This document shows, one piece after another, positions 1 through 64,000 of a DNA stretch of 64,000 bases. This stretch comes from Blasia pusilla. Taxonomy: Eukaryota. The notes beneath the pieces are model-generated. The model saw only the letters and a list, made by a program, of their open reading frames with translations, was not told the origin of the DNA and searched no databases. Position 1 is the stretch's first letter. Every line of letters begins with the position of its first letter. The stretch is taken from contig CM114271.1 in assembly GCA_050084515.1 (NCBI GenBank), forward strand, positions 37,448,001-37,512,000, given 5' to 3'. The translations under genes were made by a program, and so were the position numbers.

Positions 1-1399
1 CGAGGGAAGCGGAGGGATGAGTCCGATCCTCCGAGTCCGAGTCCGAGTCCGAGTCAGAGGAAGGATTCCCAATTTCCCACTTCTGTAGTCAAAGTAACGC
101 AGGTACGTCGCGCGGTTCTGGTTTCACCGGGAAGTGGGAACCGGTACTTAGTCAAGACGCTAATAATTCTCCACACATTACGAGCAAGGGCACGTGTACG
201 CTTCGGACGGGAGTAAATGTGCACGTCAATCCGAGTTGGATAATTTCTGGCACCACGTGGATGTGTCAGCTCTCGCCGGCACGTTCACTGCGCCCGGCCG
301 GCAGTCGAAACTTGCCGGCATATTTGTCAGTCGCGCGAGAGCGATCTAGTGGCGCGCAGTGTTGCGGCCGACCATATCACGGGAAGAGGTCCTCGAGGAC
401 TCCACGAGTCCACGACCCAGAGCGGGCGAGTGCGCAGTCGGGAAAGTTTCCGACATCCCGCCTTCCGTTCCGTGGGAAGATTTCGCATGACGGGATACGG
501 GCACTCCGACGGGCCAAGACGACAAGGGAGGTGGGGGCGTGTGGGACGGGGTGGTGGGAAAGGGGGACTCGAGAGGCAGGAAACAACAACTGGCAAGCTA
601 TGGATGGCATAAACCTACATGCATGGACGCATGGATACACGAATACATACATACATACATGGCATGGGGATTGTGGGCATGCCGTAGTAGATCGGGAAAA
701 GCGAGCGGGCGTGCCTTATCCCGTTAGGCATCGCGCCACCGCTTTGGTACAGTAATAAGTAGAGCAGGGCAGGGCAGGAGTGACGACGGGGAGCGAGGGA
801 GCGGCGGGAGCGGGTACAAGAATCCGTCCATAGTAGGGGCCGGCCGGGCAGGCGCGCGGTGACAGACAGAAGAGGCAGTCTAGAGCGAAAGAAAGGCGAG
901 CGCAAACAATCGCCGAGGGCAAATCGCGAGCCCTTTCTGCCCTCGAAGTCGAGCGGAAGTGCAGCAGCGCTTGCTGGGAGGGCGAGGAGTTGAGGCTCGG
1001 CACAGTGCTCGGCAGCTGCAGCTCAGCGCACAAAAGACAGAAGAGACCAGTAGAGGAGTAGTGCTGCGCTGCTTGCTGGGCTGGCTGGCTGGCTGCGCTG
1101 GGCTGGCTGGGGTTGTTGGTTGCTTGGCTGGACGTCCCCCATCTCCTGCATACCCTGCGCCTTTTCCTTGCTTCTCCCTCCCATCCCATTCCATTCCACA
1201 GCCCGACTGCCTGACTGGACTGGACTGGACTTCACTGCCTGCCTGCCCGCCCGCCCGCCCGACTGCCTTCCTCTACTACTCCATCTTCCCCTAGCTCTGG
1301 ACTCCGGTGGAGGCGGAGGAGGAGGGAAGAAGAAGGGAGAGAAGAGAGAGGGAGCCAGACAAATTCCTCGCGGAGGAGCTTGTTCGATTGCGATTGTGT

Positions 1400-1640
1400 G
1401 TTGAGAGGACTTGTGTTGGTGTTGTTGTTGTTGTTGTCGTCACAGCCCCCTTAGGAACGGAGGTACTTCTTCTTCTTCAGCTTCTTCTTCTTCTTCATCA
1501 TCGTCGTCGTCGTCTTCTTCTTCATCCTCCGCTTTCCTCTGGTTTTTGCTTGCATATTGTGCTCTTCTTCTCATCCTCCTCCTGCGGCTTCCGCTTCGTC
1601 GGTTTCTTCTTCTGCTCCTTCTTCTTCTTGTTGCTTAGAA
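1400..1640. repeat. Trinucleotide microsatellites (GTT)n, (CTT)n, (TCG)n in the probable 5' leader of the RRM gene
   Basis: Directly visible runs such as gttgttgttg, cttcttcttc and tcgtcgtcgt. Confidence 0.8.
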
Positions 1641-2187
1641 AGAATAGGGCCGCGTGTCGTGTCTCAAGCACTTCCTTGCTGCTCGCCGTGCTGTTGCTGA
1701 ATAGAGTGCACAGAACTGCTGTCACTGTCGCTTAGCGACCCACACTCTTCTTATCTGGGCTGAGTGTCGACCATCGGAGGTGAACCGAGCTGCTGATTCA
1801 GTTCCCTGTGTGTCCCTGAACAATTCTGTTTCTTACAGGTGCTCGTAGGACGAAAGCTAGTGGCAGGCAGTGGAATGTTGTGACAGTTGAAGGACGGAAA
1901 AGAGCACGCGCGATCGATTCGTCGGCGGGCATCGCGAAAGAGAGGCTCTGAGTCTTGAGATTATGGCCGGAACAGGTGGGCTGCCTCCTATAGCATCATC
2001 GACAGCGGTAGACAGAGCCGAGTAGAGTGCGCTGCTGGAGTGGAGTGAGAGAAAGCGGTATGCGAAGCAGGTGTAATGGAGGATCAGAACTGGCATTGAA
2101 TTCCGGTAGTACAAGAAGACGCACGTTGTTGTCGGGATTAGAAAGCGGGGAGGCTAGCGGATTGAGGTCAGATTTGGGAGGCGTGAA

Positions 2188-5100
2188 ATGGCAGCGGGTG
2201 GAGCAGGAGCTGGTGGCGGTGGTGGTGGTGGCGGTGGCGGTGGAGGTGGTGGTGGTGGTGGTGGTGGTGGAGGACAAGGTGGTTACGGAGACACCACTTA
2301 CACCAAAGTCTTCGTCGGGGGACTAGCATGGGAGACCCAGCGTGACACTATGCGCCGCCACTTCGAGCAATTCGGAGATATTCTAGAGGCCGTCGTCATC
2401 ACTGATAAGAACACGGGCCGCTCGAAAGGCTATGGCTTTGTGCGCTCCCTCCCCTCCTTCTCTCCCTTCTCCGCATTCACCACACCCACAATCGCTTGAC
2501 TGCTCTGCTCATGGATGGATGGATGGATCATGCTGAGATGAGATGAGAGGATTTCCTGAGCACTCGTCCGATGCCCATGGTTATTTCATGATGATGAACG
2601 CGCGCTACTAATGTTTTTAGCTGCGAGAGCCAATGTACGGATGCTGAAGGGTCGATTCTTATCGTGGTGGTATGAATCACTGAACGCAGACCCCTCTCGT
2701 GTGGAAGGAAGTGACTGATTCGCGTAAAAGTGTTTGGCATCTGTCAGTATTGGTTGGTCGGAGATGTTGTCTCAAAGTCGTTGGGTGGTTGGGCTGTCCG
2801 GTCGATCATGGTCGAATAGGGATGTAGCGATGAGCGGGAAGAGCTATTCAGCTCTCTCAGCTGACGTAGCAGACCAGGCACTCCGTTTGTCGTAGATCCC
2901 CTTCTTCCGGTGTAAGAACCCTCCTGTGCGGATCAACATCTTCGCTTGCTAGATCTCAAGGGGATTCTCTCGATCAAGTCGCCTGTTTTAATTTCTGTGT
3001 CCTTACGTCCCTGCCGAGACTCATCGAGACGAAGTGCTGGCAGCACGTTTTCACCATTTGCGCTCGTTGTTTCGAGCACACTATATTACTCACGGATCAC
3101 TGGAGGCATCGGTCACTAAACAGATCTGGTGCGAGGAAAGGATGCATCTGATTTCATCTCTCGGTGGATTCGTGTCTAACTCTGACCCGAGTCGTCCATC
3201 CCTAGAGAAGAAGGAAGCCCGTAGAGAAGCGAGGGAGTGTGGGTGGTTGTCCCTGCCTGCCTCGATGTGAGATTGAAAATTTTATAACGGATGCAGGTGA
3301 CATTCCGAGATGCGGAAGCAGCGCGCAGAGCTTGCGCGGATCCGACGCCAATCATTGATGGAAGGCGTGCCAACTGCAATCTGGCATCGCTCGGCAATCG
3401 CAACCGTCCTCACGGCCAGCACGGTCGGTCTCACTTAATCTCTGACGCTCACAAGTTGCTCTCCATGCTTTCTGTTTGTTTAGCTGCATCTGCAAGAGGA
3501 CCATCTCCCCCGTCCAGTTATCGGCGGTCCCCGGGGAATAAGATGGGCTGCATATTGGTTGTGGGCTGGCTGGGATCAGTGGACGTCTAGAAACTCCTGG
3601 GAGATTTCTTGGAATCTTTCTGCCAGAGCCGTTAGGTGTCAAGTAGGTAGAATGGTGGAACGAAGCTGTGTCGGGGCTTGGATTCAGTGTTATACAGGAC
3701 GGCGTAGATCCCTTCTCGATCGCGGCCGCAAGCTCTGCCTAGGAATGTTGAGGATACTCTTTCATCTCTCTCACTCCCTCTTCGTGCGGGCGGCTCTGGG
3801 AAATACTTCTTAAACATCCTCCGAAGTCGGGAGTCCCTCACGGTGACGGTCCAGGTCCACGAGTCAGCGGGTGGGACGTGATGATATTCGTGAAGCAATC
3901 CAAGGGATCCGGGGATGTACCCTTGTGCTCTGGAATGATCCGGATTTCTTCACCCAAGCGGAGGAGATGAGGTTGTTCGGTCCATCAGTGAAGTGAGCAC
4001 GCGGGGTCAGTCAGTAGTATTAGGTCTGACCAGTGTATCATTAGCTTATGAGACAGTACAGCCGATTCTTGTCCTGCTAGTTGATACGTCTCTAGAGATG
4101 GAGCCGAACGCGAGGTTGCCAGCGAGCTTGAGATCCTGCGCTACAACCACTGACAAGGAAAGAACTGCTGCCTGCGTGGCATGGGTAAACCTGGGACGGG
4201 ACGGGAAATTGGGAGAAGGCATTGCTGTGGGACTGATGAGGATGCACGTTTCGTTTTTTCCAATTATCTAATGCGCTCAGGCAACCCTTATCGCCCAATA
4301 ACTCCTTTTCCTGCAGGCCCTCAGGCGGGAGGGCCTGGGTACACCGGCGCCCCAACTTTCCCCCAGGCAGGTGCCCCATTCACGGCGTATCCGCAGCAAG
4401 GATTCACCACATACCCTCCGTATGCCAGGTTGGTGGTCTGGATCTCGTCTCGGCTTGCTTCGTTTGCATTCCTCTTCAGCTGCATTCCTTTCTTTATGTA
4501 TCGGGGGCACATCATGCTTGTCTCAGGAAATAGCCTCTGCCCGTGTAGGATCCGATAATAGCTGAGGGACAGTCGAGAAGCTGATAGGGTTTCGTGTTTC
4601 GTGGCCTCACTGGATCCCGGAAGACGAGCTTCTCTCCGGACGAGACTAGATTTTGACGGATGCTCATGGCGAGAGGTGTAGAGATCTCTGACAAATGTGA
4701 CATTTCGTTGTGGTGTTTGGCAGCTACCCACAGTACCCGCCCGACTACACGGGTTACCCCCAGGTGGGTGTGTTTGGATGTACTTGTCTCCTTTCTCCGT
4801 CTTGGTGGCAGAATTTCACATCACGAGAGTTAATTGAGAGTTAGATTGGTAGAGATTTATTGGGCAATGTTCCCCTCTTGGTTCTTTGGGGTTCCGATTG
4901 GGTGATGAATTCCAAGAATTCCCACTCGAGGAGTTGGGGAGGCAATCAGTGATGTGCATGTGCGCGCTGGATTCGTGTGGATGATGATAATTTTGGATGA
5001 GCTACCTCATCGATTGATCGATCTGGACAGATTCTGACGCAAAAGACCTGTGTCGATTCTCTGGTGGGACTGCAGAACTTGTATAGCCCTTATGGCGGTC

Positions 5101-5737
5101 CTCAGTTTCCAGCTCAAGTTTACGGGCCTGGATTATCAGCGAATTCGGCCGCCGCGGGGCTTTATCCATACACTGGATATCCGCAACCACTTCAGGGAGG
5201 ACCCGGCTATGCATCTCCACAGGCCTTCACGGGCGTGCAGGGCCCTTTGATGCCGTACGGAAACCCCGCCGGTGTGACTCCTATTACAAGCATGGCTCAA
5301 CAATACCCGTCAGCCATTCCCATACCCTCAGCTTCTCCTTCCGCCGGTTAGTTCTTCTTAATAATCGGAGAGTGCCAAGTTGTCTGATGTAGATCTATCT
5401 AGATGACTCTGGTATCGCCAAGGGGATGGTGGTCGACGTTTGGAGTGGAGATTCCCAGCGCCTGGAGCCTTTTGATGCTTCGGGTGTCCGCTGCTTGGGC
5501 TCCAATGCAGTCCAATTCAATTCACATCAATTCCATGAATTCAATTCGATGATCGTGTCTTGGCTTATGTGCTTTTTGTTTGGCGAGAATTGACGGAGGA
5601 ATCGTCGAATGACAGGAGTAGCACCAACGATAGCAGCAGCTGGAGTTGGAGGACCAGGACCCACCCAACAGTTCGTGGCGACACCGACGCAGCAACAATT
5701 CTCGACGAGCGGAGTCCCAGAACAGCCGTCCGGTTGA
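2188..5737 (+). CDS. RRM-domain RNA-binding protein (RBM24/RBM38/ARP1-like), 6 coding exons
   Basis: Exons 2188-2439, 3297-3423, 4281-4428, 4724-4763, 5076-5346 and 5616-5737, all with GT-AG boundaries and consistent phase. Protein: poly-Gly N-terminus, [16 protein letters not shown] (RNP2), KGYGFVTF (RNP1), [16 protein letters not shown], then a Pro/Tyr/Gly/Gln-rich tail ending at TGA 5735-5737. Confidence 0.92.
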
Positions 5738-5968
5738 GCCGAGCCAAGCCGAGCTGGTATTCCTGCCCAGTCGAAAAGAGAGTTGTGCTCTACTGAAGCA
5801 GGACGGGGCGCGGGCGGTGGCTAAAGAAATTCAGGGCAAGTTGTCGTCGTTTGTAAGAAACAGGACGATGGACAAACACCTCCACCTTGTGGGGATGTAT
5901 GATTGGCCATACATGCATCCGTTTGTGAGGTGTAGTAAATTTTGGTCTCATTTGTCACACAAAAAACA

Positions 5969-6080
5969 GGGGGGCGGGGAGGGGGAAGGGGAGAGGGAGG
6001 GCTAGGGAGGGGGAGGGAGGGAGGGAGGGAGGGAAGGGGGCTGGGAAGGGGAGGGAGGGAGGGAGGGAGGGAGGGATGGG
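5969..6080 (+). repeat. G-rich polypurine tract (GGGA)n downstream of the RRM stop codon
   Basis: About 110 nt of near-pure G/A with many GGG runs. A second (GGAA)n/(GGGT)n tract lies at about 6672-6800. Confidence 0.85.
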
Positions 6081-8899
6081 TCTCAATTCTTTATTTCCTG
6101 TCATGATTATTGTACCGAACCTATCATGAAACCTATCAATAACATGCCTCTGCCGCATGACTTCCAATCGTCTCTTCGAAAGAGGTGGTGCCGCCAATTT
6201 ACGAGAGCGAGCGTTCTGCCTATGTCTGCCCATCTTGTAGAGCTGGGATAGACACTTGATGAGCATTGCATATCACCGCCAATCTCACTCATTCTTAATT
6301 CTGGGGGATGCACGTGTAGCCTGTCGTGGTTCTCCGCCGCCATATTCTACTCCTCCCTCCTTCCACAAAACAGTGACTATTGATGTCGTCTTGATTTTAC
6401 ATCGTCACGCAGTACGAAATCGATACTTGAAAACTCGGCCACAAATTGGAGTCTAGTAAGGTGTGGTGCATGAAGATCAACAGACAGTCGCACAGTTCCA
6501 GGCTAACCGATTGGGGCTCTCTAAACTTCAAATCAGGCAACTCGGCAGTAACTCTGCCATAGCTTGACCTGCGAAGGAAGTCTTTGCCTTTCTTTTTACA
6601 TTTTTGCCATCCGGTCTATAAGAGAGGTGAGGACGAAGCTATAGCTAGCTAGCAACTACAAAAGTGTGAAGTGGGAAGGGAAGGGAAGGGAAGGAAGGGA
6701 AGGAAAGGAAGGAAGGAGGGGGGAGGAAGGAAGGAAGGAAGGTATGGATCGATGGACGGACGGACTGGTGGGTGGGTGGTGGGTGGGTGGGTTAGGGGGA
6801 TAGTGGGGAGGGCAAATTCATTACTGAGCTGATCTGTTAGCTTATTGAGGTAGATGTGCAGTGTAGGACATTATAGCCTGGAGAAAGCAATTCCGTTCTG
6901 TTCCATCGTCCGGTTTATTCAGGAGCATTTGGACCAACAGTTGGTTCTGTAGACTGTTTCAACCCTTTGGATCTGGGCCGAGATCCATGTCAATGTCATT
7001 ATCACACAACCATTGCCATAAAGCAACACAAATTCGTGTACACGCTCAAATTTTATGCATCGTGGTTACCAGTCAGTCCATGCGTGTTTCTGTACCCCCT
7101 TCTGGCTTGCTTCTGCCCTCCTGCCTGCGCTTCCCTTCGACCCTCTGATCTAAATCTTGTCTTGCATTTGGAAGAAGCTGGGCCATTCCCGCATTCTTTG
7201 TGGTCCCGGCTTCATCTCCTCACCCTCACCTCACCGCGTGCTCAAGTTTTTTGCTTCAGCTACTTTGCTTTGCTGTGCTTTCTTTCCTTTTCTTCCCGTC
7301 TTTAGGTCGTGTGTCCGCCCCATCATGACCTGCCTACAGCTACGGAAGTGCATGAGATGATTTCAGAATCTGGGGAGGCATCCACTAGTCTCCAGTGTGG
7401 ATTCCTGTGGCGATGGTACTCAACCTCTTCGATGTGATCTTCATCGTGAGCGAGTACGTACAAGAACAGCACTCGGTGACCCCGGAACGGGATATCCCAG
7501 TGATCGTAGAAGTAGAGTACACTTGTGAACTGGAAGGCTGTACACAAGAAAGTAGGACGTAACGAAAACAGGTAAGAATTTGGTTGGCCTCTTCAAGAGA
7601 ACACAAATGGACAGTGTGAGCCCTCGCGTGTGAAGGGTCGTTGAGATCAAAGGGCGTTTCAACCCTTGCACTTGGTGTCTCAAGGCTAGAATATGACCTC
7701 GCTGTATCAATACCTTGGAGAGGCTGCAGTAAGACTGGGGGAATGGTTGTGGGCGTCAAGGGTATGATTCAAGTGGAACATCGATGGAGACTCATGTTCC
7801 CACACATACAAGTCTCTAATAGTCGAAAGTAATACGCATAAGACGTTAGCAATAATACTACTTTTTGTCCGCTCAAAATACTGGAGGGATCCTCTCAAAC
7901 TCTCATGTGTTTCATAATTTTGGAGAGGAAAGAATTTCTTCAGATTCCTGGTGTGCCCTCTTGACATAATACAGCCATTCCCTCTCTAGTTTTCCCATAC
8001 CACCGAACCCTCCACCAAATTTATTTTCGATTTCTACTCTTACAAGTAGTGAAGTGGATCTCCCTTTAGGAGGAGATCTTGGTCCATTCTCATTTCCCAT
8101 GAAAGGCTACAAACTAAGATGGGGAGATGAGATGAACTCTTTCCCTCTCTCCTTTAGAAGAGTGTACGGACTCATGGCCCTCTATGTTAAATGCCAAAAT
8201 ATTTAAGAAAGTCTTAACAAGTAAACTACCATCTTAAAAAATATTATATGAATTAATCTTCATAATCTTATCTCAAAATCTTGTAACATATTTTGAAAGT
8301 ATTATGCCTACTTGACGAATTTTGGCATTTTAAAATGAACATATGGCACCCCTAGCGTTTGACATTTTATAATCCCTAGATTACTCACATACCACACAAC
8401 ACAACTCATGAAGAAAACTATATGAACCCTCATACTCATATCATAATAAACCTTCACTCATAATGGTCTTCAAAGGCGAGTGCCCCTTTCCAGTATTTAT
8501 TTAACTTACACAAAGTGTACACTCAAATGTGGAGAGTAAGCCGGCTCTACAAGTCACGCAAGCAAAAGACATGCACTTGATCCTTCATACGCCTATAAAA
8601 CCATGTATGAGTTCAAGTAAAGTTAGAGAGATAAAAGTTCAATCTCCCCAATTCAACTCCATACTGAGAGACACGTAGCCAGCCTCTTCAATTCCACGCA
8701 CCATTTAATTGGAAACGGTGGGTCTCTAACCTCTTCAACTCCAACCAGAATCTACTTGGAAACCATCTTCTTCACCTACCATGTACCCGCTACACTTGCA
8801 TAGTTTTGACATGACATGTATCAAAAGAGTATGAGTAGTTTGTTACCCTAAACCCTAGTAGTACTCCAAGACATATTTTTTTAGTTTGAGTTCTTTTCT

Positions 8900-10900
8900 A
8901 AATCCTCTAATGAATGCTCAAAATCTTTAGCCCCTGGGAAATTTAAAATGAGTGTTTTTCTTCTCCAAGTGGAAGAGGAAGCCCCTATAAGTAAAGGACA
9001 AATGGGGCGATTCAAAGTTTGACAAAGAGAAGTGGTAACACAAATAATAGTATAGATATGTCACAACCATGTCTCTTTTGCTCTTAAATAATAATTGTAA
9101 CAAACACATATCTTCATACCACTTCCCTGTTGCAAATGTAAGAAGGCATAGGCAACGAGCATGGCAAGGGATGTCATGATCACTTATCAAATTTCCTTAG
9201 GGGGAAGGACTTAAACTTATTGAGTAAAAACAAGGAAACACCAATTATCAAAGTCCTTGAGATCTCGGAAAAAAATTCCAAAAAGGAAGAATAATGATTG
9301 TCTAGCTATAGGACATAATGGAGTTGGATTAAGGAATATAGTTATAGACAAGCTAAACTTAGATGAAAAGAGCAAGATGATTCGATTTTTTTTGTCCCAA
9401 AAATTCAACAAAGCATGGACAACGTTAGATTCCATTTGAAGGAAACCTTTCTCCATGGCATTGATATATGACCAATGTCTTATATCAATGTTGTAGAACA
9501 AGAAGAGTGAGAGGAGATGAAACCAAAAATAAATAACCTATAAAATTTGGACATTGATATGGTGGAAGTCTAGGTTGAGATGCTAGGACAATGATGCAAA
9601 ATGAAGGAGTACGGATAAGGTATGATTAGTATTGAATAATGCTAGGTGAGGATCTTGGTTGATAATACTGATAAGCAAATGCAAATAAATTAGGATTGAG
9701 AAGTAAGAGACTTGATTTAGCAAGATTTTTGAGGTGGTAGGAGAACAATGCTAATCACAATGTGCAATGAGGGGAACTCAAGAGATATGTCACACCCAAA
9801 GGAGGTCCGGTAAAATCAAATAATCAAAGGAGTGGGTACAATGCATCTATCATCATGGAAGAGACGTTATCATAATATTGTGGAAGAAGATAACTCCAAT
9901 ATTAGAAAGGAGATTTCGAACACATAAGAAAGGTGAGTGAAAGAAACGTTTAGGTGTATTAGACAAGGAAGAGATCCAAAGGTTTGCAAGATGAATTTAT
10001 GGAGACTTCATGATCCAAGAAGCACAAGGTCTTGAACAAAAGGGACCTGAAATGGATAGGACACTTTGACTCATAACAATAATCATAGGGTTAAATTTGA
10101 GATACATAAAAGAAAAATAAGAGGGATTGATAATTCAGTAGTCCCCATACATGAAAGCTAAGGATGAACAAGAGATAGAGATGATGTAACTTTGGGCCAA
10201 CAAGAAGTTAGGGCTCAATTCATGCATATGGGGAAAATCTCTACCATGAGTCTTTCATGAAAAAGACAAGAGCTATGTCAAACCTAAAAAGTACAAGGAA
10301 AGTGAATAGATCCGAAAGGCCACTTTGAACCAGGCAAGTGTGTGGACTCCACCATCTCCAAACACAAGATGAGATCGACTTGCGATTAGGGTTTCCATGA
10401 CTTTGAAAATATGGGAAAATGTCCCAAGAATTAACAAGGTTTCTGGCCTTATGGGATCTCATAAGACGAAAAAGAAAGTCCCAAACTCTCTAGAACACTA
10501 AGCACATCTCCACCCCACTACACAAAGTGGGCTTCATGTTTGTAGGAGAGGTGAAATCTACCCCCCATTAGATAACTAAAAAGCAAAGCATTTTAAAACA
10601 GATTTGTTCATTTGACCATTATGAGAGTCTCACAAACAACCTACACGATCTTTGATTGAAACACAGAGGCTCCATATTGATAGTCCTCACGAACGTATAA
10701 TCCGGGTGGAGTGATCTCTTTCCACTTGGCAACAACAAATTAAACGTCGAGCATTGAACTTTCCTTACTCGCTCTTTTTTTACAAGATCCCTAAATCACA
10801 TCCAATAGAAAATGCCTTTAAAATAGAAACCCCTTACTCATCACCACCCTTTTCCCATGGGTTTTCCATCGCCCGTTTTTTATGGAGGCCATTCCCTTTT
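8900..10900 (-). mobile_element. Highly decayed L1-type LINE remnant (APE endonuclease + RT fragments)
   Basis: Minus-strand fragments: LVNSWDIFPYFQSHGNPNRKS...SGLSD resembles the APE C-terminal LxDxW...SRLD...SDH motifs; FRDLKDFDNWCFL resembles RT LDFEKAFDxVxW; FTYRGF resembles YLG. Many stops and frameshifts; boundaries approximate. Confidence 0.5.
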
Positions 10901-13900
10901 TCCATTCGGAGATCTCGTTTGGGTTAGCCGTAGGCCAAGGTCCGCAGAGACAAAGCACTTCTTGCCAACAGTGCAGTTTTTAGAATAATAAACTCTAAAA
11001 TTAATTATAAAGCACACGCGTGATTCTCAATATAGAAAAGTGCCCAACGTCTGAAAGCTAATTCGAAACGCCCTATTTCCCTTAAACAGAGATGAACATC
11101 TCGTTTAGGAGTTTCGCTAATCTCGAAGAGGCGGTCCCAAGTAAAGTAGAATGTCGTGTCATGTTGTCGTTAAGCGGAGTACCCCGCCCCCGCCACAAAC
11201 AAGTCGTACAATTTGAACAGGGGCGTGAAGTTGCGAAGCCGACTTGTCACGCGCGCGTCTGGGTATCTCGAGGTTCATTCCTTCCTCTTCAGACCGGCTT
11301 TTCATTTGTTTGGTACCACTGCCCTTGGACAGTGGGACTCCCGGAGACTCACTCACACATACCTATACGAGAACACGATCGACGCCCTCGCGTTTGGGCG
11401 TGGCGCTCCCGAGTTCTTCCATCGCCGGCTCCGTGGAGTGCTGATGGCTGTGGAACCCGGGGGAGAGGGAAACACGAATAATCGTGCATTTGCTCGTTTC
11501 GTTGCGCAGATCGATGGATGGATGGCACGGAGTAGCGGCCGGATCTGTACTCGTACTCGAGAACGCCCTGGGGCGGGAGTCTGGCCCGCAGTCGGCGAGT
11601 GAGTCGGCAAGAGTACGTCGGTCATGAGAGGGAGGGGAGAGCCATGAAGGACCAATTAATGAGTTTGACCGCAAGTTATGGCAGGAGGTCCTCGCCTGTG
11701 CGATGGACAGCGCTGCAAAGCTGTGGAGATAAGGAATGGGAATCTGCACATAATGGACATTGATTGCGATTGACTGCAGTTTACTAAGAAGGTCCGTCTT
11801 CGCAGGAGGACCGCGCAGCGAAGCCGAGCAACTGTAGGCTGTGGCATTGATCGCTGTACCTCCCGCGAGAATCGGGTGAGTTTCGCCTGGGACTGCTTTT
11901 CAACTCCGCTTCTGCGCTTTGACATTCCGTGACCTATCGGCCCCGGATCCCCCAGTTAAGAATAGGATATCTGAATTATGAGCCGGGTATCATCAGAATT
12001 GGCGTGGTGTATGCTATCATCATCATGAGGACCAAACCAAACTATTCCGAAGTGCGCTCGCTCGCTGCTGCCGACGCCCTGACGTCAGGTCCAAAAACTG
12101 AGGCAGGTAAAGCGATGGGAATCTGATCATGGTGAGTCCCGCAGCTACCGCTGCGCCACAGGGGGGTTTCCAGAAACATGATCTCCTTTCAAATTAAACC
12201 GCACACCTCGGTTGTAATGAAGCGCACTGTCTCCATTAGTCTCACAACCTTTCCACTTCCTTGAGCGAAGTCTATCCAAACGGTTCATCAATTGTGCCCG
12301 GCCTCACTCGACAGTCAAGAGGTGACACCGGAACTCCGGAAGGGCACGACTGCGTCAGGAGAGGGGAGGGCCCGTGATCTCTGGAGCGAACTTTGCAGAT
12401 TGCAGACATGTATGCGATGAGACGGAAGGGGCTCATGAGAGATGGCAACACTTTCAACACCTGGCAAGAAAGGAAAGCCGGGAGCGATGATAGTATGTGC
12501 GGCGTGCAGAGTTCGCAGTCCACGCGGAGCAGAAAGACATAGAACGAGAACGAGAACGAGGATATGTCAGTCCTCCACACTCGCCATCAGTCCTCGATTC
12601 ACGCGCGATAAATGCATCTCATGAGCCCCTCGTGTGTCACATGTTGGAGTCTTTTCTTCCTCAACATTCTACAGTGCTCGGAAATAGGGACTTCGCTCGC
12701 CTATCGTCCTCACGACCATCAATCAACAAGCTTCCGTGCCTGATCGCGACATTCACCTCTCACGTAGCACGACCATGGTTCATTCTTTCTGATGCACAGC
12801 CACGAGTGAGCTGAGCGAGCCACAACGCAGCGCTCGGATCAGGTGGGGATTGGATCCAGCGCAGTCTGTCGCATTTGAGTTCAGAGGAGGGCATCAAGGC
12901 CTATCGTTACAACAGTCCTTTCGTCTCTCAACAGTTCCAGCGGCAGCCGATTCGAATATCTGAATAGAGACAACCAGTCCATTTCTGAGCTCAGGCATTG
13001 AAACCAGCCATGCCTCGATGCCAGCCTCTATGGAAGCTCTGGACGGAAAAGCAAGAGCAGGGCCTTAGTGATTTCAAACTCGGTCACTCTTAAGGACTAT
13101 TACGGATTTCGAGTCTCGATCATCAGGATTCCTCTCCCCCACTCCAAACTCTCTCCTTCCTCATCTTACGAAATTTCCGGCTCAGGCTAATGAATGATCC
13201 CACATTGCAGCTGAGTGATCTCGAAAGAGGTCATAGACTCACGGTAGCGTAACAGCGTTGCTCGTTGCGTGCTTCGAGGTTCAACTCATCACGAGGTCAT
13301 AATGGGAGTACTTCGACTTTTTGACTAGTTGTCATAATTGGAACCAATCCACTTCTTGACTAACCTGGGTTCCTTACTCCCCATAATCTACCTAGGATTC
13401 ATTAGTATATTTCTGCGTATACAAGTAGCCAGTGTGGCCCTTTGAGACGGAGAGGGGAAGGAATTAATTAGTAAACACGAGGAAACGTGGATGTGATAGA
13501 TGGAGAGAAAAGAAAATATGGATAGTTTGCAACGGCCGTAATTATTGTTTTCTCTTCTCATCATCTCTTGTGTGTGATAATGTGATTTTGCTAATACAGG
13601 TGATTTATTCTTTCTCCTTTTCAGGGAAAAAGGGGTTCTCAAGACTCAAAGTCGTATAGGATAGTTATCACCAATCAATTAATAGCCCCTGCGAGATTTA
13701 TTTCAACAAAAGCATTGGAAATTTTGATGCTCTCCCTCGATATTTTCATGACCCTTATAAGGCGGTGATTTGCACCTCAGATATTTACTGTCGAACATTT
13801 AACGACAGTTATAAAGCGGAGAAATATTTCCACGGAATGAAGAGTTTTGGTTATACATTTGAGAAAAGAAAAACAATTCAAAACTATTTGTGCAATGATT

Positions 13901-14410
13901 TTTTAAATTTTAAAATATTTTAATCCACATGATGATTATTTATTTAAAAAGAGTTACCGATTTATTATATTTGAGTTGGAAATTAAATCATTTCTAATAT
14001 TTAGAAATGGAAATAAATAATGTGATTCATTTTTACTGCCCCTACAACTGTCGTGTAAATTGCGCATTTAAATTTCGTGGTGACAAGTCGACTCGGTGGG
14101 CAGAGGGAGAGCAAGGTGTCCACATCAGATTGCTGTATACGTGGGAGCGGGGTGCCACATGATTCAACCCATATCTCTCTCTGGACTTAGAGATCTCCTA
14201 CAATTTCGTTGCGAATAGAGTCGTTATTTTTGCCTTTGCTATGGTTTGTGCACAAGGTTAATGACCACAATTCAGTTGATCAATTGCATCTCAGCTTGCC
14301 AGATTCTTGATTACCTTTAACGGCGATAGTTTTGTAAGGCGACTTCTTATTTTAGATTCAGCATTGAGGATGGTGAAACTCCCTTGTGTGTCAGCAGAGG
14401 TCAGGAGAAC

Positions 14411-14655
14411 GAAGGCCATAGTTTGTCCCGGAAAGGCAATCAATGCGCGTAGGGTAGCGCCTACCTCGAGCTGGGTCGGGCCCACGTTTCAGGTTCGGGA
14501 GCCCCGGGATGGAGAGGTCGCGACGGAGGATAGGGAGGACAGCGCCTCGAGACGGACGGATCTAAACGGACGGCGCGAAACGGACGGAAGGCGCGGAACG
14601 GGCTACGTTAGGTCCGGTTCAAATGACGGAATTTGTCGACGGGTATTAGGGCGGG
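14411..14655 (+). repeat. Left TIR of the MULE
   Basis: Inverted homology to 26760-27029 extends inward to ACGG(G/C)(T)ATTAGGGCGG and is patchier in the inner half. Confidence 0.85.
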
Positions 14656-14716
14656 AATTAGGGGATTCGATCATTTTGGAACGAACGGAGAAGAGCGGTA
14701 GAAACCGAACACGGAG

Positions 14717-14930
14717 GGATTAGCATTTCATTACGAGCGGATTAGCATTTGATTACGAGCGGATTCACGTGGATTTTAACGTGGCGGACGAAGAGCGAGA
14801 GAAACACGGAACGAGGAAGAGCGCTTTGTATGCGGAGACCGTGATTAGCTGATTAAGAGTGGATTAGCATTTCATTACGAGCTTGATTAGTTCTAACTCG
14901 AACGCTTCTAACTTGATTGATTACGAGCTG
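14717..14930 (+). repeat. Left subterminal repeats GGATTAGCATTT(C/G)ATTACGAGC
   Basis: Two tandem copies from 14717, another at 14861, and a partial copy at about 14915. Confidence 0.8.
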
Positions 14931-15190
14931 CGGACCGCGGATTTCAAGTCGGATTAGGCGGATGGGGTCCACTCCGTAACTTTTTCATGTAAGAGATTAT
15001 TTGCGTCCATGAGTATCATTTGCCAATTTGCACGTAAGTAGCTATTGGTGCCACATTCGGCCACGGTGATAGATAAAAGCTTAGATCGTAATCCAAGAAT
15101 ACATGTCTATTATTATGTGCACTATTATTTTGGTGTTCGGTTCCATTTATGTACTGTCCGGTCTTGCCCAGGTCGAATGGACAGAATTCA

Positions 15191-15258
15191 CACTTGAAGC
15201 CTGCACTTAAAGTCTGCACTTTAATTGGAGCCTGCACTTGAAGCTTGCACTTGAATCC
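15191..15258 (+). repeat. ~13-bp tandem repeat CACTTGAAGCCTG, about 5 degenerate copies
   Basis: cacttgaagcctg cacttaaagtctg cactttaattggagcctg cacttgaagcttg cacttgaatcc, immediately upstream of the transposase ATG. Confidence 0.75.
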
Positions 15259-15275
15259 CTGAACAGATTATAGCC

Positions 15276-18200
15276 ATGGTGAAATTCAAGAAATATTTAG
15301 CTTCATTTGAATGCGATGTTATCCAAAACCCTCTCCCTGGTCCTATTTTGAGCGAGCATTCGATTTGGTATGGCAATAGAAAAGAGGCATGGATTCCCTC
15401 AGATAGGGTTGAAGACTTCATTCATGGTGAAGAACAAAGACCACATTTCCAGACCACATTTAGGAAAAGGAATACCGACAAATCAGGGAACATACATGTT
15501 CTGATTCGACATCTTGGTGTTCATATGGACCCCGGGATCATAGGAATACCGTCTGGACCTCTCCGCCAAGTGAGGTTTTTGATTCAAACTCGCTGCAAGG
15601 GAGGTAAGGGTAGTAGCCGTAAAGCCAAAGTACACGGCTTGGGTGTCTCGGGGGCGTGGATGCCAATTTCACTTTGCCGTTGTAACCTCAAAGGACCGCC
15701 CTGGGTGTTCTATGTTGACGCATATGCATTCCAAGCATGTCGATAAGGCGGGCTGTATATGCCATGGGGACTTAGACAAGACTGCGGACATTGCGAATGC
15801 AATTGTTGCCCCGAAGTTGAGTTCTCATTGTAGGGATTTTGTTGAACGGTTATTGCGAGTGAACGTGAGCCCCTTAAATATCATGAAGGAGCATAGGAGA
15901 TGGATTCGTGAACACATTCACGATAATCCTAATCAGGCACAAGCTTGGGGCAGGGACGCTATGTTAAAACCACAAGATATCCTTAATATCAAGCATTCAA
16001 TGCGAAGACGCGAAGGGGGTATGATGGAACCGATGACGCCACTGCAATCCAACATTGGGTTGCAGCTCATCCTGAAAATGTCATACACTACAAGGAGGCC
16101 ATTTCAAGTTTAGGCCAACCTTTCATCCTGGTCATTTCTACACCTTGGATGCTTCAAAATCTTTTGCATCTTGGTAACGGTGGAGCCATCTCCATGGATG
16201 CCACTCATGGCACAAACACATATGAGGTAATTTCAGGGCCTTAAAACTGCAATGTCATTCTCTTAGAGGAGTTTATAGCCTACATTATACGTGGTATCAT
16301 TTGTGATTCTTTGCCGACGATCGGCATAAATGTAAACATTTGGAACGTTGTGTTCACTTTAATAGATATGTACATGAACAATCGGATTCCTGAACACACT
16401 CTTTTCTATGTTCACAGTATCAGCTATTCACGTTGTTGGGTTTTGACAAGTTTCACAACGGATTACCTCTAGTATGGGCCATTTTACAGAGGCATCAACA
16501 TCGGGATCTAGTGGATGCATTGGCCCATATCAAGGATTGGGCAGATACATATATGACAAGAGATTTTGCGTCGGTTGGTAGCCCCGGTTGGAAACCGTCA
16601 TGCTTCATAGTTGACGACTCCAAAGAGGAACAATCGGCAATCAGAGAAGTCTTCCCTGATGTTCCCATAGACCTGTGTCTATGGCATGTAAGGAAGAATT
16701 GGTTAAAGCAATTGCACCAACGAGTCCGCTGTCCAATTACAAAAGCAGATATGAACAGGGACTTGGGTGGTATCATGTACTCACGTGAAGAAGGTGTGTT
16801 CTATGCGAGTCAATAATAGTAGTTTGTTTCATTGTTTCTCAGCTATGTCCGTTGTGGGAGTAGGGTTCATATTAATTAAGCAATGGTTTTCTGATACGAG
16901 AGATCCTGTGGATGTCTCATATCGTTTCATGCGCAAGTGGGCTGCAACTGAACGTCACTTTGTGAAATACTATTTAAACTATTGGCATCCTAAGATTGTT
17001 ACTTGGGCAAAGGGCTATCGTAAGCATGCAAGATCCAACCAAGATACAAATGTCGGGATAGAAAGGTGGCACCACACTCTGAAGATGCATCTCACTTCTA
17101 GCATGCCTACAAAACCCACCCGGAAGCTCATATGGCTTGTGCAGATCTTATGCGGGGAAATAGAAGATTTCTTTTGGTACTTGGGATTTTTGAAACGAGA
17201 GGGTATGGTGAGGAACAAGGCAATCCAGAAAGTCATTCTCATGGCTATTAGAAGGGCAAATGATATCCCAGAAAGCCATGTCACATTTCAATTGGTAGAT
17301 GGGAGGAAATGCGCAATGGTGAAGAGTTGCTCCAAGCCCGACTATTGGCATGATGTGGTTGACTACGACAAGAAAGATGTTGCTTGTACATGCTCTCGTG
17401 CCAATGAAGGATTCACGTGCAAACATCGGGTATGTTTCTTGCACCCCGGATTTGGTGACCAAGCTATAGTCCCACCTGAAATCAAACAGTTCTATGTATT
17501 AAGTATGTCTTATTCCTGCACTAGATGTACGAGGATTTTACGTGCAGCCTACTGAGAATTTTTAAATTGTATCAGGTGAAGTGCTTACTGTTGAGTGGGC
17601 ACTCTGAAGTAGAGTTGTTGTCTTTCCTTGGCACACCTTTTGGTAGCAAAGCTGGTGGGTTGGAAAACATGGTGCAAAGGCATGCACATGTACAGGAGCA
17701 ACATGGAGACACACTAGTGGAATCAGACTTGTCTTACGGTGTTGGTTATCCAGAAGAGGTGCAAGCTACTACTCCTACAGTTGTATCACAAGCAACAACT
17801 CAAGAAGATGTTCGAGAGATGGTGGAAAAATGCTTGGCCACAACCATTGGAGTCCCATTCTGCAATGTTCTTCTTGAACATTTGTATGTACTTTTGCAGA
17901 AGGATATGGACTCACTTCGAACTCAAGCGCGGATAGAGACGAACACAGAACTTCCAGAAAATTTAATGAACATTGGACAACACTTCCATGAACCCTTTGT
18001 TGGAGGCAATTCTCAAGATCGTCGGCTGCGTCGGCGGATGGGTTGGTTTGAGCAAATGCATGAGAGAAGGAATTCACATTCCACACGTTCCACACGGAAG
18101 AATCAACCCCAAGCAATAATGAATCAGGTGGAGTCCTTTCCCAGAGTGAAACGATCAAAATATCTGAACATGGAGGCAGAATTGGAAGCAGATGCATGTA

Positions 18201-18469
18201 ATCATATTGATTTGGACGCTATCGTGAGCCAATATGAAAGCGAGGCAACTAAGGAGAATACTCAACAATCAGAATGGCCTCTGGTAGATACAAGGCCACA
18301 TAAGAACTACAAAATCAGCGCTTCTACTAAGAGAACCACTGCAGATGTCATACTTGATAGTCTGTTGGATGAAGAGCGATATGTTGCGGAGGGTAGTCAA
18401 ATGGATGAGTACTCAAGAAGACCCGATAATTTGTATGTAGTACAGGATTCCCAGATTCATGATTCATGA
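15276..18469 (+). pseudogene. MULE DDE transposase with SWIM zinc finger, frameshifted
   Basis: Catalytic and structural motifs: ISMDATHGTN (D1), YQLFTLLGFD, FIVDDSKEEQSAI (D2), LCLWHVRKNW (CxxH), TNVGIERWHHTLK (E) and SWIM CTC...FTCKH. Introns at 16227-16417, about 16794-16900 and about 17430-17575. Frameshifts near 15500 and in the G run at 16015-16019. Confidence 0.88.
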
Positions 18470-19599
18470 TTGATGAAGCATTTCCGAATTTCACATATTA
18501 GCCACAGAACACAAGAAATCTGATGTTCAACAAAAAAAAATGTATTTTTTTATGTAAGGCCCGGATGTTTACGCACGAGAAATGTGTTCCCTTCTCATGT
18601 TCATGTCCACCATGTCCCATTTTCATGTACGGTGAGCAATCATGTTATGTTTTTACGCAAGCATCCAAACCATAGTAACCATCGTGTAGGTTAAGTTGTG
18701 AACCATAGTAACCTGTCCGACCTATCTTCACGGTTTTGTATAGTAATAGTTGTATCCGAACCCAATTCAATTAATATTCAAGCATCCAAACCTTAGTAAT
18801 TACCACAGTCGGTTTTCTATGGATTCAATCCGTAGTAAACGTACGAGGTATGTTTGTACCCGAACCACGCAAGGTTCCGCAACACCGTGAGCTTCGCGTT
18901 TGGGGCATGTCCGCACCGCCACGCGCTTGTGTCAATTTTAGAGAACTTCTGTAATATAGTTCTGACTACTTCTATAGTCGTAACTAAAAAAAAACACCTC
19001 AGAAGGCCCACGAACCCTACCCCTGAGGGTCGTGCCTCTTCGTAAACATTTAGCGGTGTGAGGTGACCTTCCCCTAATTAGGGCTTGATTAAAATCGTGT
19101 CTAACCGAGATTGTCACAATGGATTGACGATTGGGGGATACGCAACAAGAAGGCTAGAATTGATAGTCCGATGTATGAAGCGAATGCCCTTGAAACACAG
19201 CCTTTGAGGTGTTCATGAATGAACACCTACATTTCGCTGTTCATACATTTTTCGTGTCATTGCATTTATGATCACTAAACTTGTATTTGCTCTGAGTGTT
19301 TCGACCACTTGTCTTTTATTTTTGAACAGGGTGTCATGGACTCTATCTATTCATGAGCTGATTACACATGAGTGCTTTAATTTCTTGGAAATTCAAGAAT
19401 TGACAAGCGTGGTGTTCATACATCGATCCATTGTGGATTACAAAGTTTACCACCAATTACAGGTGGAAGGACATGTGATCATTCATAACATATAAGACAC
19501 ATCAGAATAAAGTAAGGAGGAATTTGTTTAGGTATCATTCAAGAGTACAATCTTAGGAACAAAGATCAAGAATAGCTCTGCAAGTTGTATGTTTAATTT

Positions 19600-22340
19600 A
19601 ATTGACAATGGTATCCTTTTGGTCCATACCATTTCGTCCACAATAGTTCAGCAGACCATGACCTATAGCCCAACTAAGGTAACCTAAATTTCTTGGATAG
19701 ACCTTCATAACACACAAAATGGTAAGGGAAAATGTGCCCCATAAGCGATACACCAAACAGCGTGCATTGCACCTGCACAAAATAGAAGAACCATAAGGCC
19801 ATACATTAAGAACAGAAATCTGCCCGTTTCTGGTTTGTCCAAAGCAGAAAGACAAAACTTCACAGCCTACGTGCCAGGTAGGAACTCTCCTATACTTACT
19901 CTAAGAAATCGCCCTGATCATGAACTAAGTCCTAAACATCCGCAAAATATGATGATATGAACTCCCGCCAAAATGCTTGAAAATTTCTGCAGAAAGTCAC
20001 ATGCACACACATACGCTACAGAAGCATGTTTAGATAGTAGTAACCGTCATATACATAACACATTTGTAAAGAATTGACACCAGGGAAAGTAAGACCAAAG
20101 AGAAAAGTGACACATTACTTGCGAGTGGTCCAAAGGTATGTCGTCATAATCGCCGAGGAAACATATCAAAAAGTATGACAAGGGCGCAAAATATACAGCA
20201 ACCTCTGCAATGAAAGTTCACACACAGGTCTAAGAGATTAAATGCCAATCACCAGATGAAAGGATAATCATAACAGTGAAATCGCATGATACATCTACAC
20301 ACTCACCAAAATGTCATTCCCCGTGGTGGTCAAGGACTTGGAGACATGCCATCCAGAGGCCGCAATGCTGGAGTGCAGGTAAAGGTGTGGCGTGAAATTT
20401 TTCGGCACTAATCCCTTCAATACCGTCCTGCGAAGGTAAGACCAAAGGGTCTTCATGGCTTGTGCCCCGGTCCTTCAGAGTCCCATCTGCAGGTTTCTGA
20501 ACACACTACAACATATCAACACAAGCACAATTACTGGAGATGGTCCGAAGACATACAATAAAAAAATGTTATCGACAGAATTGAGCAGAATGCAAGACAC
20601 CTATTGTGAAGCCATCATCATCCTCCTCCTTTGGGCTTTTTCTTCTTTAGTCATGCCTTTGGGTGCTCTTTCCATGATTTGTGGATCTGCCTGCAAGACT
20701 ACTTCATCGGGGGTATGCGAGTCTTCAATTGGGCCTTCATCACCTGGCCCATGACTATCCATGACCGGGCTAGATTCACCCAGTTCGACGTCAACTTCCG
20801 GGTTCATTCGGCGGGATTTCCGAGATCCTACCGCACCCTTACCTCACTTCTGCACCTTTTCACCACGCACGTTACGTGTCCGAAGCGTCACTGGTCTCCT
20901 CCGCATCTGAATCAAAAGAGTATCCTCCTCACTCTGCTCGACATGATCTCCCGCAATATCCTCCTCACCACCCTCACATGGCGCCTGCTCCTCCTGTATC
21001 ACATGGCGCCCGGTACTATGCGTGGTGGATTGGGGACTTGGTAGATGTGTATCACTACAGTCAGAGTCACTCGAATCTATGATTTCCACATCCAGGCCAC
21101 CCTGCACATCTAGAAGTTGTTAGAGACAATGCGGAATTACAAGGGATACAATGGGAAATCATGAACTCACAACTCTTCAACAATTCATACTGAGAAATTT
21201 GCATGAAATGAAGCAAAGACTATACCCAGACAACCGCATCAGCAAGGGAGCAGCCGACTCCATCCACATACATGCGAGAGACTTTGTCCCTGAACTTGGC
21301 AAGAATGCTAGGTTTACTCTTCTCTTTCCAGATCTTGTAGTTAAACTTGAAGCGTGGGAGGTAGTACTCCTCACTGATGTACCATGCATGCCTTTGTGCT
21401 CGGCGCATTTCATCTAGAACATGCAGGGAATGTTCAACCTGATGCTTCCTGGTTTTGGCTCCAACATCCCATCGATACGGTTCATGTGTGTCCATGATCC
21501 ACACCGCGGCTAGATGATGGAAAGCGGCCATGCATCTCCAGTAGGTGGAACGCTGAACTCTATATACAGGGATAGTAGAAAGGAGAAGTCTGCGGCCCGA
21601 CTCAATCCATCCCCTCACAGTGGTGGTAGGGCACACAAGGGCACCCTCTAACTCCTCTTGGACCTTCTCATACTCATGTATCCTAGCTAAACCTGCCCAT
21701 GAGGTATGACCGTGTTCTTTTGTCCTATAGCCCTCAAAAGCAATCAAAAGATCTGGCAAAATGGGCATAGGTACAAACGGGACCGCTGCCCGTTTGGAAT
21801 GCTCCTTCGCTTTACTGAAGAGAGCAGCCTTCTTCTGTTTTCTGCGATGAGCCAGGCGTTCTTTGTCGACGGTGCCTCGCAGACGCAAGTTGGCTGCAGA
21901 TGGGGTAGCCTGGTTCCCTGCACAAGGAGGAACATAAATGAATGAAGTTCAGCTATCATAAAGCACATACACCAAAAATTGCTACCATCTCACTAACTGC
22001 GTATGAAAGTTCACTTCCTACACCCTTACCATCATCTTCATCCTCCATGTCGTCTCGGTCGTTGTCTGCTTCCACCTTCTTCTTACCACTCGCCCTTGGT
22101 GTTCCAGGCACCGGCCTTAACCAATGTGATGCAATGTGTGAGTTAAAAGTTTCTGGCCCACGAAAGTACTCGATGCACTTGGAGCACAGGCACACGAATT
22201 GCTTATGCTCCTTTGAGTAGCAATAATGAACCCACTCGACCGGGTCCCGCCAAAGAGAGGTTTGTGCGGCTGGTTTCTCTGGAGGACCTACACTCTTGCC
22301 CCTAAATGCAGCAAACATGTTTGCTGGTTGGGCTTCAACC
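19600..22340 (-). pseudogene. MULE cargo gene B: multi-exon protein with an N-terminal C2H2 zinc finger, a helical domain and an acidic region, with premature stops
   Basis: CSKCIEYFRGPETFNSHIASH fits C-x2-C-x12-H-x3-H. Following segments are 21220-21920, then 20844-21107 and 20601-20807 (same frame, separated by one TGA), and further splice-bounded segments at about 20260-20500, 20120-20205 and 19600-19775. The exon model is tentative. Confidence 0.6.
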
Positions 22341-22959
22341 TGGAGTGTATGCACAACGAGTTCTCACTCACATGCCTACGCACCAACATATACAAGCATA
22401 GCTGTAATTTAAAGTTGGAATGCAAAGTTGGAATTTAAAAACATACTTCTAAAAATGTAAGCAAAAAATGTAAGCTAGAATTCAGTATCTAGAATGTAGA
22501 TACAGAATTCCTCTCGCATCCATACCCCAAAGCTCCTACCAAAATTTGTAGGATACATATCCTCAAATTCCATCCGAGAAAAATTCTAGGTTTTGGCTGT
22601 AATACTTTAGCCAAAAGCAGGAATTCCTGGTTTTGTCACCGGGTATATTATATCTGAAAAGTTGACAGAATGTCTACTTCATACAGACACACTAAGAATC
22701 TGTATGAACATCCCAACAATCCAAAATATGTAAATGTGTCAAGGCCACAAACATAAGAAAACCTACTTCTACCCTAAACCTAACATGGCCCACGTGGTCA
22801 AGGTCTTGAGGAGCCCCCACTACATGCCAAACACAAGACGACAAAGACTCGAATTGGTTAGCCAAGCCAACGGGGAACAACATACATGCATGAGGAATTC
22901 AGGTGTACCATGTAAATACCATAAATGTAATCACGCTAAACTCCGTAAAACAAACAATT

Positions 22960-23921
22960 CTAGAAGGAAACAAGGTACCGAGAAATACCCCGAGCTAAAT
23001 TCAGAAGGGCCATGGAACTCAGTACTTCGGACAAATCTGAAATGTGCTCATTCCCAATCGGTGCTTTGTCATCCACATAAGTCTGGTCGATAAGGTAGAT
23101 ACTTTTAGGAGTAACTCCGATAACCCAAGGAACAGGGTCCTTCTCCTCAGAGGTGGACACTCTCCTCTTTAACCGGATTGTACAAAAATTTTTGGCAAGC
23201 ATGTTATGTTTGGATGCCCCCATCAAATGTTTAATGTCCTTAATTCGGACAACATTCATCTCACCTCCCTGGTTTTCCACCACTAGAAATTCAGTCTGTC
23301 CCTTCTTCTGGAAGTAAGAGTCTAACCATACATGGTCCCCCGCCAACCAGGCCTTGGGTGAGAATGCAACATTAAATCCATCATGTATCGCTGCCTGTTC
23401 TAGACACTTATAAGTTTCCAACGGAAACCCTAATACAATCCACTCATCCAAATACATTATGGAGTGAGGATGCAAGCGCTTGCACACAATATCAGCTAGA
23501 AAAAAATCTGAACTAGAACTGCTATATACTATGGGGCTGACCCATGTCTGAAGATTGCCATGGTTCCTTGATAGAAGACCAGCCACGTTTTCAGGTTTGT
23601 TAACCTGAATTCCCAACAACCGCAACCCCTTGGCATCTAAAAACATCGGCTGACCCGACATGGCCCTAATGTGTTGATCCTTGGTGGCTTTAATCCTACC
23701 TCCCCTACTGCCTCAAAAAATGTAACTGTCGATGGCGGACTTGCAATGTTACTGATGACCTTCAACCCTACACAACACCAAAAACAAGCAGAATTCAACA
23801 AGCTTCTGAGAACCCTCAAAATAAGACGAAATTCAAGAAGAATCATGTCAAAAAAATACTGCCCAGAGATGATGTTTCGTGGAATCGATCCATCATCTCT
23901 CGAGTCTCGATGCTCGAGCAT
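22960..23921 (-). pseudogene. MULE cargo gene A: ~280-300 aa globular protein of unknown family, with one frameshift
   Basis: ORF 23637-24002 (GLKVISNIASPPSTVTFFEAVGEVGLKPPRINTLG) and ORF 22960-23661 (MSGQPMFLDAKGL...PWVIGVTPKSIYLID) join in frame if one G is restored in TTAGGGCCATG at about 23663. Composition is protein-like, with alternating beta-strand patterns. Confidence 0.6.
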
Positions 23922-25264
23922 AAGCAAAGCAAAGCGTGTTGGCGGATGGAAGGAAGGAAGGGTAGCATCATTTACCTGCCGAATTCGTTTACCTGCTAGC
24001 AAATCAGAGTGACTTTAATGCTAGGATGGTAGGATAATTTATCTCCTAGCACATCAGAATGACTGACAAGAATATCTAGGCAAATTCTGATTGCCTTTAT
24101 TCTCAGCAGAAGCCTATAGAATCCCAGCACACTCAAACATATCCACAACCAAAAATAATCAGGCACATAGCAATTCCAACCACATTTGGATTGAAAACAA
24201 CAAAAAGTGGTAGCTATACCTCGCTTCAGACATAGTAGGATTTAGAGGTCAGATTAATCAACTGCGCACACATAAGCACGCCTAAGAAAGGACTTGAAGT
24301 TAATAGCAGCCTATGCCTTTACCCAACACTATCTTCCAAACGAGTCCCGATTGAGCTTTAACATTTTATGATGACACTTGCCATCACAAGATGATGTCTA
24401 TATCCTGTCTAAGTATAAAAAGGTTGAGCACAATTACTGTACGATTTCATGGTACAAGCTATCAATTGAGGTGGGGCGGAAGTACCACCATTACTCAGAT
24501 CGTCTATGGCCTTCGGCCGAACAGGGTTTTCTTGTGCCCAAACGCCTCAATACACTTTTGACCCTAAACGACTAATTCTACATTTTTGACTTATCCCTCA
24601 CTTTAGGACCCTAAATGCTTTCGCACGAATTTACCTGCTAGTAATTCAGAATGATTTAGCAAATCAGAATGACTAAGCAAGTGACTTCCACAGATACAAA
24701 GGATGCAACATGCCTAAATATATATAAGCTTTGAATCAACTGCCCACACGTAAGCACGAACATTAGCAGAGAGAGAGGAAGTCGAGCAGAGGTGGGCGAA
24801 CGACACCGGAGAAAGCACTCACCAGAGGTAAGTGAACGAAGGAGAGCCGAGCAACCGAGCAACCGAGCAACCGAGCTTTTCTCTCATAACACTCTCCTTC
24901 ACAAACACTTCCTATTCTATGTATCTCAGCCCTTAGCAAAAATCTTCAGAGTTTACTCACCATCTTCTTTGAATCCTGAAGTTAGTCACTGTCGGATAGA
25001 TTCTATCAAAATACATCACTTTTTTCATTCAATACCCCCCCCTGGTCTCACCACTTCTAGATTCATTCCTCATCAACTCCATACTTTTAGGAACATGCTT
25101 GAAAAACTGCTAGTTATCATGCTTTTAACCTTCACACTTCTTGGCGCTTCTAGTTAATCCATCCAATCTGTAGTTTGTGATTGACAACGAGATAGATGAA
25201 GTGTTTTTGTCTGCTTCGGAAACTTTAATTTGCATATACTCAATCTGCAACACAAGTTATCCAT

Positions 25265-25825
25265 TGGGAAATTACACCCATAGAACATCGTTTTCGCACC
25301 ATAGGACACTCCCGGTATTGACAGTCTAAATCTCCTGGCTGACACGGTGATGGGGGTCCGCGGCTATCTGTGGCTTTCACGAGCAGACAGGCGAGTTTCA
25401 AAACCCAAGGTATCATGTGCATGACACCTAGGGTTTTGAGAGACGATAGATGTTAGACCTCTTCCCGTAAGAAGACGCGAGAATATCCGTGCTCTTGAGG
25501 ACAATTCAGTTCGTTTTTTGGTTTGCTAATTCTTAAATAGTATGCTGCAGTGAACAGCGGACTATGTCCTCTTCTCTTTCTTTCTTTCTTCTCTCTTTCT
25601 TCTCTCTTACTCGGAAGTGCACACTCCTCCGGGCGTCGGTTCTGCAAAATGATTCATTCATTTGTGGGAAATTACACCCATAGAACATCGTTTTCGCACC
25701 ATAGGACACTCCCGGTATTGACAGTCTAAATCTCCTGGCTGACACGGTGATGGGGGTCCGCGGCTATCTGTGGCTTTCAGGGGCAAACGGGCGAGTTTCA
25801 AAACCCAAGGTATCATGTGCATGTG
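25265..25825. repeat. ~160-bp near-identical direct repeat pair inside the MULE
   Basis: TGGGAAATTACACCCATAGAACATCG...AAACCCAAGGTATCATGTGCATG occurs at about 25265-25423 and about 25665-25823. Confidence 0.9.
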
Positions 25826-26439
25826 CATGCCAGATTTTAAGGTGAATCAGGATATACACTCTTCTCGGGGACGGGCCGAGGACGGGATTTAAGGTGAATC
25901 ACGATATACACTCTCCTTATTCAAGAGGGCAGAATAAGGATATACACTCTTCTCGGGGACGAGCACGAGAACATCACGAGACATGAATCAGAGTAGAGAG
26001 AGAGGAATTCAATGCAGAGGTGGCGAACGACAACGGAGAGAGCACTCACCACCAGAGGTAAGTGAACGAAGGAGAGTCGGAGCATACGAGCATCAGGAAT
26101 TCAGCATTGCAGACGAGCATCAAGAATTCAGCCGAGCAGCCGAGCATCAGGAATCTTAAAGCGAGAACTTGACCAAAAAAATGAGCAGCCATATGTGGAA
26201 AATTTCTCGATTCCAAGCAGCCCATCTTAAACATCAACGAGCACCAGGAATACTGAAGCTAGTTAAGATTGGCCGAAAGCCAGGCGACGAGCACCAAGAA
26301 TACGTAGTAGCCAGCCTTTACTAAAGCACGAGCCCGATCAGAATGGCCGAGCAGACGAGCATCAGCTCCGATCAAGATCCGGAAGAACGAGAACACCGCG
26401 AGAACGAGATCAAGATCCGGAAGAACGAGGACATCGTCA

Positions 26440-26730
26440 AGAACGGGAGCGAGTCGAGCGCCAGGAGCGAGTCGAGCGAGCTGAGCCACGAGCGAACGAT
26501 CAAGAGCGAGTCGAGCGCCAAGAGCAAACGAGCGAGTCGAGCACCAGGAGCGAACGAGCGAGTCGAGCGCCAGGAGCGAACGACCCGGAGCGAGTCGAGC
26601 GCCAAGAGCAAACGAGCGAGTCGAGCGCCACGAGCGAACGACCAGGAGCGAGTCGAGCGCTAGGAGCGAGTCGAGCGAGTCGGGCGAGCCGAGCCAGGAG
26701 CGAGTCGAGTGAGAGCTGCACGAGTCGAGA
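26440..26730 (+). repeat. Right subterminal CpG-rich tandem array (core GAGCGAGTCGAGCGCCARGAGCRAAC)
   Basis: About 11 GAGTCGAG cores in variable-length units adjacent to the right TIR. Confidence 0.9.
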
Positions 26731-26759
26731 ACGACCGCCCTACCGCCAAGAGTGAACGA

Positions 26760-27029
26760 CCGCCCTAATGCCGTCAAGAACGGACTTCGTCCATCCCTCC
26801 CCGTCCTCCCTGACTTTCCATCCCGTCCGTCTCCCACCGTCTACGGCGCGTCGTCCGTCTCTGGAAGGCGTCCGTCACGACCTCTCCATCTCGGGGCTCT
26901 TGAACATTTTGACATAAATGATCATCAACTCTATTGCATTTGGGCAAGGAAACGTGGTCCGACCTCCATTCTGGGGTAGGCGCTACCCTACCGGCATTGA
27001 ATGCCTTTCTGGGATGAACTATGGCCTTC
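26760..27029 (-). repeat. Right TIR of the MULE
   Basis: Inverted copy of 14411-14655 with a ~40-bp insertion at about 26905-26948. Confidence 0.85.
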
Positions 27030-29170
27030 GCATGAGAACAAAGATAACTCATATTCACGCCAACAAGTTCTACTTCTAGAAAATGCGTAAGACTATCTGA
27101 TGGCAGCGAATGTAGAATGCAAGTGGCACCTTTTGCATTGCTGTGTTTGAGAAACACGACGTGGTTACCGAATACATATTTTTTTGTTTTGTGTAGCTTG
27201 AAGTGTACCTACCTTCATTTTCTAGCAGCCGATTTGTGCTGGAGAACCAAGGTGCTCCTTAATTATATTGTGTTTCTTGGTTGACTCACCACTGATTACA
27301 TGTGCAGATTGGGCTGCATGTGTGTAAGAGTGAATCGAGCATCTTCATTCGGGAGTGAAATTGTGGTATGTGGGGATGAAATGAAATGAAACAACGGCGA
27401 GGCGAACAATTATTCTTTATGCATGTTGGCAGCGGCAACATTTTGCAGTCAGAACTAGTCAGAAGATGCAGCAGGTGTGTGTGCGCGCAATTGAACCACT
27501 ATCCCGTGAGGGTGTCCAAATCTCCGAGAGCATTGTACCAGTTGGTTTAACATGTAGCCTTATCACACTTGGCGTATTCTCGAGGTTTAGTGACTTTGCA
27601 CGATCCGGCTTAGCCTTGTTTTCTTTTCTACCTCTATTAAGTATAGCTCAGTTTAGTGCGACCGGCTTGTTCTCCAACTAGGGCAGAAAATTTGTGCTAA
27701 GGTAAGGGCCGATTGTCCATTGTGTTTGCTCACGTTGCAACAACATAATTCTGTAACTCAGTCTTCAATAATTTGGACCAACCAATCCCCCTAAGTGGCT
27801 TGTCTAAGCCACAGTACGTTAATTATTTTCTTATAGTGCATCATAAATGGTTCCTTAGTTCAAATCTGAAATATGGCCAAACACACATCACAATTAATAT
27901 CTTGTTAATAGACTTAAGCAGATAGAAGGAAGAGGATCTCCCCCCAGAGGTACGCTTGGAATTCTCGAGGGGAATCCCATATTTTTCATTTTCCACCACG
28001 GGCCTTTTCTTTTGGTCCGCAACCCAAACATGGTTTGTGACTTGCGTTTAAATAGTTACCCATCAAGATGGCTTGGGGGAGTCTTCCTACACATTGTTAA
28101 ACTCCCAAATCCCAAAATGCATCTTAGAGCTTGGATGTGCATTTTTTGTCTCATGGCTAGAGCCCAACTTAGCTCTTCTTATATGGCATCTCATGTTTGG
28201 CTCTCATCTTGGAAGTTGGCTCGAGGATCTTACACCTTTCTTGCCTTGCCTTCATCCACATGAATGCATTGTGAATAGCTAAGTGTATGGCCTAAGGTTA
28301 CATGTGGAAAAATTACGTGTCCGCGGACATGTCTATATCCATGGACTTACATCCGTCCTATGGAAGGACTTTTCCATATATGTTCCACCTTCCCCTTCTT
28401 TCTTATTCCCTCCCACTTGCCTTCGTGATTCATACTCTCTTGTTTCTTCCTCCCTCCACCTTTGTTTATTGCCCCAGTTGCCTCTTTTGGGATGCGCATA
28501 TGAAGATGGAACACATAATTAATATAGTTTTGTCATTCTGACCCATCATACATGGCCTATTCAAGACCAAGTCAACTTGGTCTTAAAAGAGTAGACTTAA
28601 TACAATTGAAGCTCATTTGTAGGCTTGTTTAGAATACATTTGTTAAAAAAAAAGAGATCACAAGATCTCACATTGTTAGTTCACCATCACTGATCTACAT
28701 TTCTTTTGGAGAGTGTCCCTTGGATTTTCAAACAACTATGGTATCCAAATCTGACATTTATAGTCAATTTTGAGTCAACTTAGAGATGGGCGTGGAATCC
28801 GTGTGGCTACTAATGGGTATTAAATTACACATTGTTACCTACTTGTGTGATAAAATTCAACGGTAACAATATCCGTTCTATACAGAAACATAGAGTGACG
28901 TTGATCTTAATCTAGGTATTTTCTGTGAATTGCCTAGCCCCTCTTTTGACACTTCACAAAATTATTTGAACAATTGTGTGGATGAAAATTCACATGGAGG
29001 TAAGTTGAAGTGTAAATAGTTTTGGTGCTTCATTTCTCATAGAACCTTTTTCTTTTTATCCTCCTACTTATAGTAACCCATATATGTTTCATTGAGAGTG
29101 CCCTTTTATACGTGGAATCAGTTCAATTGGGAGCCTCTCAATGAGAACTAGCGCTCTTATAATGATAATA

Positions 29171-29385
29171 CTAGTAAGGCGGCTGTGCAATGCACGGGAA
29201 ATAAAAAAGTGTTCGAAAAGCTAGTGTATAGCCCGTGAAGGGAAGAGATTAATGATGGTCTACATAAATTCAAATTTTTTTCTTGCTACCCGTAACATGT
29301 GAAACATTTCCTTGCTGCCAGTTGCCACGTGTCAAGCAGAGAGGTGTTAACAAATCAAGAAGACACTCTCCCATTATAATATAGA
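29171..29385 (-). mobile_element. Non-autonomous mini-Helitron (215 bp)
   Basis: On the minus strand the 5' end is A|TCTATATTATAATGG and the 3' end is a CCCGTGCATTGCACAG hairpin followed by CCGCCTTACTAG|T. It is inserted between A and T with no TSD. Confidence 0.75.
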
Positions 29386-30664
29386 TGAAGATGCCAAGCA
29401 AATTCCAAATTTTTTTTTATATTATGAAAACATTTTCTTTTTGGTTGTCATATGTGAAAAATGTTTATTACGACCTTTAAAAATCTGTCTTTTTTTCAAT
29501 AAAACTATCCACATGTCCTCCAACACGTGTTTGGTGATTTAATAATATTTCTCCCTTCAAGACCCCGCCCATTGTTAATCAAGAAAAAACTCTCCCAATA
29601 TGAAAAATAAATTCATCCCCATCACTAGATGAATAATATCCGCACACATTCGCCAAACTAGTTTTAAACTGACAAGAAAATGTGCATGCATTCGGACCAA
29701 GGGGTCGAAGCCGCATAAACCCCGCCGGACTATAAATACCAGGTAGCAAGACGGACTGACGGACAACCGGACGGACAATCGGAGCCTCTCTCAATCCTCA
29801 CAATTCGCGGGTCATTTTTCTCGTGCGCTCACGGAACCGGCATCGTTTGAAGCTCCTTGCTTATTTGTCTGTCGGTCGGTCGTTCTGGCTGCCTGCCCCA
29901 TCCGATCAGATTCGTTCATCACTGTGCGTGCGAGCTCAAGGGCATCGTCGGCGCTGGCACCCGTTCCCTTTTACCGTCCCATCAGGCCACGGTTGGCCAC
30001 CGGTGGACATATAAATTGTTGATTGCGCTTTTTACGGTAGGTGTAAACTCCGTGTATTGTAAATTTAGGGATTGCCTTGTTTTGAGGTGCTGTCAGAGTA
30101 GTTTCCACGGGACTATTCGCTCATGTCAGCGTACAGGTGAGAGTGAAAGTGAACAAGTGAGTAGCGAGAGAGAGGGAGAGGTGAAATTTATGGTATTTTC
30201 TCATTGATTGTGATGTGGATGAGCCCCATGGCACTAAGTGAGGGATGCATAAACTTTTAAAGGCGCACTTGGAATTTTGAGGAAGTCGCAGCAATCGAGG
30301 GCTTTCCGGGGTGGAGTTGTGTGTGCACTCGACGGAGTGAGTGTCAGTTTAGGGTCGATCTGTACGAATTGGACATTTTGAACCTTTAGATTCGGTGATG
30401 AGCGAAACGAATTGCGGGGACGATCGGAGTTTAGGATGATTTGCAAGATTGGTCATGAGGTTTATCAGGGGTTGAATCCCGGCGTTTAAACAATCCCCAA
30501 CAGGATGCAGACTGTATGCTAGTAACTTCGTAAACGTTTCTTTCCAGTCTCGCACATATGTCACGTAAGAGAAGGTCAACGGATGGTAGGCCATCTGTAG
30601 AGGTGTAATTTTGCTTTGGAGGGGTTTCGCTTGTTCTCACTACATCCATCATCGTTCTTGCAGT

Positions 30665-33600
30665 ATGGAGAATAAGCAAAAGCTTTTGATTCTGTATGCA
30701 ACGGAGACAAGGAACGCCCAAGATGTAGCTGAGCGCATTGCGCGTGAAGCTGAGCGGCGTCATTATGGTCCTGTTTTGAAGTCCACTAGTTCCTATGAAC
30801 CAGTAAGGGCCTGTCACTTTTTCTTGGCGTCTATCTGATAATTTTTCAGCGTCCTCGGCGTCTTTCTAAAAGAATCCTGGCTAAGCCTAGAGTATGGGCA
30901 AACTGTTCATCAATTGAGAAAAGTGTTTAATAGTTCGGAGCACATGCTGCCTGCTAGACAATAATGGAGAGGACACGAGAAGAATCCAAAGTTCAGACTA
31001 CCTTCCGGCAGCTAGTTGCCTGCTTAGCTGAAACAATTTGGAGAGACTTGGAAAATTGCGTCGGAGCTTTGACTGGTTACTTGATGGGACTAGGTTTCAG
31101 CTCAAATCGTGCATCCAATGTTCTGCAGTAGGCAGGACATTGGATGCACGATCCAAATTCAATGTGGTTTTTGTGGCATCTAGGCAATGTCCTGTAGTAG
31201 GCACCACAGTTATGTCCACTGACCAATTTTTTCGTCTTTTCTAATGCAGACTGCCATGCCGATGGAAGAGAATGTGGTTTTTGTGGCATCTACGTGCGGT
31301 CAGGGTGATCCTCCGGCGGCATTTAAGGTAGAGGATGAGATGGATAGAGATTTCGGCAGGATTGTTTGACTTCAATCTAATTATTCTTTGTGCACTTGGT
31401 TCTACATAAAGTCATGACTGAAGGCTTAAATACATGCAGAATTTCTGGAGATATCTGCTTCGGAAAAGCCTTGGTCAAGGTTGGCTCCAAGGAGTCCATT
31501 TTGCTGTATTTGGCCTTGGAGACTCAGGCTACCAGAAGTACAATGTAAGTCTTCATATGAGGCAGGCTTTAGGATGAGTGCCAAGCTGTCATTTTAATAA
31601 TGTTTAGTGAAGAATCCAGTCATGATGTGAGTTTTTTTCTTGTTCTTGATCGTGTTGGGCTGGAACTAGGTGATTATGGAAGCTGTTGATGACTAGCAAC
31701 ATTACTAGATGTCTGGAGGAAATTCTGTATTTAAACAGACCTGCAGTAAACAAAAGTTGGTGAAATTGTAGAACTTGGGAGGCAATCTATCTCCTGGTTA
31801 TGATGGAGCTAGGAATACGTGACTGTAGAACTATGTAGAGAACCATTTTCTCATCAGAAGGAGGAAGCAAAGTGATCCATTTCATCTCAACTACTTATTC
31901 CAAGATGACCAAGGGTAGTGAAAGCTTATGGATAACTATCACTTCAACAATAATATTCAGCATGAAGTGTTTGAGGTGTGTGGAGGCATTTAAGCTGTTA
32001 GTATGCCGTCATCTTCTCCAAGACGGATCTTGATCATTCACAAACGCTTTAGCTCACTCACATGGTGAGATTTGTGGAGACATTTAAGATATGACAAAGA
32101 GCTGTTAGTATCCCAGCATCTTCTCTGAGACAGATCTTGGTCATCCACAAATGCTTTAAGCTCCCTCACATGGAACACATCATGTACTCACTTCATTTCC
32201 AGCGAAAATATAACTTAGATCTTTGAATTTGATAGACCCACGTGATGGATGATCCTGATGTATTTTCCATGTATTCTCTTGCAGGTGGTGGCAAAGAAAC
32301 TCGACCGTCGACTCTCAGATCTTGGTGGAACGGAAATCATTCCCAAGGGGCTTGGTGATGATCAGCATCGTTCAGGGTATGTTAAGATTTGATTGTATGA
32401 TCAAAACTCTTATGTGCTGCCCTTTTCCAATGAGATGAAGGTGCTTGGTTGCTTCAAGGAATAGAAAGATTTAAAGTATGGATGTTTCTTAGTGTTTGGG
32501 ACTTCTGAAGTGCAACTGGTGCTCAACCTGGAATGCAAGAAGTGCTGGTGAAATTGCACCTATATAAATCTCTCCAACTAAAGTTGGTGAATGAGACTCA
32601 TTATCCAATGTTGGATATGCTGTAGCCCCAACAAGTCATGATTCACTATACCTATGAATGGTGTTGATTTCCTTGTGTAGGTATGAAGCTGCTCTGGATC
32701 CTTGGCTGGTAAAACTGTGGTCAGCATTGAGAGAAAGAATCCCACTTCCGTGTGGGCTTTCTGATCCTGACAGTAATGACTTGAGCAGCACTCTCCTGGA
32801 TCGCCCTAAATTCAGTGTTACTTTCCATGATTCATCAGTGGGTGTATCAAGGATAGCCACGGACCATGATGGTAGTTTTGAATTTTCTGACTATCTAAGA
32901 CTTGTGCTGCACGTCCTTTTTCTTAACTTCAGTTGCCTTGGTACTTTGTGTTTCTTCCAGCCTAGACTGGAAGAATTTGCCTGTACTTTAAGTAAACAAT
33001 CTTTAATTCAGGAGTCTTCTGTTTAGGATTTCATAATCGTCTCTGATGGAGGGGTAGAGTTAAGGAGTTAGATTATTTGACAAGGTCTCTAAATATAGGC
33101 TATTCTTGTGTGGGCCTTTGTAGCAGAATGTTGCTCCCTATCTCAGTCAGACAGCACATTGTTTCAGAAACTCTCTGGTACTGTGAATGTGAGATAGAGT
33201 GGTTTGTTAAGGGTTCATTGACTCTGACACAAGTAAACTTACAGAGTTAAACCACATTACAATCACTCTCAATGATGCTGTATGGGTCACTTAGTATTGA
33301 CATTTCAAAATTAATGCACTTGTACATGTCCCAGTTTGTATCTTCAGTATGATCGCCGTGTAAAATGAAATAAGATCATGATATATATGTCTCGAATTAA
33401 ACTGAAGTGGCCAGGTCCCAAGAGCCTGCCTTTTAAAAGACTTCAATTTTTCTATCTTGTTTTGGTATAGTTCTATGGTTTTGTTTTTCTATCCCTTATC
33501 TGACCAATGGTGGTGCCATCCCTGTGTGCTAGCCCTTCGCTTTACTCAAGAGAAATGGTCTGAATACCAGAAAGCACGGGTTATGTTGGATTCTGCCGCT

Positions 33601-36155
33601 GGAGATGTATCCACAACGATTGAGCCCAAGAGTCCAGGTTATGGACCTGATCAGCCAATTTTTGCTAAAATGGTCAGTTTGGGTTTTCTGTCACGAGGTT
33701 GCAGGCCACTTTCTCAAGACCTTGTGGCCTTGAAGATATTGGTGAAATATATTTTTTAAATGCAAGTTATTCTTTCAACTTTGAATATGACCATTTCTTA
33801 CTCCAGATGCTTGAATTGAAAGGGTTGCTGTCATGCTGGCATTCCAGGTCACCAATGAACGATTGACAACAACCGACCATGAGCAAAATGTTCATCACAT
33901 CGAATTCGAATTGGGTGCAGATGTGAGTTGCAGAGGTTACGAGTCTCTCTAATATTTTTTGATGATCCAAAATTTTTGAAGTTAAAGCTCACTTCAAACT
34001 TCTTCTCATTTTTTTGAATCATCACCGCATCAGGAACTTCTAGACAATTCTCTGGTCCTGATAATGCCAAGCAAATTTGTGATTTTGTTCCAGGAACTGA
34101 AATATGCACCAGGAGATGTCCTGACACTAGTACCATGTCAAAATTCAGATAATGTTGATGTGTTCCTCAATCGGCTACATCTTGATAGTGATGCTTACAT
34201 ATCAGTGAGTTATTCATGTAATCCCCTCTTAGAATTTGATATCTATGGGATCTTCCAAGGGACATATCCCATATCAATAAGGTAGTTCCTAAGTACTCTT
34301 TAAAGTGCTATCTAAGCTTTATGTCATTGGTATGTATGTCCTCACTTGCTTTGGTTTCATTGCACAGTTATGCCAGTTACTATTGCCACTTCGGTTCTTC
34401 CAATCAGATTCATATGGTGACTCTATCTACACTTGATAATCATGTATGTAGGTGGAGGCTTCACAATCAAAGCCAGTGTGCATCTGGAATGATCCCCAAA
34501 TGCTGCAATTAGGCCCTGTTAAAATCAAGTCTCTTATTGAAGGTGTTTTAGATGTGTCTTCAGCATCTCCAAGACGATACTTTTTTGAGGTTAGTACTTT
34601 CTGCTGTTGTAGCCTTGTGTACTGATTTTGCTTTGTTACTATTTTGGACCAATGCCTCTTGAGGTATTATGCAACTCTTCAAGAATTTTACTGCATTTTC
34701 TGTCACTGATGTTCGAGAAAATTTGTTGAGTGAAAATATGCATACAACTTTCATCATGGTGACAGGTGATGAGCCATTTTGCCACGGCTGAACATGAGAA
34801 AGAGAGGCTGCAATATTTTGCAACTTCGGAGGGTAGGGATGATCTTTATCAGTACAATCAGAGGGAACGCCGGTCAGTCCTTGAGGTACACTTGTCATGT
34901 GAAGCTTAAAGCTCAAATTCTCAAGGCAAGCAGATTCTTTAGTTGTGGACAAATTTATTTTATCAAGTAGAAAGACGAGTTTATTGTGTCCCCTAGCTTT
35001 AAGCAAGTGATGTCGCTGGCATTTCGACCACCTGGTGGACCTTTCAGTATAGTCTGTGTGATCTGAGTAAGTTTTGAGTTGAGCAAGCAATAGTCATGGT
35101 TGGAAGAGGCTAGAAGTTTTAGACGCAAAAGTGGTGAGTACTACAGTGAGTAGCAGCATGGGGGGATTTGATCCTAGCAAACATGTTTAGCTTACTGTGC
35201 ATCATTGTTTTCAGGTGCTTCTAGACTTCCCTTCAGTTCAGTTGCCTTTGGAGTGGGTTCTTCAGCTGGTTCCAAGACTCAAACCGAGATCATTTTCCAT
35301 TGCTTCTTCTTTGCGTGCACACCCTAATCAGGCACATGTTACTGTGGCTGTGGTGGAGTGGGTCACTCCATTCAAACGCAGAAGGCAGGGATTGTGTTCA
35401 ACATGGTTATCTCAACTTGATCCCAATTCAGGTATGAAGTTGGATTGTCCATGGTGTTTTTTTGTGGTGGGAATTTTGACTAGGGTGCAGACTACTTTGG
35501 ACTCGTTGACAATACTTACTAGCATGGTGTGTCACTTCATTAAGGTATTTTGTATACTAAAAGGATTAGAGGATGGTTTCGTTAGAATATGCAATCCTGA
35601 AAAGATAGATCTTCATGTGCAGGTGACATTTTTGTTCCAGTGTGGATCAATCAGGGAGCTTTGAAATTACCCCCTCCAGCTGTCCCCCTTATTCTGGTAG
35701 GACCAGGAACAGGCTGTGCTCCATTCCGAGCTTTCATTGAGGACAGAGTTGCTGTATCGAAAAGTGAAAAAGTTGCACCTATTGTATTCTTCTTTGGTTG
35801 TCGCCACGAGGAGAAGGATTACCTGTATAAGGAGTTTTGGCTGTCTTGCACCACGAGGGAAAATGTGATGTCCTTGGAAAGAGGAGGAGGTCTGTTTGTG
35901 GCCTTTTCACGAGACCAAGCTCAAAAGATATATGTCCAACACAGGATTCGTGAGAACAGCAAATTGGTTTGGAAGCTTCTGCAGTCAGGAGCAGTTATCT
36001 TCATATCTGGGTCAGCAAACAAAATGCCTGCTCAGGTCACCTCGGCCTTTGAAGAAGTTATCGCAATAGAAGCTGGTATATCCCCAGAATTAGCTAGACG
36101 ATTTTTGAAGCAGCTGGAACTGAAGGGTCGCTTCAGTGTGGAGGCGTGGTCATAG
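30665..36155 (+). CDS. NDOR1: NADPH-dependent diflavin oxidoreductase 1 (NDOR1/ATR3/TAH18), 12 exons
   Basis: Exons 30665-30802, 31250-31327, 31440-31544, 32285-32376, 32681-32871, 33533-33672, 33848-33922, 34094-34204, 34452-34589, 34766-34885, 35215-35431 and 35623-36155. Flavodoxin motifs FVASTCGQGDPP, FGLGDSGYQKYN and GLGDDQH; FAD/NADPH motifs LKPRSFSIASS, GPGTGCAPFR and FFGCR; C-terminal EAWS. Confidence 0.95.
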
Positions 36156-37327
36156 ATCACATGGACTATCAACCTATTCTTTGAGTCTTAATAGCGGCTC
36201 CTCATCTTTTTTCTATCATGAGAAACTTAGCATTGTACACAACAATATCCTAAAGATTATACACCTAAAGATTGTACACAACAATTACCTAGACAAAATT
36301 GTAGGAAATTGCACACCTTACCTCGGACAGTCGATCTTTCAAAGTTAGGAAGATTGCAGTTATTTGGGTGGCACACAACAGAGATCCATACGGAGCAACG
36401 AAGCAATCAAAGAGTACATATAGTGCGTTAACCCTCAACGGGTTGAATTGTGCATTGAAATTATTTAGCGGACAAATAATAAATATCAGGGAAGATATTT
36501 GCGAGCTTTGCGGGATATTTTTGCAGAAATACATGTGTAACGGGGAGGAGATCGAATTTTGAACTCTTCCAGGCGGGATAATTCATGTGCGACGAAAGCT
36601 ACCAACTATCAACTGGTCAGTTGCACCGGATGGGTTACGATGCATTGTTTTTCAATCCGGGTTACGATGCATTGTTTTTCACTTGCTCCGATTATCAGTA
36701 TAAATGAGTTGTAATGGTGAAAACATCTTTTACTGGTAATTTGCAATTGTACAACCAAAATTTGCGTAAACCACCACTCGTACCAATTTCCTATCTGCTC
36801 TAGATTTTAATTTCAACTTCTACTCGATTTTAAGATTCTTTGCCGCCCTTCCAAGATACTCATGCCGTTGTTCCAGCCATGGAGACATCTATTGACGAAC
36901 TCCACGTTTAGCAAGGTGCTGGCTTTCATGCGATGAATCACCTTTACTTGCCGAGCACACCGAATGCATAGTGACTCGATAATCAGAGAAAACTACGAAA
37001 TGGTTCACTTCCCTCTCGCTTATCGGCGAAATTGGTAGGGTGGAGAAAAATAAATACCGCGTCTGCCTGGCACGGATGATGCGATTGAACTTCACCGCCA
37101 GGACCACCTGGAGAACTATCCAGTCAGGTACGCTCGAGGCTTGATCACAAGCTTAATAAAGTGGGGAATGCCACAAACATTCTGCAAAGCCTCTTCAGAC
37201 TACTTGTGAACAGCATGAAGCTCAAATAGGCCATTACTGATTGCACGATTGCCCGAGGTACCAGATCAGCCACCCGCAAAGTTGAAAGGAAGTCTGAAGA
37301 GTTCATACCGCAAGAAGAAGGCTGCTA

Positions 37328-38768
37328 CTAGTTGCCATTAATAGGAGCCTCAGGATGCCGCACTCTTCCTAGCCAAACGTAATACGGGACCTTGATCACC
37401 GGTACATAAGGAATATGACCGCTTAGATTTTCTTCATGGACTGCAGCCACAGCATCAGACGCAAATCGATTCATCCTGTCAGCAAGGTATCCCTATCTTG
37501 AAACACATTTGCAGGACTCGACAAACCAATACAGCGTTCATATCGCGGTTTGTGAGAAGAAAAGAACAAACCATCCTGCCAACACATTCAACATAGGACG
37601 AAGCGACACTCCGGTTCTGTGCCGGAAAGGTCCATAACGTTTCGTATGAACACGAATTTCGAAGCTGACAATCTAGGGATCTCTTCATTAGCCACTTTCC
37701 TTCAACCGCAATGCTGACATGGGTTTGGGCAACGAGATTATTGAGGGTGCACGCGACGGAAGGAGGGCACTGGTGAAATGAAGATCGGCCACTGATCCAT
37801 GAAGGTTCAGGTGTGCATCTCACTCGGCAGGTGAGAATTGGAAGCTTATGCTAGACAACGAGGAGGAAAGCTACGCACCGCGTTCAAGAGCATGATCAAG
37901 GTAGGATCGTCGCTCAGGCCCTAGATCGATGTTGTCCATGTCAAAGATGCACCTCCAAAACCAACGAGTTAAGTACCCGTGCTGGCGTTCTGGAGAATCG
38001 TACTTCATAGAAGTGTAAAAATCCGCTACACCAAGTACGCCAACAGTCGGATCTAAATATGATAGAGCTTTGTCAACGGCTGCCATGAAAGGTGGAATCA
38101 CTGCCATTTCAACAACAATCAGTTCAGTGAAGAGCCGCAATGACTTCATTAAGTCCAATGAACACGCATTACAGCGATCCGTGGCCAAGGTCCATCACGG
38201 CTCTTCGTCTACTAAGCGGGGTTCGGCGAATTTTGTGATGTAGAAGGACTGCGAGCTTACGAAGGCGCCACCAATTCTGCACCAGTGTAACGGCTGCAAT
38301 GCTGTAAGCTGTGTTTACTCTTTCCAGCTCACGAAGAATCCGAGGGGTTGAGGACTTACTTGAAAGAGAGTAAGAGAAGGTAATCAGGCTCGCAGGTTTA
38401 GTCTCGGGCTCAAAATCGCATACGTCTGCTTCGACGACCTCCACATTCTTCCACCCTCGTTGCTTTACCTTCCTCCGCGCAACATCACAAAGAGGACCGC
38501 AGATGTCCACCACATAAATCTTCTCGAACTTCGACAGATCGAAGTACTCTGCCATCATGTCCACGTTCTCTCCGGTACCACCTCCCAGGTCTACCCATAC
38601 GAGACCGGAAAGATCTTCCAGCTTGGCCACTGTCGTGGCGCAAGCCCTCAGCATACTCCTTCTACCATGTAAGAATCTTGCTCGAAAATGATCATCTGCC
38701 AAAATGCCACTCACCCTTCCGCTTTCAATTCAAGCGCGCGCTCGTTTGTGTATGTGGAGGGAGGGAGG

Positions 38769-38822
<54 letters not shown>

Positions 38823-39102
38823 ATCTCTGGCTTTCACACACCTATGCAAGAACTGAGCAATCTGAACCTGGTCCTGTCTAGCAATGATCACGCAGAGAGA
38901 AAGAGAATCACGATCCGAGCAGAATTCAGATACCATACACCACACGATTCAAAAAATTCAAGAGCAGCAGCAACTCACAAGCATCTGCTTGAGGGCCATA
39001 GAAAGCCTCCAGGCGCTCCTTATGCGAATCTCCCGTAATGCGCGAGAACCATATCGATTTCAGCACCTGAACATCACTACATAGATTCCTCACCAACTCC
39101 AT
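37328..39102 (-). CDS. Stand-alone BtaB-like SAM-dependent N-methyltransferase (betaine lipid DGTS synthesis; N-terminal half of BTA1), 264 aa
   Basis: Exons 39102-38979, 38695-38360, 38100-37879 and 37440-37328 (795 nt). The motifs RLEAFYGPQADAYDHFR, WVDLGGGTGENVDMM, LITFSYSLSMIPPF, GVADFY, FDMDNIDLGPERR and IPYVP..PYYVW match the methyltransferase domain of Chlamydomonas BTA1 as I recall it. Confidence 0.88.
38772..38820. repeat. (GA)n microsatellite in BtaB-like intron 1
   Basis: Directly visible AG dinucleotide run. Confidence 0.95.
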
Positions 39103-41136
39103 CCTTCCCACTCCTGCAACCCTACCCGATCCGCCTCTCCCACAACCTCTCACCCTATCGCTCCACCACCACCCCCCACGTAACAATAACAATCAATCCC
39201 TCTCTCAATCCCCCAATTCCTCACACCACTCTGCAACCCACGGACCTCTCCTCTCCTCCGTCCCTCCTCTCTCGTTACTCTGCAAAAGGCGTTTGATGAA
39301 GGGCGAACTGCGAGCTAATTGTCGCAGGATGGCGTAGGGTCCTGGGTTAACTGCGCTACTACGGGTCGTGATTAGCAGAGAGCAGGAAAGGACTTGGAGT
39401 TGGTGCGGGCGAAGGGTGACAGCTATGGTTACCCATCTGTCGGTCTTGCTGGGAGCAAAGGAAGGGTGAGTAGGTGGGTGGGAGGACAGAGAGGATGGAT
39501 GTCGGATCCAGTTTTGGATGGTTGTGGGAATCGCAGAGTGAATGTATGTGTGAATCCCCATGGAGCGTATGCGGTCGATGGAGGTCGCCTGATGGACCCT
39601 TCCGCTTTGTAGATGTGCATCTTACATTCGCGCAGCGGTTTTCAAAGTTGAAGGAAATTCAAAGTTCAACGCTCACTTCGAGAAACTAGTGTGGCCCCTA
39701 GAAACTCAGAGCAGATGTAAGGGGAGTGGAATAGCGTTGAGATCTGACGATGTAGAGGATTCGATACGATGATGGATGGTACAATTCTAGATTCTGGATG
39801 TAGAGAATTTCGAATCTATTTGGAAAGTAGAAAGAGCAATAGTAGAACAACAATCCCGACGTTTCAGTCCGCATAGAAATGTTCAAACAAAAGAGGACAA
39901 TGTTGGCGTTTGTGTCATTATTGAAGGAGAATGTAAGAGTTTATGGGAATCGATGAAGTGGATGTGGAGATCATACCAAAGGTGCCATATACTGTTCAGC
40001 CAAACAGTGTTCGTGTTATTCCGTCTTATATCTGCAGGGCACTTAATTTTACGTTCTGCTTCGCACTATCGATGTACCTTAGTACCGTGGTTCAAAAGAA
40101 CAAAGTTATAGATTAGCACGTTATTAGAGGCTGCGGAAGTGTAATGATTGTTGGAGTGGTAGTAGAATGGTGAAATTTACTTCGTACTTAGGTGAAGCAT
40201 TTGTCTTCCTCCACTCCAGGACTAAGCGTGCCAAGGTTGCCGTACACTCCATTTTATGCAAAATCTAGGGTTACTTGTGAGGTTTTGGTGCACGTGTTTC
40301 CTTAGAGAGTTGTTTCTCACGGCCCTCGTCTGGAATACCGTTCCCAACCTGCAAAAGATAATGAGAAACCAACGAGCTGTTGTATTATAAAGCTCGTAAA
40401 CTACCAAGCTGCTATAATTTTCGTTACAGATTGGGCAGCATTTCGTAGGACTGTGTCGATCTGCCCTCCTGCAAGCTGTGGAAAATGGCGGGTATTCTCT
40501 GGACTTGCGGTCCTAATTTGAGACTTCCCTTGTAGCCTTCGGCGGAGACTGCCCGTGAAGAAATCAAGGCCATATGGGACCAAGCTGAAATCAGTAGCCT
40601 GCTCTCCACATTTATTGCCGAGTCTGAGGATTTCACATCATCTAGTGACATGTTTCACAACCGTTAGATTGACTTCCATGTGTCGTGAAGATAAGACATC
40701 ACTTACTAAACAAAAGAAAAAGATGCTTTCAGTGATGACGTAACAATCTGATGAGGAGGGCATGTACCATTCGTCCAACTTAAAATGGAACACTAGGAAG
40801 ACTTTGTTCGGCTTGACTGCAACTTGGACAAAGGGTGACCGACAAAGCTTCGCCTGGCAAAGAGGAATCGAATACACACTACTGATTTGGTATGAAGAGT
40901 CTTAATTGTCTGGTCGAATAGAACATACATCGCTAGTGCTCTGCTGGCGGTAACTGAGCATAGAGTGGGCAGGAATTTCTATGAGGTTTGAGAGTAATCA
41001 CTAGAATTGCCTTTTTGGTGGCTTTTCACTGCTTAATGTCTTTACGGTGACACGGTTACTGGCTGTTTATACACTACCCTTGGCTTTGAAGGGATTGGAG
41101 AAGAAATGAGAGGCATTGGTAGGTAAGTTATGAGCG

Positions 41137-44100
41137 CTACTCATGGTGGGCTGCTCCATCAATCGAGGACAGTCCACTCAACCACTCGAGTGCCAGACCG
41201 TCACCTGCTTCAGCAGCAACTTCAAAGTAATGTCTGGCAGATTCTTCCATATGTTGGACATTCTGGCGCTCATCACCTTCCAACATGAATTCCTCTGGGT
41301 TGACGAGGTCTGTATTGATCAGTGAATTAGGGGTGCTGTCCATCAAGTCGTCCTTTTCATTGCACTTTTCTGAAGGGATCTGCATGCCTGGAACTCCACA
41401 ATATTTAAGAAACAAAAAAAGTGCAGTTTAGGGTGAGAAGGTCTGGGAAGGCTCTTCCTTGCCAATATTGTCCACATTGAGGCAGGCACAGGACATGGGA
41501 GTACAACATACCTCTAGCCATGAGTGCACCGTAAACAGTTGCTGCTGCAGTATGTCCCTGGCATGAGGACGCAAACATCAAGTTCGTAGGTGCCATGGTT
41601 TAGTGAGAGGTGAATCCAAAAGATTGAAAGGTTTACGTAAATACAGGATAAAGTGAAATCACCTTTTTATTTCACCTAGTATATCTAGTGGAACCATCGA
41701 CAGGATCAGTACCATAAGTCAAACAATCACAACACAACTTCTACACAGAAAAACAGATGGTCATGTACCTGGTCAGCTGCATTTTGAAAGCACCACGCAG
41801 CAGCTTTAACATCTCGCTTTGTGTGCTTGCCAGCCAAATAAATTGACCCCATTAAGAAAAGAGCACCAGGGTGTTTCTGCACATTTCCCCGAGTTGTATT
41901 TTCTGTAATTGGCACATGGATAATCACACAATCTCTATCAGCCTTATACACCACTGATTGCTCATACCATGACTTCTACACCAAACACCTAACTGGTGGC
42001 ATAATTGCTCCAGAGCAGATCAGCGACTCAGCAACAGGACCTGATGCAATGCGATCTAATTCATCGAGTCAAAGAACATGCAACTTGAGGATGTCTCCCA
42101 AGTCTTGATATTTTGATATTAAAAGAGAAAGGACGAGAGTATGACTTGCCTACTGCTCATTGTCCTTTCTTTGTGGTTATCATTCCAAAGGTAAGAACCA
42201 TTTCTACTCCAACTCACGGTTTAATCAAAATCGTGGACTGGTGCTTTCTCATCACATCTCTTTCCTGGATGAGTGGAAGATTGAGGTCAAGAAAGCGAGG
42301 TAGTAGAATGGGGTACCTGACAAGCTGCTAGCTCCAAGTACTTTAATGCTTTCTCATCCATCCCATCATCATGATCACCTATCCCAATGAGTTTACCCTA
42401 TGTAACAAGGATACAGCACTTCAAACTCAAACTCAGAATAAATACAATAAGGGTCAGTATCAAATTGGGTAAGAATCAGCTTTTCAACACTGTCCAAAGA
42501 TACACTACAGTTAATAATTGATACTTGCTCGCATACCACAGCTACTAGTCTTCCAACCTCACAAGTGCTCAAGTGAGTGTGTAGAAGCAAACCAAATGAG
42601 CGTTCACATGTTAAGAGGTAAAGCTATGTGACCTCAGCACGAAGTCTACACACTAGCTCATACTGTGCAACAGGATTTCCTGCATCTGCGGCTGACTCCA
42701 ACAGAGCCGCTCCACTGCAAAGAATCAACACTGTACACTAAATCAGTGGTAGATGAAGTCATACCCAGAGAAGTTATTGGAAATGCAAATGGGGAAGAAA
42801 TGAAGGAGCTTCTAAAATTGTTGGAGGGCTACAACCATGCAACACTGTGCTCACCTTGCAGGACAAGCACCAGGTATGTGATAGTACATGTGGAGACGAG
42901 ATAGCAACAACATCGCATCTGTATTTGAGTTGTCTACCTCCAATGCCAACTCAAAATTCTCTTTCGCTTTCTGTAAAACAAGACCAATGAGTTCTTGTAT
43001 ATGGTTTAGTGGAAAATCTTCTCAAGTTCTGCTTACTTTCTCTGCTTTGAAACATTATATCTGAGACAAATAAGGCACTGAACTCAACAAGACGAATGAA
43101 GAGACAAATTAGTTGATGTTAATTGAAAGTTCATCTGGGTTGCTCGGGCAAGAATGGTCCTAGATATGCTCATCACTCATACCCCTTGAGTCACTAAGTT
43201 ATTGACACCCTTGGACACATGTCAGAAAAACTAGACTGCAACTGAAACCATTGCACATATGTCAGACAGATTAGAGGGTTAAAATGGGCCACAAGCTTTT
43301 ATGCAATTGCCCTAACAATTGGACTCCAATCCTGCTGGTTCAGAAAGGAGAAGAGAGCTTCCAAACCTTGAGTAGGGGTTCCAACCGAAAGTCATCTGGA
43401 TCAGTATAAGGGAGAACACGGTCAGCCTCCATCACAGCACTTAGTCCATGTGCTATGTACTGCAGTGCTTCCTTCTTAGCCAGTGAGCTGGCCCTCGCTG
43501 AGGACTGTCTCTGCACAACTCCCAAGCCTAGCATCCCAGCAAACCGATTTGTACAGTTTCAGAGCTTGTCGCAATGAGCAATACCCACTTTCATCTACAA
43601 GCTCAAAGCTGAGGGAAGTATAATAAACCACCGCAACCCATCAATTGTCAAGTGCAGTTCTGTCTAACCATTTACTGTCTTCATACACACATCCCAAAAA
43701 CCTTTTCCTACCACAATTTGCCATCACTCTGTCCACTTATTGCTCACCTTGACAACTCCCATAATTGACATGACCAATCGGCTATTCAGGAATTCATAGG
43801 TCCTACTTCTCAACCAAAAGGCTACTACACTGACGAGGCAGGGAATGAGTACCATATCGGTAAACACACTGGTGCCCGAAAAGGGAACAGGAAGAAATTC
43901 ATCACACAAAAAAAAAGGTGGGAATTCAAGAGTCAAACAAAAGGAGCCCCGAATTGAGCAAGATGTGGATCCCCTAGCAATCAAAATCCTCAACAGCAGA
44001 AAACAATTGGAAGCAATGGAGCAAGGTGTTAATACAAAGGAAAGAACCAAAGTCTGTAACAGTAGAAACAATGGCAGACACTCCCAAAAAAATCCATAAA

Positions 44101-44652
44101 GACAAGAGATGCCAATACTATGGCAAAACTAAGTGTCAGATTCTCAACCACCCAACCTACCCCACATCTCCATCACTCTTGTGGCTACCCTCCCTTTCTC
44201 CTAGTTCAGGTTTCTTTCTGATGTCAGGTCCATGACTTAACATTGATAGCTTAACTCTTATCCGATTTTCTTTCTCTGATTCTTTCTGCAATGCATATTC
44301 TAGGTGGAAACCATAATTTATGCTGTGCATGTCTACACAGCATAAAATCAGAACAGCCTTGAGAGGTCAGGACTTTAAGGAGTTGGACTCCTATGAATTT
44401 TGTAAACAACAGTAGGTTGTCCTCAAGCCCCAATAGGCAAACATCAGAATTGCAATGCATCGAAAACTGACCTGAAGATGCACCAGTCTCTGTCCCATCT
44501 GTGGCTGGGAAATGCCTGGTGAATTTCCAGGCAATGGAGGATGAGCGCACAGAAGAGGAGACGTGGCCATACCCAGATGCATTGTGACCCAGAATTTGAC
44601 CTGACAGACTGCGGAATGAGCGACCAACAAATGTTGCAAGAGCTTTCTGCAT
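41137..44652 (-). CDS. Sel1-like repeat (SLR/TPR) protein, 341 aa, with a probable organellar transit peptide
   Basis: Exons 44652-44472, 43527-43367, 42970-42855, 42714-42633, 42397-42317, 41876-41769, 41557-41512 and 41387-41137 (1026 nt, phases consistent). Sel1 motifs [28 protein letters not shown]...[13 protein letters not shown] and [14 protein letters not shown]-terminus is Ser/Arg-rich. Confidence 0.85.
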
Positions 44653-44967
44653 TTTTCCACTCAATTCCTCTGGCCCCGTTGACAATCAATGGATCACTGT
44701 GTAGCTGTCTCACCACTTGTCATCCTCCTGGTCCACCTCCTCCTTCAGCCTGTCTGACTGATATCACTCTGCTCTCATGACCCCGACCGGTACCAGATAG
44801 TTCATCACACAATCCCCTACCCCTACAAAACCTGTCATCACAAACAATAATGTTTACAACATATTGAAATTGGAAAACTAAGAAGGAATTCTTCATAGTA
44901 TCCATTTAGGATGTATTTGTTGAGTTACAGTAAGAAAAATAGCTCACAGAAAATATGTTTAAAAGAA

Positions 44968-45504
44968 ATACAAAATACTGACAGTAAGAGGCAGAATTTC
45001 AGCACGTATATGTTGAACTTAAGTAAGAATGTTAGTTGACAGGGAATTCGTTTGTTACAGGTAATACACTTTAAACAACAGCAAAGCACAGAAAAATTAC
45101 ACCGGAAAAAGTAATGTGAAATAATTTTCTGGTAACCACAAGTAAAGCTAAAGGTTGATGTGAAAGACACATCCATAAGTGGCGCAGGTAACTATTTAAA
45201 GATGGAAATTTCAACAAATCACATTTGTCTGAATCATACAAAATACTGACAGTAAGAGGCAGAATTTCAGCACGTATATGTTGAACTTAAGTAAGAATGC
45301 TAGTTGACAGGGAATTCGTTTGTTACAGGTAATACACTTTAAACAACAGCAAAGCACAGAAAAATTACACCGGAAAAAGTAATGTGATAATTTTCTGGTA
45401 ACCACAAGTAAAGCTAAAGGTTGATGTGAAAGACACATCCATAAGTGGCGCAGGTAACTATTTAAAGATGGAAATTTCAACAAATCACATTTGTCTGAAT
45501 CATA
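44968..45504. repeat. Tandem duplication, two ~268-bp near-identical units
   Basis: ATACAAAATACTGACAGTAAGAGG...TGTCTGAATC starts at both 44968 and 45236, with only a few differences. Confidence 0.92.
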
Positions 45505-45947
45505 GGCTTAAGGTAGCGATGAATCCCAACTCAAGATCCATCTTTTCTGTGAAAAAAATAGGCTAGCCAACAATCAATTTAACTGAAATCCTTCCACTCA
45601 AAAGTGAACTTTTGTATGCACCCACCCTACTGCAATGAGCTCCGAAGATGATGCTGCCAATTCTGCTTCATACAGATTGAACTCACCCATCCTCAAGAAT
45701 AGGCCCCAGGAATGTAGGGAGAAGAATGAAACTGATGGCATTGAACAGCTCTACTTTATGAGAAGGTCGGAAACTACAATCTGCTGCTGATTGATTCGTC
45801 CAACACTTCTCACATCAGAGTCATTTCAGCAGTCATTTCCTATCTGTAAGTTCCTAAATGAATGGGGGGAATCTGACTGTGTCAAAATACATGGTTGGTA
45901 GTTCAGGTATTCAGCTGCCATCCCAGCATTGACTTACGAGCCTAAAC

Positions 45948-46295
45948 CACTATCTTTTCAACAGTTGCAAATGTATGACACACGACAGCCTTGGGGACAA
46001 GTAGTACGAAAGGCAACCAGCATAGCCCAATTTTTAAGGTCTGCTGATCCCGGAGGGAAGGCTCAACAAGCAACCACTCCAACCACACCAGCCACCGCCC
46101 CTGCTTTGGAGACACCCATTAAGTTGCCTGCATACCAGGCACTATGTCCATGTTGATTCGCTGCAAACCCCTCCCACGAAAACACACAAGCTCCAACCGT
46201 GATGAATGAGCAGATGAAAGCTCCTGTAGTAGATTGCATGATAGACATGGGCATGAGTCCCACCGCAGTTGTGATAAAGCCAGCTGTCTAGACTC
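45948..46295 (-). pseudogene. Fragment of a PHT4;6/ANTR-like SLC17 MFS anion transporter (C-terminal part), disrupted
   Basis: TAGFITTAVGLMPMSIMQSTTGAFICSFITVG...GFAAN(HMDIVP)..YAGNLMGVSKAGAVAGVVGV...TFATVEKI resembles the PHT4 motifs [30 protein letters not shown]...STGERIF. Compensating frameshifts and a stop are present. Confidence 0.7.
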
Positions 46296-49200
46296 TCAGG
46301 TTAGTCAACTGCAGCGTCCATGAAGCAGATTCGACTAGAATTGGGCTTGGAAGCGAAAACTGTAAAAGTTTTCTACCTAACTTAGTGTTTGGTTTTTGGA
46401 TAAAAGTGAAGTGATTTCACCTTTCTTGGATTTATCTGGACGAAAAAAGACGGCATACGGATCAAGCTTGCAGAAGAGAAAGATAAGGTCCACAATATTG
46501 AAAACTTCAGGAACTAAGGAGGGGATGAAGAAAGAAAGTTATAAGCTTCAAGAAACCATTGAAGATTCTCTTCTGCTGTAAGAAAGATATGAGATTCAAG
46601 AAAATTTCAGATTCAAGCTTCAAGAAACCTTTGAAGATTCTCTTCTGCTGTCTGGCAGGGTGCTGTCTTCTCTCTTCTCTACAGTTTCTTGCTTGCTTTC
46701 AATGGGAGACGAATTACATACAGTACCTTCTGACTCATGCTGTTTCAGATTTCACATTCAGTAGAGGATGGTTCGAATTTTTTCTCCTGTATTACTGCCT
46801 GAGCACTCCCAGTTCTTTAGTTACTGCATTCACAGTCCTGGTAATTCCCACTTGCCAACTTCAGGGTAGATTGCTGTTTTTTCTGAACGTGAGCTTGAGG
46901 CACATTTCCAAACAATGATTCCCCTGGCAATATGTTTTGAGATCTAATGCAAGATACAGTATCGGTAGAAGATATGACATTCATGTTGCTTCCTGATTGC
47001 TGTTTTCTTGCAAGAATTCTGAGAAGTATGTACTAGTACGGGGAAGACCGTGCCTCGCCTCCTATGACATTGCCGTGCAAAGTGAAAGTCATTCTATTCT
47101 GAATCTCTGTATGACGAACATCCAAAATCAGTTGCCTGATGATGTGAAGCAGGACTATAGCTCAACACGATCAATACCACCCTTGGCAATCCCTGTCGTA
47201 AAATTAGTGACACGAACAGCTCCCACAGCGCTGACTGTTGCTCTTAAGTAGCCTGGTTGTAATACATGACGAAAGTCAATAACAGAGTTTAAGATTTGGA
47301 CAAGCATCAAAGATTCTTCTTATTTAACACAATACAGCTTGACGAAATGGGTGATTAAGTTGTCATATATGCAAATCTGCCACTTTAACCATTCGCTTCC
47401 CAGCATGAATAAAAGAAAATGTCCACATTTTCAATATTCTAATTCATGAGCAGCAATCAGGAATTTCAAAATCAGCGAGGACAACCATCTCGTGCACGAG
47501 AACTTGGACAGTTCAGCGATTCACCCCGAGACATGAGATAGGTCCAACTGGTATGCCAAGCGTTGAGGTTCTTTGCTTAGAGGACCCGAGACAGTAATGA
47601 CAATTGACACGGTCTGAGATAGATCCGAGGAGGCAAAATTGACAAGAACACGTTGAGAAGGAGCCAGATATCGACCTGAGAAGAAACCAGCGTACCCGGG
47701 ATCAATCGCTCAACGTATGAGCCGCTCGATCGCCCGATGACCTCGCATTGAAATTTAGTCCACCGCAATCAGGCAACTGGCAAACATCCCGCTCCCTTCT
47801 GAAAAACGGAAGCCCTACGTCCGGTTCCAAGATAGCTTCCACCACACAGGACTGGCGCTACTCGTGTAGTAGTGTTCTTCCCAAAACTCCGCGGCAGATG
47901 GAACCGAGGGCTTTGGGAGAGTTTCCGGATCCACTCGACAAAAGAGAGGCAATAACTCGACTAATAATAAGGGAAGAGTCCATAAAATGGAAATGCAACA
48001 AGTCGTAGAAAAATCAAATCAGCCAACTACACAATTAATAATTTCAAACAAATTTGAGAAAATAAGTCATGGTTGGTCAGTGGGCGAATAGCCTTCAACC
48101 ATTTTGGCTCTACCTATTTGCATGTTCTAAAGCCATAAAGATGTGTTGATGGAAATATGTAATATTTTACAAAAAGAGAAGGGACAAGATGATGATTCTC
48201 AAGGAATGACAAGCAAATCTTTTAAGAAAGTATAAAAAAATGTAAATATTTCCAATGAAAAAAATGAATTCATCGATCGCATGCCTCATGGCATAACTTA
48301 ACTCTTTGATTCTTGTTGTCTCATGGTTAAAAAAACCTATAGTATGTGTAACCCAACACACCAACGCATAAGCAACCAACACATCACTCACTAAACAAAA
48401 GCCATCTTGAAACATAACATAACAAGATTAAGTCTTCAAGAAGAGGTTGCTTATATTGTAGAAGGTATGATATGTAGCTCCTCTTGCCCAACAATCTCCA
48501 CCATAATGCGAGCCACCAATGCTACTTTCTCTTTAATCACATCATGGATCGTCGTTCATTCTCCACCATGCACATTAGAGAATGTGGATATTCCTTTCAT
48601 CGATGGACTTCTTGCATACACAATTGGGCACACCTAGAAGAGAAAGAGGAAGAAATCCAAGGCGTAACCGCATAATTGTCAACAATATATTGAAAAGAGG
48701 AAGAAATGGAACAACAATAGGATTAGCTGTAAGCCATGCCGCACTCTTGTACCCATATATGAACGTTGACGAGGTCAATGAATGTCAAAGGATGCCTCAA
48801 AGAGAATGTTGGAAAACTAGATTTAGTGTAAATTCTCAAAGATAAGCTCTTGAATTCGATCAAGCCCTTCTGTAATCAATTGATTGAAAAGGGGTAGAAT
48901 TGTGGGTGAAGCAAGATGAAAAAAAACCCTTAAAGATCTCATTTTTTTGGAATAATAGGCCCCCTAATCTACATGGGCCACATAATCCATCAAAATAGGT
49001 GCATCTCCTTGAAGTCATAATCGGATCAACCAAACCCCGACTCCCCCAAAAAATTGTTGATATAGATGCGAGTGTAGAGGAAAGACCATACCTCCAAAAG
49101 AAATAGGCAAGAGATCTTGTTGTGATGCCAAGACATTATTATCACCCTCAAAGACCAAGAAGTTGACTAAAAGTTGCCATGATAAAAGTGTCAAAAGAGG

Positions 49201-50107
49201 CCAACTCATGAAAGAATCGTGAAGTGGGAGGATAAGTACAAGGTAGGTAGGAGTGACATTATAGAAAACATTTGGAGAGAATTCCATAAGAAACTTGGAA
49301 ATCCCCTAAGATGAGGTAACAAACGAAGTGATTCTATATCTTTTGAAAGGGGCTCATTCAAGCATTTGGAGAGAGAGTCGATGAAAGCCAACTTTGACCT
49401 CGAGAATCCAAACGCCTTCAATGCAGGTGGTAAAGTCAAAAGTAGGTGGTGTGGATGTTGAGGGAAGGCGTGAAGGAGTTCACACTCAACATTCAATGGC
49501 TTAGACTTTAAGGTTTAAGATAGAGAGTTGTTCCACAAAATGGGTATAAGCAGGAACCAATTAAGAAAAAAGATCTAAAAGGTGGATATCATCAACAATA
49601 TAAGAGAAAAGATAAGATAGACATATTTGGTTTAATTGCTTGAAGGGCATGAAAATGTGCAATGGCAAATAGTGGATTGCCCATGGGATCGCCTTGACGT
49701 GTCCCACATGTTTTTTAGAGAATACTATGTTTTCTAGAAGTAGCATGGTGAAAATAGATAATGGGTGTATCATAGGCATAGAAGGAGTGGACAAGTTAAT
49801 GGAATAAGACTTGCAAGTTGTCCTCCTATTAAGCATAATTCCTTGAGTATAGTTGCACAAGAAATTGGATCAAATTTTTTGGCCATATCGACTTGAATTG
49901 CTATCCATTCTAAATGAATATATCAAGATTGGAGTGTATCCCATAGACCACAACCTCATGATCACTAGGGGTGGCCATTCCAAATTGATGAGAAAATAAA
50001 TGGGCGCGAAAGTGAGAATGAAATCACGATCAAAGAGATCGACTAATCAAGCAGTATAAAATCTCTCTAAAAGCCAAAGGGTGAACACCATAAAGAGCCT
50101 TATCTAT

Positions 50108-51113
50108 TGTCACGACCCTCATGATTAATCATATGCATGCCAACTCGGAACATGAGGACTTTAGTAGGCTGACACTATGATGGACGCACGTCAAAGTCTT
50201 ACCAATGAGACATGAGTGTAAAAGCAAGACGCGAGACTTGATGGGCATCTTAAAGGATGAGGGTGATAAACTAGCACAACAAGACCAAACGTCAAACCAA
50301 ACGACCACAAGAGTTGGACGCCAAGGAGACTACAACCTAGCTTGGAACTTGATCAAGGGTTTGGGGATTCTCCATATTTCAGGTCTCTATGGCTAGACCC
50401 CAGGTGTGTTAAGGATGAATAAGGTGGAGTTAGAAAGCTTGTGAGAAGAATATTCCAAAGCACTTAAAATCGAGACAAACATATGAGCAAAGATCTATAA
50501 ACCATCCCTAAACTATAGAAATGATAGTTGGGTTGAGAGCCACAAGGAGCAACCCAAGAGGAATTTCCTACATGTAGGGAGGGGGTAGGGATCTCTATAA
50601 CTATATATAAGTGGGAGGGTCTCAAAGGGTATTTGGAACTTGTACTCCATCGTGGGAACTATGGGGTGAACCAAGGGCACGGCATGGATTGAGATATTGG
50701 ACACCAAGCCAAGTCAATATAGGCCACTAGTGGATACTAACCTTGGACCTTAATCCATGACTCAAATGTTGAGTCTCAATTAGAGACTCGTTCGAGGTCC
50801 GTTGAGCAAGTGGGACTGCCAAGCGCGCTAGCACTATTTTAGGTTCCTAGATTATCAAGGAGGTCTCTCCACATCTTGAATGACTTGCACATGTTGGGGG
50901 AGCAAAGGGGTTAGGTTGAAATCTGACTCAGTCTAGATTAGTTGAGCTTGAAGGATAGTGAGAGATCAAGACTCAAGAGACGTAAAGCTCATTGACCCAA
51001 ATCATGGCTAATGTAAATACGTTTGGGTGCATACTAGTAAGGAGAGTATGACGTACTAAACACAAGCTTTCGCAACACATGAGACCGAAGTTCAAGATAG
51101 TAGGCGCATGACA
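50108..51113. mobile_element. Solo-LTR-like insertion (~1.0 kb) inside the CRE-like RT
   Basis: Termini TGTCACGACC ... GCGCATGACA (TG..CA with a short inverted match). Internal TATATATAAG at about 50602. CRE-like coding similarity resumes on both sides. Confidence 0.6.
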
Positions 51114-51336
51114 TTGTTGCAATATGTGCATACACCTTATATAGAGAGATAAAGCCATATGCAAAAATCTGTCGAGATAAAACAATAGTGAATATGCTAA
51201 AAATCCATACTTAATAGTCCGTCTTTTGACAAGCAAAGAGTATGAAGAAAAACCCTTGTGAAGATCTCCAAACCAAGATTTGTAAGAAAATATTTCTTAA
51301 AAGATGGTGCATTATCTCTTAGAGGGTAACAAGGTA

Positions 51337-51339
<3 letters not shown>

Positions 51340-51373
<34 letters not shown>
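51340..51373. repeat. (GA)n microsatellite
   Basis: Directly visible AG run within the CRE-like remnant. Confidence 0.95.
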
Positions 51374-51377
<4 letters not shown>

Positions 51378-52982
51378 CCAATGATCAAGCCGCACATGAA
51401 TACTCACCAACTTACCCCAAGATTATGTTGTCGAAGGCATTTTTGTATTGAACGTCTTCCATGATTGGCATTTTGAGTGGAATGAGTAACCATTGCTAAA
51501 GCCTCTACTTGAAGTACATGCTCACTTTGAAGATTCTCCAAATCTCCATACATAAAGCCCTAAATACGTGAGGAGGTTTCGCAATGATCCATCATACCAC
51601 TCCTTGGAGGGAGAACTAAAACCCATTGGGGAAGAGTTATAGGAGATAGCAAGCATTGATATATATATGGGATCACATGCTAACCTTGCTAATGGGAAAA
51701 ACAATTCTTGTTGGTTGATGAGATGAAGAGCAAGAGGAGTACATTTGTTGAGTCTAGGATAAGGGAGACCATGATGGGAAGAGTAAAGAAGATCAAATTT
51801 TCTTAATTTGATGTAAAGTCATCATGATGGAAGCCATTAGTTTGAATTAACTATTATTTGTGGGGAAAGCCAAGCCAAACCACACTTGAGTTACTATACT
51901 ACAACACTCCAACTTGAAGTGAGCAAGATGGAACCATATAATACAAGCTTGTAACCCAAAATGGAGGTAATTAAACAAACCTTGGTGAGGGAAATCAAAT
52001 TTAAGAATTGAATCTTGGGTGGAAGGGAAATTGAAATTTACTCTCCTATGAGACAAAGAAATCTGATCGATAGTCTAGAATTGTAAGAACACGGATGTTT
52101 TAAGATTTTTGAATAAATTTGTGAATTAGGAGTTCGAACCTCAAAGGTGCTTATCGTTTTGAGTAGATTAGAAGGGAAAATTATGACCTTAAGCTCAACC
52201 TTCCAAAAAATAGGTACACTTGCTTATGATCTCTTAATCAACTGCTAGATTTTGAAGAAATCGCTATTTCCCACATTGCCGAGGATTTCAACCAGAATTT
52301 GTATGTATTTCCATTGGCGCTTGCAAGTGTTGCCAACCCAAAGAGTCCATGATGCCCCTACCATGGAGACATCTCACTTGACCTATTTGGACACTTTAAA
52401 GTCACATTTTTAATACACCCTAATGTGTAGCTCCCACGGTCTTTGGGCCTAGTGGGGCAATTCACCTAAAAATATGGCCATAGGGGGGGGAGTATACTTC
52501 CAAGCATCAAATTATTTTCACTTCAATAATTGAACTTTAATACATGTACTTGTCTTTCTTTTCAAAACTTGTATGATGCCTTTCTATGCCCCATGAGAGG
52601 GACATTTTTCCTCTTAATTTAACTACTCTTTAAATATAACACATGTCAACAATAAAAGAGGTTCGAAAAGACCTCTTTTTGGAAGAAGTTTCTCTAACTC
52701 TTTTATGATTGGACTCACTTTCTTTAAAAACTTGTCATTTTTTCAAATTTTATTAAGCGTCTGTTTTGAAAATTAAAATTCTTGTGTGCCGTTAAATATT
52801 TGCTGTGGAAAAAACTTCATGTCGATGAATGAATGAATGCAGATTTTCTCCGGTTGCCTCTCTGTTGCTTGTGGTCGTTTCCCTTTCACAACATCACAAT
52901 ATTTTCCCACCCTCCGTTTTCGCAAATGACTAAATTTCACAGTGGGAAAGAGATTCAAGTCGAATTTCCCTGTAGTATGGGA

Positions 52983-52990
52983 AAACCCTA
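52983..52990 (+). promoter_or_regulatory. Telo-box (AAACCCTA) upstream of importin-9
   Basis: Exact motif about 550 bp upstream of the ATG, near the start of the GC-richer leader. Function inferred only. Confidence 0.3.
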
Positions 52991-53540
52991 ACATTGCTAC
53001 CCTTGCACAGCTCTCTTTTGAACCTTCATCCTCTTCACTCCTAATCTGATCCCTTGAAACGACTGTAAAGGTCTGATTGCATCTCCTGCGCTGGACGAAT
53101 CGCTGCGGGAAGCGCTTGAACTGGAATACTTCGGGTAATCCGAGATCCCTTCGGACAAGCGGTCAGTGGAGCGCCGTAGCAGCTGAGCATTAGAGCAACC
53201 TCGTGCGTCGGAGTGAGCGAGTCTATTCTCCGGAGGCTTTGGAGTGCGGACATCTTGAATGTACCACGGGATGCCTAGATTTGTCGGGAAGTCGAGGCCA
53301 GAATCTTGATTTTCCGGGACCTCTGTCGGCTGCATTTGACGATTTCTGTGCCGTAGATGGTGTCGCGATTATTGGAGCTAGTGTAAAGAGAGGAGAGCGA
53401 TGGAAGCGGTTATGTCTGAGAACTGCGAGAAGAGGTCACCTTAGAGATTACAGTGAGGTTCCTTGTCAATGCGGGACAATCTTGTCCCTGAAGTTTTGGC
53501 GGAAAGTATTTGAATTGTACCGTCGGAGGAGCAGCTGAGA

Positions 53541-56500
53541 ATGGAGACTAGTAGAGGTACAGTCGACGATGGGCAATTCATGTGGCTAATCAACTGCTTA
53601 AAAGCGACGCTTGACACCGCTCCTGTGACACGCGTGGCCGCTGAGGATGCCCTGAGAAATGCATCTGTCCATCCGGGTGACTGTCTTCATCCTTCTTCTC
53701 ATGAGACTAATCGTCTATTAACGTTTTGCCATTCGTTATGACCTGTGCAGCAAGTTGAAATGTAGTCGCAACAGATTAGTACGAGAAGAATTCCATCAGA
53801 GAGAGATAGCGTTTTTGGGACTGCTCTGGATGTCTAGGAGCTCACGCCTTGATTTCTGACTTCAGGCTATGGAGTGGCACTCGCGAAAGTCACGGTGAAT
53901 AAGGAGATACCCATAGGCTTGCGACAAATATCCTTCTGTACATATATTGGAATATAAAATGATAAATGCGTCATACTCTTCCTACAGTTTATTTAAAGTT
54001 GATTGCAGGCTAGTAGTGCTTCTCCTCTGCCGCTAGCATTGCAAGCATTTTTCGATTCAATACCGAACCGCCTGGCAAGAGTAGCGTCCGCTTATAGAAA
54101 TTAATCCAATACTCAAGGGATTCACAGAGAAAGTGAGACTTCAATTGTAGCAGAAGATTTTAATATCCATTTCAGCACCCATCTCAGTGTTGACTTGTAT
54201 GACTTTTAGGACTGTACAAGGCAGATGGAGAAGTGTGATAGGAATTGTTCCAAACATCTTGAAAGTTGATTTGAATCAAAAACTTGTCTGTTGACATGGT
54301 GTTCCTAATCAGATTCTATATCTTCGTCACGCTTCCTAAGTGCACCGGTAGGCGGGAAGAAATACCAATTTGGTCCAACGATTTTCAATTCCGTTCTGCC
54401 AGTGCAATTGAACCCATGAATCTTGCTCTGTACTGGATCAGCTAACATCAGAAAATAGAAGACACTTTAATTTGGCGTACTTAACTCCTCTTGCACCTAG
54501 CTGCAGTCTTACTAAAGCAGTATGTGAAGCAGCATTGGCAAGAAGGCGAAAAGGATTCTGTTCCACCAGTAGCTTCTTCAGAAGATAAGGTTAGGATTTT
54601 ATCTTGCTATGGTGAACTTCTGAAATAGTTTTCATCAGGGCAGCAGCTAATGGCAAGTATCAAGGTATTTGGTTCAACACTGATTCTGTTCCTGCAGTGT
54701 TATTATGAAACTGAAAATTTGGAGCTGTCTCAGTTTATCTTCAGACAGTTATATGACCTTGCAAGTATGGGTCTTCTAGGCAGTTATTCGTGGTCTTCTT
54801 CCTCAAGCTTTGGAAGATCCCCATGGCAAGATTCGTACAGCAGTTGGAATGGCTATTGCAACCATAGCGAATACAGATTGGCCTGAAGAGTGGCCGGATC
54901 TCATGGGTTATCTTCTAGGGTTCATCAGTGATCGAAATGATACAAATAGAGGTGAGAATAAATGCACGTGTGGGACTCTACTTACAAATGGATACTAGGG
55001 ACGTACAACTACTTCATGGAACCTTTTTAGGAGTGGCTGAGTGAAACTTTATGCTTGTATGTGTTTCTCATATGTTCTAGTCGTATGCTAGTTTTGGAGA
55101 CAATCATCTGGTGATATTTAAAGAGTTGGACTAGACAAATTCTGTGGACAAAAAGACTTCTGTCTAGATAAGTCATAATGTGGGGCCAAAAAAATTTGCT
55201 CACAATGTTCATCTAGCGTACCATTTCGACCCGTCCATAGTTATCATATCCTGGGGCTTAGGTTGTTTGATCAACCAGTAATTGTTACATCAAGTCAAGG
55301 CTATCTTTGTTGACTGAATCCTTGTGGTAAGGCAGTTTTCTAGCGGCGTTAAAAGAAATTTACTAATTCATTTTCAAATGGAATTGCTTTGATTTGCAGT
55401 TCATGGAGCACTTAGGTGCTTGGCACTCTTTGCTGGTGATCTCGATGATCTGCAACTGCCACCTCTTGTGCCTGTGCTCTTTCCTGCATTACATTCAATC
55501 GTTTCATCAACAACTGTGAGTTGTCCCATGAACTTTACACGTGTAGAGTTTTCTCCTCATTGTCAAATGTACCTTCCTACTGATCACCCAGGTTTGTCTC
55601 AACAGATGTATGATTCCTCGTTGCGGCGCCGTGCCCTCATTGTTTTGCACAGCTGTATATCCACACTTGGAGTCATGAGTGGTGCTTATCAGGTGTGAAT
55701 TTTGTACTCATTTCGTAATCTTCCAGGTAAGCAGATCCGTTGAGTTATTTGTGGATAAGCTGTATCATCTTTGTAAAAGTGGCTGTCTAGTAGTGTCGTC
55801 ATGGCATTTTGTTAAACACAGATTTCAGGTTTTGTGTCCTTTTTTCTTCAATCCTCGGTATTATGATTGGTTGTGCTAACTTTTATTGCTGTTGCAGGCA
55901 GAAACAAGAGCATTGATGGCCCCAATGCTCAAGTCATGGTTGCAGCAGTTTGCTTTGATATTGTCGCCCCAGGTACCAGCAGAAGATCCTGATGACTGGG
56001 GTCTAAGAATGGAGGTATGTACTTGATGATTGAATCTGGTAGTTCTTTGACAGATATTGGTCTTGGACTTCAATTGGTTGGATATAATACCATTGTGGCT
56101 AACATCTGGGATGCTCTGAGTATGAATGTCTGGCTGGTATTCTTTCTGTTAAGTGCTCTTTGGAGTATCGTCCTGTTCAAAATCTTATGCTCCACTATTG
56201 CCTGTTCGAGCCCTGGCTGTCTTTCATGGTCTAATGATGAATATTTGCTTTCAACAGGTACTTAAGTCACTTCAACAAATTGTTGAGAACTTCCCAAAAA
56301 TAGCTGCAACCGAGTTTCCTGGTGAGTTCCCTTTTCAAGACTTTTTCTTTGCAGAGATTGCAGTAAACAAATGGTTGGGGACCCTTTGTTGGTGGAGGTT
56401 AGTTACTGATTTAGTATGTGAACAGTGGTGCTTGGTCCACTCTGGCAGACATTTGTTACTGGATTCAATGTCTATGAAGCAGCGTGTATTCAAGCTACTG

Positions 56501-59500
56501 AGGAGTCCTTTGGAGGCTTAGCAGACTCAGATGGGAGTGAGCAAAGTCTTGAGGCATTTACAATTCAGGTATCGTAAATCTCGCAAATTCTTTGTTGTGT
56601 TTTGAGGTGCAATGGTAGCATTGTTAATGTCTTGTGGATCAATTGTGTGATCTTGAATCAGTACATAAAGATTCTAATTAAAGGTTGTTTTCAATTTCTA
56701 CAGCTGTATGAGTTCCTACTCACAGCAGTTGCAAGTCCTCGCTTTAGTAAGGTATGGTGCCTCAACCAAATGTTGCATACTCTGAAAAGTCTGAGGTCTT
56801 AAGTGACTCCAGTGACCTCTGTTAGTACGCAGTGTTCAAACTTGATAGATCTCCCTTCCTCAAACACATTACTTTTGGACTTGTGGCAATGTATTAAGTG
56901 TGCTTCCCTCCCAGTTCAGGAAGTAATGACTTGGCTACAACAGTGGCCTTGGTTTGACTTCGGTCTTGTTACTTTGTCTGCTCCAACTGTGTTCTTTAGT
57001 GATGTTGTAGGAGGCTAACTGAATTGAATTCTCCTTATCTTTCCAACTCGCAGATTGTGCAAAATATAGAAGACCTTGTCTACTACACAATTGGCTACAT
57101 GCAAATGACAGAAGAGCAGGTACTTCTTCACGTGCAAGTTTTATTTAATTTATTCAAAGTCTTTTTTTGTCAATAATGACTAGCCTTACATAAATATAGA
57201 ATGTTCTGTGAAAGCTGCCAACCTCAAGTATGAATTCATTACTATGGTTGAGAGCTGAGTGAAACAGTGTGAGTCTAGAAGTTGTTTTGGCTATCAAGAG
57301 GTAGTTGTTTCAGTATGTTTGTGATAGAGTGAATCTTCACATTTTGAAAACAGGAAGTGATTACTACTTTCTATTCATTTGTTTATTTGATTTTAGAGGC
57401 ATCTTTCTTTCTCACTCTTTTCTGGACGCCAAATTCTCAACCTCTTTTGGGAAAAGCATTGTTGTTAATGTGTCCTGCGCGTTGGCTTCTCTTCTTACAG
57501 GAGCAAGCATGGTCTGCAGACCCAAACCAATATGTAGCTGATGAAGATGATGTAACTTACAGTTGTCGAGTATCAGGTGCTGCATAGTTTCCTTGTCTAC
57601 ACAATAATTTATGAGTGGCAGTAGCAATCTCTTCCATGATGATATGAACCAAAGGCAGTGGAGCAAAGGAGCAAAGTTACTTGCTTTCCTTTTTCTTAGT
57701 GATTCCTGCACATACTTGATTGTACTACTGTTTGTAGTCTTCTGGGGAGAATGAACTGCACAAAAGTATTGCCACTCTATTTAGAGGCTGGCCTTCAATC
57801 AAAACAGTCATCCGTTTTTTTTCATCATCAGGAATTCTTCTCTTGGAAGAGCTGGTAGAAACTTTTGAAGAGAAGGGGTTGCAGGCCATTGCTGAAGCTG
57901 TTCAAAGACGGATATTAGAAGCAGCCCAAGCAAAAGCCACCGGAAGAAAGGACTGGTGGAAGGTGTGGCTGAATAAATCTGAAACCCTGTTTGAAGCATG
58001 CTGTATGACAATGAGAATTATTCATATATTACCAACGCCTGATGTGATGGAGCACAAGTACTCTCAATCATTATTCAAGTTTGGGAGCTAATCTTGATTT
58101 CTCTCTCCACTTTAGTCCTTTGAGAAGATTACCAACAACGGAAAGAACGGAAACTAGGAAGAACGGAAACTAGGATAATTGGTAGTCGATTGTGGTCTTG
58201 TTTGAGTTCCAGCCCATGACATGTCAAATATGTAACTATCAACCTGAAACGTGTCCCAAGATCTTGTGTTTGTTATCGCTCGTTGGATCAAAATGTGATT
58301 CCTACAGTTGTGAGAGGTGGAGTGAAGCTGTAAGTGATGAGTTTTAGCTTGTTCAAGTTGAATTTGTTCTACTGGTAGCTTTTTCAAATGGCATTTGTTA
58401 AAGAAATAATTTCTGTAAAGGGTTTTCAAAATGGACAATCCTTCTGTTAGTACCTTTAAGGTTCCAGGAGTGGGAAAAAAAGGGTTCTAGCAACTAACTC
58501 CATGAGTTTTTCGTGCAGTTGAGAGAAGCTGCAATCTTGGCTGTTGGCTCTGTTTCCACATCCCTGATTGAAGCTCAGGTGCTCAGGTCAACTCTATTTT
58601 CTGTCAAATCATATCACTTCTTTGATCTGCTGTATGTCTGGTGTGCTCTGGCTCTGCGTTTCTGTGGTTGTGTGGTTGTGTAACAGTTGAATGCGGAAAC
58701 TTTGTTGTACAGCATTTGAAATCATGAAAGGAGCATAAAATGTACAAAAGTGCCTCTCTTGTAAAATTTGAGTATATGTCCCCTTGTGACCCAAGAATGA
58801 TACCCAGTAGACTTGTGAATCCAAATATCTACTTACAATTTTGTGGGGATATCCTCATCATGTCAATCTAGAATTGGCAGAAGGTTCTTAGTTCCATGAC
58901 TGAGACATGTACCGTTCATCTTATGTACAGATTGATGATTGTAGACAGACCAAACTTCATCATGGTTTTTAAGAGCTTATCATTGTTGTTGTAAAACTAG
59001 AATCGAGAAGTAGTGTTTAAGAAAGCCTTAACGTTGCTAATCTGTGGGATGTAGGCTGGAAGTTTGAGGAACTTCAGATTGGAGCCATTTTTGGACAACA
59101 TTCGTCTTGAAGATTTAGGATCAAGTGAGTGAGGTTTACTAAGGCTGACATGGGTGTCTACCAATCAAAGTGTATTTTATATCAATATCTTTTACTTTGA
59201 ACTGCTAATCAGAGGTCATTAAGAGTTAGTTGACTCTAGATGTACGATCATGGTCTTACTTTGCAGGCATGGAGCAGTGCCCTTTTCTTCGGGGTCGGGC
59301 CTTGTGGGCTGCTGCTAAGTTTGCACCTGCAGTATGAATCTAATTTCATGTGTCCATTATGCTGTAGATTTATTTTGAATCTATCAGTTCGTGACAGTTT
59401 TTATGACCTTGCTTTGTTAGAAGTATCATCAGAGGAATGGTTTATGAGGAAATGAGTGACTGCAGTGTGATTATGGTGTCCTAGATAGTGTAGGAGATCT

Positions 59501-62500
59501 CAGAAATATATCGGTATCAAGAATCTATCATAGGTCATGTATTGTTTTCTGATAGTGGTCTTTGGCGGTCACGTTTTGCAGATGAACAAGGAAAGGTCCG
59601 AGCTGTTTTTCTATGCTGCAATTGTGGGTTTGGCCAAAGAAGTGTAAGTTTATGGGCAAGTTTCTCTCTGCAAATGTCGAATTATGGAGTTTTGGGTAGT
59701 ATCTGCCATATTTGTATGGACACCGGAATCTGAAACCTGTGCTGGTGTGCCTGGTGACTGCAGTCCTCCACCTATCAAAATTGGTGCATGCCGAGCATTA
59801 TCTGAGCTCTTATCCAATGTGGATTCGTCAGTTCTACAACCACATTCAGGAATTGTGTTTGCTTCCTTGGGAGTCTTATTACAAGAGGTATGAAAATTTG
59901 AACGAAATTCGTTATGTACAGTGAAGTGATTGTGATTCGGAAGGATCCCTTGTCACCAGAGTGTGAGTTGATATGGGTATGTTGACGATTCAATGATCTT
60001 TAAATACTAATGGATTAAATTTAAATACTGATACAGGCTTCAGATGAAACACTGCATCTGGTGTTGGAAACTTTGCAAGCTGCAGTAAAAGCAGGTTCGT
60101 ATCTGTTCTAAATTTTAGTATGGTTGGCTGCCGTTGGAGTATTTCTTGAAGTAATTTGTTGCTGAGAGGGTTACCCAGTTGAACTCTCAAAATTTGAATG
60201 TTCCCATACATTGTGCTTCTCCATACTTTAGATCGTTTACAAAAGTAAGCAACAGAAACGGAGGGCATAGGTTGTGAGGAGATCTACAACTCTTTAGCGG
60301 ATGAGATTTTTCATGGTGGACTAAAGTTTGTGACGTTCTCCAGATAACCAGGCATCAGCGGCGATGGAGTCTACCATTTCTCCTTTGGTTTTGAATGTGT
60401 GGGCCACACACGTAGCTGATCCTTTCATCAGTATTGATGCACTTGAGATCCTTGAGGTTCTCTTTGCACCCTAGCCTCTTGTTTGTCTTCCTAGTTTTAA
60501 GGTTATTCCATCAGACACATGTGGGAAAGTTTCAACTCGTGCTGCATCATGAGAAACTTGCTCTCTTTTGAAACGCTTAAAGAAGTTGGTATGCTTGTAA
60601 AATATGCCATTCCTTCACAAGTATCTAATTGTTCTGCCATTGTCATAGCAGGAGACAACACTGTTACCCAAAAACCCGTGAAAGACTTCATTAAACTTGA
60701 GCCCTGCACAAGAACAGAATAGACTAATTGATACTATTAACTACTCGAGTGGTTGATGTGACTCTTGACAACGTCCAGGCAATCAAGAATGTTCCTGGAT
60801 GCCTGGAGCCACTTGCATCTCGTGTATTACCTGTTCTTGCCACCATCTTTGCAAATGTAAGTATCTTTCACAGAAAGCACCTGTGACTTTGTCAAATATG
60901 AGATCATGTATTGTGAAGCAGTTGATCCGTTTAATTCCTGTAGCTTGAAGCTCTAAAGAGATTGCTGTTGCATGTTCATTGTAGCAGAACGACTTGGAGT
61001 TGAAATTCGTAATCTTCACTAGAGCTTAAAATTGATCATTATCCTTACTGGAGCAAAGATCGGGTCTGGATTTATTACCAGATTTTTGAGATTCATGTTT
61101 CATTGGTGCTACAACAACGATGTACCCTTGTCTTCTCATTTTACTGTATCATTTTGAGTTCTAAAGTAAGCCACTGTTGAATTTCCTGTGATTGCAGTCA
61201 CAGCAGCAGCCGGAAGGATTAATTGCTGGCGCACTAGATCTCCTCACCATGCTTCTTAAGGTCTGCTGCTCCTGATGCTATCATGTGATAAAACTTGCAC
61301 AGTTTCCCTACGTATGTGTCTTGAAGTTTAGTGAGGGTAACCTGAATGAGACCAGGATATGAAATACACATGTAACATAGATACAACACATTAGGAGAGG
61401 GTCTATTTTGTGCTCAAGTGAAGGGTTCTTCTTATCAAAATTTCGCTATTTAATTTACATTTGGGTAATCAGTCAATATACCTCATGAGTTCTGTCATTA
61501 ACCTGAACCTAACAGGTGAGGTCACAGAATGACAGATACCAAGAGGAATGAAGCCACTTAGACTGAAACTAACGGAGCTGGATCAAAACTTGCTATAGCT
61601 GTAAAGAACCTTCAAAAGTTGCTTAAGCTTCCTCCCACCATGTTACCAGGTTTGAGGCACTTGCAAAGCCCATTCACATACCCAGAAATATAATGGGGGG
61701 TAAGTGCTTTGTTGGAGAGTTTAGACTCTAACCCTAAGCACCCACACTATCCCGACGTAAGTATAGGAGATGAATGTCTGAAACCCAAGCAAATGGAGGA
61801 GACCATGCAGTCTTTAGGCTAAGATGAGAATATGCCTTCTTTCATTCTTGCTCCATTTTTTTGGACGGCGTGTAAATCCCAGTTGAGATGCGCTTCTGAT
61901 GTTCTCGTAGGTGTAAGTAGATGTGCGCAGTCTTTCCACATTTATTAAGCTGTAGAAGGTTAGTTCTCAAGGTGGACTGCAGAGGAATCATCTTTGAAAC
62001 CTTCATGACTTACAATAGACGAAGAGTTTTTTTTTTTGGTTTTTTGTGTGCAGAAAGCACCTCCAGAGCTTGTTCAACGTGCACATGATGTCACCTTTGC
62101 CCGGGTCATCAACATAGTGCTCCAGAGTGATGATAATAGTGAATTGCAAGTAAGGAAGGAGTCAACAATTAAATGTTCTGTTGATTTATTTGTCTTTAAT
62201 CCTGTGTATTCAAGCTTATCAGTGGATGTGTTCTTGTGTTTTCTCTGAGATATTTTTAATCAGCTATGTGTGTGGTTCCCTATGATTGTCAAGCAATGAT
62301 ACAGAAGCTGTTGGTGAATTGTGATCATTTCTGATCTTAAATTTCTTGGAATTAACAGTGGTTTGTTTCTAAATCCAGAATGCAACAGAGTCCTTGTCTG
62401 CCTTTGTTCGTGAAGGGGGTGAGGCCTTACTCAGCTGGGGTGGTGATGCAAGTCGCACTATGGGGATGCTTCTAGATGCAGCTGCCAGGTAGACACTTCC

Positions 62501-64000
62501 TCATCAGGACCTAGTTTCACCAGCAGTCCTCAGGATACGATTTGTACATTTCAGATTTGAGAAGAGGTTCCTTCAGATCAAGCACTCCTACTTCTTGACA
62601 TTGATTGAGAGTGAGTGTCTAATTGCCGATGTCATGTACATCTTCACACTAGCAGCACTATTACGGCCTAGTGATGGCATGAATGCTGTGATATGAGCGA
62701 ATGCACTGCACAATGATCTTGGAGTCAAATTCTGAGGTTCATCAATAGACCAATAACTGTGACACTCATAGATTGATCAAAGCTTTTGCAGAACAAATGT
62801 CTGAACTTCAAGAACTGGCGGATGCTTTTTGAGGGAGTTGGGATTCCCTAAGATTCCCCTTGTTTGTTACATACAAAGATTAGCATGGCTTAGCCGGTTA
62901 GACATTTCTGCTAATGCACTGTAAAGGAAGTACTTGCATAAGTGCTGAAGGTTATGAGTTTGACTGCAGGCTGCTCAACCCTGATTTAGAGAGCTCTTCT
63001 GCTCTCTTTGTTGGTGGTTTTGTCACGGCGTTGATTCTATACCTTTCATCAATGATGGCACCCCATTTCAGGCAACTGATGACTGCTCTGCTTGCTCGCA
63101 TGCGAAGTACTGAAATGACAGCCTTGAAGACATCAATTTTGCTGGTTATTGCGAGACTGGTCAGTTTTACTGCATTTTGGACAGCTTGCAATCTATGTAC
63201 TATTTGCTTTATGCATAAGTAATGACTCTAACCACTACTTAAGTTGGATAACTTCAACTTTCAGCCTGTCACATGAACTGATACAATAAATCCCTATTAG
63301 CTTTCCTGATGTCAACAGTGTGGAGAGGGACATGAAGCTGTACACGGATCCCAAGTATCCAATACTTGACATTTTGAGTTGAACAATTTTTTTGCAGTAT
63401 TTTAAGAAATCAATAGAGAAAATGAGGCACCACATGGCTCGGAAGCTTGTTTAATGGATGTTTTGATGAAATAATCTCGACAGGTGCATATGAGTACACC
63501 AAATATAGGTCAATTTGTTGAGACCATGGCAACCCTGACAGTTGATTATAGTGCTTTGGAGTATCTGATGTCAGAATGGACAAGACTCCAAGGTTAGTAA
63601 CACATGCCTTCCATGTGTAGTGTCCATCAATGTTTGATTCTGAAGTTTGGGCAAATGTTTAATTCTGAAGTTTGTGCTTCAAGTATATTCCCAGATGGCC
63701 ATTTTTAGGAGGGTGTAAAGAGTAATCATGTAGGTCTGCCCTTCTTTGATCATTGTAGGGGACATTCAAGGATCGTACCAAATCAAAGTGAGCACTACTG
63801 CTTTAGCCTTACTACTGGCTTCAGGGCATCCTCAGCTTGCGAACATCTTCGTTCAAGGACACTTAATGGTTGATTCTCAAACAGCTTGATAAAATTCATC
63901 CATTTTGATTTTATGTATAATGCTTGTGAGTTGTTAGTTTACACTAGGCAGATTTTCTTTCAAAATAGTCTTATCGTTGATTTTTAGTAATATTGTCCAT
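53541..64000 (+). CDS. IPO9: Importin-9 (importin-beta family karyopherin), 3'-truncated by the window end
   Basis: More than 20 spliced exons. Recognisable segments: WLINCLKATLD..R.AAE.AL, LRQLAAVLLKQYVKQHW (IBN_N), KIRTAVGMAIATIANTDWPEEWPDL, YMQMTEEQ..WSADPNQYVADED, WWKLREAAILAVG, DETLHLVLETL, DDNSELQNATE, EWTRLQGDIQGSYQIKVSTTALA. Confidence 0.93.
53928..54496 (+). other. U12-type (minor spliceosome) AT-AC intron in importin-9
   Basis: 5' splice site ATATCCTTC, branch site GTACTTAAC (54477-54485) 11 nt before the 3' splice site GCAC. Removal joins GLRQ|LAAVLLKQ in frame. Confidence 0.9.

Follow-up and report, generated by a model that had tools for sequence, protein, structure and literature searches.

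The 12.6-kb segment at positions 14411-27030 of this Blasia pusilla DNA raises the question of whether a Mutator-like element (MULE) in a liverwort carries genes of its own beside its transposase and, if so, whether these form an anti-silencing system like that of the Arabidopsis VANDAL elements, as an earlier note on the sequence had proposed. We addressed this question within the window, by which we mean the whole 64-kb stretch of DNA that was analysed.

The ends of the element are those of a MULE. Specifically, the core arms of its terminal inverted repeats (TIRs) at 14410-14465 and 26975-27030 span 56 nt with 89% complementarity, a second inverted pair at 14493-14527 and 26871-26905 covers 35 nt with 89%, and an end-to-end alignment of both termini gives a match over ~190 nt with two indels. 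The left TIR is thus placed at 14411-14600 on the plus strand (core to 14465, alignable to ~14600) and the right TIR at 26810-27030 on the minus strand. A 28-nt TIR pattern matched only the two element ends in the window, where 0.00 matches were expected. The TIRs are flanked by the target site duplication (TSD) CAGGAGAAC at 14402-14410 and CATGAGAAC at 27031-27039, which are identical at eight of nine positions (chance P(>=8/9) = 1.1e-4 for a single register), and it is this TSD register that sets the extent of the element. The TIRs and the degenerate TSD described in the earlier note are therefore both present, as is the cargo-bearing MULE that it described, an autonomous-type element with a transposase and two minus-strand genes. 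The TIR pattern had 0 matches in metagenome contigs, and neither the window nor the contig and protein collections searched yielded a second copy of the element or of one of its cargo genes. An Rfam scan of the window returned no family, and in a word comparison with sequencing runs 10 of 22 shared part of the stretch, with a best share of 0.33 and none reaching half, and no RNA run was among those listed as sharing it.

The transposase that had been claimed for the plus strand is borne out by a Pfam MULE match (PF10551) in the open reading frame (ORF) at 16394-16816, with an E-value of 1.1e-10 and 42.3 bits against a cut-off of 27.6. From this match and a reading of ORFs and introns, the gene extends from an ATG at 15276 to 18469 on the plus strand. 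Removal of three canonical introns of 191, 49 and 146 nt joins the exons at 16032-16226, 16418-16793, 16843-17429 and 17576-18469 into 683 uninterrupted codons. The N-terminal part (15276-16031) contains one certain frameshift near a G-run at ~16015-16031 and a 61-nt segment at 15570-15630 that could be an intron or a frameshift. Across the gene, two junctions besides the certain frameshift could each be a very short intron or a frameshift. A fully open transposase frame was thus not found, with at least one frameshift near 16015-16031, and candidate D, D and E residues are present by eye. These we take to be SMDATHG (16191-16211), FIVDDSK (16604-16624) and GIERWHH (17055-17075), going by eye from MULE motifs, and on the same footing the pattern CTCSRANEGFTCKH at 17385-17426 is a candidate SWIM finger. 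This pattern (CxCxnCxH) directly precedes an intron and is restored across the 146-nt intron; Pfam made no SWIM call on the exon pieces.

Genes 1 and 2 both lie on the minus strand inside the TIRs, and their stops face the transposase stop across the 2.1-kb region at 18470-20600, which is without recognisable coding content and in which a Pfam scan of ORFs of at least 45 aa found nothing. Gene 1 (22960-23661), the 'unknown globular ORF' of the earlier note, is an intact ORF of 233 codons plus a stop. Its ATG at 23661 is 3.3 kb from the right end of the element and its product is predicted to be mixed alpha/beta. Gene 1 may also have a non-coding exon further upstream or be spliced to gene 2; a 660-nt in-frame intron could join the two genes, with weak sites and several donor and acceptor options. 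Gene 2 (20601-22318), previously noted as a C2H2-finger gene, consists of exons at 22318-22030, 21917-21226 and 21101-20601 that are separated by two canonical introns, one of 112 nt (GTAAGG...GTGCAG) and one of 124 nt (GTATAG...GTGCAG), the removal of which joins three ORFs in frame. The result is 494 codons, comprising 412 sense codons, an in-frame TGA (20846-20844), 80 sense codons and a TAG, so that the product has 412 or 493 aa. It contains one C2H2-pattern finger, basic stretches, a ~230-aa domain predicted to be helical and an acidic Ser-rich tail. The finger, CLCSKCIEYFRGPETFNSHIASH, lies in exon 1 at 22124-22192 on the minus strand and is the single match to C-x2-4-C-x3-hydrophobic-x5-hydrophobic-x2-H-x3-5-H, a strict pattern found in 1 of 20,000 protein shuffles (a loose pattern was found in 34 of 20,000). 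Pfam made no zf-C2H2 call on exon 1 even at E <= 10, and residues 44-71 gave a weak PDB match to a C2H2 protein (E 0.21).

Several observations indicate that both minus-strand ORFs behave like real genes, with complete reading frames, in-frame canonical introns, coding-type GC and few lesions. The open frame of gene 1 (250 aa) and the exon 2 ORF of gene 2 (242 aa) both exceed 201 aa, the 95th percentile of longest-ORF length across 300 Markov-shuffled versions of the element, among which the maximum was 288 aa. GC content by codon position follows the order 1>3>2 in the cargo, the same as in the transposase. Codon models gave the cargo exons -0.06 to +0.16 bits per codon and the transposase pieces -0.11 to +0.10, relative to -0.06 to -0.79 for five non-coding control ORFs; this test is weak because a sixth control, an ORF antisense to the transposase, scored +0.10 and -0.04. 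The density of disabling lesions is as low in the cargo as in the transposase, with one stop in 725 cargo codons, whereas the 683 codons of the transposase are free of stops. On the assumption that the 5.4% per-arm mismatch between the TIRs represents decay after insertion, ~5 stops would be expected in each, giving P = 0.042 for the cargo and P = 0.007 for the transposase, which would suggest that constraint on the cargo lasted as long as that on the transposase. The earlier description of this copy as decayed by frameshifts and stops was thus overstated, since most of the apparent frameshifts are introns and, with gene 1 free of lesions, what remains is a single in-frame TGA in gene 2 and a single certain frameshift in the transposase. 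The present copy nevertheless cannot be autonomous, given at least one transposase frameshift and the TGA in gene 2. Likewise, of the ~5 kb of convergent minus-strand coding sequence that had been noted, the convergent coding itself is real and its span shrinks to 23661-20601, that is ~3.1 kb with 2.2 kb of coding sequence.

Searches for relatives of the two cargo genes came back empty within their respective scopes. An exhaustive phmmer search, which covered one exon, gene 2 exon 2, found 0 matches among 1.84 billion representative proteins, and the same exon gave 125 pattern matches and 0 confirmed ones against prokaryote genome contigs. For gene 1, word-index searches of proteins with 812 and 196 candidates scored revealed no relative, an exact look-up of the 233-aa product showed it to be absent from the protein collection, and 23 pattern matches in metagenome contigs yielded 0 confirmed ones. 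The word-index blanks are weak evidence, because a transposase piece (16755-17555) also found no match among 210 candidates and the index thus seems to be without the transposable element proteins of this lineage; a transposase exon similarly gave 40 pattern matches and 0 confirmed ones against prokaryote genome contigs. A PDB sequence search with the cargo pieces gave no match below E 0.03, and a legume-lectin match to gene 1 residues 34-109 (E 0.034) was taken as chance because Pfam made no lectin match. AlphaFold2 run without alignments produced unusable models for both gene 1 (pLDDT 32.7) and gene 2 exon 2 (pLDDT 38.1). The cargo resembled no other part of the window, and an origin of the cargo from the element's own transposase, of the Spm-TnpA type, was rejected because the best E-values in cargo-versus-transposase and cargo-versus-cargo comparisons were 0.81-1.0.

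The reading we favour, to which we assign roughly an even chance, is that the element is a slightly damaged copy of a MuDR-type MULE of the autonomous type, and that its cargo represents lineage-specific, element-borne helper genes. By analogy with its family, the transposase would comprise an N-terminal Cys/His-rich region, a DDE core and a SWIM finger, would bind the long TIRs together with three ACGGACG subterminal repeats per end, and would move the element by cut-and-paste with a 9-bp duplication as the outcome. Genes 1 and 2 would then be helpers with a role like that of mudrB in MuDR or mutB in Mutyl, possibly as small nuclear proteins that aid or regulate transposition through the transposase or through binding to the element's own DNA. 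The cargo genes are best read neither as dead captured host fragments nor as relatives of VANC.

Maize MuDR is the obvious point of comparison. It shares the long TIRs, the 9-bp TSD, a transposase of the MURA type, in which the MULE domain and the candidate SWIM finger are the common features, and one further gene inside the TIRs that is convergent to the transposase. MuDR is ~4.9 kb long, with mudrB convergent to mudrA and driven from the TIR. The present element differs in its length of 12.6 kb, in having two extra genes where MuDR has one, in the distance of 3.3 kb from the start of gene 1 to the end of the element, in the 2.1 kb between the convergent stops, and in a cargo without detectable similarity to anything in the protein libraries searched. 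According to PMC12973397 and PMC6446971, MURB is, like the putative helpers here, a small, lineage-restricted protein of unknown fold, and it is needed for insertion and binds the N-terminus of MURA. A second ORF with C2H2 or DNA-binding character is also described, in PMC6446971, for Spectre of aphids (a C2H2 ORF plus transposase) and Mutyl of yeast (mutB). This likeness is one of description, to elements of other hosts and clades, and the finger of gene 2 is one pattern match at the start of a far larger protein. More generally, PMC6446971 lists mudrB, mutB, vanB/vanC, the separate C2H2 ORF of Spectre and antisense PMD ORFs as extra ORFs of MULEs, and PMC12973397 reports that 47.7% of the non-transposase proteins in active plant TIR elements are without known domains. 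Lineage-specific extra ORFs, roughly half of them domain-less, are thus common in plant MULEs and already documented at scale, and the present element is a well-preserved example. In the literature on accessory genes of bryophyte or liverwort MULEs we found no such element described; Tables S1 and S6 of PMC12973397 may list related clusters.

The strongest alternative, which we regard as rather unlikely, is that the MULE lineage recently captured (transduplicated) one or two host genes, which make up the cargo and ride along as passengers with no role in transposition. MULEs characteristically capture host DNA (PMC6446971), and Pack-MULEs and other gene-capturing MULEs resemble the present element in that coding DNA other than a transposase gene, frequently in antisense, lies between their Mutator TIRs (PMC6446971 and PMC12973397). 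Capture would also fit the introns that the cargo genes retain, the absence of resemblance between either gene and the transposase, and the 5 kb of unexplained non-coding DNA with segmental duplications around the cargo. Part of the latter is the ~3-kb non-coding region upstream of gene 1 (23662-26440), which could be acquired DNA. Here 25244-25423 matches 25641-25823 at 93% and 24765-24861 matches 25992-26092 at 86%, and small arrays of CCGAGCAA (x3.8 at 24847-24876) and of a 27-mer (x2.8 at 26080-26154) are also present. Pack-MULE cargo is usually fragmentary, whereas both genes here are complete from ATG to stop, with a lesion density as low as that of the transposase, which in contrast to Pack-MULEs the element has kept. 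No host paralogue or parent gene was found in the window, nor was a parent gene found in the protein libraries, and gene 2 exon 2 has no homologue among the 1.84 billion proteins, where a captured conserved host gene should have relatives. A recently captured orphan host gene would, however, fit these points equally well. Among gene-capturing MULEs, some MuDR elements of angiosperms have PMD or Peptidase_C48 ORFs in antisense; in the present cargo Pfam found neither of these domains, nor a Zf-GRF domain.

We consider it improbable that the cargo encodes a VANC-like, sequence-specific anti-silencing factor, that is, a C2H2 protein that binds arrays in its own element and removes or blocks DNA methylation. 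The proposal draws on the combination of a transposase, a putative DNA-binding protein and unidirectional short-motif arrays in non-coding DNA. VANDAL21 (Hiun) is indeed a MULE with a transposase and two more genes (VANA, VANB and VANC), and has repeat-forming non-coding regions with short motifs in the same orientation, and tandem or segmental repeat formation of this kind is what is described for VANC targets in PMC5735166. In the present element the tandem arrays claimed for both ends were borne out by TRF. The left non-coding region upstream of the transposase (14717-15256, plus strand) has two short arrays, with 2.2 copies of a 22-mer (14717-14765) and 4.6 copies of a 13-mer (15191-15255), and the right end alone has a unidirectional minisatellite at 26447-26722 on the plus strand with 11 exact GAGCGAGTC cores (26447-26706). 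The subterminal regions are also CpG-rich, with observed/expected values of 1.31-1.38 (1.38 for 14410-15275) versus 0.46-0.78 in the element body and 0.64 for the whole window.

Kinship with VANDAL/VANC nevertheless finds no backing in the proteins or in the ends. VANC carries DUF1985 and DUF287 (PMC5735166), whereas neither had a Pfam match in the cargo ORFs at E <= 0.1, nor in the exon 1 and exon 3 pieces of gene 2 at E <= 10. VANDAL TIRs are degenerate according to PMC10398659, whereas those of the present element are long and conserved. The idea of a target array finds little support. The GAGCGAGTC array is the sole dense motif array of the element and occurs at one site at one end, with no counterpart in the introns or in front of the transposase gene. 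The YAGTATTAY arrays differ in this respect, VANC motifs being distributed over introns and a number of non-coding regions. No 8-mer present at least four times was spread over the introns or the stretch that precedes the transposase gene. The sole motif common to both ends is ACGGACG, with three repeats at 14-nt spacing at 14552-14586 on the plus strand and three at 26824, 26852 and 26869 on the minus strand within the right TIR region. It occurs seven times in the window, where 1.83 are expected and 0 of 100 shuffles reach seven, and six of the seven copies lie in the two subterminal regions, three in each and in inverted orientation. These symmetric repeats look like ordinary transposase-binding subterminal sites. 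An independently evolved self-defence, in which gene 2, with or without gene 1, would recognise the element's fast-evolving repeats (the GAGCGAGTC minisatellite and the 3-kb repeat-rich region upstream of gene 1) and so keep the CpG-rich ends unsilenced, seems just as improbable to us; if true, such a module would be functionally analogous to VANC, or to Spm TnpA, although its proteins are unrelated to these and its MULE has kept long TIRs.

Least probable, and very unlikely in our view, is that the minus-strand ORFs are non-functional, as chance open frames or remains of an unrelated nested element, since the absence of any family, homologue or confident fold for a cargo ORF, the single null sequence in 300 with a 288-aa ORF and the cargo-like codon score of the transposase-antisense ORF stand against two separate ORFs that exceed the null 95th percentile, a pair of canonical introns that lengthen one of these ORFs in frame to 494 codons, a C2H2 pattern seen in 1 of 20,000 shuffles, the absence of a TIR or LTR pair around the cargo, and the absence of a reverse transcriptase, integrase or second transposase domain in Pfam-scanned ORFs of at least 45 aa (all but four ORFs overlapping one stretch).

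Very few MULE helper proteins (MURB, mutB and VANC) have so far been credited with a function. Should genes 1 and 2 turn out to be a constant and selected component of their family, two new protein families would join them. For the host itself, a near-intact copy would be a sign that an endogenous DNA transposon was active recently, and such a transposon could serve for tagging in this liverwort.

The boundaries of the cargo-bearing Mutator-like element (MULE) emerge from inverted-repeat comparison of the window, which revealed 56-nt terminal inverted repeat (TIR) arms with 89% complementarity at 14410-14465 and 26975-27030. A second inverted pair is present at 14493-14527 and 26871-26905, and end-to-end alignment shows that the termini can be aligned over ~190 nt with two indels. 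A 28-nt pattern shared by the two arms has matches only at the two element ends in the 64-kb window, with 0.00 matches expected. The nine bases that flank the element, CAGGAGAAC on the left and CATGAGAAC on the right, are identical at 8 of 9 positions (P = 1.1e-4, one register), and the element is therefore placed at 14411-27030. The TIRs, this 8/9 TSD and a Pfam MULE match confirm the overall observation of the earlier note, that of a TIR-bounded element with a transposase and cargo. Self-comparison found no second copy or fragment of the element in the window. Host genes in the window include a Gly-rich RRM protein gene (2158-2496, plus strand; PF00076, E 1.6e-13), a class I SAM methyltransferase gene near 38.5 kb (38172-38729, minus strand; PF13649, E 2.6e-10) and a plus-strand diflavin reductase gene with flavodoxin, FAD-binding and NAD-binding parts (30590-36152). 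The first recognisable exon of the latter starts ~3.6 kb beyond the right end of the element, which therefore lies in the upstream intergenic region of that gene. Window positions 1-8000 have a markedly higher GC content (0.49-0.57) than the remainder of the window (about 0.40-0.47), with numerous long, overlapping open frames on each strand.

The Pfam match is to MULE (PF10551), in an ORF at 16394-16816, at E 1.1e-10 and with a score above the curated cut-off. By direct reading of the DNA, with junctions checked by script, the plus-strand transposase exons at 16032-16226, 16418-16793, 16843-17429 and 17576-18469 are joined across introns of 191, 49 and 146 nt with canonical GT..AG borders. 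Removal of these three introns leaves 683 uninterrupted codons up to the stop, with a SWIM-type pattern, CTCSRANEGFTCKH, immediately preceding the last intron. The ATG at 15276 opens 98 codons, after which the frame changes; this change may be a 61-nt GT..AG segment that bridges in frame, or a frameshift. The frame change near the G-run at ~16015-16031 is a true frameshift, since the space is too small for an intron, and the 49-nt intron, which is short versus the 191-nt host intron at 35432-35622 of the diflavin reductase gene, could also be a frameshift. Disabling lesions of the transposase number one for certain and three at most. The decay by frameshifts and stops described previously is overstated; most of the apparent transposase frameshifts are introns, and this copy is in better condition than had been reported.

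Two minus-strand cargo genes are convergent to the transposase gene. By open-frame reading, gene 1 occupies the ORF 23712-22963, where an ATG at 23661 opens 233 codons followed by a stop. Gene 2 lies downstream of gene 1 and consists of three exons (22318-22030, 21917-21226 and 21101-20601), from ORFs in different frames, that are joined exactly in frame by introns of 112 nt (GTAAGG, a pyrimidine tract, GTGCAG) and 124 nt (GTATAG to GTGCAG). These two in-frame canonical introns are the strongest intrinsic argument for cargo genes. The resulting coding sequence has 494 codons, with 412 sense codons, a TGA at 20846-20844, 80 further sense codons in the same frame and a TAG. Exon 1 of gene 2 encodes a single C2H2-type pattern, complete with the expected hydrophobic positions, which recurs in protein shuffles in 1 of 20,000 cases in its strict form and in 34 of 20,000 in its loose form. 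Pfam makes no zinc finger call there even at E <= 10, and the best PDB hint for the finger is a C2H2 protein at E 0.21. The remainder comprises basic stretches, a 230-aa exon that is predicted, at low confidence, to be helical, and an acidic Ser-rich tail. The plus strand at 22125-22193, antisense to the finger exon, also reads as C2H2-like (CDAMCELKVSGPRKYSMHLEHRH), probably just a quirk of codon complementarity.

Searches for relatives of the cargo proteins were blank throughout. The cargo ORFs have no Pfam match, nor do another 62 of the element's ORFs and exon pieces, with four ORFs overlapping one stretch omitted. The middle exon of gene 2 has no match by phmmer among 1.84 billion protein representatives, and word-index protein searches with gene 1 confirmed 0 of 812 and 0 of 196 candidates, its exact 233-aa product being absent from the protein collection. 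The same kind of search with a transposase piece confirmed 0 of 210 candidates, so that the index evidently lacks transposon proteins of this lineage and the gene 1 blanks are weak evidence. No relatives were found in the metagenome contigs and prokaryote-genome contigs scanned, and the cargo proteins show no likeness to the transposase, to each other or to the rest of the window. Structure models built from single sequences were too poor to use (pLDDT 32.7 and 38.1). By phmmer, residues 34-109 of gene 1 (22963-23661, minus strand) weakly matched a related set of six legume lectin chains (E 0.034 at best), which we take as chance as Pfam gave no supporting lectin match.

The 56-nt TIR core has six mismatches, or about 5.4% per arm if these reflect post-insertion decay. 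At that decay ~5 new stops would be expected in the cargo (725 codons) and ~5 in the transposase (683 codons), versus one (P = 0.042) and none (P = 0.007) observed. This is fewer than predicted, so either the copy is young or its TIRs already carried mismatches when it inserted. Damage in the cargo is no greater than in the transposase, a lesion level consistent with cargo that stayed open as long as the transposase did, and at odds with long-dead captured fragments. Cargo consisting of orphan host genes captured recently would look alike, and we regard such a capture as unlikely.

Short arrays near both element ends, as had been noted, are recovered by TRF. ACGGACG occurs three times in the left subterminal region (14552-14586, plus strand) and three times in the right (26824-26875, minus strand); it is the only motif common to both ends and has one more match elsewhere in the window, giving seven versus 1.83 expected, a total that 0 of 100 shuffles reach. 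Its inverted symmetry near the TIRs resembles the subterminal transposase sites of the superfamily, and these repeats are putative sites of this kind. CpG observed/expected is high in the subterminal regions (1.38 and 1.31) and low in the body (0.46-0.78), with 0.64 over the whole window. The densest array, 11 exact GAGCGAGTC cores in a single orientation, is confined to 26447-26706, with no occurrence of the motif found in the introns or in the sequence preceding the transposase. The 3 kb from this array to gene 1 hold segmental duplications. At 23970-24070 and 24620-24690 (minus strand), upstream of gene 1, a module containing CATTCTGAT(T/G)TGCTA and then GCAGGTAAA recurs, and both copies end in a splice-donor-like CAG|GTAAA; an acceptor-like pyrimidine-rich site (ttttttgag) occurs at 23712, right before the gene 1 open frame. 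These modules may represent non-coding first exons of gene 1 that were duplicated. A 100-nt plus-strand duplication (24765-24861 and 25992-26092, 86% identical) carries a perfect donor-like CAGAG|GTAAGT in both copies, and the keeping of these sites is suggestive of either a transcript from the plus strand or a regulatory piece that the right non-coding region has retained.

VANC proteins, as described in PMC5735166 and PMC10398659, have DUF1985 and DUF287 and bind a 9-bp motif that forms dense arrays in several non-coding regions, and the same papers describe the TIRs of VANDALs as degenerate. In contrast, Pfam finds neither DUF1985 nor DUF287 in the ORFs of the element that were scanned, its TIRs are not degenerate, and its motif arrays match the multi-region pattern at best partially. 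On the domains and TIRs the element is therefore not a VANDAL/VANC member, and the VANDAL/VANC-like reading of the earlier note finds no support as far as kinship goes; that the cargo might nonetheless have a VANC-like anti-silencing function, by analogy, seems improbable to us.

That the cargo ORFs are non-genes is highly improbable: at 250 and 242 aa, their open frames lie beyond the 201-aa 95th percentile for the longest ORF when the element is Markov-shuffled 300 times (maximum 288), their GC by codon position follows the order 1>3>2 as in the transposase, and their exons have codon-model scores, in what is a weak test, similar to transposase pieces and above all but one of six non-coding control ORFs, the exception, antisense to the transposase, scoring as high as the cargo.

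In MuDR a second gene is convergent to the transposase gene. This is the closest layout to that of the element, with its extra genes convergent to the transposase gene. MULEs are amply recorded as bearing additional ORFs (PMC6446971), including mudrB, mutB with a DNA-binding role, vanB/vanC, the separate C2H2 ORF of Spectre and antisense PMD ORFs of angiosperm MuDR. MURB binds the MURA N-terminus and is required for insertion (PMC12973397, section 2.3; PMC6446971, introduction). The literature searched yielded no description of accessory genes in a MULE from a liverwort or another bryophyte. Across 1007 green-lineage genomes, known domains are reported in only 52.3% of the non-transposase proteins of active TIR elements (PMC12973397). 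The element is a MuDR-like MULE of autonomous type, disabled in this copy, that carries two intron-containing orphan genes. The reading we favour, at about even odds, is that genes 1 and 2 are helper genes carried by the element, comparable to mudrB or mutB.

Follow-up and report, generated by a model that had tools for sequence, protein, structure and literature searches.

Mutator-like elements (MULEs) are described in the excerpted text of PMC6446971 as having long terminal inverted repeats (TIRs) and target-site duplications (TSDs) of 8-11 bp, and as often carrying one or more extra open reading frames (ORFs), among them mudrB, the DNA-binding mutB, vanB and vanC, and antisense PMD ORFs. 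According to passages of PMC13547354, two to three genes are typical of MuDR elements in Arabidopsis, and the accessory proteins of transposable elements are often fast-evolving and lineage-specific. Where functions of the extra genes are given, mudrB is said to be 'apparently required for integration' (excerpts of PMC6446971), and VANC is reported to bind non-coding parts of the element that encodes it and to counteract silencing (excerpts of PMC6446971 and abstracts). Spectre MULEs have a C2H2 ORF and an 8-bp TSD, as stated in part of PMC6446971. The locus described here lies in a 64,000-nt stretch of Blasia pusilla DNA (contig CM114271.1, positions 37,448,001 to 37,512,000; hereafter the window, to which all coordinates refer unless another contig is named). 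Its ORF A is best explained as an accessory gene that is specific to its lineage and belongs to an autonomous MULE, in the manner of mudrB or vanB/vanC, a reading that we hold with moderate confidence.

The carrier of ORF A is 12,621 bp long, with inverted ends at 14410 and 27030. The TIRs are two 56-nt arms, on the left at 14410..14465 and on the right at 26975..27030, with 89% complementarity between them, and patchy similarity between the left and right sides runs inward for roughly 250 bases. Directly flanking the arms are CAGGAGAA on the left (8 bp, 14402..14409) and CATGAGAA on the right (27031-27038), which agree at seven of eight positions and are read as an 8-bp TSD. The plus strand holds a predicted transposase gene (15255..18466) that consists of five open frames of 140-314 codons, which follow and overlap one another. 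The Pfam MULE domain PF10551 was matched within it at 16394-16816 (E 1.1e-10; 42.3 bits, cut-off 27.6), and a pattern search located a SWIM-like CxC-x9-CxH motif in the transposase frame 16755-17552, where the Pfam SWIM model gave no match. Because of the TIRs, the TSD and the Pfam MULE domain, the carrier is classed from its sequence features as a Mutator-like element with its own predicted transposase gene, and the sequence-only reading, which had placed ORF A inside such an element, was correct on this point.

Several further repeats lie in the non-coding DNA on the right side of the element. A 159-nt direct duplication (25265-25423 and 25665-25823) has 97% identity between copies lying 400 nt apart, and three short duplicated segments with 89-97% identity are found about 1,228 nt apart (24765-24849 and 25992-26079). 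Subterminal tandem repeats at 26370..26713, which are GC-rich, based on GAGCGAGTC and have periods of 9, 26, 58 and 84, adjoin the right inverted repeat. This array generates long low-complexity frames on both strands, at 26262-26840 (minus) and 26267-26752 (plus), which should not be taken for genes. No Rfam families were found in the window. Host genes lie on either side of the element, with an RRM exon at 2158-2496 (plus strand) and a class I methyltransferase exon at 38172-38729 (minus strand). A diflavin reductase-like host gene is represented by FAD_binding_1 and NAD_binding_1 exons at 35191-36152 (plus strand), its best PDB match being NADPH-cytochrome P450 reductase (E 7e-33). The element is thus located among genes.

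ORF A itself is a stop-to-stop open frame of 250 codons on the minus strand (22963..23712), followed by a stop codon at 22960-22962, and the long ORF noticed in the sequence-only reading was thus confirmed. The first in-frame ATG, at 23661, gives a predicted product of 233 aa, of about 26.2 kDa and pI 7.1, with a globular-type composition and nothing unusual. The motifs VCKRLHPHSIMY, DGFNVAF, WIVLGFP, HVWLDSYF, FLVVE, FCTIRLK and WVIGVTPKSIYLID, which had been quoted for this protein, are all within ORF A; KPPRI, quoted with them, is encoded elsewhere, in an overlapping minus-strand frame (23637-24014).

The length of ORF A was compared with dinucleotide-preserving shuffles (200 per region), counting those with a frame of at least 250 codons. 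Shuffles of 20000-25000 never contained such a frame (0 of 200; longest 209 codons), shuffles of 14200-27200 did so in 2 of 200 cases and shuffles of the whole window in 6 of 200. Five frames of at least 240 codons were observed in the whole window against 0.035 expected, and four of the five lie inside the Mutator-like element, where 0.015 would be expected. The length of ORF A is beyond chance, and mainly for this reason ORF A is taken to be coding sequence that is real or was so until recently.

Composition by codon position was set against two groups, the first comprising five known coding segments (three transposase frames and two host exons) and the second the 52 other ORFs of at least 110 aa, some of which are possibly exons themselves. 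Purines at position 1 make up 0.60 in ORF A, compared with 0.52-0.63 in the known coding segments, and 5 of the 52 other ORFs reach 0.60. The difference in G between positions 1 and 2 (G1-G2) is 0.13, compared with 0.05-0.16 in the known coding segments, and is reached by 3 of the 52. In its codon-position composition ORF A resembles coding sequence, as in the transposase and the host exons. The codon-usage log-ratio of ORF A was 0.041 against a null mean of -0.043 (sd 0.07), about 1.2 sd above it with a training set of 1,128 codons; as 8 of the 52 null ORFs score above ORF A and the score separates poorly, codon usage is weak support for coding.

Immediately upstream, the minus-strand frame 23637-24014 (125 codons) overlaps the 5′ end of ORF A, as the sequence-only reading had described, and a 1-nt repair would join the two. 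The length of this frame is that expected by chance, the mean longest ORF in shuffled 5-kb stretches being 128 codons, and it has null-like values in composition (0.49 for purines at position 1, 0.01 for G1-G2) and a codon-usage score of -0.094. The part outside ORF A (23713..24014) is probably a non-coding 5′ leader or promoter region. The proposal of a 1-nt deletion, whose restoration would extend ORF A to 23921 and to about 280 aa, accordingly has no support: the frame that it would add is of chance length and null-like in composition, and, since the in-frame ATG at 23661 already yields a 233-aa product, the repair is needless.

An ORF in a young insertion can remain open without function, and ORF A might be such a relic, or an accidental frame kept open by luck, that does nothing now. 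This would fit the lack of a homologue and of a confident fold (see below), the low language-model recognition value, a codon-usage score within the upper null range and the occurrence of frames of at least 250 codons in 6 of 200 whole-window shuffles. Against it are the local shuffles, none of which reached 250 codons, the clustering of long frames inside the element and the contrast between the coding-like composition of ORF A and that of the adjacent upstream frame; moreover, the opposite (plus) strand across ORF A is split into short frames of at most 119 aa. On balance we consider a functionless frame unlikely, and the reading of ORF A as an accessory gene is preferred.

Relatives of ORF A were sought in protein, profile and nucleotide collections. 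No Pfam model matched at E≤1, nor at E up to 10, and NCBIfam and PHROGs likewise gave no match. A phmmer search of 1,835,955,588 representative proteins from public genomes and metagenomes returned nothing at E≤1e-3, a word-index protein search at near lengths produced 196 candidates with none at E≤1e-3, and exact look-up of eight start variants found all eight absent. Among PDB sequences seven rows appeared up to E 10, the best of which, a legume lectin at E 0.038, is not significant. The ESM Atlas gave no usable match; the recognition value of ORF A, 1832, lies below the level attained by 91 of 100 known-family proteins, which does not tell whether the gene is real. At the nucleotide level, one pattern match in viral contigs, 23 in metagenome contigs and 27 in prokaryote genome contigs were obtained, none of which was confirmed, and nothing was found in phage records. 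Within the window a self-search for a second copy recovered only ORF A (next best E 1.5), and the all-against-all comparison with the other ORFs of the element gave a best E of 0.65. Pfam-modelled MULE accessory proteins include the plant mobile domain and the VANDAL-associated DUFs, and none of the known MULE accessory domains that have Pfam models matched ORF A, ORF B or exon B′ at E up to 10. ORF A is therefore an orphan with respect to protein, profile, viral, phage, metagenome and prokaryote collections, as had been supposed, and no conserved host gene matched it among public protein collections.

As a control, a 266-aa fragment of the transposase was searched by word index among longer proteins and also found no match, which is weak evidence. 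When the fragment was used as bait in metagenome contigs, 86 pattern matches were reduced to two loci, with 38% identity over 46 residues, and no ORF A-like sequence was present in the flanks of these two loci (best E 0.29). A weak match of 38% over 46 residues to the region of the transposase fragment with WHHTLKMH, one of the bait peptides, was noted at 10001-10159 of a 308,701-base metagenome contig (L001); this match may represent a distant MULE, the contig being of eukaryote size. Since the transposase fragment likewise found next to nothing, the lineage seems poorly sampled, and the orphan status of ORF A may in part be a measure of that sampling rather than proof of true novelty.

The searches also bear on whether ORF A was captured, as a fragment or a retro-copied version of a host gene specific to the lineage, in the Pack-MULE manner and with no role in transposition. 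Captured gene fragments in MULEs are usually short and broken, whereas ORF A runs to 250 codons and is coding-like, although its uninterrupted frame is also what would be expected of a retro-copied or single-exon capture. The absence of any homologue among 1.84 billion representative proteins or in Pfam indicates that no conserved host gene corresponds to it, and so speaks against the capture of a fragment of such a gene. Pack-MULEs do share with this element a non-transposase coding sequence between Mutator ends, but the element has its own transposase gene, and ORF A has no host parent detectable in public protein collections. MULEs do pick up pieces of host genes, and their extra ORFs are often assumed to be host-derived, but Pack-MULEs are described as having lost the transposase that is retained here (excerpts of PMC6446971). 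Capture is thus less probable again than a functionless frame, and an accessory gene remains the favoured reading.

Structure prediction with AlphaFold2 without an alignment gave a pLDDT of 32.7 for the 233-aa product and of 37.1 for its 138-aa core, so that a comparison of folds is not meaningful. The DSSP strings of both low-confidence models have several beta strands in the central part, which is compatible with the earlier description of the protein as 'beta-rich' but carries no weight for an OB fold. That ORF A is a horizontally acquired fungal or RNA-virus gene for an SSB-like, OB-fold nucleic-acid-binding protein, as proposed in the sequence-only reading, has in its favour only these strands, the resemblance of motifs being an unverified suggestion of that reading, and is highly improbable: the library of public genomes and metagenomes contained no match at E≤1e-3, viral contigs, phage records, PHROGs and Pfam gave no confirmed match, the PDB offered nothing better than the lectin, and the fold is not confident. 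With no relatives and unusable models, both the OB fold and the viral or fungal origin are unsupported; an outcome of no homologues and no confident fold, which that reading had itself named as refuting the proposal, is what was found for ORF A.

The reading as an accessory gene is strengthened by what surrounds ORF A in the element. ORF A and a second unit, gene B, are the sole long minus-strand frames, and both are convergent with the plus-strand transposase gene. In the 18.5-21.2 kb interval between the convergent units, wholly contained ORFs do not exceed 104 aa, and the largest frame touching it has 144 aa (20610-21044). Gene B lies downstream of ORF A on the same strand and comprises two frames, 21959-22363 (135 codons) and 21223-21948 (242 codons), which a predicted intron joins in phase; the joined frame runs for 343 codons without a stop from 22363 and for about 328 when counted from its ATG at 22318. 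By this prediction from sequence, exon 1 (22030..22363) is the coding part of the first frame and contains that ATG as its first, the intron (21918..22029) is 112 nt long and reads GTAAGG...GTGCAG, and exon 2 (21223..21917) lies within the second frame and is followed by a stop at 21220-21222. The splice signals are strong, with a donor G/GTAAGG at 22029 and an acceptor TGTGCAG/ at 21918 (slashes mark the splice sites). Exon 1 contains a canonical C2H2 zinc-finger pattern, C-x2-C-x12-H-x3-H (22124-22192), and no other strict C2H2 pattern occurs in any of the six reading frames of the window; exon 2 would encode about 230 aa, basic (pI 9.8) and without a known domain. Gene B is thus predicted to be a two-exon C2H2 zinc-finger gene. 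No relatives of it were found in Pfam (E up to 10), NCBIfam, PHROGs, the ESM Atlas or the word-index protein search. If a weaker donor, GAA/GTACTG, at 23025 in the tail of ORF A were spliced to an acceptor at 22340, ORF A and gene B would form one frame of 547 codons from the ATG at 23661; splicing into such a joint product is only a possibility.

Upstream of ORF A, as read along the strand of ORF A, an 18-nt motif resembling TAGCAAATCAGAATGACT is present in four copies (23997..24674, listed on the plus strand, with copies at 23997, 24047, 24639 and 24657). The four matches compare with 0.09 expected by chance, none of 100 shuffles reached four, and there are no copies elsewhere in the window. 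The array is possibly a promoter element or a protein-binding array of the transposon.

Of the described systems, mudrB (MURB) of maize MuDR is among the nearest, being, like ORF A, a second and non-transposase gene in an autonomous Mutator element; mudrB and mudrA are transcribed towards each other. The same position is occupied by ORF A, a non-transposase ORF that lies between the TIRs of a transposase-encoding element in convergent orientation. To our knowledge MuDR has no further zinc-finger gene, unlike the element of ORF A. The two genes also have in common the lack of a known domain and a narrow lineage, the role of mudrB being given as auxiliary in the excerpted text of PMC6446971, and ORF A is likened to mudrB by position and description, not by sequence. 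VANDAL21 (Hiun) of Arabidopsis is, in the excerpts that describe it, a three-gene Mutator element whose vanB and vanC encode fast-evolving accessory proteins. The element of ORF A is similar in having two accessory coding units and, upstream of ORF A, the non-coding 18-nt array; it differs in that ORF A and gene B are without any Pfam domain, and binding and anti-silencing by ORF A would be attributed to it by analogy only. A separate C2H2 or DNA-binding ORF beside the transposase is described for yeast Mutyl (mutB) and for Spectre in part of PMC6446971, and is paralleled here by the C2H2 pattern of gene B together with the 8-bp TSD. This likeness, which is drawn from descriptions and not from sequence, concerns gene B, not ORF A.

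Since this anatomy matches the literature on Mutator elements, we read ORF A as coding sequence of the accessory kind, belonging to an autonomous MULE, and we lean toward regarding it as a further case, isolated in sequence, of the Mutator accessory gene, a known kind. The term 'cargo', applied to ORF A in the sequence-only reading, is doubtful, because the element has its own transposase and the position of ORF A is typical of Mutator second genes.

In the arrangement that we propose, the element at 14410-27030 would be an autonomous Mutator-like DNA transposon with a multi-exon MULE transposase gene on its plus strand, and the other half of the element would form an accessory module on the minus strand, in which ORF A, and then the two-exon C2H2 gene, face the transposase. 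ORF A could be a separate gene starting at the ATG at 23661 or the first coding exon of a transcript shared with gene B. By analogy with mudrB, mutB and vanB/vanC, its product would be a non-catalytic helper. Together with the neighbouring zinc-finger protein it may act on the non-coding repeats of the element itself, and such action might aid integration or shield the element from silencing. A more ambitious version, which we put forward tentatively and think possible rather than probable, is that ORF A, alone or spliced to gene B, founds a new Mutator accessory family whose product recognises the 18-nt repeats of the element and serves as an anti-silencing or integration-targeting factor, an analogue of VANC or MURB that is unrelated in sequence and possibly of a new fold.

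In a search of sequencing runs with the ORF A stretch, the best DNA runs, all labelled as one organism and perhaps including the source sample, shared 0.39-0.40 of the sampled words, and no RNA run sharing the stretch was among the runs listed. Smaller shares, in runs of a related species and in air metagenomes, carry no weight here. No second copy, orthologue or transcript of ORF A was seen, and we infer that ORF A is expressed and that it belongs to a family of elements rather than to one copy alone.

For annotation, ORF A should be treated as transposon content and taken neither for a host gene nor for a sign of horizontal transfer from viruses or fungi. Its interest is modest and would grow if copies and transcripts proved it to be conserved and expressed. 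Accessory genes decide the integration of Mutator elements and their escape from silencing, and a handful of them have been studied (mudrB, mutB and vanB/vanC), among which we know of no sequence similarity. An intact-looking element that combines two uncharacterised accessory coding units with a repeated non-coding motif would provide a further system in which the origins of such helpers can be considered.
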